Source of the DNA: Promethearchaeota archaeon
Lineage (GTDB): Archaea; Asgardarchaeota; Lokiarchaeia; Sigyniarchaeales; SOKP01
Direction of reading: 5' to 3'
Assembly (NCBI GenBank): GCA_048940645.1
Contig: JBHLOI010000010.1
Location: forward strand, 1 to 64,000
Length of the DNA: 64,000 nt
Notes under the pieces: model-generated
What the model was told of the DNA's origin: nothing
Seen by the model: the letters and a program-made list of their open reading frames with translations, nothing else
Database searches by the model: none
Shown: piece by piece, positions 1 to 64,000 of the stretch
Layout of the letters: every line of letters begins with the position of its first letter
How positions within the stretch are numbered: the first letter of the stretch is position 1
Position numbers and translations under genes: made by a program

Positions 1-2
1 TT

Positions 3-1112
3 TACACTGTTTTTTGGAGCAAAGAAGTAAGGAACTACTCCTGAACCTGATTCGCCTTCAACTTGTCCATTGACCCACTTGATTCCAGGTTTAGAACCCC
101 AAGGTGATACACCACCTAAATGATGAAGTGCGAACTCCCAAGGGCCATCCCCTGTCATTGTGGTTGTGGCGTATTTAGCGAATACTACCTGACCATTATC
201 AATAGAGAGATGCTTATGTGTATTGACATATTCAGCAATTTCAGCAGCGCCAGAGCTAAAATCACCCCAATTTGTACCTCCATAGGCGTTAAACTGACAA
301 TGCGTTACATGTAAGCTTCGTTGTCTTCCATTTCCTACTTTAATATTCTCACATACTTTAAATGTTTCAAGAGAATGCTCAAAATTTCCTGGATGTCCCA
401 AGTTATTACAGTGAACATGGATAGAATGTGGCAATTTTAGAATTTCGTTAACTTTAGCTAAATTCTCTATAATTTGCCGAGGAGTAACATTCCAATGAAA
501 AACAGGGTCGTCTAAGGATTCACAATTTTTGCCCCAAGCCCAATTTTCCACACCACCAGGGTTTACAATCTTAATTGCATAACCTTTTGTAGCTTTTAAT
601 ATCCAATTGATATAAGCTGTTAATTTATCGATATCATGATCTCGTATATATTTGAGGACAAACCAATTATTTCCGTAAATTGGCATCGCAGCTTTATCAA
701 TAATTGGGATTTCAAGAAATTCTTCATGTGTATGTCGCGCTTCTAATAAAGGCATGGCAGGTTCGACTGCAGTAGTATATCCCATTTGAGCATATTTGTA
801 CCCAGTAAGCCACGTACTAAGTACGCTAAAGCCCGTTCCGGAACGTGTTAATTTAGTTTTTTTCATATTAGATTCAGGAACCTTATCTTCAGGTCTTAAT
901 GCTCTGCCAGTATTTACTTTAGCTCCTGCGATATGGGTGTGAATATCAACACCACCAGGCATTATAATCATGCCTGATGCATCGATAACTTTAGCACCTC
1001 CATTGACTTTGTCGACTATGATTCCATCTTTGATATGAATTTCTTTCTTTTCACCATCAATATTATTCAGCGGATCATATACAATTCCATTCTTTATAAT
1101 TAGATCGCTCAT
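3..1112 (-). CDS. fwdA: Formylmethanofuran dehydrogenase subunit A (partial, runs off window edge)
   Basis: Absent from the ORF track. Manual translation from ATG 1112 gives MSDLIIKNGIVYDPLNNIDGE...MPGGVDIHTHIAGAKVNTGRALRPED...TRSGTG...MGYTTAVEPAMP...HSIHVHCNNLGHPGN, which are FwdA amidohydrolase motifs. Confidence 0.93.
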   Translation of the reverse strand, partial: MSDLIIKNGIVYDPLNNIDGEKKEIHIKDGIIVDKVNGGAKVIDASGMIIMPGGVDIHTHIAGAKVNTGRALRPEDKVPESNMKKTKLTRSGTGFSVLSTWLTGYKYAQMGYTTAVEPAMPLLEARHTHEEFLEIPIIDKAAMPIYGNNWFVLKYIRDHDIDKLTAYINWILKATKGYAIKIVNPGGVENWAWGKNCESLDDPVFHWNVTPRQIIENLAKVNEILKLPHSIHVHCNNLGHPGNFEHSLETFKVCENIKVGNGRQRSLHVTHCQFNAYGGTNWGDFSSGAAEIAEYVNTHKHLSIDNGQVVFAKYATTTMTGDGPWEFALHHLGGVSPWGSKPGIKWVNGQVEGESGSGVVPYFFAPKNSV

Positions 1113-1438
1113 TGTTAATTTCCTATTTTATGGCTATATTTTTATTTAATTCAAAAATTGAGGTTTGATGTTGACAAACTCCTATTATTGTTAAAAATCA
1201 ATGATTTTTATAAAGATTTATTATTATTTTAAGGTTAATTTAGAGAATGGATTTTAGATTTTAAAAGATTGGTTTAATAAAAAATAAAATCAAAAAAGAT
1301 CAGCGCCTTTACTAAAATGAATTGAGCGATTATATAAAAAATTAAGATCAATTAAATTTTTATAATTGTCAAGTTAAATTATTCTTATTAATAAAATCTT
1401 AATTCAAAAAAGATCTATCTGCAAAAGGTTGAATATAA

Positions 1439-1936
1439 ATGAAATCAGGACAAGTTTTAGCTTTATTAAGTGGAATTATAACTCTCCTAGGTACTTTTGT
1501 CTTTGCTATTTATGGATTAACTGGAATAGTTGCAGGTTCTGGGATAGGATTCATTACGAATTTAGGTGATTTATTTTCTAATGCCGATGCAATTGCCCTC
1601 TTTTTAGGATTTGATGTATGGATAATATATTTACTCACAATCTTGTTTCTAATCTTTCTAGCTTCAGGTATATTACAAATGCTTGGCGTAAAATCTAGAG
1701 TATTAGGTTTTATCTTCTCTCTTTTCCCATTAGTCGTTGGTTTTATGATTATTATTTTCTTTTATACAGATATATTAGGTCCTACCACCGCTGTATTCAC
1801 ATTATATTTCGCTGGGGAACATTTCGGTGACTTTTTTCCAATCATAGTAAATCTTGGAGATGTAGGTTTAGGAGCATATTTGTTAGTTAGCGGAGGAGTT
1901 TTAGGGATTATTGGAACATTTTTGCCTCGAGATTAA
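1439..1936 (+). CDS. Hypothetical multi-pass membrane protein (tandem paralog 1)
   Basis: About 4 hydrophobic Gly-rich helices. Same length, N-terminus (MKxGxxLALLxGII) and C-terminus (PRD) as 2184..2681. Confidence 0.8.
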   Translation: MKSGQVLALLSGIITLLGTFVFAIYGLTGIVAGSGIGFITNLGDLFSNADAIALFLGFDVWIIYLLTILFLIFLASGILQMLGVKSRVLGFIFSLFPLVVGFMIIIFFYTDILGPTTAVFTLYFAGEHFGDFFPIIVNLGDVGLGAYLLVSGGVLGIIGTFLPRD

Positions 1937-1969
1937 AATTGCTTAGCAAAAATTCAATATCAAATTACA

Positions 1970-1984
1970 TTTTTTTTCTTTTTT
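1970..1984 (+). terminator. Oligo-T tract, putative archaeal terminator
   Basis: TTTTTTTTCTTTTTT about 35 nt after stop 1936. Confidence 0.4.
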
Positions 1985-2183
1985 CATATCACAAATTTTA
2001 GAAAATTCAAGCAGAAAAAGCTAAAAGAAAAATTGCTATTTTTAAAGTATATAGATATCATTTAGTTATAAATAAATATATGGTATCCAATAATAATAAT
2101 TAAATATCTAATTTTCATTAAAAAGTAAATATTAATTTAAATATAATTATATGAAAAATAAAAATAAAGAAGTGAAATAGAGA

Positions 2184-2681
2184 ATGAAAACTGGTGGGAT
2201 TTTAGCTCTCCTTGGAGGTATTATAAGTCTTGTTGGTACGTTTGTTCTTACGTTTTACGAATTTGCTGCGTATAGTATTATGGGATCCGGAATTGGGTTA
2301 TTAATTAGTGCTGGGGATATTTTTGCAGTAGCAGCATATTATGGATGGACGGTATATCTCTTTGAAATACTTTTTTTGATTTTTATATGGGGAGGGGTAT
2401 TATCAATAATTGGACTAAAAGTTAGAGCTTTAGCGATTATTGGGGGACTTTTTGCAATTATATTAGCTGTTTTTCATATGGTGGTAGCATTTGCAGGGTA
2501 TAGTTTACCCTTAGATTTTTTACAAGCTGCTTTCTTTTTTAGTGGACCGTCAGGAGCCTTTCCGTTACACGTTGCAGTAGGGGATTATGCGGTACCTCTT
2601 CTTACAGCAGGCCTTGGAATATATGTTTTACTTGGTGGTGGAGTTTTAGCTTTTGTTGGCGGCGTAATGCCGAGGGATTAA
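2184..2681 (+). CDS. Hypothetical multi-pass membrane protein (tandem paralog 2)
   Basis: Paralog of 1439..1936 with shared GSGIG, G(V/L)K(S/V)R and LGxYxLxxGGVL motifs. Confidence 0.8.
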   Translation: MKTGGILALLGGIISLVGTFVLTFYEFAAYSIMGSGIGLLISAGDIFAVAAYYGWTVYLFEILFLIFIWGGVLSIIGLKVRALAIIGGLFAIILAVFHMVVAFAGYSLPLDFLQAAFFFSGPSGAFPLHVAVGDYAVPLLTAGLGIYVLLGGGVLAFVGGVMPRD

Positions 2682-2694
2682 TTACTTTCAAATC

Positions 2695-2706
2695 TTTTTT
2701 TTTTTA
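2695..2706 (+). terminator. T12 tract, putative terminator
   Basis: Run of 12 T between convergent stops 2681 and 2716. Confidence 0.4.
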
Positions 2707-2715
2707 ATTTTTAAC

Positions 2716-3396
2716 TTACTCTTGAATATTACTGTTTTTAAAAGCCCTTTTTAATTCTTTAATATCCTCAGTTTTATTTAGGTTGATAAACGTAAGCAAA
2801 TCATTATCAATTGGTCTTATCTCATTCTCTATGGAGATATAGTTAATTTTCCACTTTCTATCATGAATTTTATCTAGTTTGAATTCTTTTACTTCTAAAT
2901 TATTTCTACATAAATAATATGCTTTTTTGGTTGGATAAATTGCGAACAAAGGTTCAACAAAACCATTTTCCCATTGAGGAATGCAACATTCATAATTAAT
3001 GGAATTAGAAATTAAAAGTTCAATGACTTCAAATTGAAGGAAAGGGTTATCACAGGCTAAGACAAATGTTTTTTCATAATTTAAACTTAAAAGCTCTTTA
3101 AAGGAGGAATATAAACCAATTAAAGGACTTCGGATATCTTTTTCCCGAATTACTGAATTATCATCTATAATGAAGCCTGTAATCACTCCATAATCAATAT
3201 TATTAATATATTTCTGAGTTTGTTTTAACGAGTTGGCGGCTAAAAAAATATCTTTTTTGAACTTTTTTAATACTTCGAGTTGATAAGATATAAGAGGTCT
3301 TCCTTGAAGTTCAAATAACCCTTTATCAGTCCCAAATCTTTTACTTTTTCCACCTATTAGGATTACAAAAGCAAGATATTTTTTTTTGTCGATTAT
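2716..3396 (-). CDS. mobA: Molybdenum cofactor guanylyltransferase (start extended, non-canonical start codon)
   Basis: The track ORF starts at 3186, but the frame stays open upstream through the essential ILIGGKSKRFGTDKG motif. No ATG/GTG/TTG occurs before the in-frame TAG at 3441, so the start is probably ATA 3396 or ATC 3393. Also has LACDNP, EPLFAIY and NLN motifs. Confidence 0.85.
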   Translation of the reverse strand: MIDKKKYLAFVILIGGKSKRFGTDKGLFELQGRPLISYQLEVLKKFKKDIFLAANSLKQTQKYINNIDYGVITGFIIDDNSVIREKDIRSPLIGLYSSFKELLSLNYEKTFVLACDNPFLQFEVIELLISNSINYECCIPQWENGFVEPLFAIYPTKKAYYLCRNNLEVKEFKLDKIHDRKWKINYISIENEIRPIDNDLLTFINLNKTEDIKELKRAFKNSNIQE

Positions 3397-3522
3397 TTTT
3401 GAACAGCTTGTTTTATAATTTAATAATATTCTATTAAACTAATAATTAAAAATCATAACTCATTTAAATTAATTGTATCTAAAGATAAATTTGTAAATCT
3501 CCTTCTCAAAATACTAAAAATT

Positions 3523-5052
3523 ATGCCCATCAAAAGTAAAAAAATTCTCATTAGAGAAAAACCCAAAGAACATTGTGCCGTTTTTGGAGTAACCTGCGAT
3601 GATTTAGGATATTCCGTATCTAATATCATATATACTGGTCTTATTGCGCAGCAACACAGAGGCCAAGAATCAGCCGGTATTTCTATTCTTAAAACCGGAG
3701 GACGGATATACACCTATAAGAAAAAGGGATTAGTATCAACAGTGCTTAATAATAAAATATTGTCAACATTCTGGGGGAATATTGGAATTGGACACAATAG
3801 ATATGCTACTACTGGTTCAGAGGAATATACTACTCTTGATTATATACAACCATATCATATTAAGAATAACGAAATCGAATTTTCGATGGCTTTCAATGGG
3901 ACAATCCCAAATTATTTAGATCTCAAAAAAAATATGGAAGAAATGGGCAAAGTTTTTATTACTAATACAGATACGGAAATTGCTGCACAATTTATTGCTT
4001 CAATAGCTATAGGAACTGAAGATTGGGCAGAAATCTTAAAAATAGCTAGCAAATTTTTTGATGGTTCCTATTCATTGATTCTTCTAACTCCAGAGGGTGA
4101 TATTTATGCAATGCGAGATCCTTTAGGTTTTAAACCTTTATGTATTGGTGAATTAAAAACTGAAAAAAGGAACATCTATTTAGTCTCATCTGAATCCTGT
4201 GGTATAGATGCTGTGGGAGGTAAATTCTTAAGGGATGTAGAACCAGGAGAAATTGTCCACTTAAGCCATCAAAAAGATATTAAATCTAAAGCGGTATTGA
4301 AAAGAGAGAGATCTGCTTTATGTCAATTCGAATTTGTATATTTTGCTCGCCCTGATTCAATTATAGACGGTGTATCTGTTGCAGAAGCAAGACTAAGATT
4401 AGGAATGAATTTAGCTAAAACGGATCCACTTTTAAAGGATCGAGAGTTTAGAGAAAATGCAATTGTAGTCCCAGTACCTGATTCTGGGCGAAGTGTGGCT
4501 GTTGGTTATGCACAAGAAGCAAAATTACCTTATGCTGAAGGATTAATGAAAAATAGATATGTTCATAGGACCTTTATCATGCCTGGTCAGGCAAAACGTA
4601 GGATAGCTGTAAAAGAAAAACTCAATCCAATTAAAAGTGTAGTTCAAGGTAAAGATGTTATAATTCTAGATGACTCTATTGTAAGGGGAACAACAACCCA
4701 ACAAATAGTCTCATTATTAAGGGAGAAAGGAGGCGCTAAAACCGTTAATCTTCGAATTAGCTGCCCTCCTATTATATCCGCTTGTTATATGGGTATAGAT
4801 TTCCCCACTAGAGAAGAATTAATCGCAGGAAGATATCAAATATTATATAAAGATGAAAATTACATTGAGAAGGTTCGAAAGACGATTGGTGCAGATACAT
4901 TAAGATATCAGACTATTGATGATTTAATTGAAGCTATTGGAAAGAAAAGGAGTCAATTATGCTTAGCATGCCTTACAGGAGACTATCCTTTAAAATCAGT
5001 CAAAAAAATAGCCGAATTAGAAAATTCAATCGTAATGAGTAGAATTAAATAA
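3523..5052 (+). CDS. purF: Amidophosphoribosyltransferase (canonical, propeptide plus catalytic Cys)
   Basis: EHC-AVFG, QHRGQESAG, GHNRYAT, DDSIVRGTT, CYMGIDF and CLACLTG. Confidence 0.96.
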   Translation: MPIKSKKILIREKPKEHCAVFGVTCDDLGYSVSNIIYTGLIAQQHRGQESAGISILKTGGRIYTYKKKGLVSTVLNNKILSTFWGNIGIGHNRYATTGSEEYTTLDYIQPYHIKNNEIEFSMAFNGTIPNYLDLKKNMEEMGKVFITNTDTEIAAQFIASIAIGTEDWAEILKIASKFFDGSYSLILLTPEGDIYAMRDPLGFKPLCIGELKTEKRNIYLVSSESCGIDAVGGKFLRDVEPGEIVHLSHQKDIKSKAVLKRERSALCQFEFVYFARPDSIIDGVSVAEARLRLGMNLAKTDPLLKDREFRENAIVVPVPDSGRSVAVGYAQEAKLPYAEGLMKNRYVHRTFIMPGQAKRRIAVKEKLNPIKSVVQGKDVIILDDSIVRGTTTQQIVSLLREKGGAKTVNLRISCPPIISACYMGIDFPTREELIAGRYQILYKDENYIEKVRKTIGADTLRYQTIDDLIEAIGKKRSQLCLACLTGDYPLKSVKKIAELENSIVMSRIK

Positions 5053-5072
5053 ATTCTCTCCATCTTAGATTA

Positions 5073-6521
5073 TTATACCTTATTAATAATTGATTCCTCT
5101 TCCTCTATTTCTAAGGATATTGTTAATCCCTTGCCATCCCAGCAATATGTACAAAGCTTCTCTTTGGGTAAACCTATTGCTTTAACTAAATTTTCGAGTT
5201 TTTGATATTTCAAGCTTGTTAATTTTAATTTCTTACATATAATTTCAACCATTTCTTTATATTTTTGTGATTCTGGATCTGTGTATTCGATAGGATTATC
5301 TAAATCCTTACCAATTAATTCTTTTATGGCCCAACGCCCCGCTAAATCTAATTCAGAACGAGATCGTGAGAAATTAAGAAATTTACAACTAAAAACTAAT
5401 GGAGGACAGGCTGGTCGCATATGAATTTCTTTAGCCCCATAGTCGTATAATCTTTGAATTGTTTTTTTTAATTGTGTCCCTCGTACAATTGAATCTTCGC
5501 AGAAGAGTAAGCGTTTATCATTAATTAGATCCATAATTGGGATGAGTTTCATCTTCGCAACTTTATCTCTAACAGCCTGATCTTGAGGTGTAAAACTACG
5601 TGGCCATGTAGGCGTGAACTTTACAAAGGGACGCGAAAAAGGAATTTTTGCCTCGTTTGCATAACCCAAACCATGGGCTGTTCCCGAATCTGGAATACCT
5701 GAGACAAGATCAATTTCTACATCATCATTTTTTGCCAGATAAGCACCACACCTATAGCGAACAGTCTCTACATTAATACCCTCATAACTAGATGCGGGAT
5801 ATCCATAATAAACCCATAAGAAAGAACAGATTTGTAAGTGGTTTCCAGGCTCAATTTTTTGTTCAAGACCATTTTTACTTACTAAAATAACCTCACCTGG
5901 TCCGAGATATCTTGTTGGTTTAAATCCAAGATTAGGAAATGCACAAGTTTCCATTGTAATAGCATAAGAGCCTGGCTTTTCCCCAATAATGAGAGGAGTA
6001 CGACCGTATTTATCTCTTACTGCATATATTACTTCATCCGTCATCAAAAGCATGGTACATGAACCATCAATCATATCTTGGACTTTTTGAATTCCCTCTT
6101 CAAATGTGGATCCTTGACTAATAAGGGTTGCTACTAATTCAGTTGGATTAATCTCTCCACCATGCATTTCTGAGAAATGAATTCCATTTTTAAGGGCCAT
6201 TGTTGTAAGGTTTTCTATGTTATTAATTTTTGCGACAGTGACTATCGCGAAAACACCTAAATGGGAGTTTATTATCAAAGGTTGATCATCAGTATCACTA
6301 ATAACTCCAATACCCTTAGTTCCATGCATTTTCTTAATTTCTCTTTCGAATTTTGACCTAAATTGAGCATTTGTTATATCCTTAATATATCTTTGAAAAC
6401 CTTCAGCATTTTTTACTGCCAAACCTCCCCTTACAGTTCCTAAATGTGTGTGATAATCTGTCCCATAAAAAAGATCATTAACGCAATCAGTATCTGAAAA
6501 AACTCCGAATAACCCACCCAT
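5073..6521 (-). CDS. purF: Amidophosphoribosyltransferase-like protein lacking the N-terminal catalytic Cys
   Basis: Starts MGGLFG and has HTHLGTVRGG in place of QHRGQE. Retains PDSG, EDSIVRGT, RPACPP and CTYCW. Confidence 0.88.
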   Translation of the reverse strand: MGGLFGVFSDTDCVNDLFYGTDYHTHLGTVRGGLAVKNAEGFQRYIKDITNAQFRSKFEREIKKMHGTKGIGVISDTDDQPLIINSHLGVFAIVTVAKINNIENLTTMALKNGIHFSEMHGGEINPTELVATLISQGSTFEEGIQKVQDMIDGSCTMLLMTDEVIYAVRDKYGRTPLIIGEKPGSYAITMETCAFPNLGFKPTRYLGPGEVILVSKNGLEQKIEPGNHLQICSFLWVYYGYPASSYEGINVETVRYRCGAYLAKNDDVEIDLVSGIPDSGTAHGLGYANEAKIPFSRPFVKFTPTWPRSFTPQDQAVRDKVAKMKLIPIMDLINDKRLLFCEDSIVRGTQLKKTIQRLYDYGAKEIHMRPACPPLVFSCKFLNFSRSRSELDLAGRWAIKELIGKDLDNPIEYTDPESQKYKEMVEIICKKLKLTSLKYQKLENLVKAIGLPKEKLCTYCWDGKGLTISLEIEEEESIINKV

Positions 6522-6629
6522 AAAATAATATCTACTGAGATCAATTTTAAATGAAATTATTAATCTGATAAGATTTTAAAAAGCTAAAAATACAGCATTA
6601 AAGCAAACACTAAAAAATCTTAAATATAT

Positions 6630-9011
6630 TTATTTTATACACTCAAATAATCCACCAATTAATTGACCAGTACTGATTCCAGCATCTCCAGGTGGTATAA
6701 GATTATGTTCTATAAAAGAAAACCCATTTTCAGTTATGCTTTTTTTAATAGCGCTTGAAAAAGCATAATTATATGCAACTCCACCACTTAATCCTATTAT
6801 ATTAATATCATGAGATTTAGCAATCTTTATTGCTACTTCAGCAAAAGTATCTCCTAATTTTGTTTGAAAAGCAGCAGCAATATCAGCTTTATTGCTTTTG
6901 AATGTTTTTTTCAAATCTATAATTTTCAAAATTAAATCTGATGTGTTAATAACATATTTTCCATTCTTTAGAGAATATTGAATGTCAAGGTCTACATTCT
7001 CGGGATTTCCCTTGGCTGCTAAACCTTCCAACCTCATGGCAGGCTCACCCCTATAGGTTTTAATGTTTGAAACCCCTAAAATATATGATACACTGTCAAA
7101 GATTCTTCCCGTTGAGCTTGATAGAGGAATATTTTGATTTGGAAAAGTATTACGTGCGTTTCTAAAGAGAGAAATAAGAGTTTCTAACTCTTTTTCTTTA
7201 TATTCTAAATCATTCTTTAAATTAAGTGTTTCGAATATTTGATGTGTTTCTTTGAGTTCACTTGAATTTAATACTATTGAAGCAACCATTCTTGCGGGAT
7301 ATTTAGTACAACGGTCTCCTCCTATCATAGGTTGGTATTGCAAGTGTCCCAATCGCTTATAATCATAGTAAGAACATAATAATATCTCACCACCCCATAC
7401 ATTACCATCATCACCATACCCTACACCATCAACACTTATACAGATAACTACTTCTTCTTTCTTTATATTATTTTCAGCCATTAAACTTAATGCATGGGCA
7501 TAATGATGTTGAATCGGATACAACTGCACCTCGTATAAAGAAGCCAATTCTTTGCCTAATTTAGTAGAAATAAAAGTTGGATGCGCATCACAGGTAATAA
7601 ATTCAATCTCCGAGTCTTTAATTTGCAATAGTTTTTTCATATGAAAAATAGCATCTTTCAAAAATTCATAAGTCTCTAAATGAGTCGTATTTCCAATATG
7701 TTGGGTGGGAAAAATTCGATTTTTTCGGAGAATTGCTCCAGTTACAGATAATTCTGGTCCTGTTGCTATAGCTCCTGGTATATTGACCTCAAATGGTAAT
7801 GGTAAATATTCTGGAATATAACCTCTTGATCTTCTCATTAGCTTCATTTTATTATGATGTAATCTTAAAACACTATCATCAGCTCTCTGATAAATTTTTC
7901 TATTATGCAATAAAAATACATCAGCTAAATCCTTTAGTTGGTCGAATATCTTATCATTTTCAATTCCCATAGGAATATTAGATCTGTTTCCGCTTGTATA
8001 AACTAATGGTTTTTCTCCAATAAAATCAAATAATAAATAATGAATTCCAGAATATGGAAGCATAAATCCAACGTTATTAAGTCCAGGAGCTACCCAATCG
8101 CTTATAATGCTACTAGAATTTCTTTTTCTCTCCAACAAAACAATAGGTCTACGATAAGATGTAATTATTTTTTGCTCTTGCTTAGAAATTTTGAATTCAT
8201 CTTCAATTAGTTCTAGATTTGGAACCATTAATGCAAATGGTTTATATCTTCTTCCTCCTTTTCTAGATCGAAGTTCTAAAATCGTTTTATCGTTATCAGC
8301 AAGACAAACAAGATGAATACCACCTATTCCTTTAACAGCAATTACTTCACCTTTTTTAATTCTAGCTGAAACATCTTGCATTATCTCATTTATCGATAAT
8401 TTTGGAATTAGCTGCTTATTCCTGCCAAATAATTGATAATGTGGACCACAAATAGAACAAGCAAAAGTTTGAGCATGAAATCTTCGATTATTAAAATCAG
8501 AGTATTCTTTTTGGCATGAACTGCAAAATGGGAACTCAATCATAGTAGATCTTTCTCTATCATAAGGTAATTCTGTCACAGTTGTAAAACGAGGACCACA
8601 AACCGCACATGCAATAAATGGATAGTTAAAATATTTATTAATACCTTGATTTCTCATTTCATTCAAACATTCATCACAAATAGCAATGTCTGAAGGTAAA
8701 GTAAGACTTATACCTCTTCCATGCTCACTTGGTTTTATCTCTAAATGACTAAATTCAATATTATTATCTAAATTTTTAATCTTTATACTCTCAATATAGC
8801 AGATTTTTGGGCATTTGGTTCTAATGTTTTCAATAAATATATCTATTTGTTTTGTATTACCTTGTAGCACACAACGAACTCCAGCGTTTCCTCTATTTAA
8901 GAGAAATCCTTTTAATTCATACTGGTTAGCTAAATTGAATAAAAATGGACGGAATCCTACTCCCTGAACAATTCCAGTAACAATAATTTCTACGGTCCTT
9001 ACTTCATTCAC
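6630..9011 (-). CDS. hypF: Hydrogenase maturation carbamoyltransferase
   Basis: GIVQGVGFRPF, Zn-finger CxxC motifs, RRFHAQ, KGIGG, QHHYAH, DGVGYG and PPGDAGISTGQ. Confidence 0.97.
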   Translation of the reverse strand: MNEVRTVEIIVTGIVQGVGFRPFLFNLANQYELKGFLLNRGNAGVRCVLQGNTKQIDIFIENIRTKCPKICYIESIKIKNLDNNIEFSHLEIKPSEHGRGISLTLPSDIAICDECLNEMRNQGINKYFNYPFIACAVCGPRFTTVTELPYDRERSTMIEFPFCSSCQKEYSDFNNRRFHAQTFACSICGPHYQLFGRNKQLIPKLSINEIMQDVSARIKKGEVIAVKGIGGIHLVCLADNDKTILELRSRKGGRRYKPFALMVPNLELIEDEFKISKQEQKIITSYRRPIVLLERKRNSSSIISDWVAPGLNNVGFMLPYSGIHYLLFDFIGEKPLVYTSGNRSNIPMGIENDKIFDQLKDLADVFLLHNRKIYQRADDSVLRLHHNKMKLMRRSRGYIPEYLPLPFEVNIPGAIATGPELSVTGAILRKNRIFPTQHIGNTTHLETYEFLKDAIFHMKKLLQIKDSEIEFITCDAHPTFISTKLGKELASLYEVQLYPIQHHYAHALSLMAENNIKKEEVVICISVDGVGYGDDGNVWGGEILLCSYYDYKRLGHLQYQPMIGGDRCTKYPARMVASIVLNSSELKETHQIFETLNLKNDLEYKEKELETLISLFRNARNTFPNQNIPLSSSTGRIFDSVSYILGVSNIKTYRGEPAMRLEGLAAKGNPENVDLDIQYSLKNGKYVINTSDLILKIIDLKKTFKSNKADIAAAFQTKLGDTFAEVAIKIAKSHDINIIGLSGGVAYNYAFSSAIKKSITENGFSFIEHNLIPPGDAGISTGQLIGGLFECIK

Positions 9012-9145
9012 AAAAATATCTCAAAAATAATTAAAATCTAAAATTAATTAATTATCCATCAAAAAAAAATATAATATTTTATTTAGAAAAGTATTAAATG
9101 CCTTAAAATTAATCTTTATAATTAAAAAATGACAAGGTAATAGAA

Positions 9146-10018
9146 ATGAAGACACAAGAAAATTTATGGGACATTCCATATCATAAAGCCTTTTTTAAAA
9201 CTAGTCATAATTCTTATGAGCATTCTATAAGAGAACAATTAAATAAAGGGTTACGAGGTCTTGAATATGATATTCATAGTAATAAAATTCAAGAACTCAA
9301 TGACTTTGAAGTTTACCTTTTTAAAGATTATTATAATGTAATGCTTAATGTTGATGGAAATCCAAGTGATTACTTATTTTCAAATTGGCTAAAAATTTTA
9401 AGAGAATGGTCTAATAAACAAGATAGCGAACATGCACCAATAACTCTTTTTATAGAATTAAAAGATAAAATTATTGATTCGGATAACACATCAGATGAAT
9501 TATATGGAATTGGCAAATTAAATGAAATTATAATCAATTCTATTCCCTTAAATAAATTATACACTTATAAAAACTTCAAGGAAAGCAATTTTAACTGGCC
9601 TACTGTCAGTGATCTAAAAGGAAGGATTATAATCGTTCTTACTAGCTATTGGGGTGGTTCTTGGGTTTCAAACGAGGGTGGTTTTGAATCCAGATTAGAA
9701 TACCTATCAAGAAGTTTAGAAGGTAAAGATGATATATGCTTTGTCTCTTGGATTGAAGATGATAAAGGAGATCAAGCCTTATTTGTAAAAGAAAATACTC
9801 ACTTTTGGAAATGTAGCATCGATTATAGCAGAAAAAACTATAATGTTATATATTCAAAACAAAGATTAACTAGAGTTGATTATGATAAAATTATAGATGG
9901 TAAGCATGTAGAAACATATTATAACAAAAATTATATAACTGGATACCGATGTAATTTTCCATCTACAGATATGTGGAATACCAAACTTTACAACAATTCA
10001 TTCCCATGGTCGATTTGA
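9146..10018 (+). CDS. PI-PLC-like phosphodiesterase (TIM-barrel) family protein
   Basis: SHNSY...QLNKGLRGLEYDIH, HAPITLFIELKD and WPTVSDLKGRII. Confidence 0.65.
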   Translation: MKTQENLWDIPYHKAFFKTSHNSYEHSIREQLNKGLRGLEYDIHSNKIQELNDFEVYLFKDYYNVMLNVDGNPSDYLFSNWLKILREWSNKQDSEHAPITLFIELKDKIIDSDNTSDELYGIGKLNEIIINSIPLNKLYTYKNFKESNFNWPTVSDLKGRIIIVLTSYWGGSWVSNEGGFESRLEYLSRSLEGKDDICFVSWIEDDKGDQALFVKENTHFWKCSIDYSRKNYNVIYSKQRLTRVDYDKIIDGKHVETYYNKNYITGYRCNFPSTDMWNTKLYNNSFPWSI

Positions 10019-10055
10019 TTAAAAAAGTGAAAAATATTGACTCGCTTACAATAAA

Positions 10056-10089
10056 TTTATAAATTTTCTTTACATTTTTGTTAATTAGA
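10056..10089 (+). promoter_or_regulatory. TATA box plus conserved downstream element, repeat copy 1
   Basis: TTTATAAA at 10056-10063 and TTACATTTTTGTTAATTAGA at 10070-10089, duplicated with identical spacing at 10448-10481. Confidence 0.65.
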
Positions 10090-10118
10090 ATTGAAATTAA
10101 AAAAAGGGTGAACAAAAT

Positions 10119-10346
10119 ATTAAAATAATTGCCCATGCTATTGAGGGATATTCAAAATTTCTACATCCTGATTATCTTTCTGCAGCAACAATACCAACAG
10201 TTGACTACTTTAGTGTCGATTTTACAGATAATTTTTTGTCAGTTTCAGAAGTTTGGATTATTGCTGGAATTATTATATGTCTAGTTTTAACTGTTTATTT
10301 CATCAATAACTATATTTCCTCAAAAAAAAATTCGCGGTCAATTTAG
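10119..10346 (+). CDS. Unannotated 75-aa membrane-anchored peptide, putative RiPP precursor 1 (ATT start)
   Basis: (M)KIIAHAIEGYSKFLHPDYLSAATIPTVDYFSVDFTDNFLSVSEVWIIAGIIICLVLTVYFINNYISSKKNSRSI*. SD-like GGGTGA lies upstream and there is an in-frame TAA at 10098. Many differences from copy 2 are synonymous. Confidence 0.8.
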   Translation: MKIIAHAIEGYSKFLHPDYLSAATIPTVDYFSVDFTDNFLSVSEVWIIAGIIICLVLTVYFINNYISSKKNSRSI

Positions 10347-10447
10347 CGATATTTATACCTATCGTCAGAAATGAATATCAAAATTAATTGATTGAATTTT
10401 AAATTTGAAAATCGAATAATAAGAAATTCTGAATAGAACACTAAATG

Positions 10448-10481
10448 TTTATAAATGCCGGTTACATTCTTGTTAATTAGA
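10448..10481 (+). promoter_or_regulatory. TATA box plus conserved downstream element, repeat copy 2
   Basis: TTTATAAA at 10448-10455 and TTACATTCTTGTTAATTAGA at 10462-10481. The TATA box starts 63 nt before ATT in both copies. Confidence 0.65.
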
Positions 10482-10510
10482 TATTTAATCAAAATAAGGG
10501 GAAAAATAAA

Positions 10511-10720
10511 ATTAAAATAATTGCTCACGCTATTGAGGGGTATTCATACTTTCTACATCCTGATTATCTTTCTGCATCAACAGTTAAAGTTGATTTTACA
10601 GATAATCTTTTATCATATTCTGAGATTATGATTATTGCTGCACTTATAATCGTTCTAATTCTAGCTATTTATTTCATTAATAACTATATCTCATCAAAAA
10701 AAAGATTGAATAAACAATAA
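10511..10720 (+). CDS. Unannotated 69-aa membrane-anchored peptide, putative RiPP precursor 2 (ATT start)
   Basis: (M)KIIAHAIEGYSYFLHPDYLSASTVKVDFTDNLLSYSEIMIIAALIIVLILAIYFINNYISSKKRLNKQ*. SD-like AAGGGGA lies upstream and there is an in-frame TAG at 10478. Confidence 0.8.
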   Translation: MKIIAHAIEGYSYFLHPDYLSASTVKVDFTDNLLSYSEIMIIAALIIVLILAIYFINNYISSKKRLNKQ

Positions 10721-10784
10721 TTATTATTCTTTCTAAGTCATTTTGCTTTGAGAGAAAATTAGGATAGAGATAAATCAATTAAGT

Positions 10785-12173
10785 TTGGTGGTTTTTAAAA
10801 TTCATCTTTCTATATTAGAACCAGATTATATTGAAAAACGCAATCAACAGTACTTATTTATTTGGAAAGAATTACCCTATTGGATGGTTGTTGATGAAGA
10901 GGCTTATAGAGTTATAAGATTAGCGGATGGTTCTCGTTCTCTAAAAGAAATAGCAAAACTTGTTTATAGCAATGACCAATTTGATAGAGAAAAAATAACT
11001 GAGCTAAATAGTTTTGTTAATGCCCTAAAAGATTTAAATCTATTAAAAATGCCTAATAAAAAAAAAGAAAATAAGGTAAAATCAAATTCTAAACCTATTC
11101 TTGAAAATATTACTATTAATATTACTAATAAATGTAATTTAAGATGTAAGCATTGTTATATTAGCGAATTTAACAAAGAAAATAATTTTCCCGTAAGCAG
11201 CTTTAAGAACTTTGTAAATACAGCAAAAAATTATAAATATACTTCTAGAAATCTAAATTTTGCGATTTTAGGAGGGGAACCTCTTCTTGAAAAAGAAAAA
11301 CTTATTGAAATAGCTAAATTTGGGAAGAATATTGGTTCTGAAGTAATTGTGTCTACAAATGGTCAATTAATTAATTCTGAATTTGCCAGAAGAGCTAAAC
11401 AACATAAATTAATCGTCCAAGTATCTATAGAAGGATCTAATAAATTAGTTAATGATTTTATAAGAGGAAACGGTACATTTCAGAAAGCAGAAAAAGGAAT
11501 TAAAGAATTAGTCAGATATGGCGTCTATACTATAATTTCTATGGTAGTTCATGAGTTTAATTTTCAAGATATCGAAAAATTTTATTTTTTTGGGCGTTCT
11601 TTAAAAGTCGATGAGGTTAGATTTATACCGCTTAAAATAATGGGGCGGGGAAAATTAAACTTTAATCCAATTTTAAAGAAGGATTTACTTTTGGATATTC
11701 ATAATCTTATAAAAAAATATCCTGAATCTAAACGCTATTTTAAAAGAGATTACTATACTATAATGAAAACCTCCTGCGCTAACTCTAATCAAACACTCTA
11801 CTGCGGTACAGGCTCTAAAACTTTGTTAATAGACGCCAATGGTGAAGTATATCCATGCCCAAATCATTGTCTACCTGAATTTAAATGTGGCAATATTACC
11901 AAGAAATCTTTTGAAGATATCTGGCTTAAATCCCCCATACTTAAAAAAGTAAGATCAACTTATAATATAAATAAAATAAATAATGAATGTAGTAATTGTA
12001 TTGTGAAGTATTGGTGTGCGGGTGGTTGTAGGGGTGAAGCCTATGAAAATTTTAGGATTATGACATCAAAAGCTATTGGATGTGAAGATATTCGCAATAG
12101 TATTATCGAGACTTTTTGGATTTTATCTAAAGAAGATTATACACAATATTCCAAGCCAAGAGAATACTTTTAA
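10785..12173 (+). CDS. Radical SAM/SPASM peptide maturase with N-terminal PqqD/RRE-like domain
   Basis: N-terminal beta strands plus a winged helix (DGSRSLKEIA), CNLRCKHC, GGEP, and SPASM CGTG...GEVYPC...CSNCIVKYWCAGGCR...C. Confidence 0.9.
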   Translation: MVVFKIHLSILEPDYIEKRNQQYLFIWKELPYWMVVDEEAYRVIRLADGSRSLKEIAKLVYSNDQFDREKITELNSFVNALKDLNLLKMPNKKKENKVKSNSKPILENITINITNKCNLRCKHCYISEFNKENNFPVSSFKNFVNTAKNYKYTSRNLNFAILGGEPLLEKEKLIEIAKFGKNIGSEVIVSTNGQLINSEFARRAKQHKLIVQVSIEGSNKLVNDFIRGNGTFQKAEKGIKELVRYGVYTIISMVVHEFNFQDIEKFYFFGRSLKVDEVRFIPLKIMGRGKLNFNPILKKDLLLDIHNLIKKYPESKRYFKRDYYTIMKTSCANSNQTLYCGTGSKTLLIDANGEVYPCPNHCLPEFKCGNITKKSFEDIWLKSPILKKVRSTYNINKINNECSNCIVKYWCAGGCRGEAYENFRIMTSKAIGCEDIRNSIIETFWILSKEDYTQYSKPREYF

Positions 12174-12271
12174 TCTTAACTTTTATTATTATTGTTTTTT
12201 TAAATGAAATTCTTTTAATTTCATATAAATGTTTTTATATATTTTTCAGAATTTATTCTTATCGAGAGTTT

Positions 12272-12580
12272 ATGAGTAATTCAAACGATGATTGTCGTGA
12301 GGATGTTTGGGAGTACTATGATAAAATAAAGGATGCGCTTGACGGATTATTTGAGGTTTTAAGTATAGCATTAGACCCAAATAGTGTCTATTATCAATGT
12401 GGGGTGGATAATCTAAAAGCATTAAAGGGTGGATTGATAGAATTACTAATGAAAGATTATGATACTTTAGACCTACAAGATACTTTACGAAAGATTGAAT
12501 TCGATGTAAAAAAGTCTTTATTTTTTGAAAACACTAAGAAAAAAACACAAAAAAATCAAGATGAAGAAAAAGCCATATAA
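12272..12580 (+). CDS. Hypothetical helical protein (paralog of 61790..62056)
   Basis: IKDALDGLFEVLSIALDPNSVYYQCGVDNLKAL aligns with IKECIQALYEIFKIALPNNNIYHQMGQDNIEAL. Confidence 0.75.
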   Translation: MSNSNDDCREDVWEYYDKIKDALDGLFEVLSIALDPNSVYYQCGVDNLKALKGGLIELLMKDYDTLDLQDTLRKIEFDVKKSLFFENTKKKTQKNQDEEKAI

Positions 12581-12690
12581 GTTTATAATTGGTTCCTTTT
12601 TTTCATATAATAAATATTACAGGCACTAGTTTAAGAATAATGTAAAGTTTCATTTCAATTCGTTTTAATGTATTAGTAAAACTAAAAATT

Positions 12691-12852
12691 TTAATGTGTA
12701 AAGAGTTTTGAGCCCAATTTAAGACATTTATCAAGATTTTCTTTTATATTCGGTTTTTCAAGAGATTTAAAAATTTCATCTGGATTTAAACACGATTGAA
12801 TAGATTCATTTTTAAATCCTATTTCAATAACTCTTCCTTTCTTCTCTTTCAT
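12691..12852 (-). CDS. Unannotated 53-aa hypothetical protein
   Basis: MKEKKGRVIEIGFKNESIQSCLNPDEIFKSLEKPNIKENLDKCLKLGSKLFTH*, preceded by SD-like GAGAGTGAG. Confidence 0.5.
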   Translation of the reverse strand: MKEKKGRVIEIGFKNESIQSCLNPDEIFKSLEKPNIKENLDKCLKLGSKLFTH

Positions 12853-13137
12853 TTCTATTAACTCACTCTCATAATAATAATCAAAATTTTATTAAAGATA
12901 GTACCAAATAATAAATTTAAATATCCTTTTAATAATCTATTTAAAAATGGAAAGATTTTAGAAACTTTTATAACTATTTTGTGGATTTTTCTTCTTTCAA
13001 ATAATATATTAATTTATTTATATTTTATAGAAAATGTTAATTATAGTTCAAAATATATACTTCTGAAAATCCCAATCATGTCTTCTGCCAACCAATAAGA
13101 CTTTTAAATGCCTAAAATGAAAATATAATGAAATTTT

Positions 13138-14358
13138 TTAGGCATCATCTTTAAAAGCTAAAAATAGGATTATTGCTATGGATAATGGAATTATAATTCC
13201 CATAATCAATGTAGCTTTTACTCCTAATAAATCGAATACCAATCCTGAGATTGGAGCACCTACCGCGATTCCAGCAACCACTAACGCATAAAAGGTTCCT
13301 GTCGCAATTCCACGATTATATTCTTCTGTATTATTTCTAATTATTCCAGCTGAAGTAGGGAATACCATTCCATGGCCGATTCCAAAGACTAACATACCTA
13401 GAATTGGAAAGGGAGATAGTATTGAAATCATTAAAATTAAAAATCCAATAGAAGCAAATATTAATCCAGTAGACATTATTTTCTTATGACCAATTTTATC
13501 ACCAAATGCCCCTGAAGGATAATGAACTAAAATTGATAAAAACACTAAGACACTAAATATAATTCCGATTTGACCAGAAGTATAACCAGCATTTTCTAAC
13601 ATAATAGAATAAGTGGCTGTAATAATGCCAAGATTGATGTTTAGCGTTAATATACCTAGATATGGAGATATCATTTTCTTTGAGAAAAGTGTTTCTTTAA
13701 AAATTATAATTTCTTCCCTGAAACTTAATTTTTTTTTAGCTGGATAATATATTTTTGGTAAAACAAAAGATAAAACCGCCATAACGAATAATACTATTGA
13801 GATAATTAAAAATAAAGTCTTGTATCCGATTACTTGAGCTCCTATTCCTCCAACCATAAATCCAAAGAGAAGGGCAATCCCGAAGGAAATACCATAGAAA
13901 GCCATTCCTTTTCCACTTTTTTCTTTTGGTGTTGCGTCTGATAAATATGCCATCGTTCCTGGACCCCCAAAACCTCCACCTAATCCATGGATGATTCTAG
14001 CAAAAAGTAAAAAGTAGGGATCTTGCGCTAAGGAATATAATAAAATTGAAAAGCCATCTAACAATATACCAATCGCTATTAAAACTTTTCTTCCAATTTT
14101 GTCAACAAGTCTCCCTGCGATGATATTAGAGGGGATATGAACCATTGAATATGCCCCAACGATAAAAGTAGCAAGAATGAGTGGGGCACCTAAACTAATT
14201 GCATAAATGGAAATAATAGGAATCGCAACAGTACTATCAAAATTAACTATAAATGTTAACACAAGCACTAGGAAGAGGTGTTTTCTTCTGATTTTTAATG
14301 ATTTTTGATTATTGCTTTCTATACCTTCCTCCAAACGCATAGCCAAATATTTTATCAA
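13138..14358 (-). CDS. MFS transporter
   Basis: 12-TM pattern with motif A (GRLVDKIGRK and GAFGDKIGHK). Confidence 0.92.
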   Translation of the reverse strand: MIKYLAMRLEEGIESNNQKSLKIRRKHLFLVLVLTFIVNFDSTVAIPIISIYAISLGAPLILATFIVGAYSMVHIPSNIIAGRLVDKIGRKVLIAIGILLDGFSILLYSLAQDPYFLLFARIIHGLGGGFGGPGTMAYLSDATPKEKSGKGMAFYGISFGIALLFGFMVGGIGAQVIGYKTLFLIISIVLFVMAVLSFVLPKIYYPAKKKLSFREEIIIFKETLFSKKMISPYLGILTLNINLGIITATYSIMLENAGYTSGQIGIIFSVLVFLSILVHYPSGAFGDKIGHKKIMSTGLIFASIGFLILMISILSPFPILGMLVFGIGHGMVFPTSAGIIRNNTEEYNRGIATGTFYALVVAGIAVGAPISGLVFDLLGVKATLIMGIIIPLSIAIILFLAFKDDA

Positions 14359-14515
14359 CTAATTCTATATTTTGAATTTAATTTTATTCAAGAATTGTAA
14401 AAAATATTATGAATTAAAACTCTTAGACTAAAATATTATAAAAATTTTTTTATATTGAATTTTTGTTCTTTCAAATTAAATTTTAATAAGAATTCTATTT
14501 ACATAATTTGATATT

Positions 14516-14839
14516 ATGACGAGAATTTCGAAGAAACCCTTAGAAAAGGAAAGAAAAACAATTAGAACGATGATTGGTATGTATTGCAAAAAATTTCATG
14601 ATCCAAAAAATGAATTTTGCGAAAATTGTTTGGAACTCTTCGAATATGCTAGTGAAAGATTAGACTATTGTCGTTTTGGTGAAAATAAACCGACATGTGA
14701 GAAATGCCCAATACACTGTTATAAACCTGAAATGAGAAAAAAAATCAGGAAAATTATGCGATATGCTGGACCTCGAATGATATATACACACCCAATCATG
14801 GGTTTTCGGCATTTATTCAAAAAAATGAAAAAAATTTAA
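14516..14839 (+). CDS. YgbA/nitrous-oxide-stimulated-promoter family Cys-rich protein
   Basis: EKERKTIxxMIxMYC...CENC...RLDYC...KPTCEKCPIHCY...MRYAGPRM. Confidence 0.85.
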   Translation: MTRISKKPLEKERKTIRTMIGMYCKKFHDPKNEFCENCLELFEYASERLDYCRFGENKPTCEKCPIHCYKPEMRKKIRKIMRYAGPRMIYTHPIMGFRHLFKKMKKI

Positions 14840-14990
14840 AATCTTTAGTAGAAAAATTTCTATATTACAGATAGTTTAAGTTTTGTTATCCCTTCTTTTG
14901 CACGAAGAACTCTTCTCTAAGAAAGGGCTAAATTCGTTGTAATTCCCCCTTTACTGATTCTTGGGGTTTTATAGGTTTATTTAATCTGCT

Positions 14991-16085
14991 TTACTCTTTA
15001 TAGTATTTATAATATATACTACATGTTCCTTCTTGAGAAACCATACAAGGACCAATAGGATTAATTGGAGTACAGTTCTCTCGAAAAAGTTTACACTCAT
15101 AAGGGTAAAGTTTTCCAACCATAACTAAATGGCAAGAACATCCTGGAGGTATATCTTGAGATCTCTCGATATTAATATTAAATTTTCTATCAGCATTATA
15201 TTTTTCAAATTTATCATTAATAATTAATCCTCCATCAAGAATTCTGCCTATACCTCTCCATGGAGATGAAACAGGCTTAAAAACCTCTTCAATTATTTTT
15301 TGAGCAATCAAGTTTCCTTCAGGTTTGACTATCCGTGAATATTCATTCAATGTTTCATACGTTTTTTCTTTAATTTGTTTTAAAAGCATTAAAATTGCTA
15401 ATAATACATCATTTGGTTCAAAACCCGCTATAATGTTAGGTACTTTATAAGCATCCGAGAATATTTTAAATGGTTTTAAGCCTATAATCGTAGAAACATG
15501 TCCAGGAGAGATAAATCCATCAATTTTTAGTTGTGATTGGCTTATTAAAAGTTCTAAAGCTGCAGGTATTAATTTATGAGCACAAATGACCGAAAAATTA
15601 GATGGAGGATTAGCCTTTATTTCATATCCAGTTAACGGGACTGTTGTTTCAAATCCTATTGAAAAAAAGATAACTTCCTTATTTGGGTTATCTGATGCTA
15701 TTTTAACAGCGTCATGTGGCCCATAGACTATTCGAATATCAGCCCCTTTAGCTTTTAATTCTGCTAATGAAATATTTGTAGCCGGGACTCTAATCATATC
15801 ACCAAAAGTGGTAATAATAACATCATCTCTTTTACCCAACTCAATAGCTTTATCAATATCTGCAGCGGGACACACGCACACAGGACATCCAGGACCCGAC
15901 ACAACTTCAATTTGTTTAGGTAAAAGAGTTCTTAAGCCATATTTAGAAATAGTATGCTCATGTGTTCCACATACATGCATCAATTTTATAGGTTTATTGA
16001 TTTCCTTTAATAGTTTTTTAATTTTGATAATAACTTTATTTGTAAAGTCTTTATCTTTTAAATATTGTGTCCCAGGAAATTCCAT
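14991..16085 (-). CDS. hypD: Hydrogenase maturation protein HypD
   Basis: HVCGTHE, GPGCPVC, GFETT, PGHVS and GPCMVSQEGTC. Confidence 0.97.
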   Translation of the reverse strand: MEFPGTQYLKDKDFTNKVIIKIKKLLKEINKPIKLMHVCGTHEHTISKYGLRTLLPKQIEVVSGPGCPVCVCPAADIDKAIELGKRDDVIITTFGDMIRVPATNISLAELKAKGADIRIVYGPHDAVKIASDNPNKEVIFFSIGFETTVPLTGYEIKANPPSNFSVICAHKLIPAALELLISQSQLKIDGFISPGHVSTIIGLKPFKIFSDAYKVPNIIAGFEPNDVLLAILMLLKQIKEKTYETLNEYSRIVKPEGNLIAQKIIEEVFKPVSSPWRGIGRILDGGLIINDKFEKYNADRKFNINIERSQDIPPGCSCHLVMVGKLYPYECKLFRENCTPINPIGPCMVSQEGTCSIYYKYYKE

Positions 16086-16124
16086 TTGAATTATACTCTA
16101 TTTAATTTTATTTTAATTAATAAT

Positions 16125-17177
16125 TTAACATATTCTCGGGATTGGTTCTCCTAAAGGCATATCAATGAACCTTGTTCCACCTATTAAGGTCTTAAGTAAA
16201 ACTTTCTTACTATTTTCTGCTTTAACTTGTCCTATTATTTCTGCGTCACTTCCAATACTAGTTGATTTTATTTTTTCGAGAATATTCTCTGCAAAATTTG
16301 GATCAACAGATAATAAAGCTCTTCCTTCGCTTGCGATTGTATATGGATCTAATCCCAGCATTTCACATACTGCATTTACCTGTTTTTTAATAGGAATTTT
16401 ATCTTCTTCCACCATAATGCCAACATTAGATTTCATTGCCCAATCATTTAAAGCAGCAGCAATTCCTCCTCTTGTAGGATCTTTCATCGCATGAATAAAG
16501 TTATTATTTATATCTGATTTTAAAACGTTATAAATCTCTAATAATAATGCGAGATCTGATTCTAAATCCGAAGAAATGTTTAAACCCTCACGGCTGGATA
16601 TTAATGCGGTTCCGTGATCTCCAATTGAGCCTGTAACAATAATTTTATCATCTACTTGTAGATTGTTGTCTAAAATTTTAATATTTTTTTCTTTGATTCC
16701 AATACCAGTAGTTGCCATAATGATTTCATTTAATGTACCATGAGGCATTACTTTTGTATCTCCCGCAATTATCGCGATATTGGCTTCTCTTGCTTTATAA
16801 TTAAATGAATTAACTATCTTTTCTAAAATATCGAATTTTAATCCTTCTTCAATAATAATTATAGAGGTTATTGCTAATGGTTCAGCTCCCATCATTAATA
16901 AATCATTAACAGTCCCACAAACGCTTAATATTCCCAAATTTCCTCCTGGAAAAAATAAAGGATATACCGTATGACCATCAGCGGTAATAACAATTTCATT
17001 TTTATAATCTTCTAATGGAATTGTTGCTCCATCATCTAATTCCTCAACACCTATTCCTTTATTAACATTTTTATATGTAATATTTCGTGTAATAAAGTCA
17101 ATTAGTTCTTCTTGTAATAACCCACCAGCACCATGAGCTAAACGAATAACACTTGAGCTTACTTTCTTTCCACTCAT
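16125..17177 (-). CDS. hypE: Hydrogenase maturation protein HypE
   Basis: LAHGAGG, GTVNDL, GDTKV, DPTRGG and C-terminal PRIC. Confidence 0.97.
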   Translation of the reverse strand: MSGKKVSSSVIRLAHGAGGLLQEELIDFITRNITYKNVNKGIGVEELDDGATIPLEDYKNEIVITADGHTVYPLFFPGGNLGILSVCGTVNDLLMMGAEPLAITSIIIIEEGLKFDILEKIVNSFNYKAREANIAIIAGDTKVMPHGTLNEIIMATTGIGIKEKNIKILDNNLQVDDKIIVTGSIGDHGTALISSREGLNISSDLESDLALLLEIYNVLKSDINNNFIHAMKDPTRGGIAAALNDWAMKSNVGIMVEEDKIPIKKQVNAVCEMLGLDPYTIASEGRALLSVDPNFAENILEKIKSTSIGSDAEIIGQVKAENSKKVLLKTLIGGTRFIDMPLGEPIPRIC

Positions 17178-17315
17178 AATAAAATGAAATAAAGAGAAAT
17201 TAAAAGAATTTAGGTTATAAATAATTATTCCAATATTTTAAGTTTAAGACATTGATCTTAATAAAAAATTATCAATATTAGATTTTTATTAGAACGTGAA
17301 ATTGTTTATCGCTAT

Positions 17316-18686
17316 TTAAGTATCACTCATTTTATCATGAAATTTTTGACCCAATAAACTATCTGCTACAGTAAATCTATTAAATAGTCCTGCTGGATCT
17401 TTAATTTTCTGGATGATTTCTTGAGGATCTAAATCGGCGCATAAAGAACCTAATGTACTCATGAATTTTACACCTTGATCTTTAACACCTACAGGTGGTC
17501 CATAACATCCTAAACAAGGAGCATTTGCTTTATTTGGACATATAGTACCACACCCTGCATGAGTTACTAAACCAAGACATATATATCCTTGTTCTAGAAA
17601 GCACTTATCTGTTGTAGGTAATCCTTCATAGTCTCTTTTCAATCCAATTGGAACTTTGTCAACTATAGTTCTATCACAATGGCTACAAACAGTTTTAGAG
17701 CTAAATTTGAAATTAGGATCATTTTTCAACAGAAAAATTATCGAGCTAACTATTTCATCAATTATTTCAATTCCTGTTGGATTTAAATCTAATTTCTTGT
17801 TTCGATCTTCTATTTCATTAAAGGTTTCAGGTTCATATGCCAAACGTTGGACCAAATCATCATAAAAGTAGAAACTTGTGATACTAGTAGATCCTAAATA
17901 TAATATTAGAAAATGCAGTAAATTTGCCCTTACTTCCTCTTTTATTTGATTTAAATTCATAATTAATTCTAGCAAATTTTCAGCTTTATCTCCCGGACGA
18001 TTTGTATGCTTAAAGCAACCAAAACAAATCTCACCTTTATTCGGGCACATAAGTTTACATCCTCCGGCAGTTACCGCTCCATAACATAAAGAACCAGTCT
18101 CTAAAAAGCAACTACTTTTATATAAATTGCATTTATCACATACACACATACTTTGATTCTGTGAAGATATATGGTCTTTAATAAAAGATTTTAAATGCAA
18201 AATAGTGGCAGTAATATTTTCAGTTTTAGGTGGACAACCTGGGACGAAGATATCAACATGAATAATATCTTTAACGTTATAAATATATTTTTCAAAATCT
18301 GGTAAACCAATACTTGGAAGTTTAACGTCTTTTTCTAAAGATGTATCATTTTTTGTAAATTCACTTTTAATTAAATCTTCTTTATCAAATAGATTAGCTA
18401 ATCCTGGAATGCTTCCATAACAAGCACATGCTCCTAGACATACTATGATTTCACACATTTCTCTTAATAATTTAACATTAGCTGTATCTTGTTCTGTCCT
18501 TATTACTCCCTCTATGATCCCAACCTTAAATTTCTTCTTGTTTATATCATTTTCAGCATTTTCTGATGGCCAAAAAATGAAATCTAAATCAGAAAGAATA
18601 GGTAGTAATTCATAATGTGCATTTAAGAGGTTCTGATGGCACCCCCAGCAAGAACTAAGCTGCAAATAATATATAGATAAAGACAT
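17316..18686 (-). CDS. mvhG: F420-non-reducing hydrogenase small subunit (MvhG-like) with duplicated C-terminal Fe-S module; no adjacent large subunit
   Basis: SCWGCH, GACACYG, PGCPP and two copies of CxxC...CFLExG..C.G..T..GC...C......C.GC. Confidence 0.85.
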   Translation of the reverse strand: MSLSIYYLQLSSCWGCHQNLLNAHYELLPILSDLDFIFWPSENAENDINKKKFKVGIIEGVIRTEQDTANVKLLREMCEIIVCLGACACYGSIPGLANLFDKEDLIKSEFTKNDTSLEKDVKLPSIGLPDFEKYIYNVKDIIHVDIFVPGCPPKTENITATILHLKSFIKDHISSQNQSMCVCDKCNLYKSSCFLETGSLCYGAVTAGGCKLMCPNKGEICFGCFKHTNRPGDKAENLLELIMNLNQIKEEVRANLLHFLILYLGSTSITSFYFYDDLVQRLAYEPETFNEIEDRNKKLDLNPTGIEIIDEIVSSIIFLLKNDPNFKFSSKTVCSHCDRTIVDKVPIGLKRDYEGLPTTDKCFLEQGYICLGLVTHAGCGTICPNKANAPCLGCYGPPVGVKDQGVKFMSTLGSLCADLDPQEIIQKIKDPAGLFNRFTVADSLLGQKFHDKMSDT

Positions 18687-19323
18687 TTTTAAAAATAACC
18701 ATTCTTTATATTTAGCTAATATAAGATAATTACATTAGAGGATAATTAAATTAAAAACATCTGGTTATAAAAAAAAAGCATCTTATTATAGTAAATTGTG
18801 CGTTTTTATTAGTATAATTAACTCAATTCAAATCAATCTGCAAAACTGATTATTTAGTTTGTTCTAAGATAATTGAATGTCAAACTATTAAATAGAAAAG
18901 TGAAGAAATCTACTACTATTGAAATAAAGCTATATTATAATGAATTAAAATGATCAATTTATAGTTCTCTGCTTAATTTTTTAACCAAATCACTAAGTGA
19001 TATTCTTATTTAAAATTGATTTTCTATTCTGATAGTAATTCAAAAAGCTAACGTGAGAATTAATTTATTCATTTTTATATAAAATAAGTTTAAAATTTGA
19101 ACTAAGATTAGAAAGTTGTTTAAAACTGACACTTTATAATATCGAGTAGTTTTGATTTCCCAATCCTATAATAACTAGGAGAAAGACTTAAATATAAGAA
19201 AAAGGTCTACTTTAACAGACGTTAATAAAGTTAAGTCTATTCTATCTTTTGGAAATTATTATTTTATCTAAAAAGTACGTTAACCAGAAGAATAATGAAA
19301 AATTATTGGAGAAGTGTATAAAA

Positions 19324-19902
19324 ATGATCGATTCTGAACAAGAGATTATTAAAGATTTCACAGATGATTTAGCTAATTCGTTAAAAGAAGCAGGATATCC
19401 CCAGATTGATGCATGCATTCAATGTGGGACTTGTTCTGGGGGATGCCCATCAGGAAGGAGGACAGCATTAAAAGTTAGAGCAATTATAAGAAAAGTTCAA
19501 TTAGGAATTGATGAAATTCTTACAGAGAATGATATTTGGTATTGTTCAACTTGCTATACCTGCCTTGAAAGATGTCCTCGTAAATTACCTATAACAGATA
19601 TGCTTATTTATTTGAGAAATCTAGCAGTGCAAAATGGATTTATGCTTGAAAGCCATCTTGATTTGTGTAAAAAACTTTATAGTACTGGACATGGTGTTCC
19701 TATAGATGATGATAAATGGAGCGATTTACGAAAATCGTATGGTTTAAAACAAATTCCGCCAACTGTCCATTCTAATCAAAAAGATCTGGAAGAAATCCAA
19801 ATACTTCTTCAAAGTGCTAAATTTGATAAACTTATAAATCTTGATTCTGAAAAGGAAGAGAAAAATGAAGAAGAGAAATACTATATTACTAATACAATGT
19901 AA
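19324..19902 (+). CDS. hdrC: Heterodisulfide reductase subunit C (likely start ATG 19324)
   Basis: CIQCGTCSGGCP and WYCSTCYTCLERCP. Heads the hdrCBA operon. Confidence 0.92.
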   Translation: MIDSEQEIIKDFTDDLANSLKEAGYPQIDACIQCGTCSGGCPSGRRTALKVRAIIRKVQLGIDEILTENDIWYCSTCYTCLERCPRKLPITDMLIYLRNLAVQNGFMLESHLDLCKKLYSTGHGVPIDDDKWSDLRKSYGLKQIPPTVHSNQKDLEEIQILLQSAKFDKLINLDSEKEEKNEEEKYYITNTM

Positions 19903-19916
19903 GAGGTTATAAAGGG

Positions 19917-20873
19917 ATGGGTATAAATCAAAAATATTCACTTTTCCTTGGATGTGTCATTCCAAATAGATATCCTTTTATTGAATTAGCAACTCGCAAT
20001 GTATTTCAAAAATTAGGTATTGAGTTTGTCGAAATGGAAGGCGCATCCTGTTGTCCTGCCCCAGGTGTATTTCGTGGATTTGATATAGATACTTGGTTAA
20101 TTATTGGAGCCAGAAATTTAACAATCGCGGAAAAAAACAACCTTGACCTCGCTACAATGTGCAACGGATGTTATGGGAGTCTACTTGAAGTGAATCATCA
20201 ATTGAAAACTAATAAACTAAAACAAAAGATGGTTAATAAACATCTTGCTAAAATAAATCGAGCATATCACGGAAGTGTAAATGTAAAACATATTATCGAA
20301 ATTCTATATAGAGATATAGGAATTGAAAAGTTAAAGAAGAGAGTAAAATATGGCCGTAAGAAAGAATTAGATTTAAACGTGGCAGTCCATTATGGTTGTC
20401 ATATTCAAAAACCAGCGAGTATTAGGCCATGGGGTAATGAAACAGAAAAGCCGCGATTTTTAGATGAATTAGTAGAAATTACAGGTTGTAGAAGTATAGA
20501 TTATAAAGATAAAAATATGTGTTGTGGTGCAGCTGGAGCCGTGAGAAGTGCCTTTAAAGAAATATCATTAGACTTTACTAGGGAGAAACTAGAAAATATA
20601 AGGGCTGCAGGAGCGGAAATAATAGTTACTGCCTGCCCTTTTTGTCATCTTCAATTTGATTTAGGTCAAATTGAAATTAATAATATATTTAAGGAAAAGA
20701 TTGAGACCCCTTTTAATATACCAGTTATTTATTACACACAATTACTGGGTCTTGCATTAGGCTTAAACCCTGAAGATGTTGGATTATTAAGGGATATAGA
20801 ATTAAAAGGAGTACCTCCATTTACATCAATTAAACCTTTTCTAGAAAGAGTGAGTGATGAGATTGAAGGATGA
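19917..20873 (+). CDS. hdrB: Heterodisulfide reductase subunit B
   Basis: FLGC, CCPAPG, CNGC, HYGCH, CCGA and CPFC (two CCG domains). Confidence 0.95.
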   Translation: MGINQKYSLFLGCVIPNRYPFIELATRNVFQKLGIEFVEMEGASCCPAPGVFRGFDIDTWLIIGARNLTIAEKNNLDLATMCNGCYGSLLEVNHQLKTNKLKQKMVNKHLAKINRAYHGSVNVKHIIEILYRDIGIEKLKKRVKYGRKKELDLNVAVHYGCHIQKPASIRPWGNETEKPRFLDELVEITGCRSIDYKDKNMCCGAAGAVRSAFKEISLDFTREKLENIRAAGAEIIVTACPFCHLQFDLGQIEINNIFKEKIETPFNIPVIYYTQLLGLALGLNPEDVGLLRDIELKGVPPFTSIKPFLERVSDEIEG

Positions 20874-22836
20874 GCAAAAAGTAGGTGTATTTATTTGTCA
20901 CTGTGGTAATAATATCGCAGGTGTAATAGATGTAGAGAAACTAACTGATTACGCTAAAACATTACCTAATGTAAAGGTTGCGGAAAATTATAAGTTTATG
21001 TGTTCAGAAATCGGTCAAGGATTAATTCAAAAAAAAATTGAAAGTGGTGAAATTGATCGTGTGATAGTTGCAGCTTGTTCACCACGAATGCATGAATCAA
21101 CTTTTAAAAAAGTTTGTGAAGATGCTGGTTTAAACCAATATTTATGTGAAATAGCAAATATACGTGAACAGTGTAGTTGGGTTAATGTAAATGATCCTAC
21201 AGGAGCTTATGAAATCGCTAAAGCACATGTTAGAATGGGTGTAGCCAAAGTTAATGAACTAAGAGCATTGGATAAATTTTATGTTGATGTTGAACCTGCA
21301 TGTCTAGTTGTAGGCGGAGGGATAGCTGGTATGAATGCCTCATTAGATCTTGCTAATTTTGGATATAAAGTTTATTTAGTTGAAAAAACACCTACAATAG
21401 GTGGACATATGGCACAACTTGATAAAACTTTTCCAACATTAGATTGTTCATCGTGTGTTATCACTCCTAAGATGTCTGAAGTAGCTAAAGCAAGTAATAT
21501 TGAATTATTGACATATTCTGAAGTTTCTGAAATTTCAGGCTACATTGGCAATTTTGTCGTTAAAATAAAGAAATATCCTCACTATATTGACCAAGAAAAA
21601 TGTACTGGCTGCGGAAGTTGTGCTGAGGCATGCATTGTTGTAAGTCCAAACGAATTTGATATAGGGATGAAAAAGAGAAAAGCTGCATATATCCCATTTC
21701 CTCAAGCAATTCCAGGAAAATATACAATTGATATGGATCACTGTATAAAATGTGGAATATGTGCTGAAATATGTCCTGTTGGGGCAATTAATTATGATGA
21801 TGCAATAGAGTATAAAAATATTAAGGTGGGGGCAATAATTTTAGCAACCGGCTTTGATACATATGATCCAACAATATTAACTCAATATGGTTATGGATAT
21901 TATCCAAATGTAATTACTGGGCTTCAAATGGAAAGATTATTAAGTTCTTTTGGTCCAACTGGTGGTAAAATCCAAAGACCATCTGATTTAAAAGAACCAT
22001 CTACTATAGTTTTCTTACAATGTGTAGGTAGCAGAGATTTTACTGAAAAAGGAAATAAGTATTGCTCTAGAGTATGTTGTATGTATTCAGCAAAACAAGC
22101 ACGCCTTTATAAGGAGAAGCATCCAGATTCTAAGGTTTATATTTTTTATATTGATATTCGAGCATTTGGGAAAGGTTATGAAGAATTTTATGATTCTACT
22201 GCTAGAGATTTTAATGTTAAATTTATAAGAGGAAGAATCTCTGAGGTACTTGAAGACAAAGATCATAATATTATCGTCCGTGGAGAAGATACTCTACTTC
22301 AGAGATTAGTTGAAATTAAGGTAGATTTACTAGTTTTAGCAGTGGGACTAGAACCACGAGCAGATTCCAGTAATGTTGCCCACTTATTTAATGTACAGAA
22401 TTCAGAAGATGGATTTTTAATGGAAGCACATCCAAAATTACGTCCAGTCGAAACTCTTACAGATGGAATTTTCATTGCAGGTACAGTTCAAGGTCCTAAA
22501 GATATTCCTGATACCGTTGCTCAAGCGAAAGCAGCAGCAGTTGAAGCTGCCTTATTAATTGCTAGAGGTAAAGTTGAAATAGATCCCATCTTTTCAATCA
22601 TTTTAAGCCATAAATGCACTGGTTGTAAAAGTTGCATAAGTTTATGTCCTTACAATGCAATTTCATTTAATGAGCTTAAAAGAATAGCTGAAATTAATAA
22701 GGTTTTATGTAAAGGGTGCGGTACTTGCGTTGCAGCTTGCCCAAGTTCTGCTATCATACAAAATCAATTTGCAGATGTACAATTATTACCAATGGTACAT
22801 AATGCTATTCAAAAACCAGATGAGGTGGAAGGCTGA
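20854..22836 (+). CDS. hdrA: Heterodisulfide reductase subunit A (Cys form)
   Basis: CHCGNNIA, AACSP, NIREQCSW, GGGIAG, DKTFPTLDCSSC, QCVGSR, CSRVCC and ferredoxin motifs. No in-frame TGA. Confidence 0.96.
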   Translation: MMRLKDEQKVGVFICHCGNNIAGVIDVEKLTDYAKTLPNVKVAENYKFMCSEIGQGLIQKKIESGEIDRVIVAACSPRMHESTFKKVCEDAGLNQYLCEIANIREQCSWVNVNDPTGAYEIAKAHVRMGVAKVNELRALDKFYVDVEPACLVVGGGIAGMNASLDLANFGYKVYLVEKTPTIGGHMAQLDKTFPTLDCSSCVITPKMSEVAKASNIELLTYSEVSEISGYIGNFVVKIKKYPHYIDQEKCTGCGSCAEACIVVSPNEFDIGMKKRKAAYIPFPQAIPGKYTIDMDHCIKCGICAEICPVGAINYDDAIEYKNIKVGAIILATGFDTYDPTILTQYGYGYYPNVITGLQMERLLSSFGPTGGKIQRPSDLKEPSTIVFLQCVGSRDFTEKGNKYCSRVCCMYSAKQARLYKEKHPDSKVYIFYIDIRAFGKGYEEFYDSTARDFNVKFIRGRISEVLEDKDHNIIVRGEDTLLQRLVEIKVDLLVLAVGLEPRADSSNVAHLFNVQNSEDGFLMEAHPKLRPVETLTDGIFIAGTVQGPKDIPDTVAQAKAAAVEAALLIARGKVEIDPIFSIILSHKCTGCKSCISLCPYNAISFNELKRIAEINKVLCKGCGTCVAACPSSAIIQNQFADVQLLPMVHNAIQKPDEVEG

Positions 22837-23264
22837 TTACTGAGACAGAAATTGGATCTTTCGATCCATCAATTCTAGGCATTTTTTGCCATTGGTGTTC
22901 ATATGCAGGAGCAGATCAAGCAGGAACATCACGGATGCAAAGATATGCAAGCCTGAGAATTTTACGAGTAATGTGTGGAGGAAGAATTGATCCCCAATTT
23001 ATAGTTACTGCTTTAAAAGATGGAGTAGATGGTGTTTTAATTTCACATTGCCATCTCGGAGATTGTCATTACGTATCAGGAAATTACAAAACTGCAAGAA
23101 AAATACCATTATTATCAACATATATAAAACAATTCGGAATTAATCCTAAAAGAATCAAATATGTATTTGTTTCTGCTTCTGAAGGAACCAAATTAACTAA
23201 AATTGTCAATAACTTTGTAGAAGAATTAAAACAATTAGGTCCTAATCCATTAAAAAAAAAGTGA
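22833..23264 (+). CDS. mvhD: Hydrogenase [2Fe-2S] subunit MvhD (Cys form; start extended, CTG/ATT start)
   Basis: The frame upstream of the track ATG 22935 encodes the essential FDPSILGIFCHWCSYAGADQAGTSR. With an in-frame TGA at 22821 and SD GAGGTG at 22822, only CTG 22833 or ATT 22836 are plausible starts. Also RVMCGGR and CHLGDCHY. Confidence 0.92.
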   Translation: MITETEIGSFDPSILGIFCHWCSYAGADQAGTSRMQRYASLRILRVMCGGRIDPQFIVTALKDGVDGVLISHCHLGDCHYVSGNYKTARKIPLLSTYIKQFGINPKRIKYVFVSASEGTKLTKIVNNFVEELKQLGPNPLKKK

Positions 23265-23277
23265 GAGTGAGCGAAAA

Positions 23278-23952
23278 TTGTATCCGAGAGTTAAGGAAAT
23301 TAAAACAAATGAATTCAACGAAGCTATTTTAAATTTTTATACTGAAAATTATGCTATTAAAATTGACAAGGAGAAATGCATTGGATGTGGACTATGTATT
23401 AAAGTTTGTCCTAATAGTGCTATATCCAGTCAAAACTTAGAAGGAAAAATAAGGATTACTACTAAAGAACTTATACCAGATATACCTAATGTTCTTAAAT
23501 GTTCATATTGTGGAACTTGTGCTTATATGTGCCCCTCAGTGGCAATATCACTGAAATATAATGGAAAATTAATAAATACAGACGATTTAGGAATAGTTAA
23601 GAAAAAAGTTATCCCACAATTGGATTATGATTTGATTAAAAGTAAAAAATTTAAGAAAAATTTAAAAGTGTACACTGATGGAAAAATTTCTGTAAATTGG
23701 GATAAATGTATCTCATGTTTGTCATGTGTGGATGTGTGCCCTTCAGAAGCATTTTTTAAGACGTCAAATCAAAAGAAAACTAACTCAAAAACTAAAAAAG
23801 TATCATTTCTGCAAGAAAGATGTATTAGTTGTGGTACATGTGTAAGAGCATGTTCAAAAAAGGCTATAAATTTGAAAATTAATACGATACATTATTCTAG
23901 CGATTATAAAAAGATTTTCTGGGAATCGTTATTAGAACGTATTCTAAGTTAA
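23278..23952 (+). CDS. Polyferredoxin, 4x[4Fe-4S] (MvhB/FwdF-like)
   Basis: Four CxxCxxCxxxC motifs. Confidence 0.88.
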   Translation: MYPRVKEIKTNEFNEAILNFYTENYAIKIDKEKCIGCGLCIKVCPNSAISSQNLEGKIRITTKELIPDIPNVLKCSYCGTCAYMCPSVAISLKYNGKLINTDDLGIVKKKVIPQLDYDLIKSKKFKKNLKVYTDGKISVNWDKCISCLSCVDVCPSEAFFKTSNQKKTNSKTKKVSFLQERCISCGTCVRACSKKAINLKINTIHYSSDYKKIFWESLLERILS

Positions 23953-24263
23953 TTTTATCAAAAACTTATATTTTATAAGAAATTGATAACAAAACCTCTA
24001 GAGCTTTTTAGAGATTGATCAAAAGAAGTGTAGTTTTGCTAGGAATAGATCATTTTTTATTGCATTTTTGACAAAGAAACAAAATTTATAAAAAAATTTT
24101 TACTCAGATTGAAACTTTAATATAATAATTGTTTAAAATTGAGACTGGGACCAATCGAATAGTTTAAATTAGCCTATAAACGTTATACTTAAATATTATC
24201 AATTAGAATTTAATTTTAAGGAACATAAATTAATGTAAATTGAAAAAAAAAAGATGATAATGA

Positions 24264-24458
24264 ATGGTAGAAGCAATTTTAGATAAATTAGAGGATGAAA
24301 TTAAGATATCTATTCCTGAAATCAAAATCAAAGGCAAGGAGAATATTGATCAATATTTCAGGCTATTATTAGCAGGAACACCTCGTTTAAGGTTTTCTAT
24401 AACCGATAATAAGGGAAAAGAACTTTACGCTAACATCTTAAATGTTGAAATGCGTTAA
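24264..24458 (+). CDS. Small hypothetical protein
   Basis: 64-aa ATG ORF with protein-like composition in an otherwise empty intergenic gap. Confidence 0.55.
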   Translation: MVEAILDKLEDEIKISIPEIKIKGKENIDQYFRLLLAGTPRLRFSITDNKGKELYANILNVEMR

Positions 24459-24681
24459 AAATTCATCGAATTCGTTTGTACCAGAATTGTCTCCTCAAGA
24501 TTAGAATCGAATTAGATATTTTATTAATTTAAAACATTGAAATAATTTCAGCCCTTTAATTTAATGCTTAACACGAATTTTTAGATAACGAAAAGCAAAT
24601 GATATCTTTAGAATGAAACTAGAACTAAGTAAAATTATTTTTTTATTTTAAATCGTATAATTATAAGGAATTATTATTAAA

Positions 24682-26808
24682 ATGAATTTACAACCCAGTA
24701 CAATTTATAGTGATTACAGAGGGCAAAATATTGGCAAATCTAAAGCTGTGGATCTATTAATTTTTATAATTGAGAATATTGAAAATGATGATATAAGAAA
24801 GGAATGTATTGATATTTTAAATAAGATTGAAATAAAACAGAATAGAGTATTTAAAATATTGGAAAATATTTTGATTTCTGATTCAAATGAAAATTTAAGA
24901 TATGCTGCTACAAAAGTGATAAGAAATAAGTTTAGAAAGAAAGCATTAAGACCTTTTTTATGGGCGCTTCAACATGAATCTTGCTATAACTGCTTATTAA
25001 CAATATTAAAATCACTCGAGGAATTTAATGATAAAAAAGTTAATATTATGCTTATTAATGAAATCAACAAGATTGAAAATGAAAAATTTATTGCAAGTTT
25101 ATCATCCTTAATTGATAATAACAGAATTAAAAACTATTCAACTCAAGATTTAGCAAAGATTTTAATTAATCACTCAACAATTTTCTCTTTATCAAAGAAA
25201 TTCAAAAAACTCAAATATAATTTGGAAAATGGTTTAGTATCTGAATTAGATTTCTCAAATGTTGATGATCTTGTTATAGATTGGCGACATAGAGAAATAC
25301 TTCAAGATCATACTGATATTATTGGAATACAAAATTTATTAAATCTCAAAAGAATTGAATTTTTGCCTTTAAACTGGGCTTTAAAGAATGATTTAACATT
25401 TAATTGTACAATGGCTTTGATAGACGCTTTAGAAAGGCTTAATAATCATATTGCTAAAAACACTCTAATTTCTCAAATAGAAAAAATTAAAGATAAAGAA
25501 TTTGTGGATTCAATTAAAGATTTATTAAAAACTAATATTTCGTTTAATAATTTTTCAATATCTAACTTATCTGATATTTTAAGAAACTTTATAACCACTT
25601 CTTATTTTAAAAGAAAAAATTGTCAATTAAAATATGAAATAGAAAAAGGAGAAGTAATAAAATTACATATTGAGGGAAAACCTATTGTTAATTTATCAAC
25701 TTTGATTAAACACCTTAACTCACTAAGACAGCTTGTTTTAAAAAAATGCAATCTATATAAACTTCCTGAATCTATTAGTACTTTTAATAATCTAGAATTA
25801 TTGGATTTAGAAGGAAATAATATAGAACATTTACCTTTTTATATCGGAATTCCCAATTCTTTAAAGATATTAAACCTAAATGATAATCAATTAAAAGATT
25901 TGCCTTTTTCTATTGGAGAACTTTATAGATTAGAGTCTTTAAATTTGTCTAATAATCAATTAACTTTTATTCCTGATTCACTAGGACATCTTTCTTCTTT
26001 AAAATATTTAAATTTGGGCAGGAACAAATTAGAAAAGATTCCTGAATCAATTGGTGATTTAAAGTCTCTCAAATATTTAGATTTAAACTCGAATAAGTTA
26101 ACTATTCTACCTGAATCAATAGGATTACTTAGATCACTCGAGATATTAGATGTTGCGAAAAACTTATTAATTAAACTCCCAATTACTTTAAATCTTTTTA
26201 GTTCATTAAAATATCTTAATTTAGAAGAAAATAAATTAACATATTTACCCGAATCAATTAGTAACCTCAGATCATTAGAAACATTAAGATTGGGATGGAA
26301 TAAACTAAAATCACTTCCAATTTCGATTGGTTCCTTAAAATCAATTAAAACTATTTATCTAATCCATAATAACCTAACAAAACTTTCTGATTCAATAAGT
26401 CTTCTTTCTTCTCTTGAAACAATAGACTTAACTTGGAATCACTTAACATCAATCCCTGAATCCATTGGAAAATTAACTTATTTAAAAATTTTAAAATTGG
26501 GGGGCAATCAATTAAAAAAACTACCGAAATCAATAGGGGCCCTTATTTCTCTAGAAATTTTAAATTTAGATGAAAATAGGCTAAATAATCTCCCAGATTC
26601 CATTTGTTTATTAAAATCTCTACAAGAATTATGGTTAAATGGTAATGAATTAACTCAATTACCGAAATCTATAGGGAATCTCTCATCATTAAAGAAATTA
26701 TTGGTAAATAATAATAAATTGAAATCCATTCCTAATTCAATTGAAAAAATATCATCTCTTGAAGTAATGTCTTTAGAATGGAACGAGATTAAAAATCTTA
26801 AATCTTAA
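24682..26808 (+). CDS. HEAT-like plus leucine-rich-repeat protein
   Basis: N-terminal HEAT-like helices (LENILISDSNENLRYAA) and about 16 C-terminal 23-aa LRRs (LxxLxLxxNxLxxLPxSIGxL). Confidence 0.92.
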   Translation: MNLQPSTIYSDYRGQNIGKSKAVDLLIFIIENIENDDIRKECIDILNKIEIKQNRVFKILENILISDSNENLRYAATKVIRNKFRKKALRPFLWALQHESCYNCLLTILKSLEEFNDKKVNIMLINEINKIENEKFIASLSSLIDNNRIKNYSTQDLAKILINHSTIFSLSKKFKKLKYNLENGLVSELDFSNVDDLVIDWRHREILQDHTDIIGIQNLLNLKRIEFLPLNWALKNDLTFNCTMALIDALERLNNHIAKNTLISQIEKIKDKEFVDSIKDLLKTNISFNNFSISNLSDILRNFITTSYFKRKNCQLKYEIEKGEVIKLHIEGKPIVNLSTLIKHLNSLRQLVLKKCNLYKLPESISTFNNLELLDLEGNNIEHLPFYIGIPNSLKILNLNDNQLKDLPFSIGELYRLESLNLSNNQLTFIPDSLGHLSSLKYLNLGRNKLEKIPESIGDLKSLKYLDLNSNKLTILPESIGLLRSLEILDVAKNLLIKLPITLNLFSSLKYLNLEENKLTYLPESISNLRSLETLRLGWNKLKSLPISIGSLKSIKTIYLIHNNLTKLSDSISLLSSLETIDLTWNHLTSIPESIGKLTYLKILKLGGNQLKKLPKSIGALISLEILNLDENRLNNLPDSICLLKSLQELWLNGNELTQLPKSIGNLSSLKKLLVNNNKLKSIPNSIEKISSLEVMSLEWNEIKNLKS

Positions 26809-26844
26809 AAAGATTTTTTTTAGAAAAAATTCTACTATTATTTT

Positions 26845-28215
26845 CTAATAAAATTCACAATCATTAAGCAGTTGTGAGATATCCATAACCTTTATGGGTG
26901 AATTGTCTTCAGTTGCAACTTCGAATAAATTATTTTTACAAAAAACACATGAACTGACAAGAACTTCAGCATTAGTTTCAACTGCTTCTTTTAAACGATC
27001 TTCTCTTATTCTAACCATACAAGCACGAGTTTCGGATATTCTATCTCTACCTATCTCACCTGCTATCTCACCATATAGGGCTTTTACTCCACCTCCGGCT
27101 CCGCAACACCAAGACATGTCTTTATTATGTTTCATTTCAAATAATTTGACACCTTCGATCATATTTATGAGTTCTCTTGGTTCTTCAAAAACCCCACAAT
27201 ATCTACCTAGATGGCATGGATCGTGATATGTAATAAGTAAAGGATCTTCTTTTGAACGCTTTTTATATCGAATTTTTAAATTCTTTTCTTTAACAGTTTT
27301 TAATACGAATTGTGTTAAGTGATAAAGGTCAAATTCAAGTTTTTGACCCGCATACTTAGTATATTCAAGTGTGAATGTGGAAAAACATCCAGAACAAGAA
27401 AATACGACTTCAGATACGCCGCTCTGTAGAATAATTTTGTAATTATGTTTTACAAGTTCGATGGCTTCATCTTCTAATCCAGTTCGAAATAATACTGATC
27501 CACAACATTGTTCTTCAGGAAAAAGAACAAATTCCACACCAAGTTTGGCTAAAACTTGGCTTGTTGCAGTAACTAATTCTTTATTTCTATAAGAAGAAGT
27601 ACACCCTACAAAATAACCAACCTTGCCTGGAATGGGCTTCTGACTTTCTAAATCTATGCTTGTTCTTATCGAATCCATTTCTTGTTTTGCTCGTTCATAT
27701 GCTTCTTTTCCTTCTTCACAAGCATTGCACCAATTAAATCTATCTATGTGCTTTTCTAAAAAAGGATTATTATTTTCAATAATCGAATTTTTTAGAATTT
27801 TTAATTTTGCAGGTACTGCTCCTTTCTTCACTACTTCTTTACGAAAATTTTGAAATACTTCCAATGTATCAATCCCAACAGGGCATACGACTCTACAATT
27901 ACCACATAGCATACAACGAAAAACAGAAGGTATTATTTCCTCCTTATCAAATTTAATATCTTTATTATCTAATGCTTTAATAATTCTATTCCTTCCGCCA
28001 GCATAATCTGTTTCTGACCACGAAGTATTATATACCTTACAAACATGTCGACAATAGCCGCAATGTGTACACCGATCATATGAATATTTTTCTTTTGTTT
28101 TGCTCTTAGGTTCTATTAAGTTTTCTTTAGAAGGGGAAACTAAACCCGCAACAGGTGGACCAGTAGTAATTAAATTTTTCAAATCTTTTTTCTCTTTACC
28201 TTCACTCATCTGCAT
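26845..28215 (-). CDS. HdrD/GlcF-like Fe-S oxidoreductase (2x[4Fe-4S] plus two CCG domains)
   Basis: CTHCGYCRHVC, CMLCGNCRVVCP, CCGS, CSGC, YHDPCHLGR, CCGAGGG and CVFC. Confidence 0.9.
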   Translation of the reverse strand: MQMSEGKEKKDLKNLITTGPPVAGLVSPSKENLIEPKSKTKEKYSYDRCTHCGYCRHVCKVYNTSWSETDYAGGRNRIIKALDNKDIKFDKEEIIPSVFRCMLCGNCRVVCPVGIDTLEVFQNFRKEVVKKGAVPAKLKILKNSIIENNNPFLEKHIDRFNWCNACEEGKEAYERAKQEMDSIRTSIDLESQKPIPGKVGYFVGCTSSYRNKELVTATSQVLAKLGVEFVLFPEEQCCGSVLFRTGLEDEAIELVKHNYKIILQSGVSEVVFSCSGCFSTFTLEYTKYAGQKLEFDLYHLTQFVLKTVKEKNLKIRYKKRSKEDPLLITYHDPCHLGRYCGVFEEPRELINMIEGVKLFEMKHNKDMSWCCGAGGGVKALYGEIAGEIGRDRISETRACMVRIREDRLKEAVETNAEVLVSSCVFCKNNLFEVATEDNSPIKVMDISQLLNDCEFY

Positions 28216-28341
28216 CTCTCTTCTTTCTTTATATCTACCATACTGAAAATATATTCAAATTAAATAAATTTAATTATTATAATTTATTCGACTTTAATCT
28301 TAATGGGTTATAGAAATTCATAATATAATTCAGACTTTTTT

Positions 28342-29847
28342 TCATAAAATTTTATATAATAATTTAGCAGTATTAAAGAGCAAAGAAATTCTCCAGAATT
28401 TTAATCTAGAATCAACTATACGATAGGAGTTAAATAAATCCTTTGGATCTAATTTATTTTTTAAAATTTTTCTTTTAGCAACAATTTCGGGTTTGTATTT
28501 TAATAAATAAAAAGTATTCACAATTCCTATTGTATATACACGATCCCCTTGATTAAAAGCTTGTATTGAAAGATCGTGTAAAAATGCTTTAACAGTGAAA
28601 AATTCTCTGGGTTTAACTATATCAGATAACCCGAAAACTTTTATTCTACTATATCCTTTTATTCCCGCGATTGTATATAGAGCTGTTGGAAATTTATACT
28701 TTTTACTTTCTTTAAGATATCTTTCAAAAAACTTATTTAACCTCTGATCAGAAATCCAATATTCTTGAAATAACAAATTTCTTGTTGAACGTCCGATAGA
28801 TACTTCAGCATCACTAATATCTCGCCATTTTTCTTTTAAATATACTTTATCTACTTCAATCCCTCCTAAATTTAAAGCAATAGTTTCAGAAGCTGATAAA
28901 TTTTGAGAAGTAATTTCAGGATCATCATAAAATACAGCCCAAACTAGCCAATCTTGTTCTGGAAAATTTATATGAGAATATTTTTCAAATTTACGCTCTG
29001 AAATCGAAATAAAAAATGGCTTATTTGTAAATTGATCTTTAAGATTTCTATAAAAGTCAATTGCATTTTGGTATGAAGAAAAACCATATCCAATTATTTC
29101 CAAGGAAGTTTTAAGAGTTGTAAGAGATAATTCGACTTCTGCAATAGCACCATAAATCCCATAAGTCCCAACAATATCATCCAGAGAGATTTCTCCTTTA
29201 GAATTTTTGGAAATTTCCATTATTCTTCCATCAGGAAGGACTATTTTTAAACTCAGAATCGAGTCTTCCATGGATCCATATTTTGGTACTCCTATTCCAG
29301 CAGTTCCAGGAGTTGATATAAAACCACCAACACAAGAGGTCTTAAAACTTGTAGGGTAACATTTGGGTGCAAGACCATAATCAGCAAGTTTTTCAATTAA
29401 ATTTAGCCATGAAATACCAGTTCCTACTTTAACTGTCATATTATTTTTGTCAATATTATGAATTTTGTTTAATCTGCGGGTATCTATTATTAAACCTCCT
29501 TTTGAAGGAGTTGCTGAAGAAAAACATGATGTACCTGCAGCTCTTACTGTTATTGGGATTTTTCGCTCATTACACTTTTTTATTAATAGAGAAAGACTTG
29601 TGATATCTGCGGGACGGGCTATTAAATTTGCAAGATAATTTTTTTTAAATTTATAATGATATGAAGGTAACGATGTGAGATCAGCAGATGCAGATTCAAG
29701 TTCATAAGGATTTGAACTAACGTGATAAGGAGATATAAATTCTTTTATAACTTCTTCAAAATTTTGGCTGGGTTTTTTTTTCTTTACATTTGGTGAGTTT
29801 ATAATATTAGATTCACTCTCTGAATTTTTATTATTGATTCCATTCAA
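28342..29847 (-). CDS. FAD-binding oxidoreductase (GlcD/D-lactate dehydrogenase-like)
   Basis: FAD-binding PCMH motifs: VRAAGTS, PTS...VGGFIST...G...KYG, GTYGIYGAI and terminal KxKLDPxDLFN. Confidence 0.85.
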   Translation of the reverse strand: MNGINNKNSESESNIINSPNVKKKKPSQNFEEVIKEFISPYHVSSNPYELESASADLTSLPSYHYKFKKNYLANLIARPADITSLSLLIKKCNERKIPITVRAAGTSCFSSATPSKGGLIIDTRRLNKIHNIDKNNMTVKVGTGISWLNLIEKLADYGLAPKCYPTSFKTSCVGGFISTPGTAGIGVPKYGSMEDSILSLKIVLPDGRIMEISKNSKGEISLDDIVGTYGIYGAIAEVELSLTTLKTSLEIIGYGFSSYQNAIDFYRNLKDQFTNKPFFISISERKFEKYSHINFPEQDWLVWAVFYDDPEITSQNLSASETIALNLGGIEVDKVYLKEKWRDISDAEVSIGRSTRNLLFQEYWISDQRLNKFFERYLKESKKYKFPTALYTIAGIKGYSRIKVFGLSDIVKPREFFTVKAFLHDLSIQAFNQGDRVYTIGIVNTFYLLKYKPEIVAKRKILKNKLDPKDLFNSYRIVDSRLKFWRISLLFNTAKLLYKIL

Positions 29848-29872
29848 TCATATTAATATCTAGTTTTTAAAA

Positions 29873-30730
29873 TTATGACACCATTAAAAAACCTGAAAAA
29901 AAGGCAATCCACCAACAAGCTAAAGTAATATATCCTGTTAACTTAGCATATTTACGTTCAGCTGCAATTCCAAACAACATACTTAAAAATCCTGCAAGTA
30001 ATCCAACTCCACCTAATATTATATGAGACCAGTGTATTCCTGTAGAAAATGAAGTCCAGATTAATGGATCAAAAATTACTAACGATATAACATTGATTAG
30101 GGTTAAAACCCATGAAAGTCCGGCAAAAATACCATGAATTTTAACAAATTTATTTTCATTAACTAGTACTAGAACTGTTCCAATAGATAATAAAAGTAAA
30201 GCTGATAAACCAATGTACATTTCAAAATGATTAAATATTTCTAGCTTTGGGGGTGTTGGACCAATACCCCCTATACTAAATCCAATTTCTATATAATCGA
30301 AAGGAGGTGGACTACCAGAAACAGAATCGTCTCCAGCAATGATAAGAATTATATAATATCCATCTTGAGTAGGAGTTGTAATATTAAAAACAACTGTCAT
30401 TGCATTAGAAGTTGGATTTATATCATCACCAGATCCATCTAATATTCTATTTGTGGTAGGGAGAATACTAAACTGGTTATTCTCTTTGGCATCAGCAGGC
30501 GCCTGAATAAATAAGTTGGGACCAGTAGCTGTAACATTAAAAATAATAACCGTTGAAGCATTTACCGCATTTGATGTGCTTATGTTAGTACCAATTGAAT
30601 AAGCTCCCGGTACTGTGTGGCAATCTTCATGAGGCTGGGTATTGCTAGGAAATGCATTCACGTTAAAAAGAACTGATATAAATAGAGTACCGAGAAATAT
30701 AGAAATTATTAAGATAATTTTTTTTTTCAA
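29873..30730 (-). CDS. Secreted HxxCH domain fused to 4-TM His-containing (cytochrome b561/DUF420-like) domain
   Basis: Signal peptide ending VNA-FP, HEDCH at 30617-30631, a beta-rich domain, then 4 TM helices with KIHGI and HWSHIILG. Confidence 0.7.
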   Translation of the reverse strand: MKKKIILIISIFLGTLFISVLFNVNAFPSNTQPHEDCHTVPGAYSIGTNISTSNAVNASTVIIFNVTATGPNLFIQAPADAKENNQFSILPTTNRILDGSGDDINPTSNAMTVVFNITTPTQDGYYIILIIAGDDSVSGSPPPFDYIEIGFSIGGIGPTPPKLEIFNHFEMYIGLSALLLLSIGTVLVLVNENKFVKIHGIFAGLSWVLTLINVISLVIFDPLIWTSFSTGIHWSHIILGGVGLLAGFLSMLFGIAAERKYAKLTGYITLACWWIAFFSGFLMVS

Positions 30731-30922
30731 GATTCTTACCAGATTAATGAATATTTAAGTAATAAATGATGAAATCTTATTATTAAAATTTTTACTTAAA
30801 AATTATTAGTAGATATAAAGTTTTGATGTAAAAATGGCATCTAAATTTTAACTAAAAATTATTAAGATTACAAAGAAAGATTTTTAAAAATCTTTTTTAA
30901 TTTTAGAAATTTAGGTTTTTTA

Positions 30923-32632
30923 ATGAAATTTAACAAAGATTCATTGAAAACGATTATTATACTTGATTGTGTGATAATTATAATTTTTGTCATAGTTATT
31001 CCTAACTTATTAAATCTAGTTGGATTAGATTTAAAAATTCAAGTATTATCTAATCTAGCAAATTATCTAATTTTAACAACTATAATAATAACTGCCCTTG
31101 ATTTAATCTTTTTGACATTAAAGAAAGAGAATTACTTTTATTTGGCATCTTTCAATATGTCACTTTCAATTTCAGTATTTCTACTTCTTGAATATTGTTT
31201 TGTAAATGATTATTATAATTTTTTATATGTTTGGAGTTATAGTAAATCAACTTTACCATTTATTTATAAACTTGTAGCTATTTGGGCAGGGGAAGCGGGT
31301 TCTATTATGACATGGATGGTATTTAACTCAATAGTTATTTTTTTTTATAGGATTAAAAACCAAAATAAAGAAGATATTGTTTTTATCCGTTCAGTTATTA
31401 TATTATTAATTATTTCAATATTTTTTCTAATAATTTTATTTTATTTGAATCCTTTTGAATTTAGTTTAGCACCTGTTTCTGATGGGTCAGGTTTAAATCC
31501 TCTTTTAATATCTCCATTTATGATTTGGCATCCACTTTTTACCTTTATAGCTTATGCTATTTTTTTGATTCCATTTACAATAACTATAGCTGAAATGGTT
31601 TCAAAAGATTCAAAACTATTAAATTCATATCAAACTAACTTTTATGACTTTTCTTTAAAATTTGGATGGTTAGTTCTGACACTAAGCATTGGACTAGGAG
31701 CTTATTGGGCAAAAATTGCATTATTACCATGGGGGCGATATTGGGGTTGGGATCCCGTAGAAACTGTTTCGCTTATCCCTTGGTTTTTTATCACAGCATT
31801 TTTTCATACAAGACTTTTTAAAAAGAAAAATCCAAATTTAATAAAAATAAACGTAACTTTGATTTTTTTTGCAATTATTTTCTCTACATTAATTACTCGA
31901 GGCGGAGGCTTAACTTCTCTTCATGCGTTTACAGGAAAAGCAGGGCTAGTAATCTGGGTCTTAATTGTTGGTTTAATATTAATATCTCTTTCTCTTTACA
32001 CAATTTACATAATATTAGATTATATCCTAGAAGAATATAGGAAAATTAACCTTCTCTTCGATTATTTAAGTTATTTATTTTTATTTGCGTTATCAATTGT
32101 GTGTATCATCGGACTTTTGGTGCCACCCTTCACTAATTTACTTTCTACTTTTTTGCCCATTGACACAGTAACTATAGGCGTGGACTACTTTATTATAGGT
32201 ACCTCTATATTAGCCATCGGTTTGGCATTAACATTAACATTTTGTTCTTTGAGAGAATTTTTCAAGATTAAATTGATATTTTTATTGATACTTATCATTG
32301 TAGCAATTCAATCCGCTTTATCATTAGTTTTAGGATTTTTATTAGATTTATGGATAAATCCTTTAATAATGATATATTTCATTGCGTTGTTTTCTTCTTT
32401 ATTCAAATTAGTTAAAAATATCAATTTTAAAAGGGGAATTAAACAATTCTTTAGAATAAATTCAAAAACAATAATTCATGCAGGATTATCATTTATTTTA
32501 ATAGGTACTTCAGTTGATCCTAGTATATGGGTTTTTCAAGATATTTTCTTTATCACAGGCTTTATATTTTTATTGAGTGGTATAATTCCTTCAACATTTA
32601 TCTTATTTTTTATTAAAAAAATGAAATCTTGA
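30923..32632 (+). CDS. ccmF: Cytochrome c synthetase CcmF
   Basis: WAGEAGS, GLNPLL, WHP, WWD domain WGRYWGWDPVE, FFH, SLHAF and IIHAG. Confidence 0.93.
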   Translation: MKFNKDSLKTIIILDCVIIIIFVIVIPNLLNLVGLDLKIQVLSNLANYLILTTIIITALDLIFLTLKKENYFYLASFNMSLSISVFLLLEYCFVNDYYNFLYVWSYSKSTLPFIYKLVAIWAGEAGSIMTWMVFNSIVIFFYRIKNQNKEDIVFIRSVIILLIISIFFLIILFYLNPFEFSLAPVSDGSGLNPLLISPFMIWHPLFTFIAYAIFLIPFTITIAEMVSKDSKLLNSYQTNFYDFSLKFGWLVLTLSIGLGAYWAKIALLPWGRYWGWDPVETVSLIPWFFITAFFHTRLFKKKNPNLIKINVTLIFFAIIFSTLITRGGGLTSLHAFTGKAGLVIWVLIVGLILISLSLYTIYIILDYILEEYRKINLLFDYLSYLFLFALSIVCIIGLLVPPFTNLLSTFLPIDTVTIGVDYFIIGTSILAIGLALTLTFCSLREFFKIKLIFLLILIIVAIQSALSLVLGFLLDLWINPLIMIYFIALFSSLFKLVKNINFKRGIKQFFRINSKTIIHAGLSFILIGTSVDPSIWVFQDIFFITGFIFLLSGIIPSTFILFFIKKMKS

Positions 32633-32874
32633 AAGGAAAACTACTATGAAGGTTCATTTGAAACAAATCTTTCATTTTGAAACTGAAACGATCAAAATAG
32701 GCAGAAATTGAAAATAAAACTTGTTTGATTGTTTAAAATAACCAATTTTAGCAAATTTTATAAATTTTTTGAGATTTCCATAAATAAAGCAAGGTTATAA
32801 CATATTAAGCTTATACTTATATACTAAAAATCTATATCAAAAATATATTTTAAATTTACATAAGGGGATTCTTA

Positions 32875-35736
32875 ATGAAGGTAAATAAAAAAGTTTCATC
32901 TCTATTAATTACTGCTATATTATTCTTATCAATTATTGGGATTGCTATAGCTTACACCTCAGATTTTACTGATTTTTCTGGAGAGGGGCATAATAGTTGT
33001 CATGGAGATATAACACAAAGTGCTTCAGGATACATCTCATTATCATCAAGCTCAGGAACAACCGTGAATCCAAGTGAAACATTTACAATTAGCATTCAAG
33101 TCCTAAGCTTCACAGAGGCTCAAGGAAAGAATATTGAAACAGGCTTCCCAAGTGGAACACCTGGGAGAGGAGATAATAAAGATTTTACTTTTGATGCGAT
33201 TCAAAAATCAGCATCCATAGACAGCTCTGGAAATTCAATAACGATTGACTTTCAAGCTACAGCTCCGACAATTGAACAAACCTATACTCTCACTGCTGAT
33301 GCTATCTATCGAGAGGGGAGTTCTGCTTCATATTTTGCAACCGGAAATTTAATAATAACAGTTGAACCAATAAATACTCCACCTCAATTTAATAATCTAA
33401 TTGAGAGTGCTGACCCATTAGAATTAGGGCAGCAAGAAAATATTCAAATAGATGTAACTGATTCTGAGTCAAGCGTTAGCGATGTTCTCATTGAATTAGA
33501 AAATATAAATTACACCATGTCAAACATTTTAGGAAACACATATGAATATAATTGGACTCCGAATACAATAGGTATAAAAAACTATATAATTTTTGCTAAT
33601 GATACAGAGGGAAGTTGGAATAAAGTTAGTGGAAATATTAACGTAATTGATATTACAGCTCCAATATTATCTAATCTAGTTGAAAGTGCTGACCCATTGG
33701 AATTAGGACAAACAGAAGTAATACAGATTAATGCTACTGATTTATCAGGAATTAGTCAAGTGTTAATAGAAATTGGTGGCGTGAATTATACTATGGTGAA
33801 TATAGGAGGACCAATATGGGAATATAACAGCTGGACACCAACTAGCACAGGTTTAAAACCGTATATAATTTACGCTAATGATACAGAAGGAAATTGGAAT
33901 TCGTTAAATGATGATGTCACTGTAGATGACACAATAGCACCCAAATATTCTAATTTAATTGAAAATGCTGATCCACTTCCATTAGGGCAAAATGAAACGA
34001 TTTCAATTGAAATTTATGATTCACCGGGGTCTGGAGTGAAAGAAGTACTTATTGAATATGATGGTTCTAATCACACAATGATTTTTATTGGATTTAATAC
34101 ATGGAGGTGGTCTAATTGGAAGCCTATGTCTGTAGGAATCTTCAATTATTTCATTTATATGGTAGATAACAGCAACAATGTAAATATAACAGGAGGATCT
34201 ATTGAAGTCATTATCTCAACAGGACCAACAATTCAAAACTTATCAAAAAGTGCTGATCCTTTAGAATTAGGGAAGTTAGAAACGATTCAAGTTGACGTTG
34301 ATGATACTAATGGAGTGAGCAATGTATTTATTGAAATTGGGGGATTAAATTATTCAATGGTGAATATTGGGGGAATAAGATATGAATTTACCTGGAAACC
34401 AAATTCTACTGGAATAAAATTATTTAAGATTTATGCTAATGATTCTTTAAATAATTGGAATCAATTTGGAAATAGTATTTTCGTCCAAGATACAAAACCT
34501 CCAAATTTTGGAAATTTAACAGAAAGTAGCGATCCAGTTGAATTAGGAGCTCCAATAACGATTTCTATTGACACAACTGACTTGTCAGGTATTAACCAAG
34601 TCAAAATTGAATTTGAAGGTGTGAATCATTCAATGTCTTATACCGGAGGAAATACATGGTTAAATGATACTTTGATATTTAGTACTGTTGATATTCATTT
34701 ATATACCATTTATATTCAAGATAATTCTAACAACTGGAATACGACAAATGGTTTTATCGAAGTAATCGATACAACACCACCTGTATTGACAAATTTATAT
34801 GAAAGCAGTGATCCTTTAGAATTAGGACAAATTGAAGTAATTCAGATTGATATAATTGATTTAGCTCCAATAAATACAGTATTAATTGAATTTGAAGGAA
34901 AAAATTATACCATGGTAAAAATAAGCAGCTTAACCTGGGAGTACAACTGGGTTCCAACTAGCACTGGATTAAAATTATATACAATTTATGCTAACGATAC
35001 AAGCAATAATTGGATCTCGTTAGTTGCTAATATTTCTGTGGTGGATACTAATGGTCCAGTCTTATCTGCTTTATATGAGAGTGCTGATCAACTAGAATTA
35101 GGACAAACAGAGACAATTCAAATCAATGTTTCTGATCCATCAGGAATTAATCAAGTGGTAATAGAAATTGGTGGTGAAAATTATACAATGCAAAATATCG
35201 GAGGATCAAAATGGGAATATAGTTGGGCTCCAAATAGTACAGGATTGAAGCTATATACTCTTTATGCATATGACTCGATAAATAATACGGTTTCATTGAA
35301 AAATAATATTACTGTTATAGATACAACAGGACCAATTTTTTCTAATTTGGTTAAAAGCAAGGCATCAATACTTTTAGGTGAATCTGTATCTATTCAAATT
35401 GAAGTTGTGGATATATCTGGTGTTAGCGAAGTTCTTATTGAATTTAGTGGCTCAAATCATACTTTGATAAATACCGAAGGAAATACTTGGGAGTATACTG
35501 ATTGGTTCCCAAGTTCAATAGGTGAAAACTCTTTTACTATTCATGCCAAAGATAATCTTAATAATTGGAATACGGTAATTGGGAATATTTTAGTAACTGA
35601 GCAATCAGTAGGCAGTAATTTATTAACGATGAGAGAAATATTAGATATAACATTGTTTTCAAGTATATTTGGTATTACTATTTTCATAGCAATATTAATA
35701 ATAAGAACAGCAAGGAATAAACGATTTATTCAATAA
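32875..35736 (+). CDS. Surface protein: signal peptide, HxxCH domain, 8 Ig-like repeats and C-terminal TM anchor
   Basis: HNSCH at 32989-33003, repeats starting PxxxNLxESADPLELG, many NxS/T sequons, and a TM helix followed by RTARNKR. Confidence 0.85.
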   Translation: MKVNKKVSSLLITAILFLSIIGIAIAYTSDFTDFSGEGHNSCHGDITQSASGYISLSSSSGTTVNPSETFTISIQVLSFTEAQGKNIETGFPSGTPGRGDNKDFTFDAIQKSASIDSSGNSITIDFQATAPTIEQTYTLTADAIYREGSSASYFATGNLIITVEPINTPPQFNNLIESADPLELGQQENIQIDVTDSESSVSDVLIELENINYTMSNILGNTYEYNWTPNTIGIKNYIIFANDTEGSWNKVSGNINVIDITAPILSNLVESADPLELGQTEVIQINATDLSGISQVLIEIGGVNYTMVNIGGPIWEYNSWTPTSTGLKPYIIYANDTEGNWNSLNDDVTVDDTIAPKYSNLIENADPLPLGQNETISIEIYDSPGSGVKEVLIEYDGSNHTMIFIGFNTWRWSNWKPMSVGIFNYFIYMVDNSNNVNITGGSIEVIISTGPTIQNLSKSADPLELGKLETIQVDVDDTNGVSNVFIEIGGLNYSMVNIGGIRYEFTWKPNSTGIKLFKIYANDSLNNWNQFGNSIFVQDTKPPNFGNLTESSDPVELGAPITISIDTTDLSGINQVKIEFEGVNHSMSYTGGNTWLNDTLIFSTVDIHLYTIYIQDNSNNWNTTNGFIEVIDTTPPVLTNLYESSDPLELGQIEVIQIDIIDLAPINTVLIEFEGKNYTMVKISSLTWEYNWVPTSTGLKLYTIYANDTSNNWISLVANISVVDTNGPVLSALYESADQLELGQTETIQINVSDPSGINQVVIEIGGENYTMQNIGGSKWEYSWAPNSTGLKLYTLYAYDSINNTVSLKNNITVIDTTGPIFSNLVKSKASILLGESVSIQIEVVDISGVSEVLIEFSGSNHTLINTEGNTWEYTDWFPSSIGENSFTIHAKDNLNNWNTVIGNILVTEQSVGSNLLTMREILDITLFSSIFGITIFIAILIIRTARNKRFIQ
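33382..35600 (+). repeat. Eight intragenic beta-sandwich repeats of about 93 aa
   Basis: Recurrent GAAAGTGCTGAyCCATTAGAATTAGG-like DNA and ESADPLELG...IYANDTxxNWN protein motifs. Confidence 0.9.
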
Positions 35737-35808
35737 ATAATTATTTTTTTTACTTTTTAATCACTTCTCTTTATTAGGTATCATTAATTTTTCAGAAAGT
35801 TAGATAAT

Positions 35809-36522
35809 ATGATTAAATCCAATAAAAATATAATAAATTGTAATACTGTTTCTAAACAATTTGGATATTTCTTTGCACTTAAAAAAGTTTCTTTTAGTGT
35901 TAAACAATATACGATATTCGGAATTGCGGGACCAAACGGAGCCGGAAAAACAACGTTAATTAAAATCTTATCTGGATTACTAAAGCCAACTTTAGGAAAT
36001 ATTGAAATTGATGGAATGAATTATGATGATCACTCAAATATAATAAGACAAAACATCGGTATTACTACTGATGAATCATTTCTCTATGAAGAACTAACTA
36101 TTTTTGAAAATTTAAAATTCTATAATAATTTACATTTAAATTTTGAAAAGAGCAACATAAAGAATAAGATTGAGCGACTTGCTAGAAAATTCAATTTAGA
36201 AGACTGGGTAAATGAACCCATAAGTATATTGTCCCATGGAATGAAAAAAAAAGTAGAATTAATACGAGCTTTAATACATCAACCATCAGTTTTATTTTTG
36301 GATGAACCATTTTCAGGATTAGACTACCACACAACCAATATGCTGATCAACTTTTTTAAAGAATTAAAAGAATATGAGAAGGTTTCGATAATTCTGACAT
36401 CTCATAAAATGGATCTATTCCAAAAGATTTGTGATGAGTTAATTATTTTAGAAAAAGGAAAAATTGTTAAATCCATTTCAAAAGAAGATTTTGATGAATT
36501 CGAAATTGAATCATACTTTTAA
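35809..36522 (+). CDS. ccmA: Heme ABC exporter ATPase CcmA
   Basis: GPNGAGKTT, LSHGMKKK and LDEPFSGLD. Precedes ccmB in a ccm locus. Confidence 0.85.
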   Translation: MIKSNKNIINCNTVSKQFGYFFALKKVSFSVKQYTIFGIAGPNGAGKTTLIKILSGLLKPTLGNIEIDGMNYDDHSNIIRQNIGITTDESFLYEELTIFENLKFYNNLHLNFEKSNIKNKIERLARKFNLEDWVNEPISILSHGMKKKVELIRALIHQPSVLFLDEPFSGLDYHTTNMLINFFKELKEYEKVSIILTSHKMDLFQKICDELIILEKGKIVKSISKEDFDEFEIESYF

Positions 36523-36534
36523 GGTGATAAATAA

Positions 36535-37260
36535 TTGAATCATGAAAAAAATACATTAAAATTGAGATTGAAGTTATTGAAAACAATTTTATTTAAAGAT
36601 ATTAAATCTGAAATTAGACAAATAAATGATTTGTTTTCGGTTTTTCTTTTTGTTATAATAGCAACTTTTATTTTTTCATCTGTGTATAATTTTAGCACGC
36701 AATATCAAAATATGCCATTAGAGATTTTTGTAATTGAAAACTGGTTGATAATGTTTTTTACCCTTATTTATATTATGACTAAGCTATTTATTAAGGAAAA
36801 AGATTCTGGAACGCTTGGTGGAATACTTTCGTCTCCTGTCTCTACTAGCATAATTCTTTTAGGTAAAATCTTATTTTGTTTGATTTTATTAAGTTTTGTA
36901 GAAATAATTCTATTTATTTTTAGTTTTTTTATATCTGCGCCCTCAATTGGTAATTTAAACTTAATTCAGCTATTAATCTATATTGCTCTGGGAGTATTAT
37001 TACCTACATTTGACTTATCTATTTGTGGAAGTCTTGTTTCCGCTTTTTCGATGTATGCTAAAAATAAGTCTTTTGTTCTGCCTATTTTATTATTCCCTTT
37101 AATTCTACCAATTACCATACCTATAATATCTATAAATATTAAACTATTAGAGGGAAATTTAATTTTTAATCTATATTACGAAATAATATTTTTAATAGCT
37201 CATATTACTCTAATGATTTCAATATTGACATTAATTTCTCAAACTCTCTTATATGACTAA
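36535..37260 (+). CDS. ccmB: Heme exporter permease CcmB
   Basis: KDIKSEIR, F.KEKDSGTL, LLGK and LPILLFPLILP. Confidence 0.88.
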   Translation: MNHEKNTLKLRLKLLKTILFKDIKSEIRQINDLFSVFLFVIIATFIFSSVYNFSTQYQNMPLEIFVIENWLIMFFTLIYIMTKLFIKEKDSGTLGGILSSPVSTSIILLGKILFCLILLSFVEIILFIFSFFISAPSIGNLNLIQLLIYIALGVLLPTFDLSICGSLVSAFSMYAKNKSFVLPILLFPLILPITIPIISINIKLLEGNLIFNLYYEIIFLIAHITLMISILTLISQTLLYD

Positions 37261-37267
37261 AGTTATA

Positions 37268-37606
37268 TCAACTACACTGTGTAAGAATCTGATTTGCAAC
37301 CAAAATTAAAGAAGAATTGAATACACCTTTTACAACTACTTTTATGTCATTCTTAAAATCACTAGGAGGAGTAATCTGACTTATATCAACTAAAATACTA
37401 TCCTCATTCTCAGTTAAATTAAAATTCCCATTGGAATATCCCTGTACTATTCCGATTACTTGAATTTCTTTATTATAGTATTCAGAGGGATTTGATACAA
37501 CTTGAGAAACCTGAAGATAAGGTCGAGAGTATATTGTTACCAATGCAATTATTATACCTAGGGATATAACTATCCCTACGATTGCAAAAATTTTAGATTT
37601 CTTCAA
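37268..37606 (-). CDS. ccmE: Heme chaperone CcmE-like, Cys type, truncated immediately after the Cys
   Basis: N-terminal TM, an OB-fold (P..F.....VVVKG.F.....VANQILTQCS*) and position downstream of ccmC. Confidence 0.8.
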   Translation of the reverse strand: MKKSKIFAIVGIVISLGIIIALVTIYSRPYLQVSQVVSNPSEYYNKEIQVIGIVQGYSNGNFNLTENEDSILVDISQITPPSDFKNDIKVVVKGVFNSSLILVANQILTQCS

Positions 37607-37616
37607 ATTCTCACAC

Positions 37617-37769
37617 CTAAGTAGTGTTTCTTTCTAAATTCTTAATTCTTTTTAAAGTTTTTCTTAATCGAAGTTTAGGATATAAGATTAAAATTAAAAT
37701 CACAATCCAAAATAATGTAAAACTAATGCTTATAGTTATTAAATCTGATTTTAGATAATGTTCTGACAT
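37617..37769 (-). CDS. ccmD: Unannotated 50-aa CcmD-like protein
   Basis: MSEHYLKSDLITISISFTLFWIVILILILYPKLRLRKTLKRIKNLERNTT*: one TM plus a basic helix, exactly between ccmC and ccmE with gaps of 5 and 10 nt. Confidence 0.75.
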   Translation of the reverse strand: MSEHYLKSDLITISISFTLFWIVILILILYPKLRLRKTLKRIKNLERNTT

Positions 37770-37774
37770 ATAAT

Positions 37775-38512
37775 TTACTCCTCTACTAATCTTTTTTGTA
37801 TAAGTTTCTCTAATTCTTCTTTTGCTTTATCTAAATTTACTAATTTATGAACAACGTATATAAACAGAATTGTCATAGCTATTAAATTAAAGAATAACAT
37901 AAATAATTTTAATGGATCCCAATAAATATTTCCCGGTTGACCTGGATTTGGACTAATTAATGGATGTAAACTGGTAAATATTATTGCTGAGATGTAGCTT
38001 AAAGGAACTGTGGGAAATAAAGCGATCGCTAGTGCTGATGTCAATTTTGCTTTTTTATCTTTATCTTCAATCACACTCCAAAAAATCAAATAAGATAAAT
38101 AAGAAAGAAATAATACTAAAGTCATTGTTTGTCGAGCATCACTCCACTGCCAATAAATATTATTATAATCTCCAGAAGTGGCATTAAACCATAGAGAACC
38201 AGTTATTAATGTAAAAGCAGTAAAAAATACTCCAACTATTATACTATTCTTACCCAAACGACTCCAATATATTTTCTTAATTCTTAAATATAAAATATGA
38301 CATACTAAACTAATACCAAATGAAAGATACGCAAGCCATGCCCCAGACACATGGTAAAAAAAAATTGCGTATACAATTCGATTAGGGTCTCCCCATAAGA
38401 TTAAATTAAAGGAAGATAGTCCAATTATCAAGGATAAATTTACCAATAGCATTATAATTGAAATTATTAACAGCAGATTAGTTCTAAGCAATCTTATTAA
38501 AACTATAATCAT
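37775..38512 (-). CDS. ccmC: Heme delivery protein CcmC
   Basis: FFYHVSGAW, TGSLW...YWQWSDARQT (divergent WWD) and SLHP. Confidence 0.88.
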   Translation of the reverse strand: MIIVLIRLLRTNLLLIISIIMLLVNLSLIIGLSSFNLILWGDPNRIVYAIFFYHVSGAWLAYLSFGISLVCHILYLRIKKIYWSRLGKNSIIVGVFFTAFTLITGSLWFNATSGDYNNIYWQWSDARQTMTLVLFLSYLSYLIFWSVIEDKDKKAKLTSALAIALFPTVPLSYISAIIFTSLHPLISPNPGQPGNIYWDPLKLFMLFFNLIAMTILFIYVVHKLVNLDKAKEELEKLIQKRLVEE

Positions 38513-38762
38513 CGCCTCATCAAAGCATAACTATAAATTATTTTCTTATTCAATGAAATCTGTAAGCTTTTGTAGAATTAGGAAAATTATATTTAACATT
38601 TAAGACATTATTTTTTTTAATTTAAAATTTGATATTATAAAAAAAAAGTAATAGATTCTTTAGATTTTATTAGTTTTTATTATTTTTTTCTATGTTTGGC
38701 TTCATAATAGTATGTTCTATATATTTTAGAAAAATAAAAAAAAAGAAACATTAAATTTTGAT

Positions 38763-39401
38763 TTATTTAGGAGCTTTATGTTTTTTACGGCGTACAATTA
38801 TTATTATTGAAGTAGTTACTGCTATGAATACACCAAACAAGGTATAAAGTTCAAAACCAGGAATGGCTCCACCGCTGACAGTTAAAGTTAAAGTGTCTGT
38901 AGCATAAATTATACCCAATTCACTTCCATCTGTATGATTTTCAGCAGTAATAACATCAACGACTAGATTATAATCACCGTTTGTGAATGGAGCTATTAGT
39001 TTAAAAGAAATCGAAACATTTGAATCTCCATTACTATCCAAGGTTATACCATGTAATCTTATAGGATCCTCTAGAATAGACCCAAATACTGCATTATTCC
39101 CACGAGTAGAGGGAACCGCTACACTTACTTCACTATTTCTATCTATTGTTAAAGCTTCAGTAAAATTTTCAATTACTACATTTACTGTAAATTGTTGCCC
39201 TGCAGTCAATGACGTACCTTCCACAGAAGTGACAGTTACTGTTGCGCCAACGCTCTGAGTAGTGGGGCTTACAAGACCATGGCATCCACCATGCGAACCA
39301 CCAGCAAAAGTTTCAATCATAGAGGGAAATGCAACTGCTCCTCCGACTAATAACAAAAGAAAACTAGCAATTATAAAAAGAGGTATTATTTTTCTTTTCA
39401 T
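38763..39401 (-). CDS. Secreted HxxCH domain protein with IPGF-TM-basic C-terminal sorting signal (Loki/PGF-CTERM-like)
   Basis: Signal peptide AVA-FP, HGGCH at 39279-39293, and C-terminus GGAIPGFEL-TM-RRKKHK. Confidence 0.8.
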   Translation of the reverse strand: MKRKIIPLFIIASFLLLLVGGAVAFPSMIETFAGGSHGGCHGLVSPTTQSVGATVTVTSVEGTSLTAGQQFTVNVVIENFTEALTIDRNSEVSVAVPSTRGNNAVFGSILEDPIRLHGITLDSNGDSNVSISFKLIAPFTNGDYNLVVDVITAENHTDGSELGIIYATDTLTLTVSGGAIPGFELYTLFGVFIAVTTSIIIIVRRKKHKAPK

Positions 39402-39867
39402 TCAATTACTCACTTTTTTTTTGTTTAAAATTTTAATTTTATTGCGGTTTTATATATTGAAATATTTTTAAAAAGTCGATGAAATTTCTATATTTTCAAT
39501 TCTTTTTAAAATATTACCTTAATACTTAAACCTAATTACTTATATTTTAAATTTTACTAAATCTGGATAAATTAAACAATCCGATTAATCTGAGTTTAAA
39601 TCTCTACTAAAATATTCTTTTTAGTTTAAAATTGAAACTAAAAAAATTCTCAATTTAGACTTATAAGTTCAAGACTTCTAGTCAAATATCTGTAACTTAA
39701 AAAAAATTTAAGAAAATAAAAAAATCTAAATTTCCAATTTTATAATAAGGGTTAATTCTTACAATCTTTTATTCAATCACTCATATTTCAAATTATTTAT
39801 AAACAATAACTTTTAAAAAGTGGTAATCAAGATATTATTAACTAAAGCCCATTATTAATTTAATAAA

Positions 39868-40431
39868 ATGCAATTAGATAATATAGATAGACAAATATTA
39901 AACGCATTGTTTAAAAATGGTCGTGAGAGCTTAACAAACTTGGAGAAGGTTATAATTAAATCTGATACAGATACTATGAGTCATACAGGAATTGCCAAAC
40001 GGATAACGAAATTAGAAGAAAGCGGAGTTCTTAAGGTTCAAGCTAATACAAATATAAATAAACTTCAATATAAAGTTTTATTCTTATTAATGGAAATGAG
40101 TAATTTTGAAGAAGTGCAAAATATTATTAAAGCTTATCAAGATTGCCCTAGAGTTTTTTTGTTGGCCCCCGTAACTGGACAATATAATTTAATTTTAGGA
40201 ATAATAGGGCAAAATCTCGATGTTTTACATCGATATTTGAATTATTGCGGACCAACTAATAAAAAAGGAATTTTGCATTCCGCAACGATCTTTGCATCAG
40301 AATTTATTAAACCTAATTACATTCCTCTTAATTTATTCAGTCGGGAAAGCCAAGAAGATAAATGTGGAAATATTTGCAAAGAATGTGCAGCATATCTTGA
40401 TGGGAAATGCTATGGTTGCGGAAATTTTTAG
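39868..40431 (+). CDS. Lrp/AsnC-family transcription regulator with C-terminal Cys cluster
   Basis: LDNIDRQIL...KRITKLEESGVL HTH, TGQYNL and tail CGNICKECAAYLDGKCYGC. Confidence 0.88.
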   Translation: MQLDNIDRQILNALFKNGRESLTNLEKVIIKSDTDTMSHTGIAKRITKLEESGVLKVQANTNINKLQYKVLFLLMEMSNFEEVQNIIKAYQDCPRVFLLAPVTGQYNLILGIIGQNLDVLHRYLNYCGPTNKKGILHSATIFASEFIKPNYIPLNLFSRESQEDKCGNICKECAAYLDGKCYGCGNF

Positions 40432-40825
40432 ATAATTTTATAACTTAATTTTGCCGCTTTCCATTTATTAAATAATGTTTTAGTTTCAAGTATATTTAAG
40501 CCTTTTAATTAAGCTCTTACATTTTTTTTATGAATACCTTGCTTCTTAAAATCCTGTAAGCATTATCAGTTAAATTAATAACACTGTATCAAATACTATA
40601 TAATAAGTATAGCTGATATTAAAAAGAAAAAAGTATAATAATTAAGATGATTCCCTATAGCTTCTAATTTATGATAAAAATGTCGAGAAATTATTTCTAA
40701 AATGAATATTATCTAAATTTCCAGTAAATTTTAATAAAATTTAATAATTAAATAAATACAACTAATTTCTTTAAAATTAATTAGCTAATTTAAAAAAATA
40801 TAAAAAATAAAATAGGTAAAAGAAA

Positions 40826-42145
40826 ATGGCAGTAAAAGTTGCTTTTATGCAATGTTCTGATTGCTGGGGCTGTCACCAGAGCCTACTTAATGCTCATTTA
40901 GGCTTATTACCAGTACTCCCAGCATTAGATATTGTATATTGGCCAGCAGTAGTAGATTTTAAACATGATTCATTGAAATCGAGGCCTGACGGAGATATTT
41001 TAGTTGGATTTGTAGAAGGAAGCTTTAGAACTAATGAAGATATTGAAAATGCAAAACTAATGAGACAAAAATGCCAATTAATTATCTCATTTGGAAGTTG
41101 CTCATGTTATGGAAATGTTCATGGCTTAGCAAATCAATGGGATATTCAAGAACTCATCAAAAGAAAATTCAAGGACGCTGAATCAATTACCAACAAAGAT
41201 GAGGCTGGTGAACCTCAAAAACATGTTCCTGGGTTTACTGATAAAATAGTACCCTTAGATGAAATTATAAAGGTAGATGCCTATATTTCTGGTTGTCCGC
41301 CAAAACCAGAAGCAATTATTAGCTCTGTACAATTTTTACTTGGTCAAAAACCCCAACCTAAAGCAGAGAGGGCATTTTGTAATGATTGTATCTTGAGAGA
41401 AAGTGGATGTTTATTAGAAAAAAATACATTATGTTTTGGACCAATCACTAGTACAGGATGTTCATTAAAATGTACAAGTGATGGTAAACCTTGCGTTGGT
41501 TGTTTAGGACCATCTACTTCAGTAGATGCGAGAGTTAATAAGCTTGGCGATATGATTAAAAATATCGATTCCCTTAGTTCTGGAGACAAGAAGAACTTGT
41601 ATGAATTTCTTGCTCTCTTCTTAAACATTCCATTAATGGCAGGATTTGATCTAGCTGGAGATATTCTAAAACAAATTAAAAAGAGTGGCACTCCTCAAAC
41701 TCCTTTAGCAGGAATGCCTGATGAAACAACCAATATTGCTTCGAATATAATGGCCTATTTAAAAGATCACCGAGAATTCACAGAAATTTCAAACGTATGC
41801 GACACTTGTCCAAGAATTATTGGAAGTAAGTCTCAGATGACAAGAGTAAAGAGAGATTATGAAGGGTTACCTAATATGGATGATTGCTTTATTGAGCAAG
41901 GTTATCTTTGTGCGGGTCCAATTACTAAAGCTGGCTGTGGTGGTTTATGCATACGGGTCAATACTCCTTGTTCTGGTTGTTTTGGTCAAACAGAATGGAA
42001 AATTGATCAGGCAGAAAGATTTGCTGAAGTAGCAACAAAAGGCTTCAATGTGGCTTTATCAAAAGATGAACTTCTTTCCCAAATTAAGGATAAGATTGGT
42101 TTTACTGAAAAGTTCACATTAGCAGCTAATAAAAAATATAGGTAG
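40826..42145 (+). CDS. vhuG: F420-non-reducing hydrogenase small subunit VhuG/MvhG with duplicated Fe-S module
   Basis: CSDCWGCH, GSCSCYG, SGCPP and two distal cluster modules. Directly upstream of the large subunit. Confidence 0.9.
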   Translation: MAVKVAFMQCSDCWGCHQSLLNAHLGLLPVLPALDIVYWPAVVDFKHDSLKSRPDGDILVGFVEGSFRTNEDIENAKLMRQKCQLIISFGSCSCYGNVHGLANQWDIQELIKRKFKDAESITNKDEAGEPQKHVPGFTDKIVPLDEIIKVDAYISGCPPKPEAIISSVQFLLGQKPQPKAERAFCNDCILRESGCLLEKNTLCFGPITSTGCSLKCTSDGKPCVGCLGPSTSVDARVNKLGDMIKNIDSLSSGDKKNLYEFLALFLNIPLMAGFDLAGDILKQIKKSGTPQTPLAGMPDETTNIASNIMAYLKDHREFTEISNVCDTCPRIIGSKSQMTRVKRDYEGLPNMDDCFIEQGYLCAGPITKAGCGGLCIRVNTPCSGCFGQTEWKIDQAERFAEVATKGFNVALSKDELLSQIKDKIGFTEKFTLAANKKYR

Positions 42146-42157
42146 GTGAAATTAAAA

Positions 42158-43462
42158 ATGGTAAAAGAAATTGAAGTAGAACCTGTCACTCGATTAGAGG
42201 GGCATGGAGGATTAAGATTAGTATTAGGTGATGATGGAAAAGTTCAAGATGTACAATTTAATATCACTTCTACAAGATTTTTTGAAAAATTTTTAGAAGG
42301 TCGTTATTGCGAACACATTCCAAGAATAACACCAAGAATTTGCGGAATTTGCCCAATCCCACATCATTTAGCTCCAACAAAAGCAGTAGAAGATGCGTGG
42401 GGAGTTGAAATTCCTACTCCGGCATATAAATTAAGACAATTATTAATTAATGCTAAACAATATAGTTCTCATGCATTACATTTCTATGCTCTTGCGGCAC
42501 CAGATTTTTTACTTGGTCCATTTGCTGATCCTGCGTTACGGAATGTTGTTCACGTAATCAGCCAAATGCCTGATGTTGGAGCAATGGCGTTAAAGATGAT
42601 GGATTTTGGACAGAAATTATGTGCTGCTATTGGAGGTAAATCAGTTCATCCTATTTCAGCAATTGTAGGTGGAATGAAGAAGGCATTGGATGAAGATGTT
42701 CGCAATCAATTTATAAAACAAATTGATGACCAAGTAGAATGGACTAAGAAGACTGTTGATATTGGCCTTAAAGTTGTTGAAGATTATTGGGATGTAGTAG
42801 CAAACGTAGGTGTTGTACCAACATACTATGCTGGAATGACTAAAAATGGTATTCATGACATATATGAAGGAGATCTTAGAATAGTCACTCCTGATGGTAA
42901 GAAAATCGATTATGATTTCCACGATTATTTAGATGCTTTAGGTGAACATATACCTAAACATTCTTATGCAACTCACATGTATTATAAACCTGCTGGCTAT
43001 CCTGAAGGTATATATCGCGCAAATACATTAGCAATGATTAACGCAGCAGATAAAATGGCTACACCATTAGCAGATGAAGCATTACAAGCTATGAGGTCAA
43101 AAGTAGGTCAAATATCACATCACACCTTTGCTTATCACTGGGCACGCTTGATTGAATTAGTTGAATCAATAGAAATGATAGCAACGTTACTTAAAGATCC
43201 AGATATCGTGAATCCAGATTGTAAAACCTTAGATGTACAACCTAGGGAAGCCGAAGGAGTTGGTTTGGTTGAAGCTCCACGAGGTTTGTTATTATACCAT
43301 ATATTTTCAGATGCAGATGGACTTTGTAAGAAAGCAAATCTATTAGTTGCTACAAACCATAATATCGCTGGAATAGAAAAGACATTAATGCATGTTGCAA
43401 AGCAAGTATTTGAAGACAACGCATTAGATGGATTAAAATTACCAGACCCCTGGATTAAATAA
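42158..43462 (+). CDS. vhuA: [NiFeSe] hydrogenase large subunit lacking the C-terminal Ni-binding peptide (likely start ATG 42158)
   Basis: PVTRLEGHG, RICGICP, EAPRG and VATNHN. There is no DPCxxC; that motif is supplied by the downstream vhuU. Confidence 0.93.
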   Translation: MVKEIEVEPVTRLEGHGGLRLVLGDDGKVQDVQFNITSTRFFEKFLEGRYCEHIPRITPRICGICPIPHHLAPTKAVEDAWGVEIPTPAYKLRQLLINAKQYSSHALHFYALAAPDFLLGPFADPALRNVVHVISQMPDVGAMALKMMDFGQKLCAAIGGKSVHPISAIVGGMKKALDEDVRNQFIKQIDDQVEWTKKTVDIGLKVVEDYWDVVANVGVVPTYYAGMTKNGIHDIYEGDLRIVTPDGKKIDYDFHDYLDALGEHIPKHSYATHMYYKPAGYPEGIYRANTLAMINAADKMATPLADEALQAMRSKVGQISHHTFAYHWARLIELVESIEMIATLLKDPDIVNPDCKTLDVQPREAEGVGLVEAPRGLLLYHIFSDADGLCKKANLLVATNHNIAGIEKTLMHVAKQVFEDNALDGLKLPDPWIK

Positions 43463-43486
43463 AGGTAGAATTAAGGAGGAAAAAAA

Positions 43487-43639
43487 ATGAGTGAAGATGT
43501 ACCAGAAGGAGTAGTAAACCTTCTTGAAATGATAGTTAGATGTTTTGATTGCTGACTATCGTGTGCCGCACATATCACAGTTGTGAAAGAAAACGGCGAG
43601 GAGGTTTATTCTCGTAAATTGAATGTTGGCTTAGGATGA
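43487..43639 (+). CDS. vhuU: Unannotated selenoprotein VhuU (Sec UGA at 43553-43555)
   Basis: SD AGGAGG. MSEDVPEGVVNLLEMIVRCFDC-U-LSCAAHITVVKENGEEVYSRKLNVGLG*. The TGA sits exactly at the Ni-ligand position of the DP(C/U)xxCxxH motif. Confidence 0.92.
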
Positions 43640-43695
43640 ATATCTAATAAAAATAATAGATTGGATATAACTGCCCTTGCTCGGGTTAAAGCCAA
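43626..43695 (+). promoter_or_regulatory. Candidate SECIS element for vhuU
   Basis: ATGA at 43636-43639, stem ATATCTAAT/ATTGGATAT (or ATCTA/TAGAT followed by GA at 43664), A-run loop at 43649-43653 and outer helix TTGGCTT/AAGCCAA. Confidence 0.6.
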
Positions 43696-43741
43696 AAAAT
43701 ATATGAAATGATTTGAAAAAGATAGGATAGAGTGAGAAAAA

Positions 43742-44248
43742 ATGGCAACAGATTTCGAATTTAGAAAACAAGTTATGGATTTTCATGTGGGGTCTGATGT
43801 AATCAAATATTGTTATCAATGTAGTCGCTGTGCCGATAATTGTCCAGTTACAAAAGTAACCACAGATTTTTATGGCACTACAGGATATAATCCAAGAAGT
43901 AATATTTTAAATGCATTGTTAGGATACAAAGATGCTATTTTTACCGAAGATCCATTAGTTATTTGGGGGTGTACTGTTTGTGATACCTGTGATGAAGTAT
44001 GTCCGCAAAGCATTGAGTTAACTGAAATATTTACCTTGCTAAAAAATATGTCTATTAAACAAGGAGAGGGTCCTGAATTTATTTATTCTCAAGCAAAAGC
44101 AATATTTGAGAATGCGAAAGCTATTCCATCACAACCAGCAATTGAAAGAAGAAGAGACCAATTAGGCTTACCAGCTGTAGCTACACCTGACGTAAATGAA
44201 ATTCAGACCTTAATGAAAAATATTGGAGCTGATAAAAAGCTCAAATAA
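43742..44248 (+). CDS. hdrC: Heterodisulfide reductase subunit C (second copy)
   Basis: CYQCSRCADNCP and WGCTVCDTCDEVCP. Confidence 0.9.
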   Translation: MATDFEFRKQVMDFHVGSDVIKYCYQCSRCADNCPVTKVTTDFYGTTGYNPRSNILNALLGYKDAIFTEDPLVIWGCTVCDTCDEVCPQSIELTEIFTLLKNMSIKQGEGPEFIYSQAKAIFENAKAIPSQPAIERRRDQLGLPAVATPDVNEIQTLMKNIGADKKLK

Positions 44249-44262
44249 AAGGAGGGATGTAA

Positions 44263-45135
44263 ATGACAGAATACAAATTATTTGAAGGTTGCACCATTGG
44301 AAACAGAATTCCTTTTATTGAAGCTGCTTCAAGAAAGGTTTTTGAAAAAGTTGGGATCGAAACATCTCAGGCTCCATTTACGTGTTGTCCGGATCCAACA
44401 GGTATGAAAAGCTTTGACAATAATTCTTGGTTGGCAATAGGTGCTAGGAATCTATGTCTAGCAGAAGCTGAAGGTAAAGATATTTTATCATTATGTAATG
44501 GATGTGCTAACACACTAAGAGGAGTACAGCATCAATTAAAGCATGATTCACTGAAAAAACAGAAAGTCAATGAACAATTAGCCAAAATTGGTAAAGAATT
44601 CAAGGGAACTATAAATGTTAAACATTTTGTTGATGAATTAAAGGATAATCTCGATAAAGTAAAAGGTGCAATTACCAAACCCTTGAGTGGATTAAAAGTT
44701 GCTGTTCATCCAGGATGCCATTATATGAGGCCTGCTGAGTGGATGGAAGCAGATGATCCAATGCGTCCTGAGAATTTAAAGAAAATTGTTACTGAAAGTG
44801 GAGCAACTGTCATAGATTATGAAGAAATGGTTTTATGTTGTGGATCTGCGGTTACCAATGCTTACGAAGAACACGGTTTAGCAAACTTTAAAATTAAAAT
44901 GGATAGCATAAAGAAAGCTGGAGCAGATGTAATATGTGTAAATTGCCCGGCTTGCTTTCAGCAATTTGATACACGACAACGGGATTTAGGAAAGAAATAT
45001 GAAACAGATTATGATATCCCAGTACTATACTTAACTGAACTGTTATCTTTAGCAATGGGAGTTAGTCCTGATGAAATAGGACTAAAATTCCATAGAACTC
45101 GCATGAAGTCCCAATTAGAAAAACTAGGTTTGTAA
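44263..45135 (+). CDS. hdrB: Heterodisulfide reductase subunit B (second copy)
   Basis: FEGC, CCPDP, CNGC, HPGCH, CCGS and CPAC. Confidence 0.92.
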   Translation: MTEYKLFEGCTIGNRIPFIEAASRKVFEKVGIETSQAPFTCCPDPTGMKSFDNNSWLAIGARNLCLAEAEGKDILSLCNGCANTLRGVQHQLKHDSLKKQKVNEQLAKIGKEFKGTINVKHFVDELKDNLDKVKGAITKPLSGLKVAVHPGCHYMRPAEWMEADDPMRPENLKKIVTESGATVIDYEEMVLCCGSAVTNAYEEHGLANFKIKMDSIKKAGADVICVNCPACFQQFDTRQRDLGKKYETDYDIPVLYLTELLSLAMGVSPDEIGLKFHRTRMKSQLEKLGL

Positions 45136-45136
45136 A

Positions 45137-45179
45137 ATAGGTTAATAACCTATACAAAATTTTTTTATTTTAATTTTTT
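45137..45179 (+). terminator. Inverted repeat plus T-rich tract after hdrB
   Basis: ATAGGTTA-A-TAACCTAT (45137-45153) followed by T runs. Confidence 0.5.
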
Positions 45180-45297
45180 ATCAACTTTTTTAAATTTAAT
45201 TTTTTACGCTGTAAAATTTAAATACCAATGAATAAAAAATATCATTATTATTGGGTATATTAGAATATTTTAATTAATCAAATTAAAGTAGGTATTA

Positions 45298-46089
45298 TTG
45301 ATGGTTCCTGTTAAATTTGAGCGCCAACCACCATGGTTTTTTCAATATATTGAAAATTACTCACACGTTTTGCTTGATATCAAATTTCATAAATGCGAAG
45401 ATATTAAGGAAAGATTAGATTTTGCTATAGATTTAGATCTTAGGGGATTTGAAGGATTATTATTCTATATTTATAGACCAAATCATAATTTATTAAAATT
45501 TGACATTATTGACCATAAAGAAGATTTTATTCATAAATTAGATGAATTATATTTAAGTATTAATCATAAATCCTCAATTCAAGCATTAGATTTTATTTTT
45601 ATTCCTTTTGGACATTTTACAGAAAGTAATAAATTTATACCCAATATAAAATCTAGATATACCGAGCCTACTTATCAAATATTTACTTGGTCTCCTTCTT
45701 TATTATTCAAGAAAGTTAAATCTATAATTAAAATTGACAATAAATATACCGAATTAATACCTTTAGATGATGTTTATGGGTATTATTATAATTTTGATAT
45801 CTCTTTTAAAGGAAATAAAACAGAATATCTTTTTAATTTAATTAATGTTTTATGTACTTTTGACAATTCACCTCGTTATGAATCAATAGTTTCAGAAATA
45901 AAATCACTAATATCAAAATCCAATGAATATTTGTTCGAGCTTTATCAAACAGAACTTCCTATTGAGATGCAAAACTTATTAAGAGAATTAGAACGTTTAA
46001 AATTTAATATAGACAATTTAAGCCGAGAAGAAATTTTTAACTGGCTCGACGACCTAATCGCCTTTTATTCAAAAAGAACTCAAGAATGA
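45298..46089 (+). CDS. Hypothetical protein
   Basis: 263-aa ORF whose 3' end is repeated as a remnant at 47942-48037. Confidence 0.7.
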   Translation: MMVPVKFERQPPWFFQYIENYSHVLLDIKFHKCEDIKERLDFAIDLDLRGFEGLLFYIYRPNHNLLKFDIIDHKEDFIHKLDELYLSINHKSSIQALDFIFIPFGHFTESNKFIPNIKSRYTEPTYQIFTWSPSLLFKKVKSIIKIDNKYTELIPLDDVYGYYYNFDISFKGNKTEYLFNLINVLCTFDNSPRYESIVSEIKSLISKSNEYLFELYQTELPIEMQNLLRELERLKFNIDNLSREEIFNWLDDLIAFYSKRTQE

Positions 46090-46277
46090 GCCTACTAATA
46101 TGGTTTAACTGTCTAACTGCTCCGCATGGACGACTTCGAAGAATAATCTAATTTATTTGAAAATTAGATGAATTAGATTTATATTGATTATAATTTTTTT
46201 ATAGATTTTATCAAGTTCTTTTTTGAATTTCATTTGAAATTAATAAATTTATAAAAAGATGTTGTATAAATTATATC

Positions 46278-47144
46278 TTGGAGAGCGTTATAATGAATTA
46301 TCATATTACCTTATCATATTTTGATACTAAAATTGGCCCAGAAATATTTTATTCTTATCCTAAACAAGACACAGATGAGGAAATTGCAAGTCAGATAGTA
46401 AATATTATGGATCAAAATATATCGGAAAGCTTTTTTATGTTTAATTTTAATAGTATTTATTTATTTAATTATAAATTCGAAATTCAATCTCCCTGGTCGC
46501 GAGGAGATTACATACCATTAATGATTTCAGCTGTTTTTTTCCAGCGCCCTTCTATTGAGACTGAAAAAACCATTTTAAGCCTCTCCATTGAATTTTCAGA
46601 ATGGTTAAAATCTAAAGATGATGTTTTTAGTGCTTTTTTTAGAAATACGGTAAAATATAGTGAAAGTAATAATAATAGAGAATTGATTGATAAAAATATC
46701 GATTTAATTCAATTATGGATTAAAGAGCTTTATGGAGCAATATCAGATGAAATTCAAGAAAGAATTGAAAAAGAAGTCATAATAGATATCCTCAATAAGG
46801 AAAATACTATAAAAACCTTAAAGTATTTATTAGAAAATCCAATCTCTCTTCTTCAATTAAAAGAATGGTATACTCACAATTTTCCTAATCAGAACTTTTA
46901 TAGTCTAATAATCAAATTAATGAAATATCAAATGATTTATATTCCCGATTTCGATAAATATAAGAAAGCACCATTTAGAATATACGTTTCTGATAAGATC
47001 AAATCGATCATAAATTTAACCTTATTTAAAAATAAATTACTTAATAGTTATATTGAAGAACTTCAAGAATCAGCGTCAAAACCTCAGGAAAGTCAAGCTA
47101 GAAATTTAAAAGAATTATTAGATAATAGCTTAATAAATAAATAA
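46278..47144 (+). CDS. Putative longin/uDENN-like domain protein
   Basis: N-terminal LSYFDTKIGPEIFYSYP hairpin resembles the FDxxxGP...YP start of uDENN/longin domains. Confidence 0.5.
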   Translation: MESVIMNYHITLSYFDTKIGPEIFYSYPKQDTDEEIASQIVNIMDQNISESFFMFNFNSIYLFNYKFEIQSPWSRGDYIPLMISAVFFQRPSIETEKTILSLSIEFSEWLKSKDDVFSAFFRNTVKYSESNNNRELIDKNIDLIQLWIKELYGAISDEIQERIEKEVIIDILNKENTIKTLKYLLENPISLLQLKEWYTHNFPNQNFYSLIIKLMKYQMIYIPDFDKYKKAPFRIYVSDKIKSIINLTLFKNKLLNSYIEELQESASKPQESQARNLKELLDNSLINK

Positions 47145-47254
47145 TTAAAAAGTAGAATTATGCAAATTTTTCAAAAATAAATTATAATCATTTTTGATAA
47201 ATTTTATATGACCGTAAAATGAAATAAAATTTACCCAATGTTTGATGAGCTAAA

Positions 47255-47884
47255 ATGGCTATGTTAACATGGATTTATTTTATCCTTTTTATCCTTGTGT
47301 ACTTATTTCTCATTTTAGGAAGTAAGGATCTAAAAAAGCACAATTTTGTGTCGACTAAACTCTTAATTATTATCGGTATATTACTTTTAGTTTGGTATAT
47401 TTTGCTATATATTTGCTATATGTTTCCTACACCAACGGAAACAATTACACGTTTTATCTATCTCTTTTTTCTTGGATTTGGTTTTATAAGATTTGGGATA
47501 ATTTACCAAGTTTTACATATTATATTAGGAATCGGATTAATTAAGGTCGGAAGTAATAATAGAGAGCAAGGTGGAAAAGTCATGTTAGTTGGTGGTGTTT
47601 TATATCTACTAGCTTGGTCACTTAACACAATAGGATGGATTTTTGATTTAAACTATATTGTAGGATTTTTTGGTTTTCCAATCCCATCTGCTATTTTTTA
47701 CATTATTTCCATTATGTATTGGTTTTTTAATATCGTGAGTCTTGCAGCAGTAAATCTAATCTTTATTTTCAGTATCTTTACTAAGAGACCTTTATTTATA
47801 GTATTTGGTGCTTTATTTTTAGCAGTTTATTCAATTCAGTTCTCAATGTTCATTAATTTCTATTTCTTAGGGTTAGTGCCCTAG
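47255..47884 (+). CDS. Hypothetical membrane protein
   Basis: About 6 hydrophobic helices. Confidence 0.75.
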   Translation: MAMLTWIYFILFILVYLFLILGSKDLKKHNFVSTKLLIIIGILLLVWYILLYICYMFPTPTETITRFIYLFFLGFGFIRFGIIYQVLHIILGIGLIKVGSNNREQGGKVMLVGGVLYLLAWSLNTIGWIFDLNYIVGFFGFPIPSAIFYIISIMYWFFNIVSLAAVNLIFIFSIFTKRPLFIVFGALFLAVYSIQFSMFINFYFLGLVP

Positions 47885-47941
47885 TTTAAGAGGTTATGAA
47901 GATGGTAATCTTCATTAATATCTATTTTTTATAAGAAGTAG

Positions 47942-48037
47942 CGCTTAAAATTTAATATAGATAATTTAACGAAGGAAGAAATATTTAATTGGTTAGGTGA
48001 TTTGATCGATTTTTATTCCAGAAGGACTCAAGAATAA
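47942..48037 (+). pseudogene. 3' remnant of a paralog of 45298..46089
   Basis: RLKFNIDNLTKEEIFNWLGDLIDFYSRRTQE* versus RLKFNIDNLSREEIFNWLDDLIAFYSKRTQE*. No start codon; in-frame TAG immediately upstream. Confidence 0.85.
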
Positions 48038-48109
48038 ATTATAATCACAATTCTTTTTTATATGATAACATTTACAAATTTAAATCTAAATTATTTAATT
48101 TGAAAACCT

Positions 48110-48358
48110 ATGTGTCTTGCTATACCTGGAAAAATAATAAAACTAAATGATGATGGAACCACTGCTCTTGTTGATTTTGATGGAATACAACAAAATGTAA
48201 TAATTGCGTTAATTATGAATCCTGAGATCGGAAAATATGTAATTGTCCATGCAGGTTATGCAATAGAACAGATGAATGAGAAGGAAGCAACGGAAGCATT
48301 AGAACAGTGGAAAGAGATCGCAGAGGATCAGGATTTAGACCTTTTAGATATGTTATAA
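48110..48358 (+). CDS. hypC: Hydrogenase assembly chaperone HypC
   Basis: MCLAIPG and YVIVHAGYAI. Confidence 0.96.
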   Translation: MCLAIPGKIIKLNDDGTTALVDFDGIQQNVIIALIMNPEIGKYVIVHAGYAIEQMNEKEATEALEQWKEIAEDQDLDLLDML

Positions 48359-48401
48359 CAGTAGAATTTATTTTTAAATTAATATTAAAATCTAAAACAA
48401 A

Positions 48402-48590
48402 CTATTTGGATTTTTTCTTTTTATTGTCTAAAGAATTCATTATGATATATTGAGCACCAGAGAAAATTGAAATTCCTATAAACACAAGAACTATCAAATT
48501 AACTATTAGGTCGTTAGTTCCTACCGTTTCTAAAGTTAGAGCGATACATAATGAAATCATTCCTAATACCAATAGATTCTCTTTTTTCAA
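48402..48590 (-). CDS. Small 2-TM membrane protein
   Basis: Two hydrophobic helices, a basic tail and SD GGAGGGAG upstream of TTG. Confidence 0.65.
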   Translation of the reverse strand: MKKENLLVLGMISLCIALTLETVGTNDLIVNLIVLVFIGISIFSGAQYIIMNSLDNKKKKSK

Positions 48591-48715
48591 ATCAAACTCC
48601 CTCCTTTTATTAATTTATTATTTTTTGGATTTCTCCAATCAGTGTATATCAAAATAAGTTATAAAAGTAAAATCTATATAGACTATATAGATAAAAAAAT
48701 GAAAACTATTGGATT

Positions 48716-49576
48716 CTATAAAAATTTCTGAGATTTTAGATCTTTAATTTCTTTGCTTTTAACTGATAATTTTCGTTCTAACTCTGCAATTTTATTCTTA
48801 AGAGCCACTGATTCGATTTCTTGTATTATTTTTTCTTTATCAGGCATCTCTAATTCAAATTGCTTGCGTTCAAGTTCTTGGTTCTCTTTTCTTAATTTCT
48901 TAATTTTCTTTTTTACTCTTTTAGACGTTTCTTCTTCAACAATTTCACTACTGATATTTTTTCCAATTGAGCTTATAATTTCTAATTCTTGATTTAAAGT
49001 AGTGAATTTTAAATTCAGCTGCTCAATTTTTTCACTTTTTTCTTCTAATTTTTCGTTTAATATTTCAATTTCATCTTTTAGTCTTTCTATTAAACTATCC
49101 TTTGAGTTCAGGTTATTTTGTAAATGTTTAATTGAAGATTCAAGGAGTAAAATCTCTTTAGGTAATTGATTTTTTTCTCTTATTTCATCTATATTTATTT
49201 TAGAAGAAATGGATTTTTTTCGTTTTAGATCATTTAATTCTTTCTGTGCCGCATTTTTCTCTTTTCTTAAAAACCCCATTCGGTTTTTTAACTCTCTTAT
49301 TACTCTTTCTTTTTCCTTTATCTCAAAAGTAAATTTAGATTCAAATGCTTTTTGTATTGTTTCTTGAGAAGCCTTTTCTGAAATGAAGTCATGAAATTGT
49401 AGAAGTTCTTCTTCGAGATTATCTATTTTTTCAAGATGTCCGTAAATTTCGTTTTCTTTTTTATCTAATTCCAATTTTAGTTGTTTTATTTGTCTCTTAA
49501 GATTATCTAGTACTTTTTTATCCACAATCATCTCAAATAATCCCATTAAAAAGAATAAGGAAATTATGCTATACAC
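48716..49576 (-). CDS. Coiled-coil protein
   Basis: K/E/L heptad-rich throughout. True start uncertain. Confidence 0.75.
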   Translation of the reverse strand: MYSIISLFFLMGLFEMIVDKKVLDNLKRQIKQLKLELDKKENEIYGHLEKIDNLEEELLQFHDFISEKASQETIQKAFESKFTFEIKEKERVIRELKNRMGFLRKEKNAAQKELNDLKRKKSISSKINIDEIREKNQLPKEILLLESSIKHLQNNLNSKDSLIERLKDEIEILNEKLEEKSEKIEQLNLKFTTLNQELEIISSIGKNISSEIVEEETSKRVKKKIKKLRKENQELERKQFELEMPDKEKIIQEIESVALKNKIAELERKLSVKSKEIKDLKSQKFL

Positions 49577-49628
49577 ATTGATAATAATAATCTAGTTTTA
49601 AAAAATTATTTAAAATATTTTATATAAA

Positions 49629-50432
49629 TTATAAATCAAATAATTCTTCTTTCAATTTTTTCAGTTTAAGGTAAAGTTTCTTTAAAGAATTCATCGCTTC
49701 CGAATTTGAGTTAAAATCAATGGGGGAAGTTCCATTCAAATCTGCTTTCCCGACATCTGAATCGAAAGGAACAGTATGGTAAAGGGGTACTTCCCACTCA
49801 CTTATTCGTTTATGAATAGCGTTAATCTGAGAATCATCTATAATTTTATTAGCAATTAAGAATATATTTATTACTCCAAGCTTTTTTGATAAATTTATAA
49901 TTTTAGAACATAGATCTAGAGATTTTTGGGAGGGTTCCGTTATTACAAGCATTATATCAATTCCTTTGGCAGTACCTCTACCTAGATGTTCCAAACCCGC
50001 TTCGAAATCAACTACAATAACTTCATTCCTTTTAACAAATAGGTTATATAGTAGTGTTCTAATTAGGGCATTTTCAGGACATAGACAACCTGTTGCGGGT
50101 TCTTCTATGCTCCCTAAAACTAAAAGTTGTAAACCATCAGGGCCATTAACCTTAAATCTGTCAGGTATATCAGACACTTCTGGATTAATATTATAGACTC
50201 CAGGACCGGCACCAGATACACTTGTACGTTCTTCGATCATTTTTTTCATTTCAGATATCGGTACGATTTTTTCTTTTATATCTGTATCAATCCCTAATGT
50301 ATAGCTTAAGTTCATAGCGGAATCATTGTCAATTGCTAAAACATTAAATCCATCCTTGGCGAACATTCTTGCTAATGTTCCAGCTATTAATGTCTTTCCT
50401 ACTCCTCCTTTTCCTGCTACCGCTATCTTCAT
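49629..50432 (-). CDS. cooC: CooC-like nickel-insertion ATPase
   Basis: GKGGVGKT, GCLCPENAL and DFEAGLEHLGRGT. Confidence 0.9.
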   Translation of the reverse strand: MKIAVAGKGGVGKTLIAGTLARMFAKDGFNVLAIDNDSAMNLSYTLGIDTDIKEKIVPISEMKKMIEERTSVSGAGPGVYNINPEVSDIPDRFKVNGPDGLQLLVLGSIEEPATGCLCPENALIRTLLYNLFVKRNEVIVVDFEAGLEHLGRGTAKGIDIMLVITEPSQKSLDLCSKIINLSKKLGVINIFLIANKIIDDSQINAIHKRISEWEVPLYHTVPFDSDVGKADLNGTSPIDFNSNSEAMNSLKKLYLKLKKLKEELFDL

Positions 50433-50561
50433 AATAAATCTTCAGTATACAAGGATAATAAATCTTTAGTTTACAAGGTTTTAAGTAAAATTTTAAAATG
50501 TATTAAAATCTAAAAGAGAATCTTCAATTTTTTTATAAGGTATTAATTAAAGAGAATAAAA

Positions 50562-50819
50562 TTATTGAATTCTACCCATAGATTGCATTCTCTTTGAAAT
50601 CTTTACCATTTCATCAAATATTTTATGATTTTCTCTTGGGTCTTGGCAAGCTATTAATTTATCATTTAATATTTTAATTTTAAATGTTAAGTCTAAGAAT
50701 TCTTTTGGTGGTTCTAATTGATAATAATATTTTTTCTCACCATTTATTAATTCAATATAGACCCATTTATTCCTCGCTTCATCCCAGTTCCATCGATTAA
50801 CAGATAATTTCCTAGCCAC
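50562..50819 (-). CDS. Hypothetical protein
   Basis: 85-aa ORF with SD-like GGTGGGA upstream. Confidence 0.65.
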   Translation of the reverse strand: MARKLSVNRWNWDEARNKWVYIELINGEKKYYYQLEPPKEFLDLTFKIKILNDKLIACQDPRENHKIFDEMVKISKRMQSMGRIQ

Positions 50820-50964
50820 AATTCATCCCACCATGAGTTACCTTTTAATAATTAATCTAGATTAATTATAAAAACCCTAAAGCATGATTTACCTGTTATT
50901 ATTTATTCCTAAATTAAAATCAGTATTTATTATTTTTTTAATATTATATTAACAGGTTATTATT

Positions 50965-52422
50965 TTATAAATCAAGCTCTCTAAGTGCTTTTTCAGCAGC
51001 TTCTCGAACATCAACATCAGGATCCTTGTATAGTTCTTGTAATACCTCTTTAACTTCTGAATTTTTAAATTTAGTCAATGCTTTTACTAAGTACATTTTT
51101 ATGATCCAATCATTATCCCTAATCATTTCTTTAAAAATATTAAAAATTTTGGGATTTCTAATCATACTCAGAAGTTTGATTGCTGTAATTCTTCTCATTC
51201 TCATATTATCGTTTAAATTTTTAAATAATAGTTCTAAAATTTGATTTTGGGCATTTTCTTCCAATAAATTGAACATTTTCATAAATAAAGAGGGACTTAA
51301 TGTTGCTGAATCAATATATTCTGCAGAAATCTTGGTTTCACTCTTAACTGGGATACCTTTTTCTTGTTCTTTTACTTTTAGTAATAATTTATTTAGCTGA
51401 TTATTTGCATTCTCTACTTTAATTAATTTAACATTAAGAGCTTCTAATTCTTCTTCCTTTAGAGAAATTTTCTTTCTATATTCAGCCTCTCTATTTATTT
51501 CTAAATTTCTTATTTCATTTAATTCATTTACTAATTCATTGTTATGATTTCTTAATTCATTTGTGATCATAACATTTTCATTTAAAGCATTTTTTAAATT
51601 TTCCTTTTCTTTTTCTAATTCTTGTAATCTCCTATATGACTCTTCAATTTTTACATTGGAATCAATTTTCTGTTCTTCAAGATATGATTTGATTGTATTC
51701 TCTATTTTTTGCTGTAAGTAATTTACCTTCTCTTTGTATTCATTGCATTGAATGACTAATTCTTCACGTTCTTTTCTTAGATTATTTAATTCTTCTGTTT
51801 CTTCTTTCTTTGTCGTTAATGCATCTTCTAACTTAGAAGTGATTTCTTGAATTTCAGCTTTTAAGGATTCAATTTTTACTCTATTTATTCCATTTTCTTC
51901 AGTTAATTGGAAGATTAGTCTTTTTGCATCAATTAGTTGTTGATCTTTATCTTCAAAGTCAATTTGCTGAGTGAAAATGGATTCTTGTTGTAATTTTTCT
52001 ATTTTTTCTTGTAATTCGTTAATTTTAACATTTTTTAATTCGTTTTCTTCTGTTAATTGTACAATTACTTTATTTGAATAAATAATTTCTTCATTTTCCT
52101 CATTAAAATTTCTAGAATTTTCTAATTCATTACTGATATCTTCTAATGTCTGTTTTAAGATCTCAATATCTTTGTCTTTTTTAATGAGTTCTTCTCTTTG
52201 ATTAGCAACCATTTCTTTTAATATTTGGATATCTCCAGGCAGATCATCATCTATATCAGAAAGTTGAGCGCGCTGATTCTGAATTATTTGCTTTTGCTCA
52301 TTAATCGTGAAAGTTAATCTCAGGACCTCTTCTCTTAAATACCTGATTATTCTCTCTAAATCCGAATGGGCGCGATTAGTAGAATCAATTGATTCAATTA
52401 AGTCTTTTAATTCTTTACTCAT
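50965..52422 (-). CDS. Long coiled-coil protein with C-terminal HEAT repeats
   Basis: Heptad-rich for about 360 aa, then DNDWIIK...DPDVDVREAAEKAL. Confidence 0.8.
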   Translation of the reverse strand: MSKELKDLIESIDSTNRAHSDLERIIRYLREEVLRLTFTINEQKQIIQNQRAQLSDIDDDLPGDIQILKEMVANQREELIKKDKDIEILKQTLEDISNELENSRNFNEENEEIIYSNKVIVQLTEENELKNVKINELQEKIEKLQQESIFTQQIDFEDKDQQLIDAKRLIFQLTEENGINRVKIESLKAEIQEITSKLEDALTTKKEETEELNNLRKEREELVIQCNEYKEKVNYLQQKIENTIKSYLEEQKIDSNVKIEESYRRLQELEKEKENLKNALNENVMITNELRNHNNELVNELNEIRNLEINREAEYRKKISLKEEELEALNVKLIKVENANNQLNKLLLKVKEQEKGIPVKSETKISAEYIDSATLSPSLFMKMFNLLEENAQNQILELLFKNLNDNMRMRRITAIKLLSMIRNPKIFNIFKEMIRDNDWIIKMYLVKALTKFKNSEVKEVLQELYKDPDVDVREAAEKALRELDL

Positions 52423-52678
52423 TTTTTAATCGTTTAGTTTTAATAATGTTAAAAAAATTTGATTTAAAAAATATTCACATTTATTATCATTTTATTATTT
52501 TAGTGCCTATAATAAAATTTTATAAATGAATGAAAGAAATTTTCTAAAATAATTAATAAATGAGAAGTAATGATATCTACTGTAAATAGAAATATTTAAA
52601 AATATTTTTAAAATTTATTTCCATAGAAAATATAGTTAAACTATAAAAATACTACTATAAGGTACGGAAGTATTAATA

Positions 52679-52897
52679 ATGCCAGATGAACAATTAGATG
52701 ATTTAAAGCAGAGAGATAAAGATGATTTGGATGAGGACGACTGGGATGATGAAGATGACTGGGATGATGAAGATGAAATGGATGATGAAGATGAAATGGA
52801 TAATTATAATGACGGAGAATGGGATGATGAATTCGAATATGATGATGACAACGACTGGGATAATGATGAGAATGAAGAAGATGACGAAGATTATTAA
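52679..52897 (+). CDS. Highly acidic low-complexity protein with W-acidic repeats
   Basis: 46 of 72 residues are D/E. Built from 18-bp repeats GACTGGGATGATGAAGAT and GAAATGGATGATGAAGAT. Confidence 0.65.
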   Translation: MPDEQLDDLKQRDKDDLDEDDWDDEDDWDDEDEMDDEDEMDNYNDGEWDDEFEYDDDNDWDNDENEEDDEDY

Positions 52898-52977
52898 GCA
52901 TTATAATATCGATTAGACCTCTTAGATTCCCATAAAAAAAGGGAATAAATTAATTATATTTTTTTCAATATTTAGTT

Positions 52978-53454
52978 TTACAGAATTTTTATTTCACGAA
53001 TAAAATCTCCTTGTACAATTGAGTTCACAACCTTTTGGTCTTCTGGACCCTCTACTTGACCGAATATTGTGTGACTGTTATTCAAATGTGGCGTCTCTAC
53101 ATGAGTTATAAAGAATTGAGAGCCGTTTGTATTTGAACCTGCATTAGCCATTGCTAGTAATCCAGGGCTGTCAAATTTTCTTCCAGATTGAAACTCATCT
53201 GCAAAAGGATATGAAATTTGCCTTCCTTGGTAAGGAAAAGAGTTAATCCCCACAGATCTAGGTCCACCGGTACCATTTCCAAGAGGGTCTCCACCTTGTA
53301 TCATAAAGTTTTTAATAACACGATGAAACTTAAGACTATTAAAAAATCCTTGTTTAGCTAAAAATAGAAAGCTAGAAACGGTTAGGGGTGCTTCAGTATC
53401 GAATAAATTAATATTAATATTTCCTTTATCTGTTATTAGAATTACTTTTGTCAT
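52978..53454 (-). CDS. Cyclophilin-type peptidyl-prolyl isomerase
   Basis: [31 protein letters not shown] and HTIFGQV. Confidence 0.96.
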
Positions 53455-53593
53455 AATTATTTTAAAATTTGTTTGTATTAAAATTATGTTTAAAATACTC
53501 TACTGACTTCTTTTAAATTTATAAAAGATTTAAAATTAATAGCAATAAATCATTTTTATAGTTATATTAAATTCATTCAAATCAAGTACTAAT

Positions 53594-55765
53594 ATGATAG
53601 TGGATAACGATCTCTCTTTCTTTTTTAATCCAAACAGTATAGCAATAGTTGGAGCAAGTTCTGCACCTGGAAAAGTTGGATATAATGTTTTAAAAAATGT
53701 TATCGAATCAGGATATCCTGGAAAAATTTTCCCAATTAATCCAAAAACTAAAACTATTTTTGGATACAAAGCCTATAAAAGTGTTCTAGACGTTCCAGAA
53801 AATATCGATATCGCGATTTTTGTTATTCCAAGTGCAAATGTTATTCCTGTTGCTGAAGAGTGTGGAAAAAAAAAGATTAAGGGAATCGTCATTATTTCTG
53901 CAGGGTTTAAAGAAATTGGTGGAGAAGGTATAAAACGTGAACAAACGTTAGTTCAAATAGCTAAGAAATTTAATATGAGAATAATTGGCCCAAATTGTTT
54001 AGGATTTATAGGATTACACTATAATGGGTCCTTTGCGGCTAATACCCCTAAAAAAGGGCATATCGCAATGATTTCTCAATCTGGAGCTATGTTAACAGGA
54101 ATGATGGATTATTCCATGGAACAAGCGTTTGGTTTTTCTTGTAATATAAGTTTAGGAAATAAAGCTGATTTAGATGAGGCTGATTTTATTAAATTTCTAT
54201 CAGAAGATAATGATACTAAAGTTATTCTTTGTTATTTAGAATCTATAGAAAATGGAAAAAAATTCTTAGAAGTCGTATCTAAAGCCGCTAAAAAAAAACC
54301 AATAATAATTCTAAAAGCAGGTGTTACTGAAGCTGGAGCTAGGGCAGCATCAAGTCATACTGGCGCGTTAGCAGGTTCTGATATTGCATATGAGCTAGCT
54401 TTTGCAAAGTGTGGAATTATAAGAGCAAAAACTATAGCAGATCTTTTTGATTATGGTGAAGTGTTCCTTTTTCAACCTATTCCTCAAAAAAATTCTTTTG
54501 CAATAATAACAAATGCAGGTGGTCCAGGAATTGTAGCAACTGATGCATTTGAACAACAAAATTTAAAATTTGCAAAATTTTCAGAACCAATCCTCCATCA
54601 ATTAAGAGATAAACTACCTATAGAGGCCGCAATATTCAATCCCATTGACATTATTGGAGATGCATCCCCAGAACGATATGAATTTGTTATTAAAACTATT
54701 TTTGGCTTAAATTCTGATGAATCAACTATAAAAGTTAATGATGAAGATATAACCGCATATGGAGCATTAATTATTATGTCCCCACAAGCACAAACGCATC
54801 CTAATGATGTAGCCAAGTCAATTCATAACATTTCACAAAAATTTTTATCGCAAAAACCTATATTATGCTCTTTCATAGGAGGTGTATCTATTAATGAAGC
54901 AACAAAATATTTAAAGCAACATTCTATTCCTTGTTATCCCTTTCCAGAACGAGCGGCTCAGTCTCTCAAAGCGATGGTTGATTATAGTGAATATTTAAAA
55001 GAAACGCCATTAGAGCAATTGATTATCCCTCAATTTGAGGTAAATAGAGAAAGAGTAAAAGAAATATTTCAAAATGTTAGAAAAGACGATAGAACTGTTC
55101 TTCTAAGTCATGAAACAAGTGAAATATTTGAATGCTATGGTATTAAATCCCCAAAATCAAGATTAGCAAGCACTCCTCGTGAAGCGATGAAATTTCAAGA
55201 AGAAATTGGTACTGTTGTAATGAAAATAGTAAGTCCACAAATAATCCATAAAACTGATGTTGGAGGTATTATTTTAAACATTTCATCACCAGAACAGGCA
55301 TTTGAAGCTTATATCCAAATTATTGATAATTCAAAGAGATTTGGCCCTCAAAATGCCAAAGTATATGGTGTAGAAGTTCAAGAGATGATTGATTTTAAAA
55401 AAGAACAGAAAATAAATGAATTAATTATTGGAATGTCGAAAGATCCACAATTTGGGCCGATCTTAATGGTTGGTTCAGGGGGTATTTACGCAAATTTTCT
55501 AAAAGATGTGTCATTTGCTCTCTCATATCAGTTTACAAAAGAAGATGCAAAAGAAATGCTTCAGAAAACCAAAATCTTCAGTATATTGCAAGGGGTTAGA
55601 GGTGAAAGCCCTTCAGATGTAGATTCTGTAATAGAAGTATTATTACGCCTCTCTCAATTAGTTAATAATTTTCCAGAAATTATGGAATTAGACATTAACC
55701 CTCTGCTGAGTTTTATAAAAGATTATTCTGCTGTTGATATAAAAATTACAATCTCACGTGAATGA
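53594..55765 (+). CDS. ADP-forming acetyl-CoA (acyl-CoA) synthetase, fused alpha/beta
   Basis: VGAS, GPNCLG, SQSG, SHTGALAG (phospho-His), TNAGGPG, NPIDIIGDA, HKTDVGG and ELDINP. Confidence 0.92.
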   Translation: MIVDNDLSFFFNPNSIAIVGASSAPGKVGYNVLKNVIESGYPGKIFPINPKTKTIFGYKAYKSVLDVPENIDIAIFVIPSANVIPVAEECGKKKIKGIVIISAGFKEIGGEGIKREQTLVQIAKKFNMRIIGPNCLGFIGLHYNGSFAANTPKKGHIAMISQSGAMLTGMMDYSMEQAFGFSCNISLGNKADLDEADFIKFLSEDNDTKVILCYLESIENGKKFLEVVSKAAKKKPIIILKAGVTEAGARAASSHTGALAGSDIAYELAFAKCGIIRAKTIADLFDYGEVFLFQPIPQKNSFAIITNAGGPGIVATDAFEQQNLKFAKFSEPILHQLRDKLPIEAAIFNPIDIIGDASPERYEFVIKTIFGLNSDESTIKVNDEDITAYGALIIMSPQAQTHPNDVAKSIHNISQKFLSQKPILCSFIGGVSINEATKYLKQHSIPCYPFPERAAQSLKAMVDYSEYLKETPLEQLIIPQFEVNRERVKEIFQNVRKDDRTVLLSHETSEIFECYGIKSPKSRLASTPREAMKFQEEIGTVVMKIVSPQIIHKTDVGGIILNISSPEQAFEAYIQIIDNSKRFGPQNAKVYGVEVQEMIDFKKEQKINELIIGMSKDPQFGPILMVGSGGIYANFLKDVSFALSYQFTKEDAKEMLQKTKIFSILQGVRGESPSDVDSVIEVLLRLSQLVNNFPEIMELDINPLLSFIKDYSAVDIKITISRE

Positions 55766-55833
55766 ATGAATCAGAAAATATAAAAAATGTAATAAATATA
55801 ATTTATATTGATAAAATAAAAGAAGGTATAGTT

Positions 55834-56898
55834 ATGGCAAAAACAATTTATTTATGTTCTTTATCTGAACATGTCGGTAAGAGTTTACTTTCAATTGGCA
55901 TTATGCTTAAATTAAAAGAAGAAGGCAAAAAAGTAGCATATTTCAAGCCTATTGGAGTACCTAAAGGAGCTTTTTCTGATAAGGCTGATAGAGATGTTGG
56001 TTTTATCCAAAGTACTGTATTTAAAACCACATTACCATATGATATTATTAGTCCTGTTTCAATTCCAGATTGTTATTATGTTGATTTAATTGATTCATCA
56101 AAAAAAGAAGAATATCTAAATTCTATAAAAAGCGCCTATGATGAATTAGAAAAAGATTTTGATTATATTATTATTGAAGGTGCTCCAAGTATCAAAAAAT
56201 ATATTCGTGTTGGCTTAGACGACATTACTGTTGCTCAAAAATTAGGTTTAAACGAGTTAGTTTTCATACAAACAGAATCTTCTGATAAGTGTATTGATAC
56301 CTTATTTTTTACTAAAAAATATTTCGAATTTAGAAATATTAAGTTTAAAGGAATTATATTTAACAAAATTGATTACGAATATAAAGCTAGAATCGAAGAA
56401 TTACAAGAAAATCACATAATTCGTTATGAAATTCCCATTATAGGAATTATAGAAAAAAGTCTTGAATTATTAAGCCCCAGAGTGTCTGAAATTCAATATG
56501 CAATTGGAGGTGAACTAATCAACGAACCAGCAAGAGAAAATTTAGATAAGATGGTTGAAACCTATATAATTGCCGCAATGAATGTTCAAGCCGCTTTGAA
56601 ATATTTAAGATCTGTTAAAAAAGCAGCTGTTATTACTGGTGGAGATAGAACTGATGTTGCTCTAGCAGCGTTAGATGAAGATGTGTCGTTATTAGTGCTA
56701 ACCGGATTTATTCAACCAGATGTTGCAGTAATTAGTGCTGCTAATGAGAAAAAGATTCCAATAATTTTAAGCCCTAGTGATACCTATACTACCATTCGAA
56801 ATATGGAGCGCGTAAAACCTGGAATTCAAGAAGAAGAAATACAATTAGTTCTAGAACTTGTCAAAAAGCACTTAAATTGGGATATATTACTGAAATAA
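55834..56898 (+). CDS. Pta N-terminal-like protein (AAA_26 plus DRTGG domain); likely start ATG 55834
   Basis: GKSLL, YFKPIG, IIEGA and ITGGDRTD. Confidence 0.85.
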   Translation: MAKTIYLCSLSEHVGKSLLSIGIMLKLKEEGKKVAYFKPIGVPKGAFSDKADRDVGFIQSTVFKTTLPYDIISPVSIPDCYYVDLIDSSKKEEYLNSIKSAYDELEKDFDYIIIEGAPSIKKYIRVGLDDITVAQKLGLNELVFIQTESSDKCIDTLFFTKKYFEFRNIKFKGIIFNKIDYEYKARIEELQENHIIRYEIPIIGIIEKSLELLSPRVSEIQYAIGGELINEPARENLDKMVETYIIAAMNVQAALKYLRSVKKAAVITGGDRTDVALAALDEDVSLLVLTGFIQPDVAVISAANEKKIPIILSPSDTYTTIRNMERVKPGIQEEEIQLVLELVKKHLNWDILLK

Positions 56899-57147
56899 AA
56901 TATTATTTTTAAACCCTATTTAATTTTATAGTTATTATTCAAGTTAAACCCAATTAATAATAAGATTATTTTGTCGAATTTTGTCATCTAAAAAATTCCT
57001 CCTTTGAACGATGCTATCAAATTAAGTAAAAATATTACTAATCTACTAATCAGAAATCTTTAAATATAATAGATAAAAAATTATACCTAACACCTTTAGA
57101 AATCTAAAAAAAAACAAAAAATATACAAAATTAAAAGGTTATTAATT

Positions 57148-57591
57148 ATGGCTTTTAAAAGTAAAATATGGATATTTTGTTTAATTGGAGCGATAGTTGT
57201 CCTTATCGGGTATTTCACTCCCTATGTAAGTGCTATGGGAATAATTAACATGTGGCTATTTGGATTCATTTCTTCACCGTATGGTGGTTATATGATACCA
57301 TGGACAGGATCATTTCTGATGGTGGGGATTTTAGGGATAATCATTGTAGCTTTAGCTGCTTTAACTTTAGTTATGTCTTTTCTCATGAAGAGCCGAGAAG
57401 ATAACAAGGTAATGAAGATTTTAGTTATAATCTTTGGCGCTGTAATTCTCATTATGGGACTACTTCCTCCTCTTTTAGCTACGGGATATTATGCAATACT
57501 ATTTAGCTTCGTTGGTATCGGATACTATTTAATAATAATCGGTGGTGCGCTCTTAATTCTTTTTGGTATACTTGGTATGGTTCTCAAATAA
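57148..57591 (+). CDS. Hypothetical 4-TM membrane protein
   Basis: Hydrophobic. IWI...P...WLFG pattern shared with the next two genes. Confidence 0.75.
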   Translation: MAFKSKIWIFCLIGAIVVLIGYFTPYVSAMGIINMWLFGFISSPYGGYMIPWTGSFLMVGILGIIIVALAALTLVMSFLMKSREDNKVMKILVIIFGAVILIMGLLPPLLATGYYAILFSFVGIGYYLIIIGGALLILFGILGMVLK

Positions 57592-57834
57592 AGAACTTAC
57601 TATTTTATACTATAAATTTAAACCTTTTTTTTTCTTTTTGTTTACATTTTAACAAATTTCCTTGTTTGTTACTTACTTATAAGTTAAAGGTATCATCAAG
57701 TTATTTATCGAGAACCACAAAATATTAAAAAAAGTGATTTATAGAATATGATCTAATTTCAATTCAAAAAGCTTTTATACTTCTAAAAAGAAATATAATT
57801 TAACAAAAGAAATTCAAAAAATAGTTACTATTTC

Positions 57835-58548
57835 ATGACAGAAGCAAGAGATTATATTTGGATTATTCCATTAATAGCAGGTATTTTAGCAATTGTCTCT
57901 CTTTTAGCCCCTGCAGCTTATTTTAACTTTAGGTTTTATGCCTATTCAATAATGGACAATCTTTGGTTATGGGGCTTATATGCTGCACCCCCCTACGGAT
58001 CGCCAGTAGAATTCGTACCCTCTCCTTTAGTTATGATTCCATCAATCGTTACAACAGCGCTTATAGCAGTAAGTGGTATTTTACTTATAGTCTTTGCTGC
58101 TAAAGGAAAAAGTGGATCAGATTTATTACCAGTTAGAAATGTATCAATAATAACAGGAATTTTAATTTTAGCTAGTGAAATTTTATGGCTTATATTGGTC
58201 CCCCTATTCTTCCCAATAGAGGTCTACTGGGGTGGTTTACCTCCAAGTTATGAAATAACATTTTGGAGTATAAGTTATTATGGAATACATATTATGACCA
58301 TACATAATGTCGGTTTTGGGATTATCGGAGGATTCATTGCAGCTGCGCTTAGTTTTATTGGAATGGGTGCCGCACATTATTTTTCAAAGCAAAGACCAGA
58401 AAAAATATCTAAATCAATAGAACCCATATTGCCAAGTGAAAAAGTTGAGCCTACAGGTAAAACTGATTTTATATTCTGTCCTGAATGTGGAGCAAAAATC
58501 GAAGATCCTAATCTTAAATTCTGTGGAAATTGCGGATATGAATTTTAA
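57835..58548 (+). CDS. Membrane protein with C-terminal zinc ribbon (paralog 1)
   Basis: 4 TM plus CPECG...CGNCG. Confidence 0.85.
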   Translation: MTEARDYIWIIPLIAGILAIVSLLAPAAYFNFRFYAYSIMDNLWLWGLYAAPPYGSPVEFVPSPLVMIPSIVTTALIAVSGILLIVFAAKGKSGSDLLPVRNVSIITGILILASEILWLILVPLFFPIEVYWGGLPPSYEITFWSISYYGIHIMTIHNVGFGIIGGFIAAALSFIGMGAAHYFSKQRPEKISKSIEPILPSEKVEPTGKTDFIFCPECGAKIEDPNLKFCGNCGYEF

Positions 58549-58590
58549 TATAAAATTATTTTTTGAAAATCAAATTAGAGTTGAATTTTT

Positions 58591-59292
58591 ATGACAGATC
58601 CAAAAAAATATATTTGGCTTATTCCTTTAATAGGAGGAATTATAGCGATAGTAGCCACCATAGCGACACCAGCAGTTTCTATGGTCTTTATGGGAATGGC
58701 AAGAGATAGTCTTTGGATGTGGGGTTTTTATACTTTAGACGCTGGACCTGATTCTATAACTCATTTCATACCAAATATAGCAATTTCGATTACATCATTA
58801 GTAGTAACAGCACTTATTGTGGTAAGCGGAATATTACTTATACTATTTGCTGTACTATCAAGAAAGGGAACAAAATTAAGGCGTGTTAGAAATATATCCA
58901 TAATAACAGGGATCCTAATTTTAGCTGGTGAAATTTTATGGCTCATAATTGTGCCAGCAAACTTTCCATTTGAACAATATAGTTTCTGGAGTGGTTATCC
59001 TGGAACTTTTTGGAAACTTTGTTATGGGGTAGTGTGTTTTAACATGCACAATGTAGGATTTGGAATCATTGGAGGATTCTTGGCTGCTGGGCTCGCTTTT
59101 CTCGGAGTTGGTTTGGCAACTTATTATTCAAAGGAAAGACCAGAAAAAGTGATTCAAGCAAAAGAGCCTGTATTGCCAAGTGAAGAAAAGGGTACAGTAA
59201 CCAAAACTGAACTTCTATTTTGTTCAGAATGTGGAACAAAAATCGATGATCCTAATCTTAAGATCTGTACCAATTGTGGACATAAATTTTAA
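58591..59292 (+). CDS. Membrane protein with C-terminal zinc ribbon (paralog 2)
   Basis: 4 TM plus CSECG...CTNCG. HNVGFGIIGGF is shared with paralog 1. Confidence 0.85.
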   Translation: MTDPKKYIWLIPLIGGIIAIVATIATPAVSMVFMGMARDSLWMWGFYTLDAGPDSITHFIPNIAISITSLVVTALIVVSGILLILFAVLSRKGTKLRRVRNISIITGILILAGEILWLIIVPANFPFEQYSFWSGYPGTFWKLCYGVVCFNMHNVGFGIIGGFLAAGLAFLGVGLATYYSKERPEKVIQAKEPVLPSEEKGTVTKTELLFCSECGTKIDDPNLKICTNCGHKF

Positions 59293-59522
59293 AAAATATT
59301 TATCCTTTTTTTTTAAATTAATTTATATTAGATAGATTTCTAACATTTTTGTTAAAACTATATTAGATTGATAACGGTTATCAATTTTTGCTCGCTTTAG
59401 ATAATTTAGTATGAAGCATTTTTTTTCCCTATCTAGTCTAATTAGCATATATTTAACAAACAAATTTTTTAATAGAGTTTAAATTTGCATATCTAATGAA
59501 AATTTCACTTATTTATAAGTAA

Positions 59523-60788
59523 ATGAAGATACAGAAAGGATATTCAAAAAAAATTGCAGATAATTTAACGCTACGCATAGCTGTTGGTAACATAGATGAG
59601 TTGCAAAGATTTATTTCATTTAATGATGCTGTACATCAAGAAGAATCATTAGAAAAATATATTAATCGTTTATTTTTAGAGCATCCCGAGAGAGATGAAA
59701 TTTATTGGATTTATATAGAAGAAAATAATTCTAAAAAATTAATTTCTTCTATTACACTGGCGCCCTTAGTATGGGACTTCGATAGAACCTCAATCCCAAT
59801 TTGTGAGATGGGTTTGGTAGGCACTTTAGCAGGATATAGAAATAAAGGATTGATGGGAATCTTAAATCAATTATATGAAAATATTATGGAACAAAAAGGA
59901 TATTTGATTTCTGCAATTAGAGGAATACCATATTACTACCGAAGATTTGGATATGAATTTGCTTTAAATCTTGATGAACGGATAATATTAAATAAAAGTC
60001 AAATCCCATTAAAAGAAATTGAAGAAATTTCTTTTAGAAAAGCCACTAAACTAGATTTAAACTTCATTAAATCGATTTATAATAAGCAAAGTGAAAGATT
60101 TTTTATTACCAATAAATTTAATCAAAATAATTTCTATTATAAGTTCATGAACATAGATTTTGATAACAATTTTTCAAGTACATATCTTATTGAGGTAAAC
60201 GGTAGATTAAAGTCTTTTTTTTCACTTGGTATGTCTTATGATAACGTTGGCTATTCACTTGTGGTTCCGGAAGTTAATGAGAAATGCATGTTCAAGATTA
60301 TACAATTCATTAATAACCTAAATAAAGAAAAGGATCAAATTGTTTTTCAAGTAAATTCCAATACTAAATTTTCTCAGTATATATTTTCAATAGGAGGAAA
60401 GAAAAGTTTAGGTTATGGATGGCAAATTAGAATCCCAAATATCAAAAAATTTTTACATGCGATTAGTCTAGTATTAGAACAAAGAATTGAAAGATCTTCT
60501 TATAAAGGATTAACTCAAGATGTAGTAATTAGTAATTATAAAGAAATTTTTACTTTAATTTTTAAAAACGGGAAAATTGAAGCTATTAAGGTAAAAAAGG
60601 GTTATCCCATCCCAGGAAGTTGTGATGTCCAGATACCGAACTCATTTCTAATAAAATTACTTCTTTCAGATAGATCCTTTGAAGAAATTAAATATATAGT
60701 CAGAGATTCAATGTTAAGATCAGGATCAGAAGAATTGATCAAAATTCTATTTCCAAAAAAACTTTCTATTCCTGATACATATTATTAA
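59523..60788 (+). CDS. Eis-like GNAT acetyltransferase
   Basis: VGTLAGYRNKGLMG, GIPYYYRRFGYE and an SCP2-like C-terminus. Confidence 0.85.
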   Translation: MKIQKGYSKKIADNLTLRIAVGNIDELQRFISFNDAVHQEESLEKYINRLFLEHPERDEIYWIYIEENNSKKLISSITLAPLVWDFDRTSIPICEMGLVGTLAGYRNKGLMGILNQLYENIMEQKGYLISAIRGIPYYYRRFGYEFALNLDERIILNKSQIPLKEIEEISFRKATKLDLNFIKSIYNKQSERFFITNKFNQNNFYYKFMNIDFDNNFSSTYLIEVNGRLKSFFSLGMSYDNVGYSLVVPEVNEKCMFKIIQFINNLNKEKDQIVFQVNSNTKFSQYIFSIGGKKSLGYGWQIRIPNIKKFLHAISLVLEQRIERSSYKGLTQDVVISNYKEIFTLIFKNGKIEAIKVKKGYPIPGSCDVQIPNSFLIKLLLSDRSFEEIKYIVRDSMLRSGSEELIKILFPKKLSIPDTYY

Positions 60789-60816
60789 TTTTTATTTTAA
60801 AAAAAGGAAGAATCAA

Positions 60817-61083
60817 TTAAAATTTTAAATAATTTATTAATATGGCTGTTCTAGAATATTTTAATGCCTCTCTAGATTGACCAGATGTATTTAATGCAGT
60901 ATTCCATTGATCTAATGCATCATTTATGGAATTTAATATTCCAATCGACTCATTTTCAGTAGTAATTTGCACTTCTCCTACAACAAAAATTCCATTATCA
61001 TCAATTATGAATGATTCATTCATAGTGCTCCCTGAATCAAAAGTTTTAGCAATAATATTCTTTACCATATTTTTACAATTCAT
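60817..61083 (-). CDS. Hypothetical protein (possibly a fragment)
   Basis: 88-aa ORF with no recognised motif. Confidence 0.4.
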   Translation of the reverse strand: MNCKNMVKNIIAKTFDSGSTMNESFIIDDNGIFVVGEVQITTENESIGILNSINDALDQWNTALNTSGQSREALKYSRTAILINYLKF

Positions 61084-61251
61084 AATAATTAAATCTTAAG
61101 AGATATTACCATTTCTCTTTTGAAAGATATAAAAGATTCTTACAAATGACCATTGAAAATAAAAAATTTATAAAAGTATGTATCTTATTTGTTTTCTAGA
61201 ATAATTATTCATATTTAACAAGAATTTAAAAAAAATCCCAGGTAAAAAGGA

Positions 61252-61560
61252 ATGAATGAATTAGAAAAGAATTATACTGTTTTTGAAATTAATGATGAAC
61301 TAGAAGATTTTCAACAATTAGATTTAGTTGAAGGACCATTATATAAGGTCTTAAAACCGGATTCTATATTTTTGTTCCTTGACCCAAACAACAAACAAAT
61401 TTGGCTCTGGCATGGACGTCATGCTGGAGTTAGAAAAAAGTTTATGGCGACTCAATCTGCCCCTAAAATTAGAGATAACTATGGAGTAGATTATAAAATT
61501 ACAGCTGTGGATGATGGTAATGAAGATTTGGCTTTTAAAGTGTTTTTAGGTTTGGATTAA
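61252..61560 (+). CDS. Single-domain gelsolin-like protein
   Basis: LKPDSIFLFLD...IWLWHG...VRKKFMA...VDDGNEDLAF, the gelsolin core pattern. Confidence 0.8.
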   Translation: MNELEKNYTVFEINDELEDFQQLDLVEGPLYKVLKPDSIFLFLDPNNKQIWLWHGRHAGVRKKFMATQSAPKIRDNYGVDYKITAVDDGNEDLAFKVFLGLD

Positions 61561-61701
61561 ATAAATATTTTAGTAAATCTAAAATTTTAAGAAAAAAACA
61601 TGATATATCTGTAATAAAATAAAGACAATAACTTTTTCCAGTGAAATAAATCTACATCTAACATTGATTGATTAATAATCATGTTTATTATTTTTGCATA
61701 A

Positions 61702-61727
61702 ATGTGATGAGAGTTCCATCATCACAT
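61702..61727. promoter_or_regulatory. Perfect 9-bp inverted repeat (operator or hairpin)
   Basis: ATGTGATGA-GAGTTCCA-TCATCACAT. Confidence 0.45.
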
Positions 61728-61789
61728 AAATTACAAATTATATTGAAATTTTTAAATGCATAGTTTTTATTTAGTTTAGGTGGTATAAG

Positions 61790-62056
61790 ATGCAAAATAA
61801 AGATATTATTTTTGAATCAACAAAAAAAGCATTAGTCAATTTTGAAAACATAAAAGAATGTATTCAAGCTTTATATGAGATTTTTAAAATTGCTCTACCT
61901 AATAATAATATTTACCATCAGATGGGTCAAGATAATATTGAAGCATTATATCAAAATTTTATTGAGCTTTTGGTTAATGAACTTGGTACAAAGGAATTTA
62001 TGAAAAAAGTTAAAAGTGCTGAAATTGACTTAGAAATGCCACTTGAGAAATTCTAA
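61790..62056 (+). CDS. Hypothetical helical protein (paralog of 12272..12580)
   Basis: SD GGTGG and a shared YxQxGxDNxxAL motif. Confidence 0.75.
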   Translation: MQNKDIIFESTKKALVNFENIKECIQALYEIFKIALPNNNIYHQMGQDNIEALYQNFIELLVNELGTKEFMKKVKSAEIDLEMPLEKF

Positions 62057-62061
62057 TTTTT

Positions 62062-62688
62062 TTACTTTAATATCTTTCCTGTTTCTAAAAACCATAAATA
62101 GAGGTCTAATTCAGCTAAATTAAGATTGAGTTTGTCACCTAAATTCTTTAAGATATTTTCAATTTCCAAATATTTTCTTTTAGTAAGGGTTTTTGGCCTT
62201 TCAATTAATCCATGCGTAACCAATAAATCAATAATATGAAAGTCTATTATTGCATAATTAGGAAAACCAATATTTCTTAAGAAATGACTTGCTTCTTTAT
62301 AACCGATTCCTTTAATATTCCTTACAATCCATTCTCTTAAATTATTATTATTTAATTCAGATTCAATCTTATTTTTTAATTCAAGTTTAGATTTCCTAGC
62401 TTCTATAATAAATTTTGATCTAATATTAGGGAAGCGATAACCATATTCCTTAAATTTCTCCGTCAATTTCAATTCAGTCAAAGTATTAAATTTATCTCCA
62501 ATTTTTTCATGAATTTCAATACATTTTTCAGCACCACAATTAGCAGTCATAATACAGAAACATAATTCCCTAAATATATCACTTCCACCCAGATTTTTAA
62601 TCTTTGAAAATTCATTGATTCTGATATCAATTATCTCCGATATCTCAGAACCTTTAAGCGCCTCAATTGATTCTATTAGATCATTCAT
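62062..62688 (-). CDS. ogg: 8-oxoguanine N-glycosylase/DNA lyase (Ogg2 family)
   Basis: ELCFCIMTAN, YRFPNIR, KGIGYKEASHFLRNIG, IIDFHI and DLYLWFLETGKILK. Confidence 0.94.
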   Translation of the reverse strand: MNDLIESIEALKGSEISEIIDIRINEFSKIKNLGGSDIFRELCFCIMTANCGAEKCIEIHEKIGDKFNTLTELKLTEKFKEYGYRFPNIRSKFIIEARKSKLELKNKIESELNNNNLREWIVRNIKGIGYKEASHFLRNIGFPNYAIIDFHIIDLLVTHGLIERPKTLTKRKYLEIENILKNLGDKLNLNLAELDLYLWFLETGKILK

Positions 62689-62962
62689 AAATATATAAGT
62701 ATTATAATAGGTTCTTTAAAATATCAACTCTTTATATTAATAAGTAAACATTTTAACTCTTTTTCCCGTAAAATAATATCTAAATATTATATTAGATAAT
62801 TAGATAGGTCAAAAAATCCATCATTTGACTTTTGTCATATTCCAAAAAATATGTAAAATAGGCAAAGTTCGAAATATAAGCACAAAATACTGAATTTCTG
62901 AACTAATTTAAAAATTTTATCTAAGGTTATATAATAAAAAATAAAGATTTAAAGAAGTAAAT

Positions 62963-63280
62963 ATGCCTGCTGCTAACGACGAATTCGAATTAGAATATTA
63001 TACAAAAATTATCAATTTTTTTAAGAGCCAACCTTCCAACAAGGAATCTATCGAAATTTGGAAAAGCAAATCTTTTATTGAGTTAATGAAAGTATTAGAA
63101 AGAACAAAAAATAAAGAACTAGTTCAAAATGCTATAATCCTTATTATATCTTTATTTGAGCAATTACCTCCAGATTTGTATGCTAATAGAGGTATGAATG
63201 TAAATTTAATTAAAAAAAAGGATAAAAAATCATATTTATCAGTCCTTAAGTCAGAATTCATTGATGAAATCCCTAACTAA
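62963..63280 (+). CDS. Hypothetical protein
   Basis: 105-aa ATG ORF, helical. Confidence 0.7.
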   Translation: MPAANDEFELEYYTKIINFFKSQPSNKESIEIWKSKSFIELMKVLERTKNKELVQNAIILIISLFEQLPPDLYANRGMNVNLIKKKDKKSYLSVLKSEFIDEIPN

Positions 63281-63437
63281 TGAAAACCTCAATTGATTTT
63301 TAAATTAATTAATAACTTATTTTAAATGGTTTATTAGTCTTTACAGATGGTCTTTTAATATCTATAAACATAGATTTATTAAAAAATTCTTTCATGTATT
63401 TTTTATATTTATCTGCTTTAAATAACAGGGGTTTATT

Positions 63438-64000
63438 ATGTATAGACAATTTAAGAGAAAAAATTTTAATCAAGGCAGACTTTTTGGTAAAATTTCATTA
63501 TTAGGCTTAATAACACTGGGATTACTTTTATCAATTAATCCGAATATAAAGGTAAATAATAATAATAATTTAAATGCTTTAAATGAAATCTTTAGACTTG
63601 CGGATGATAATTTAAACTTGATTGAAGGAAAATTAAACCCTTTAAATATCACAGATTATGGGAATTTATACAATAAAAGTCAAAGCGTTTCACTAACCAA
63701 TCAAGAAGAGATCAATTTAAATTATTATTTAGATGATAGCCATGGGTGGAAAGTATCAGAAATTAGTGGAAGTGTGAGCAATATCCAAGATACAAGGGAT
63801 TGGGTTACTGGAAAAGACTTTTATGAGCTTGATACGCCTTATAGAAAATATCAAGCATTTGCAAATATTGATCCTCCCGGATTTCCAGATCATAATTATA
63901 GTGCAGATTTAGATCATGATCCAATAAATCCTTCAAATATTCATAGTACCATAAATGAACCTGGAGCCAGTGCCATTCGCCTACATTTCTCAAGAATTGA
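63438..64000 (+). CDS. Secreted/surface protein with CUB-like domain (partial, runs off window)
   Basis: Not in the track. MYRQFKRKNFNQGRLFGKISLLGLITLGLLLSIN... stays open to the edge and ends HNYSADLD...TINEPGASAIRLHFSRI. Confidence 0.75.
   Translation, partial: MYRQFKRKNFNQGRLFGKISLLGLITLGLLLSINPNIKVNNNNNLNALNEIFRLADDNLNLIEGKLNPLNITDYGNLYNKSQSVSLTNQEEINLNYYLDDSHGWKVSEISGSVSNIQDTRDWVTGKDFYELDTPYRKYQAFANIDPPGFPDHNYSADLDHDPINPSNIHSTINEPGASAIRLHFSRI

Follow-up and report, generated by a model that had tools for sequence, protein, structure and literature searches.

Two membrane-anchored small proteins encoded beside an RRE-radical SAM-SPASM enzyme in an Asgard archaeon: candidate substrates in a minimal cassette

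The locus and its two small genes

The window, i.e. the whole 64,000-nt stretch of Promethearchaeota archaeon DNA that was analysed, carries two short paralogous ORFs on its forward strand, followed by a gene for a radical SAM enzyme. The features of the locus are:

10056..10064, + strand: TATA-like box TTTATAAAT of peptide gene 1, read directly; invariant in all 8 clade copies
10070..10089, + strand: conserved 20-nt block, copy 1, TTACATTTTTGTTAATTAGA, between the TATA-like box and the SD-like site; kept between copies and in close relatives
10106..10111, + strand: SD-like GGGTGA of gene 1, 7 nt before ATT
10119..10346, + strand: small membrane protein 1, 75 aa, ATT start, paralogue of protein 2; N-terminal tag (residues 1-22), then acidic linker, TM helix (44-62) and basic tail
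10448..10456, + strand: TATA-like box TTTATAAAT of peptide gene 2
10462..10481, + strand: conserved 20-nt block, copy 2, TTACATTCTTGTTAATTAGA; kept between copies and in close relatives
10498..10502, + strand: SD-like GGGGA of gene 2, 8 nt before ATT
10511..10720, + strand: small membrane protein 2, 69 aa, ATT start; TM helix 38-56
10785..12173, + strand: RRE-radical SAM-SPASM enzyme, 462 aa; TTG start as listed, GVG at 10788 also possible
10797..11054, + strand: RRE-like (PqqD-like) N-terminal domain, approximately residues 5-90, from AlphaFold model and Foldseek
11115..11588, + strand: radical SAM core, residues 111-268 (PF04055, 4e-23)
11802..12083, + strand: SPASM auxiliary-cluster domain, residues 340-433 (PF13186, 3e-11)

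Both small ORFs had been skipped by the gene callers. In the alignment of the two proteins, residues 1-22 read IKIIAHAIEGYS[K/Y]FLHPDYLSA with a single differing position, and VDFTDNxLS, one hydrophobic helix and YFINNYISSKK are likewise common to both, the linker of protein 2 being 6 residues shorter than that of protein 1. At the DNA level the two copies are distinguished by synonymous differences (GCC/GCT, CAT/CAC, GGA/GGG) and by a single in-frame gap of 18 nt. Protein 2 is devoid of Cys, protein 1 has one Cys within its TM helix, and alignments A2 and A4 contain no conserved Cys column. The enzyme ORF begins 64 nt past the stop codon of the gene for protein 2. The shared segments, the synonymous differences and 18-nt gap, the lack of Cys in the conserved part, the 64-nt spacing and a TATA box for each ORF had been singled out in a sequence-only reading of the locus and were recovered in our analysis.

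Several lines of evidence indicate that both ORFs genuinely encode proteins and that selection acts on the protein sequence, as that reading had proposed. Their frames are open in 8 copies from close relatives with indels only in multiples of three, and 7 of the 22 N-terminal codons vary solely by synonymous changes among these copies. When changes were pooled, 20.2 synonymous changes at 144.3 sites stood against 27.8 nonsynonymous changes at 503.7 sites (p = 0.0018), consistent with purifying selection. Neither ORF has an in-frame ATG, GTG or TTG past the upstream stop, and a canonical start codon is absent from all 8 clade copies, one of which has GTT. The sister lineage Loki_b31 has ATG in place of the ATT seen in the window. 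Initiation at ATT, or at GTT as in one relative, is unusual, and the proteins may therefore be made in very small amounts. A G-rich SD-like site is retained in all copies, the TATA-like boxes would by their sequence serve as promoter elements, and the conserved 20-nt block could hold a transcription start or an operator; a scan for bacterial promoters and terminators is uninformative for an archaeon.

Two other candidate features were considered in this region. Antisense ORFs at 9963-10136 and 10343-10528 (- strand), with ATG/GTG starts opposite the His6 codon, were rejected, being interrupted by stops in the related loci L107, L108 and L111. Likewise, the search for an RNA element at 9800-10900 returned no Rfam match at E <= 1 and no tRNA.

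The enzyme and its characterised relatives

The assignment of the downstream gene to the RRE-radical SAM-SPASM enzymes in the sequence-only reading agrees with our domain analysis. The protein matches PF04055 at 82.8 bits (cut-off 29.5), as expected of the radical SAM superfamily, and the SPASM family PF13186 at 43.9 bits (cut-off 21.5). In an alignment of 29 homologues (A3) the CxxxCxxC motif (C117, C121, C124) is invariant, as are the SPASM cysteines 340, 358, 402, 405, 411, 415 and 433, and C331 is nearly so. The AlphaFold model of residues 1-105 (pLDDT 81.9) has strands followed by helices as in an RRE, and its top Foldseek matches are all RREs, namely those of TbiB1 (5v1u; TM 0.60/0.70), PbtF, McbB, PqqD, TigE and CteB, with weak E-values (7.5e-3 at best); Pfam PqqD did not match the enzyme at E <= 0.1. 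The closest solved structure is CteB (5wgg; E = 6.7e-31), which aligns over residues 34-447 with the N-terminal domain included, and GDGT/MAS and anSME are also among the solved relatives. At E <= 1e-20 the search yielded 226 homologues, and in a quick tree the enzyme groups with that of Loki_b31, with three Thorarchaeota-type loci and with one Thermoplasmatota locus (SH-aLRT 95-99).

The known substrates of RRE-dependent radical SAM maturases are short, exported and mostly Cys-containing peptides. CteB (the SCIFF maturase), AlbA, StsB, SkfB and TigE have the same N-terminal RRE, CxxxCxxC core and full SPASM domain, with the substrate gene adjacent. However, these enzymes join Cys sulfur to carbon, whereas the window proteins are without conserved Cys, and their substrates are short and soluble with an N-terminal leader that is removed, whereas here Met1 is the first residue of the site and a TM helix comes after it. 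The best NCBIfam matches to the enzyme all remain far under the cut-off of every named family, with StsB the highest (142.1 versus 625), followed for the other sactipeptide and ranthipeptide maturases by PapB (95.8 versus 340), AlbA (94.5 versus 850) and SCIFF (85.9 versus 425). The models for mycofactocin (TIGR03962; 126.7 versus 265) and PQQ (TIGR02109; 71.7 versus 381) were not reached either, and in place of the C-terminal Val-Tyr or E-x-x-x-Y of their substrates the conserved motif here is an N-terminal H-x-x-Y.

Among archaeal enzymes, CrpC from Methanococcus voltae is also an RRE-radical SAM-SPASM enzyme and is reported to modify a neighbouring protein, CrpA, rather than a short exported peptide, with N-terminal protein domains mediating substrate engagement (PMC13692751). 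The likeness to CrpC is one of description, and CrpA is Cys-rich and receives ranthionine thioethers, whereas the window proteins are membrane-anchored and without conserved Cys.

A different comparison is offered by DynA, DarE and other aromatic cross-linking radical SAM-SPASM enzymes, which join aromatic side chains without Cys; dynobactin, for example, has a His-Tyr N-C link (PMC10288494). The window proteins have an invariant H-x-x-Y with an aromatic residue at -2. However, products of the dynobactin and darobactin type are short secreted antibiotics, mostly with Trp, unlike the window proteins; the DynA model NF041298 was not reached (99.4 versus 450) and the substrate architecture differs. 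The chemical resemblance to these maturases is a lead rather than a result, and aromatic cross-linking of the tag would at this stage be a guess.

Structure prediction of the enzyme (A3) with peptide residues 1-45 (A4), SAM and three 4Fe-4S clusters gave a weak median ipSAE of 0.34 (0.34, 0.48 and 0.19; best control 0.01), with at least 51% of contacts agreeing between runs and a partner pLDDT of at least 39; passes at or below 0.60 mostly prove wrong when the pairing was not already likely, the custom alignments and riding ligands depart from the calibration of the tool, and the prediction is not counted as evidence in either direction.

The tag family and its coupling to the enzyme

The N-terminal segment of the two proteins belongs to a family of tags with the pattern M-x-[IVL]-x-[AG]-x-x, 6-9 further residues and [FY]-x-H-x-x-Y-x-[SA]-A; a TM helix and a basic patch come next in the protein. 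The family profile matches both window ORFs (E = 1.7e-10 and 7.9e-10), which have the tag, the TM helix, the basic patch and an adjoining orthologous radical SAM-SPASM gene, the codon of residue 1 being ATT rather than ATG. In a cross-phylum alignment of 40 sequences His16 and Tyr19 are invariant, and the aromatic residue at -2 and Ala at +6 are near-invariant. A total of 264 tag-protein clusters match at E <= 1e-3, the tag begins at residue 1 in 148 of the 150 representatives listed, and basic residues follow TM1 in nearly all of 60 partners scanned. In six-frame ORFs from 72 homologous loci (0.92 million residues) the strict motif occurs 28 times, always N-terminally, against an expectation of about 0.06 that is a rough estimate from residue frequencies and not a tool result. 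Database names of the relatives are all 'hypothetical protein', and neither the peptides nor the bacterial partners match a Pfam or NCBIfam family beyond sub-threshold noise, T2SSG excepted; the ESM Atlas gave GspG-like leads only, below 0.9.

The ORF pair is tightly coupled to the RRE-radical SAM-SPASM enzyme, and a pairing of precursor and enzyme is supported. A tag ORF lies on the same strand within about 2 kb of the enzyme gene (in one case within 2.7 kb) at 52 of the 72 loci, usually 22-140 nt downstream of it, in Thorarchaeota, Thermoplasmatota, Planctomycetota, Armatimonadota, Myxococcota and others. One cultured bacterial carrier is Lentisphaerae strain WC36 (CP085689.1, locus L055). 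The synteny put forward in the sequence-only reading holds at the 52 loci; at the remaining 20 no tag ORF was found at the threshold used, several of them having weaker variants or a contig end nearby. Within the genus, the tag occurs in 2 of 42 genomes, the same 2 that hold the enzyme. Among 400 Asgard genomes the enzyme is present in 5, and all 7 tag ORFs in these adjoin it. Likewise, in five more genomes (four bacterial and one from Thorarchaeota, including three complete chromosomes) tag ORFs were found beside the enzyme only. Homologues occurring independently of the enzyme gene, which would have spoken against the pairing, were not found in ten whole genomes, with one unlinked copy elsewhere, the bacterial partner P0211, whose assembly also holds an enzyme locus. 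Each enzyme is accompanied by 1-5 paralogous tag proteins in tandem with variable C-termini, an arrangement that is typically seen for substrates.

The bacterial proteins that begin with the tag are 170-390 aa long and have usually two TM helices and a GspG-like pseudopilin domain. The C-terminal domains of bacterial partners match PF08334 at 27.2, 22.2 and 21.5 bits (cut-off 21), and GspG and PulG are the top Foldseek matches of the model of one of them (L067). The likeness to GspG, the major pseudopilin of type II secretion, is limited to these C-terminal domains, which the window proteins do not have, and the bacterial partners have a tag-bearing tail of 25-110 aa, usually with two TM helices; models of prepilin leader or methylation motifs were not among their NCBIfam matches in scans at E <= 0.01 and E <= 0.05. 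Apparent fusions of enzyme and partner in Polyangiaceae (L075, L076, L082) are, judging from their coordinates, probably spurious and due to the long frames without stops that occur in high-GC DNA.

A gene for a CPBP intramembrane protease lies directly upstream of the enzyme gene in 32 of the 72 loci, all of them bacterial. The earlier observation that no peptidase is seen nearby stands for the window but not for homologous bacterial loci. In addition, the proposal of an archaeal RiPP has to be widened, the same tag-enzyme pair being present in many bacterial phyla, and with the bacterial tag heading large proteins with GspG-like domains the system is not clearly a source of peptide natural products. 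A classical secreted RiPP or bacteriocin, in which the 22 N-terminal residues would be a leader, or leader plus core, and a protease encoded elsewhere would free a diffusible product after modification, nevertheless has points in its favor: the CPBP family (CAAX protease and bacteriocin-processing) adjoins the enzyme in those bacteria, 8 PF02517 genes lie elsewhere in the window genome, on other contigs, and RiPP clusters often contain precursor paralogues in tandem. However, no protease or exporter adjoins the enzyme in any of the 6 archaeal loci, which share no conserved neighbours and whose mutually unrelated flanks encode beta-lactamase-like, GNAT, NUDIX, SDR, BadF-type ATPase, PI-PLC-like and hypothetical proteins. 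Moreover, the whole family retains the TM helix and the basic patch, the bacterial tag precedes folded domains rather than short cores, and conservation sets in at Met1, which leaves no room for a separate leader. We therefore regard a secreted product as improbable.

Docking, modification and membrane retention

Taken together, the features of the tag and its coupling to the enzyme make it likely that residues 1-22 are both the docking site and the target of the adjoining enzyme, and that proteins and enzyme form a self-contained cassette, the minimal version in archaea of a system that is widespread but has no name. Overall, this system would probably comprise one enzyme, 1-5 tag membrane proteins and, in many bacteria, a CPBP protease. 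We read it as a variant of RRE-dependent radical SAM maturation that acts on membrane-retained substrates, for which we found no description: our searches yielded no paper pairing a radical SAM/SPASM enzyme with a pseudopilin, with CPBP or with membrane-anchored RRE substrates in archaea, and the papers found on Asgard RiPPs were unrelated.

In the proposed sequence of events, the RRE would capture the extreme N-terminus (MKIIAHA) in the cytoplasm, probably as an added beta-strand. Residue 1 already belongs to the conserved stretch, presumably the one that is modified, and no separate leader precedes the tag. The radical SAM site would then abstract a hydrogen atom and modify the segment with the invariant His16 and Tyr19. 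Since no Cys is conserved, thioether chemistry of the sactipeptide or ranthipeptide type, against which the sequence-only reading had already argued, is unlikely, and an intramolecular cross-link would be the most likely outcome. Afterwards the acidic N-tail might come to lie outside the membrane, where the TM helix would hold it, while the basic C-tail would face the interior; this orientation is suggested by the charge distribution and would require translocation of the tail after modification in the cytoplasm. The TM helix is conserved family-wide and membrane tethering, also anticipated in the earlier reading, is therefore plausible.

The conserved segment could also be a docking site only, with the real substrate elsewhere. 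The tag would then merely engage the RRE as a membrane adaptor and recruit the enzyme to modify another molecule, a lipid or another protein, a possibility consistent with the extreme N-terminus being the most RRE-like binding element and with some SPASM enzymes acting on non-peptides, GDGT/MAS and anSME being such relatives, while sequence alone reveals no chemistry. However, the invariant His and Tyr, the near-invariant aromatic residue at -2 and Ala at +6 exceed the needs of a docking strand, a set of 1-5 paralogues per enzyme that carry the tag in front of diverse C-terminal domains is better suited to substrates, and the archaeal loci have no other conserved candidate substrate gene, so that we consider such an adaptor quite unlikely. 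That the ORFs are untranslated remnants, either decaying ATT-start copies or a duplicated regulatory or RNA region beside an enzyme without a local substrate here, is highly improbable: the absence of canonical start codons in the clade and the omission by gene callers would fit it, but the open frames, the indel pattern and synonymous excess, the retained SD-like and TATA-like elements, the lack of an Rfam match at E <= 1, the antisense ORFs broken in relatives and the ATG start of the sister-lineage orthologue all argue against it.

If residues 1-22 are both docking site and target, the only universal features of the tag proteins besides the membrane anchor would be the presumed N-terminal docking strand and the invariant H-x-x-Y. 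The pairing of several hundred or more related enzymes with membrane-anchored putative substrates would represent a new substrate class, and the GspG-like domains and the CPBP protease in bacteria point to protein maturation rather than antibiotic production. With two proteins of about 70 aa, one enzyme and no accessory genes, the window holds the smallest version of the system and is convenient for studying a possibly new cross-link chemistry. Moreover, an ATT start kept across the whole clade in a coding sequence under selection offers a clean case for non-canonical initiation in Asgard archaea. More speculatively, and with considerable doubt, the system may reflect a cross-domain modification in which a radical SAM-SPASM enzyme turns an N-terminal [FY]-x-H-x-x-Y into a covalent His/Tyr-based cross-link on membrane proteins and the modified tail works outside. 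If so, the tail on the outer face might, for instance, be redox-active or bind metal, or might signal the assembly of pseudopilin-like proteins, and Asgard archaea would carry a stand-alone minimal module of this system, translated from ATT start codons.

Coding status of the small genes beside the maturase

Two small open reading frames (ORFs) sharing an N-terminus and missed by annotation, followed after 64 nt by a radical SAM enzyme, had been proposed from the sequence alone, and all of these features, including the spacing, were recovered when the window was read and translated. They are listed here together with three ORFs of an insert behind the enzyme:

10119-10346, plus strand: small ORF 1, 75 aa
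10511-10720, plus strand: small ORF 2, 69 aa
10785-12173: enzyme ORF, 462 aa, Radical_SAM and SPASM domains, beginning 64 nt past the stop of the second peptide
12272-12580: ORF in an insert behind the enzyme, 102 aa, no family
13138-14358, minus strand: MFS-like membrane protein in the insert, 406 aa
14516-14839: Cys-rich ORF in the insert, 107 aa

The first 22 residues of both peptides align as IKIIAHAIEGYS[K/Y]FLHPDYLSA with a single difference, and the linker that follows is six residues shorter in copy 2, a clean 18-nt in-frame gap in the DNA alignment, which also contains the synonymous changes listed earlier. VDFTDNxLS then leads into one hydrophobic helix (44-62 in copy 1, 38-56 in copy 2) and a basic tail. 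Neither small ORF has an in-frame ATG, GTG or TTG after the upstream stop; both open with ATT AAA ATA ATT, preceded by a G-rich SD-like site at 7-8 nt. Some 63 nt ahead of each stands its own TTTATAAAT, TATA-like by sequence (10056-10064 and 10448-10456). Next to it, between this box and the SD-like site, lies a 20-nt block, TTACRTTYTTGTWAATTAGA (10070-10089; 10462-10481), which is kept in each of the two copies and throughout the close relatives and may contain a transcription start or operator.

Only one other genome in the genus, 'Promethearchaeota archaeon Loki_b31' (G029), carries an orthologous enzyme (58% identity), and directly upstream of it lies a 72-aa peptide homologue (44-49% identical, depending on the method) with ATG at the exact position of the window's ATT; six more Loki_b31-type metagenomic relatives all begin MEI[IM]AQA…. 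Five contigs (L107-L111) with enzymes 84-88% identical to that of the window each have one or two peptide copies at the corresponding position, flanked by a PI-PLC-like gene and the enzyme gene, none of them annotated by gene callers. All eight copies of this clade, window included, are open, seven starting with ATT and one with GTT, at the following positions:

window: 10119-10121 and 10511-10513
L107: 1556
L108: 2195 and 2718
L109: 1267
L110: 234
L111: 252

Length differences among these copies are multiples of three. Of the 22 codons at the N-terminus, 11 show no change at all, 7 have synonymous variants alone and the other 4 alter the amino acid. Pairwise dN/dS is 0.3-0.6, and three pooled orthologue pairs gave 20.2 changes in 144.3 synonymous sites vs 27.8 in 503.7 nonsynonymous sites (Fisher p = 0.0018). 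Antisense ORFs overlapping the peptide 5' ends were rejected, being interrupted by stops in relatives, and an Rfam search of the peptide region returned no family match. From the open frames, the multiple-of-three indels, the synonymous excess, the broken antisense frames and the Rfam result we conclude, on comparative grounds, that the two small ORFs are protein-coding genes. As judged from these substitutions, their coding sequence is under purifying selection, in agreement with the protein-level selection postulated earlier, despite first codons of ATT or GTT where the sister lineage has ATG.

The PI-PLC-like protein (290 aa, 9146-10018; PF16670, 34.5 bits) is found upstream of the peptides in the window and its closest relatives, not in Loki_b31, and is probably outside the tag-enzyme system. 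In L107, L108 and L111, hypD/hypE on the opposite strand directly follow the enzyme gene; in the window about 2.7 kb (12200-14900) are inserted between them.

The enzyme and the N-terminal tag of its partners across phyla

The CxxxCxxC motif (C117, C121, C124) and the SPASM cysteines of the enzyme are invariant in 29 homologues. Its best NCBIfam matches (StsB, MftC, WgkB, anSME, DynA and others) are all far under the cut-offs, which places it, by sequence comparison, outside every named family. Among solved structures the best match is that of the SCIFF maturase CteB (5wgg, E = 6.7e-31), and as the alignment runs from residue 34 it covers CteB's N-terminal domain. A model of residues 1-105 (pLDDT 81.9) found RRE domains throughout its best structural matches (TbiB1, PbtF, McbB, ThcOx, PqqD, LynD/TruD, TigE, CteB), with TM up to 0.60/0.70 and weak E-values, supporting a predicted N-terminal RRE. 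The enzyme is a bona fide RRE-rSAM-SPASM maturase, as had been supposed. A quick tree, unrooted and so silent on the direction of transfer, set the archaeal enzymes together in a single group (SH-aLRT 95), apart from three to four bacterial groups. At L112:789-2137 the enzyme gene is broken across three frames on a long-read contig, probably by assembly frameshifts rather than as a pseudogene.

Homologues of the enzyme numbered 226 at E <= 1e-20, and scanning one genome per species yielded 72 loci from Loki, Thorarchaeota, Thermoplasmatota, Planctomycetota and other PVC, Armatimonadota, Myxococcota and 'Pseudomonadota'-labelled MAGs, among others. A profile of the Loki peptides gave weak matches adjoining the enzyme in other phyla, and the strict motif [FYLMW][FLMIVY]H..Y[VILM]SA was counted 28 times among 0.92 million residues of six-frame ORFs, all from the 72 loci (about 0.06 expected by chance, our rough estimate from residue frequencies), each time 13-17 residues past an initiator Met. 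Once the profile had been refined by one round, 52/72 loci had at least one tag ORF; almost all of these ORFs share the strand of the enzyme, and in all but one case they lie within about 2 kb of it. Several of the remaining 20 loci have weaker variants. In bacteria and Thorarchaeota the tag ORF usually follows the enzyme at 22-140 nt, in Loki and Thermoplasmatota it precedes the enzyme, and in a Myxococcota-type subset it is found upstream at a distance of about 1.8 kb. Tandem paralogues number one to five per locus, the largest array being L064:2199-4747, five after a single enzyme gene in an uncultured bacterium.

When 40 sequences from across the phyla were aligned, His16 and Tyr19 (window numbering) were the only residues unchanged in every row, with Ala22 almost always kept; at least 70% of the rows agree at positions 1 (initiator Met, ATT-start rows being read as Ile) and 3 (hydrophobic). 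Inspection by eye adds a mostly hydrophobic position 4, a small residue 5 and Phe or Tyr at residue 14. The 36-position tag profile matched 264 clusters at E <= 1e-3 among 1.84 billion representative proteins, starting at residue 1 in 148 of the 150 representatives listed; all names found were 'hypothetical protein'.

Within the genus the tag (E <= 0.01) occurs in 2/42 genomes, precisely the pair that carries the enzyme. Among 400 Asgard genomes five carry the enzyme (E <= 1e-80), and all seven of their tag ORFs (E <= 1) adjoin it. Five more genomes (four bacterial, one Thorarchaeota; 3.7-9.3 Mb; three complete chromosomes) have the tag only beside the enzyme, and two of three informative contexts of randomly chosen representatives were next to it; the third, P0211, is unlinked, with an enzyme locus elsewhere in the same assembly. 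Tag homologues independent of the rSAM gene, named earlier as a finding that would refute the proposal, were therefore not seen in any of these samples.

Partner architecture and accessory genes

In archaeal partners (70-86 aa) an acidic linker joins the tag to a single TM helix, and the tail behind the helix is basic. In the form of most bacterial partners, seen in 45/60 partners scanned, the tag and a 25-110-residue tail precede TM1, a basic loop (+2 to +5) connects TM1 with TM2, and a C-terminal domain follows, which scored above the cut-off of the pseudopilin family PF08334 in 3/18 proteins tested; GspG and PulG headed the structural matches of a model from L067 (pLDDT 81.4), in which the first 26 residues are disordered. 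Basic residues follow TM1 in nearly all of the 60 partners, and by the positive-inside rule this charge would put the tag-bearing N-tail outside the membrane. A lipobox-like Cys is seen behind TM2 in Myxococcota-type partners (LAAC, VGAC, GLAC; read by eye):

L066:3236-4261
L100:5404-6426
L101:5393-6481
L091:2208-3185

Signal peptidase II could split such proteins into an archaeal-like N-terminal module and a GspG-like lipoprotein.

A gene for a CPBP/Rce1-like intramembrane protease (PF02517, 65.9 bits) stands immediately upstream of the enzyme in 32/72 loci, all bacterial, giving a three-gene system of protease, enzyme and GspG-like proteins with the tag, present in Armatimonadota and Myxococcota among others (e.g. 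protease at L044:3204-4001, and 31 others). No such gene was found beside the enzyme in archaeal loci, whose compared flanks have no gene in common, and the eight PF02517 genes of the window's genome are all on other contigs. The earlier remark that no peptidase lies nearby thus holds for the window and the archaeal loci but not for these bacterial ones. Cleavage and release are a possibility in view of the CPBP gene of many bacterial loci; retention of the modified protein in the membrane is favoured because a TM helix is predicted family-wide.

Proposed modification and its scope

The best-supported reading is that the enzyme and the tag proteins are an enzyme-substrate pair. The RRE would dock the extreme N-terminus of the tag protein, and the radical SAM site would modify the one further element conserved throughout, the segment [FY]-x-H-x-x-Y-x-[SA]-A; since there is no cross-phylum conservation downstream of it, the modified position would have to fall in roughly the first 22 residues. 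A complex prediction of enzyme and peptide gave no more than a weak pass. As no Cys is conserved, thioethers are ruled out as the reaction shared by the family, in line with the case made earlier against sacti/ranthipeptide chemistry. A cross-link involving His and/or Tyr is our best guess, and a tentative one. The HPDY of the tag resembles HPEVY, the His-Tyr site of cytochrome oxidase, a likeness that serves as a lead only. The His-Tyr N-C link of dynobactin shows that a SPASM enzyme is capable of a cross-link between these residues (PMC10288494).

Unlike known RiPP precursors, these substrates have a conserved site that begins at Met1, are membrane-anchored and, in bacteria, carry the tag at the head of folded pseudopilin-like proteins. 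The nearest conceptual precedent, by analogy, is CrpC/CrpA of Methanococcus voltae, in which an archaeal SPASM enzyme modifies a neighbouring protein, although CrpC installs Cys thioethers (PMC13692751). No description of the tag-enzyme pairing was found in database families or in the part of the literature searched, which is not proof that none exists. The 'undescribed archaeal RiPP' suggested earlier survives in its pairing with the enzyme and, as far as that search goes, in being undescribed, but not in its archaeal limit, as the same pair occurs in bacterial phyla, and it should be broadened: the cassette would be a minimal form of a cross-domain N-terminal tag modification system.

Follow-up and report, generated by a model that had tools for sequence, protein, structure and literature searches.

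A cytochrome c maturation locus encoding three putative single-thioether c-type haemoproteins in a Lokiarchaeia archaeon

Three secreted proteins encoded within a cytochrome c maturation (ccm) locus of a Lokiarchaeia archaeon, designated A, B and C, are probably mono-haem, extracytoplasmic c-type haemoproteins attached through a single thioether and produced by an adapted System I; their attachment motif has probably degenerated from C-Xn-CH to (H/C/none)-Xn-CH. The observations on which this reading is built are the family membership of the proteins, the conservation of the motif, the linkage with ccm, the lack of other substrates and the integrity of the Ccm machinery. System I is thought to require a CxxCH motif and, to our knowledge, among natural cytochromes c with a single Cys only those of the Euglenozoa are well known; these depend on a different enzyme. 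Loki-type Asgard archaea are moreover usually described as cytochrome-free syntrophs.

The locus and its three secreted proteins

The window analysed is a stretch of 64,000 nucleotides from contig JBHLOI010000010.1 (positions 1 to 64,000, forward strand). The interleaving of ccmF, ccmAB and ccmC-D-E with the genes of three paralogous secreted proteins, put forward in the preliminary description, was confirmed, the reading frames and motifs being located as follows. Protein A (285 aa, 29873..30730, minus strand) consists of a beta-sandwich carrying HEDCH (30617-30631) and a four-helix membrane module. Directly 3' of its gene lies that of a GlcD-like FAD-binding dehydrogenase (28342..29847, minus strand; Pfam FAD_binding_4, 2.5e-33), and the run is closed by an HdrD/GlcF-like Fe-S protein with a 4Fe-4S dicluster and two CCG domains (26845..28215, minus strand; Pfam CCG 6.6e-31, Fer4_8). 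This A-GlcD-HdrD synteny is kept in genera g1 and g12 and in family f31. On the plus strand, ccmF (569 aa, 30923..32632) was identified by Pfam, NCBIfam and alignments to T. thermophilus CcmF (6ZMQ) and to f31 CcmF, and is followed by protein B (953 aa, 32875..35736), in which the beta-sandwich with HNSCH (32989-33003) precedes a stalk and a C-terminal membrane anchor. The ABC ATPase gene ccmA (35809..36522; Pfam ABC_tran 1.7e-32), with orthologues in every related cluster, and the ABC permease gene ccmB (36535..37260; Pfam CcmB 32.9 bits, cut-off 24.9) complete the plus-strand group. The opposite strand encodes CcmE (112 aa, 37268..37606; Pfam CcmE 37.7 bits, and alignment with f31 CcmE), a CcmD-like single-helix protein of 50 aa (37617..37769) whose matches are sub-threshold (Pfam CcmD 21.3 bits, cut-off 25.6; TIGR03141 19 bits), CcmC (245 aa, 37775..38512; NCBIfam ccmC 6.5e-21, and alignment to E. 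coli CcmC 7F02) and protein C (212 aa, 38763..39401), a beta-sandwich with HGGCH (39279-39293) and a Loki-CTERM sorting signal. An AsnC-type HTH protein with a Cys-rich C-terminus (39868..40431, plus strand; Pfam HTH_AsnC-type) is a candidate regulator; its gene is a conserved flank of the cluster, orthologues occupying the same place in G262, G203, G250, G217 and G228.

The hydrophobic N-termini of A, B and C all end in A-x-A, and the domains that follow share 26-28% mutual identity. Cysteine counts bear out the claim that the motif Cys is the sole extracytoplasmic one in each protein: A has Cys37 and Cys272, the latter within its last membrane helix, B has a single Cys among 953 residues and C a single one. 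The membrane module of A displays conserved His168, His199, His236 and Trp273; set against membrane b-type cytochromes (b561, HdrE or NarI-like), it offers three conserved His in a four-helix bundle, but it had no Pfam match, and fold searches returned generic helical bundles (Z <=11.8) with nothing family-specific. The stalk of B is made of Ig-like repeat units whose N-terminal motif recurs six times at intervals of roughly 93 aa, and the protein holds 26 N-x-S/T sequons. The anchors differ, C having Loki-CTERM (25.3 bits, cut-off 19.9) and A and B each having a membrane anchor. The AlphaFold2 model of protein C is a beta-sandwich with a pLDDT of 89.5.

The domain family, its motif and its linkage with ccm

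Exhaustive searching of 1.84 billion cluster representatives with an HMM places A, B and C in an unannotated beta-sandwich family of about 150 residues and about 85 clusters at 50% identity. The search matched 118 proteins, 87 of which contain 'CH' within their first 100 residues. When 85 of these 87 were aligned, Cys-His were the sole invariant columns, with only N82, F85 and P117 near-invariant besides, and no conserved distal ligand was seen. Such conservation shows that the motif of A, B and C is no accident. The further motifs noticed earlier in A, B and C (..DN..F, D..G, F...P.....Y) coincide with conserved columns of this alignment.

Conservation of the motif among homologues was thus found for Cys-His, while the residue upstream is variable: of 97 sequences, 72 have His there, 18 have Cys (canonical CxxCH included) and 7 have neither residue, and none combines His with Cys. 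All 72 H-type sequences retain CH. The HxxCH reported for A, B and C stands, but it is not a strict pattern of the family, whose members have 2 to 6 residues between the His and the Cys. Homologues from family f31 display at the same site canonical CxxCH (CGNCH, CSDCH, CADCH) or Cx4-5CH, the family members P0031, P0041, P0081 and P0099 also contain CxxCH, and P0104 reads FSSCH. On a tree built without the motif, parsimony requires about 9-10 changes each for the His and Cys labels and 12 for the three labels jointly. The domain is joined to Fer4_8 and CCG (HdrD-like) modules in P0012 and P0023, and fusions to rhodanese and LanC-like modules also occur.

Across 400 Asgard genomes, the domain and CcmC/F were found together in 71, the domain alone in 4, ccm alone in 31 and neither in 294. 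The expected co-occurrence is therefore present in 71 of 75 domain-bearing genomes, usually as one cluster, and is partly trivial since the genes share a cluster gained and lost as a unit. In the genus of the window, the 11 genomes (of 42) that have the domain are also those that have CcmC/F, and in genus g12 this applies to 19 of 54. Physical interleaving of the genes is seen in six f1 genomes, and tight linkage spans three Asgard families.

The absence of exported CxxCH proteins, originally noted for the window, extends to the whole 3.83-Mb genome (89.6% complete), in which no exported CxxCH, CxxxCH, CxxxxCH or CxxCK protein was found, so that the CxxCH substrates sought elsewhere in the genome did not appear. 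Closely paired CxxCH codon patterns number 0-1 in four complete ccm-positive f1 genomes, compared with 5 in one from f31. The only plausible Ccm clients of this genome are A, B and C. The description of the locus as a dedicated System I accordingly holds in this lineage but not in a more distant Asgard family, whose clusters include CxxCH-type members of the domain family, cytochromes with 6-7 haems adjoining ccmF and a CcmE with a normal CxxxY.

The Ccm machinery, the proposed pathway and its alternatives

The Ccm machinery is complete and maintained by purifying selection, with dN/dS values of 0.08-0.27 (0.12-0.16 for CcmF). CcmF retains P-His1, the WWD motif, TM-His1, P-His2 and TM-His2 when compared with 6ZMQ and f31 CcmF, and is devoid of the roughly 70-aa extracytoplasmic domain after TM-His2. 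In CcmC, aligned to 7F02, both haem-ligand His are present and the WWD motif reads W-x-W-S-D. CcmE keeps its haem-binding Cys and lacks the Tyr of CxxxY together with the tail: the protein ends in ILTQCS, QCS-stop being common to six f1 genomes, where f31 CcmE reads QCPSKYE. This stop is genuine, as stop codons vary and the frames beyond are not conserved in the 6 genomes. The Tyr-less CcmE coincides exactly with the lineage whose substrates have no Cys1. The ccmD-like frame between ccmC and ccmE (45-51 aa) is kept in five other f1 genomes.

Taken together, these data lead us to infer haem as the cofactor, the chemistry of its attachment and the direction and partners of electron flow. CcmABC(D) would place haem on the single Cys of the tail-less CcmE, from which CcmF would pass it to the apoprotein. 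The invariant Cys would then form one thioether, presumably to the 4-vinyl, the neighbouring invariant His serving as proximal iron ligand, and at the 2-vinyl edge the upstream His would replace Cys1. Single-Cys variants are very poor substrates of System I in E. coli, where a CcmE-haem-cytochrome adduct is trapped (PMC3268396); adaptation of System I must therefore be assumed here. Since His and Cys are mutually exclusive and were swapped repeatedly, the residue at this position is probably of functional importance; the His could assist haem release from CcmE, packing or a His-vinyl bond. It had been suggested earlier as a possible second ligand or covalent partner: a role as second axial ligand is disfavoured on geometric grounds, as with HxxCH spacing the upstream His would not reach the far haem face, and what is retained is a partner, covalent or structural, at the edge of the 2-vinyl. 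Bonds between His and vinyl groups are known from CcmE His130 and cyanobacterial GlbN. A more specific proposal, which we regard as rather unlikely, is that the upstream His substitutes for Cys1 by bonding its nitrogen to the vinyl, giving one thioether and one His-vinyl link through a co-adapted System I in which haem transfer from the Tyr-less CcmE follows a different course; if true, this would be a new class of covalent haem attachment.

The HdrD-like domain fusions and the conserved A-GlcD-HdrD synteny suggest a redox role and an outward electron conduit. Electrons supplied in the cytoplasm by the GlcD-like flavoenzyme and the HdrD-like Fe-S protein may enter the His-bearing four-helix module of A and reach its haem domain, from which they would pass to C, with its lipid or sortase anchor, and to B on its long, glycosylated stalk; alternatively, the flow may be reversed.

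Haem supply raises an objection to the haem reading, as HemB was not found in this genome (89.6% complete) nor in 29 of 30 f1 genomes with the cluster. HemB occurs in a single f1 genome, G228, whose HxxCH/ccm cluster lies about 13 kb away from a complete Ahb operon for the siroheme-to-haem route. The objection is weakened by the f31 genomes, in which HemB was likewise not found and which bear obvious multihaem cytochromes.

It is unlikely that the (H/C)-Xn-CH loop of a surface Ig-like domain binds Cu, Zn or Fe as a non-haem site, the true Ccm substrate being a different protein that has escaped recognition. The free exchange of Cys and His at position 1 is typical of metal-ligand sites too and counts against haem; the confident fold matches include no haem protein, and N82, F85 and P117 offer no conserved distal ligand. 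Such a site is difficult to reconcile with the 7 of 97 members that keep CH without an upstream His or Cys, with the ccm linkage over three families, with relatives bearing canonical CxxCH and with the lack of an alternative Ccm substrate in the 89.6% complete genome; an adjacent Cys-His pair is, in addition, a signature of haem c and not of common metal sites. The H-type proteins might also be former c-type cytochromes whose haem is now non-covalent or missing, with Ccm only delivering haem outward, for instance to the membrane module of A. The loss of Cys1, the trimming of CcmE and CcmF in this lineage and the poor maturation of single-Cys proteins by E. coli Ccm would agree with this scenario, which is quite unlikely given that CH is invariant in 72/72 H-type sequences, unexpected once covalent attachment is lost, and that the attachment enzyme CcmF retains every catalytic residue at a dN/dS of 0.12-0.16. 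That A, B and C are accessory maturation parts replacing CcmH, CcmG or CcmI appears highly improbable: their genes are indeed interleaved with ccm and archaea do lack CcmH and CcmI (PMC9084895), but the CcmABCEF of M. acetivorans functions without extra factors (PMC9084895), the machine would be left without any substrate in this genome, and three anchor types, a 953-aa glycosylated stalk and HdrD-like, rhodanese and LanC-like fusions fit effector proteins.

If the single-thioether reading is correct, this lineage offers a natural, conserved System I with only H-Xn-CH clients and a Tyr-less CcmE, hence a ready-made test system in which the actual roles of Cys1 and of the CcmE Tyr, and the bonding of His to vinyl, can be addressed. 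Motif-based censuses would undercount cytochromes, as the H-Xn-CH type is invisible to CxxCH scans. Some Loki-type Asgard archaea would carry a surface haem redox chain wired to cytoplasmic HdrD/GlcD-type enzymes, a point of relevance to how syntrophy and electron exchange are modelled for the origin of eukaryotes.

Comparison with known systems

The streamlined archaeal System I, CcmABCEF, operates in M. acetivorans without additional factors (PMC9084895). The present locus resembles it in possessing CcmA, B, C, E and F with the WWD motifs and all haem-ligand His, in using a Cys-type CcmE, in lacking CcmH and in having secreted clients with the Cys-His dyad just past the signal peptide. It departs from it in a CcmE that stops one residue past the Cys, without the Tyr of the 'universal' archaeal CxxxY, in a single-gene CcmF with an N-terminal extension and no external domain after TM-His2, and in a conserved CcmD-like gene (a sub-threshold match) where the streamlined system has none. 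Unlike in canonical c-type cytochromes, the first Cys of CxxCH is replaced by His in A, B and C. Euglenozoan cytochromes c and c1 contain a single-Cys (A/F)XXCH (PMC8262978), in which one thioether-forming Cys precedes the proximal His as is proposed for A, B and C, a likeness that extends to the FSSCH of P0104; they are however alpha-helical class I mitochondrial proteins served by a divergent HCCS, whereas the present family combines a beta-sandwich, System I, His at position 1 and variable spacing.

The large domain of cytochrome f is also a beta-sandwich that binds haem c through a motif close to the mature N-terminus. VIA-align matched the model to cytochrome f with Z 7.9 (rmsd 3.9, 132 aligned) and Z 7.3 (130 aligned), values within the usual background of 7-8. 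Only the cytochrome f matches cover the N-terminal segment from the predicted mature N-terminus, which at background scores constitutes a lead; fold searches otherwise returned generic Ig/MG-like matches only. No sequence similarity was found between the domain and cytochrome f, which differs in its CxxCH and second small domain. The choice-of-anchor V family (NCBIfam NF041895) similarly combines an N-terminal beta-sandwich of roughly 150 aa after the signal peptide with varied C-terminal anchors. It matches 35 of 85 family members weakly (best E-value 1e-9); B and C score 17.7-31.9 bits (B 26.6-31.9), under the curated cut-off of 42, and A has no match. The Reeler-like resemblance proposed initially thus persists as a weak likeness below threshold, a Reeler-like bacterial cluster of the ESM Atlas scoring 0.85 as a lead only. 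Finally, as in HdrDE and DsrMK-type complexes, an HdrD-like CCG/Fe-S protein is encoded beside a small His-bearing membrane module; in contrast to these complexes, the module of protein A comprises four helices with three conserved His and is fused to an external CH domain.

The ccm locus and its maturation proteins

The preliminary description placed the cytochrome c maturation (ccm) genes among those of three secreted proteins, an interleaving that was borne out in full by annotation of the region. Protein A (29873-30730, minus strand, 285 aa), protein B (32875-35736, plus strand, 953 aa) and protein C (38763-39401, minus strand, 212 aa) display the motifs HEDCH, HNSCH and HGGCH, respectively, and the coordinates reported for these motifs proved correct on re-inspection. 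The Cys had been described as the only one in each extracellular part: B and C indeed contain one Cys each, and the second Cys of A lies inside its last membrane helix. Protein C carries a Loki-CTERM sorting signal, which marks the organism as an Asgard archaeon. Close homologues of these proteins are Promethearchaeota or Hodarchaeota MAG proteins annotated merely as "hypothetical protein". The region around the ccm cluster is an energy-metabolism island, where two Mvh-type [NiFe] hydrogenase and Hdr-like gene sets (19249-23952 and 40826-45135, both plus strand) flank the cluster. A further ORF (17316-18686, minus strand) has an N-terminal Cys motif resembling that of the hydrogenase small subunit at 40826, and a leucine-rich-repeat protein of 708 aa that also has HEAT repeats (24682-26808, plus strand) is encoded just upstream of the HdrD-like gene.

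The ccmF gene (30923-32632), as well as ccmA, ccmB, ccmE and ccmC, is recognised by Pfam or NCBIfam. CcmF retains P-His1, the WWD motif, TM-His1, P-His2 and TM-His2 but, unlike the CcmF of the more distant Asgard family f31, is devoid of the external domain of about 70 residues following TM-His2. CcmC retains both His and the WWD motif. The C-terminus of CcmE reads ...QCS in all six genomes examined from the window's family (f1), whereas f31 CcmE has the normal archaeal C-P-S-K-Y. Read-through of the stop codon, which in the window is a TGA followed by Tyr, was considered and rejected: the stops differ among the six genomes (TGA, TAA, TAG) and the frames beyond them show no conservation, so the truncation is real. 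The predicted f1 CcmE sequences thus contradict the claim of a universal CxxxY in archaeal CcmE (PMC9084895). The same publication states that archaea universally lack CcmD; a single-helix ORF of 45-51 aa is conserved between ccmC and ccmE, represented in the window by a ccmD-like ORF of 50 aa (37617-37769, minus strand) scoring 21.3 bits to CcmD, below the cut-off. All ccm genes show dN/dS values of 0.08-0.27 against two related genomes, these values being rough as dS is near saturation.

The CH-domain family and its linkage with ccm

An exhaustive search of 1.84 billion cluster representatives with a profile of the beta-sandwich domain of about 150 residues common to A, B and C (the CH domain) matched 118 proteins, 87 of which contain 'CH' inside their first 100 residues. 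When 85 of the latter were aligned, the Cys-His pair provided the sole invariant columns, with N82, F85 and P117 near-invariant. Among the 87 representatives, the upstream His is separated from CH by 2 (41 proteins), 3 (19), 4 (8), 5 (1) or 6 (2) residues; an upstream Cys is present in 10, including four canonical CxxCH, and neither residue in six, one being FSSCH. Once sequences from related genomes were added, the counts became 18 for Cys and 7 for neither, and upstream His and Cys never occurred together. The proposed conservation of HxxCH across homologues therefore stands in part: CH is invariant and an upstream His is found in 72 of 97 sequences, but the spacing ranges from 2 to 6 and the remainder have Cys or neither. 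With the motif left out of tree building, the most parsimonious reconstruction takes about 9-10 changes each for His and for Cys, and 12 when the three labels are scored jointly; strongly supported branches of this tree force just 1-2 changes per label. The family members P0062 and P0069 read C-G-H and C-A-H in place of CH, a one-residue insertion between Cys and His. In two metagenomic members the CH domain is fused to a rhodanese domain (P0052) or a LanC-like/glycosidase-like domain (P0083), fusions that may point to functions other than plain electron transfer.

The family has no Pfam match, and 35 of the 85 aligned members weakly match NCBIfam choice_anch_V (best E-value 1e-9). The literature searched contains no mention of HXXCH and no description of this family or of such an Asgard Ccm; the ccm-linked novel family of the Nature 2023 FESNov paper is the ccmD of class HRBIN17 and unrelated. 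AlphaFold2 run on the family alignment produced a confident beta-sandwich (pLDDT 89.5) with the CH motif located within an N-terminal segment of lower confidence. Foldseek against the PDB returned generic MG/Ig-like domains only, a profile search of PDB sequences a marginal Caf1 match only, and exhaustive VIA-align ranked complement MG domains at the top (Z about 9). The only VIA-align rows also covering the N-terminal segment were two cytochrome f entries (Z 7.9 and 7.3, 130-132 residues aligned from the predicted mature N-terminus), which are within background; the modelled resemblance to cytochrome f may serve as a lead only. At its C-terminus, protein A has a four-helix module (pLDDT 90.9), a bundle whose His168, His199, His236 and Trp273 are conserved and for which VIA-align returned generic four-helix bundles only and Foldseek against the PDB nothing significant.

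The expected co-occurrence of the domain with ccm genes in Asgard genomes was confirmed. Among 400 genomes, the CH domain is present in 75 and a CcmC/CcmF-type gene in 102, distributed as 71 with both, 4 with the domain only, 31 with ccm only and 294 with neither, relatedness inflating any P value drawn from these counts. Among the four genomes with the domain only, one is just 60% complete, and CH is retained in the three inspected, all but G138. Within f1 the distribution is patchy, yet identical for domain and ccm: in the window's genus (g1) both are carried by the same 11 of 42 genomes, and in another genus (g12) by the same 19 of 54. Gene order is kept in six f1 genomes as HdrD-GlcD-A / ccmF-B-ccmA-ccmB / ccmE-ccmD-ccmC-C / AsnC-like regulator. 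The window's ccm proteins match those of g12 at 63-77% and those of an own-genus genome at 63-68% (G000 against G262 and G203). This nearly equal similarity, taken with the patchy distribution, suggests that the whole cluster may move between lineages. A third variant of the system is found in a closed g12 genome (L035, G189:C1:3290000-3307000), with ccmF present in two tandem copies (594 and 588 aa), an 89-aa CcmE ending in ...YCCDRSTGV and CH proteins reading HDYMGCH and ATLGCH.

Candidate clients, possible electron path and haem supply

A six-frame scan of the genome containing the window (3.83 Mb, 89.6% complete) detected about 50 CxxCH, all single, and no exported CxxCH cytochrome. Two candidates with hydrophobic segments were identified as an HdrD-like Fe-S protein and an AAA ATPase, neither being an exported cytochrome; the third, likewise rejected, is a small protein with no Pfam match and with its CLHCH at the extreme C-terminus, behind three hydrophobic segments. 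Four nearly complete ccm-positive f1 genomes have 0-1 closely paired CxxCH codon patterns, five f1 genomes lacking ccm have 0, and the f31 genome that served as positive control has 5. In G207, three in-frame CxxCH in succession belong to a cytoplasmic HNH-like protein.

Unlike f1, family f31 encodes cytochromes with 6-7 CxxCH haem motifs directly upstream of ccmF (L038:755-2191, L041:16-1551 and L047:1-1194, all plus strand, in G355, G372 and G377), and its CH-domain members read CxxCH, Cx4-5CH or CxCH. In these three genomes, three to five GlcD/HdrD gene pairs come after the cytochrome, accompanied by CH-domain or four-helix membrane proteins, a putative large electron-export island in another Asgard family. 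The four-helix module of A also exists in f31 as a separate small gene preceding GlcD/HdrD pairs. In two proteins (P0012, P0023) the CH domain is naturally fused to Fer4_8 and CCG modules. These fusions and the conserved A-GlcD-HdrD run suggest a route for electrons that starts at a cytoplasmic flavin/Fe-S dehydrogenase, crosses the membrane and ends at haem domains on the cell surface. The three domains would stand at different distances from the membrane, with A seated on it, C attached through its sorting signal and B raised on a long stalk of repeats.

HemB is absent from the window's genome, where HemC was not found either, and is present in just 20 of the 400 Asgard genomes. Haem salvage seems to be the rule, since HemB is also absent from f31 genomes with obvious multihaem cytochromes. 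The sole HemB-bearing genome among 134 in f1, G228, has a complete siroheme-dependent (Ahb) haem operon (L056:1914-11583, G228:C2:45.9-55.6 kb) comprising hemA, hemL, hemB, hemC, a SUMT-hemD fusion, ahbA, ahbB, ahbC and ahbD-like genes. The operon is situated about 13 kb away from the ccm cluster of that genome, which is of the type with His upstream of CH, and adjoins a siroheme (NIR_SIR) sulfite reductase and sulfur-amino-acid genes; this single instance is supportive but not decisive.

Proposed mode of haem attachment

The attachment enzyme is maintained though it has no CxxCH client, and this forms the core of the argument that A, B and C are probably single-thioether haem c proteins made by an adapted System I. 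The invariant pair and its variable partner, written (H/C)-Xn-CH, could also constitute a non-haem metal site, which appears unlikely for proteins whose genes accompany ccm. Loss of covalent attachment, the Ccm being retained for haem delivery, is given a slim chance; that A, B and C are accessory factors of the maturation machine is highly improbable.

In E. coli, single-Cys clients end up trapped by Ccm in a CcmE-haem-cytochrome adduct (PMC3268396), so that the disappearance of Tyr and tail from CcmE in the very lineage that lost Cys1 is plausibly a co-adaptation. The upstream His may help to resolve this intermediate, or bond to a vinyl group. On geometric grounds, a His at HxxCH spacing could not extend to the opposite side of the haem, which makes it an unlikely sixth ligand. 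The CH-domain proteins and their Ccm are a variation on the known c-type cytochrome and System I, and would amount to a new category only if a His-vinyl link were demonstrated.
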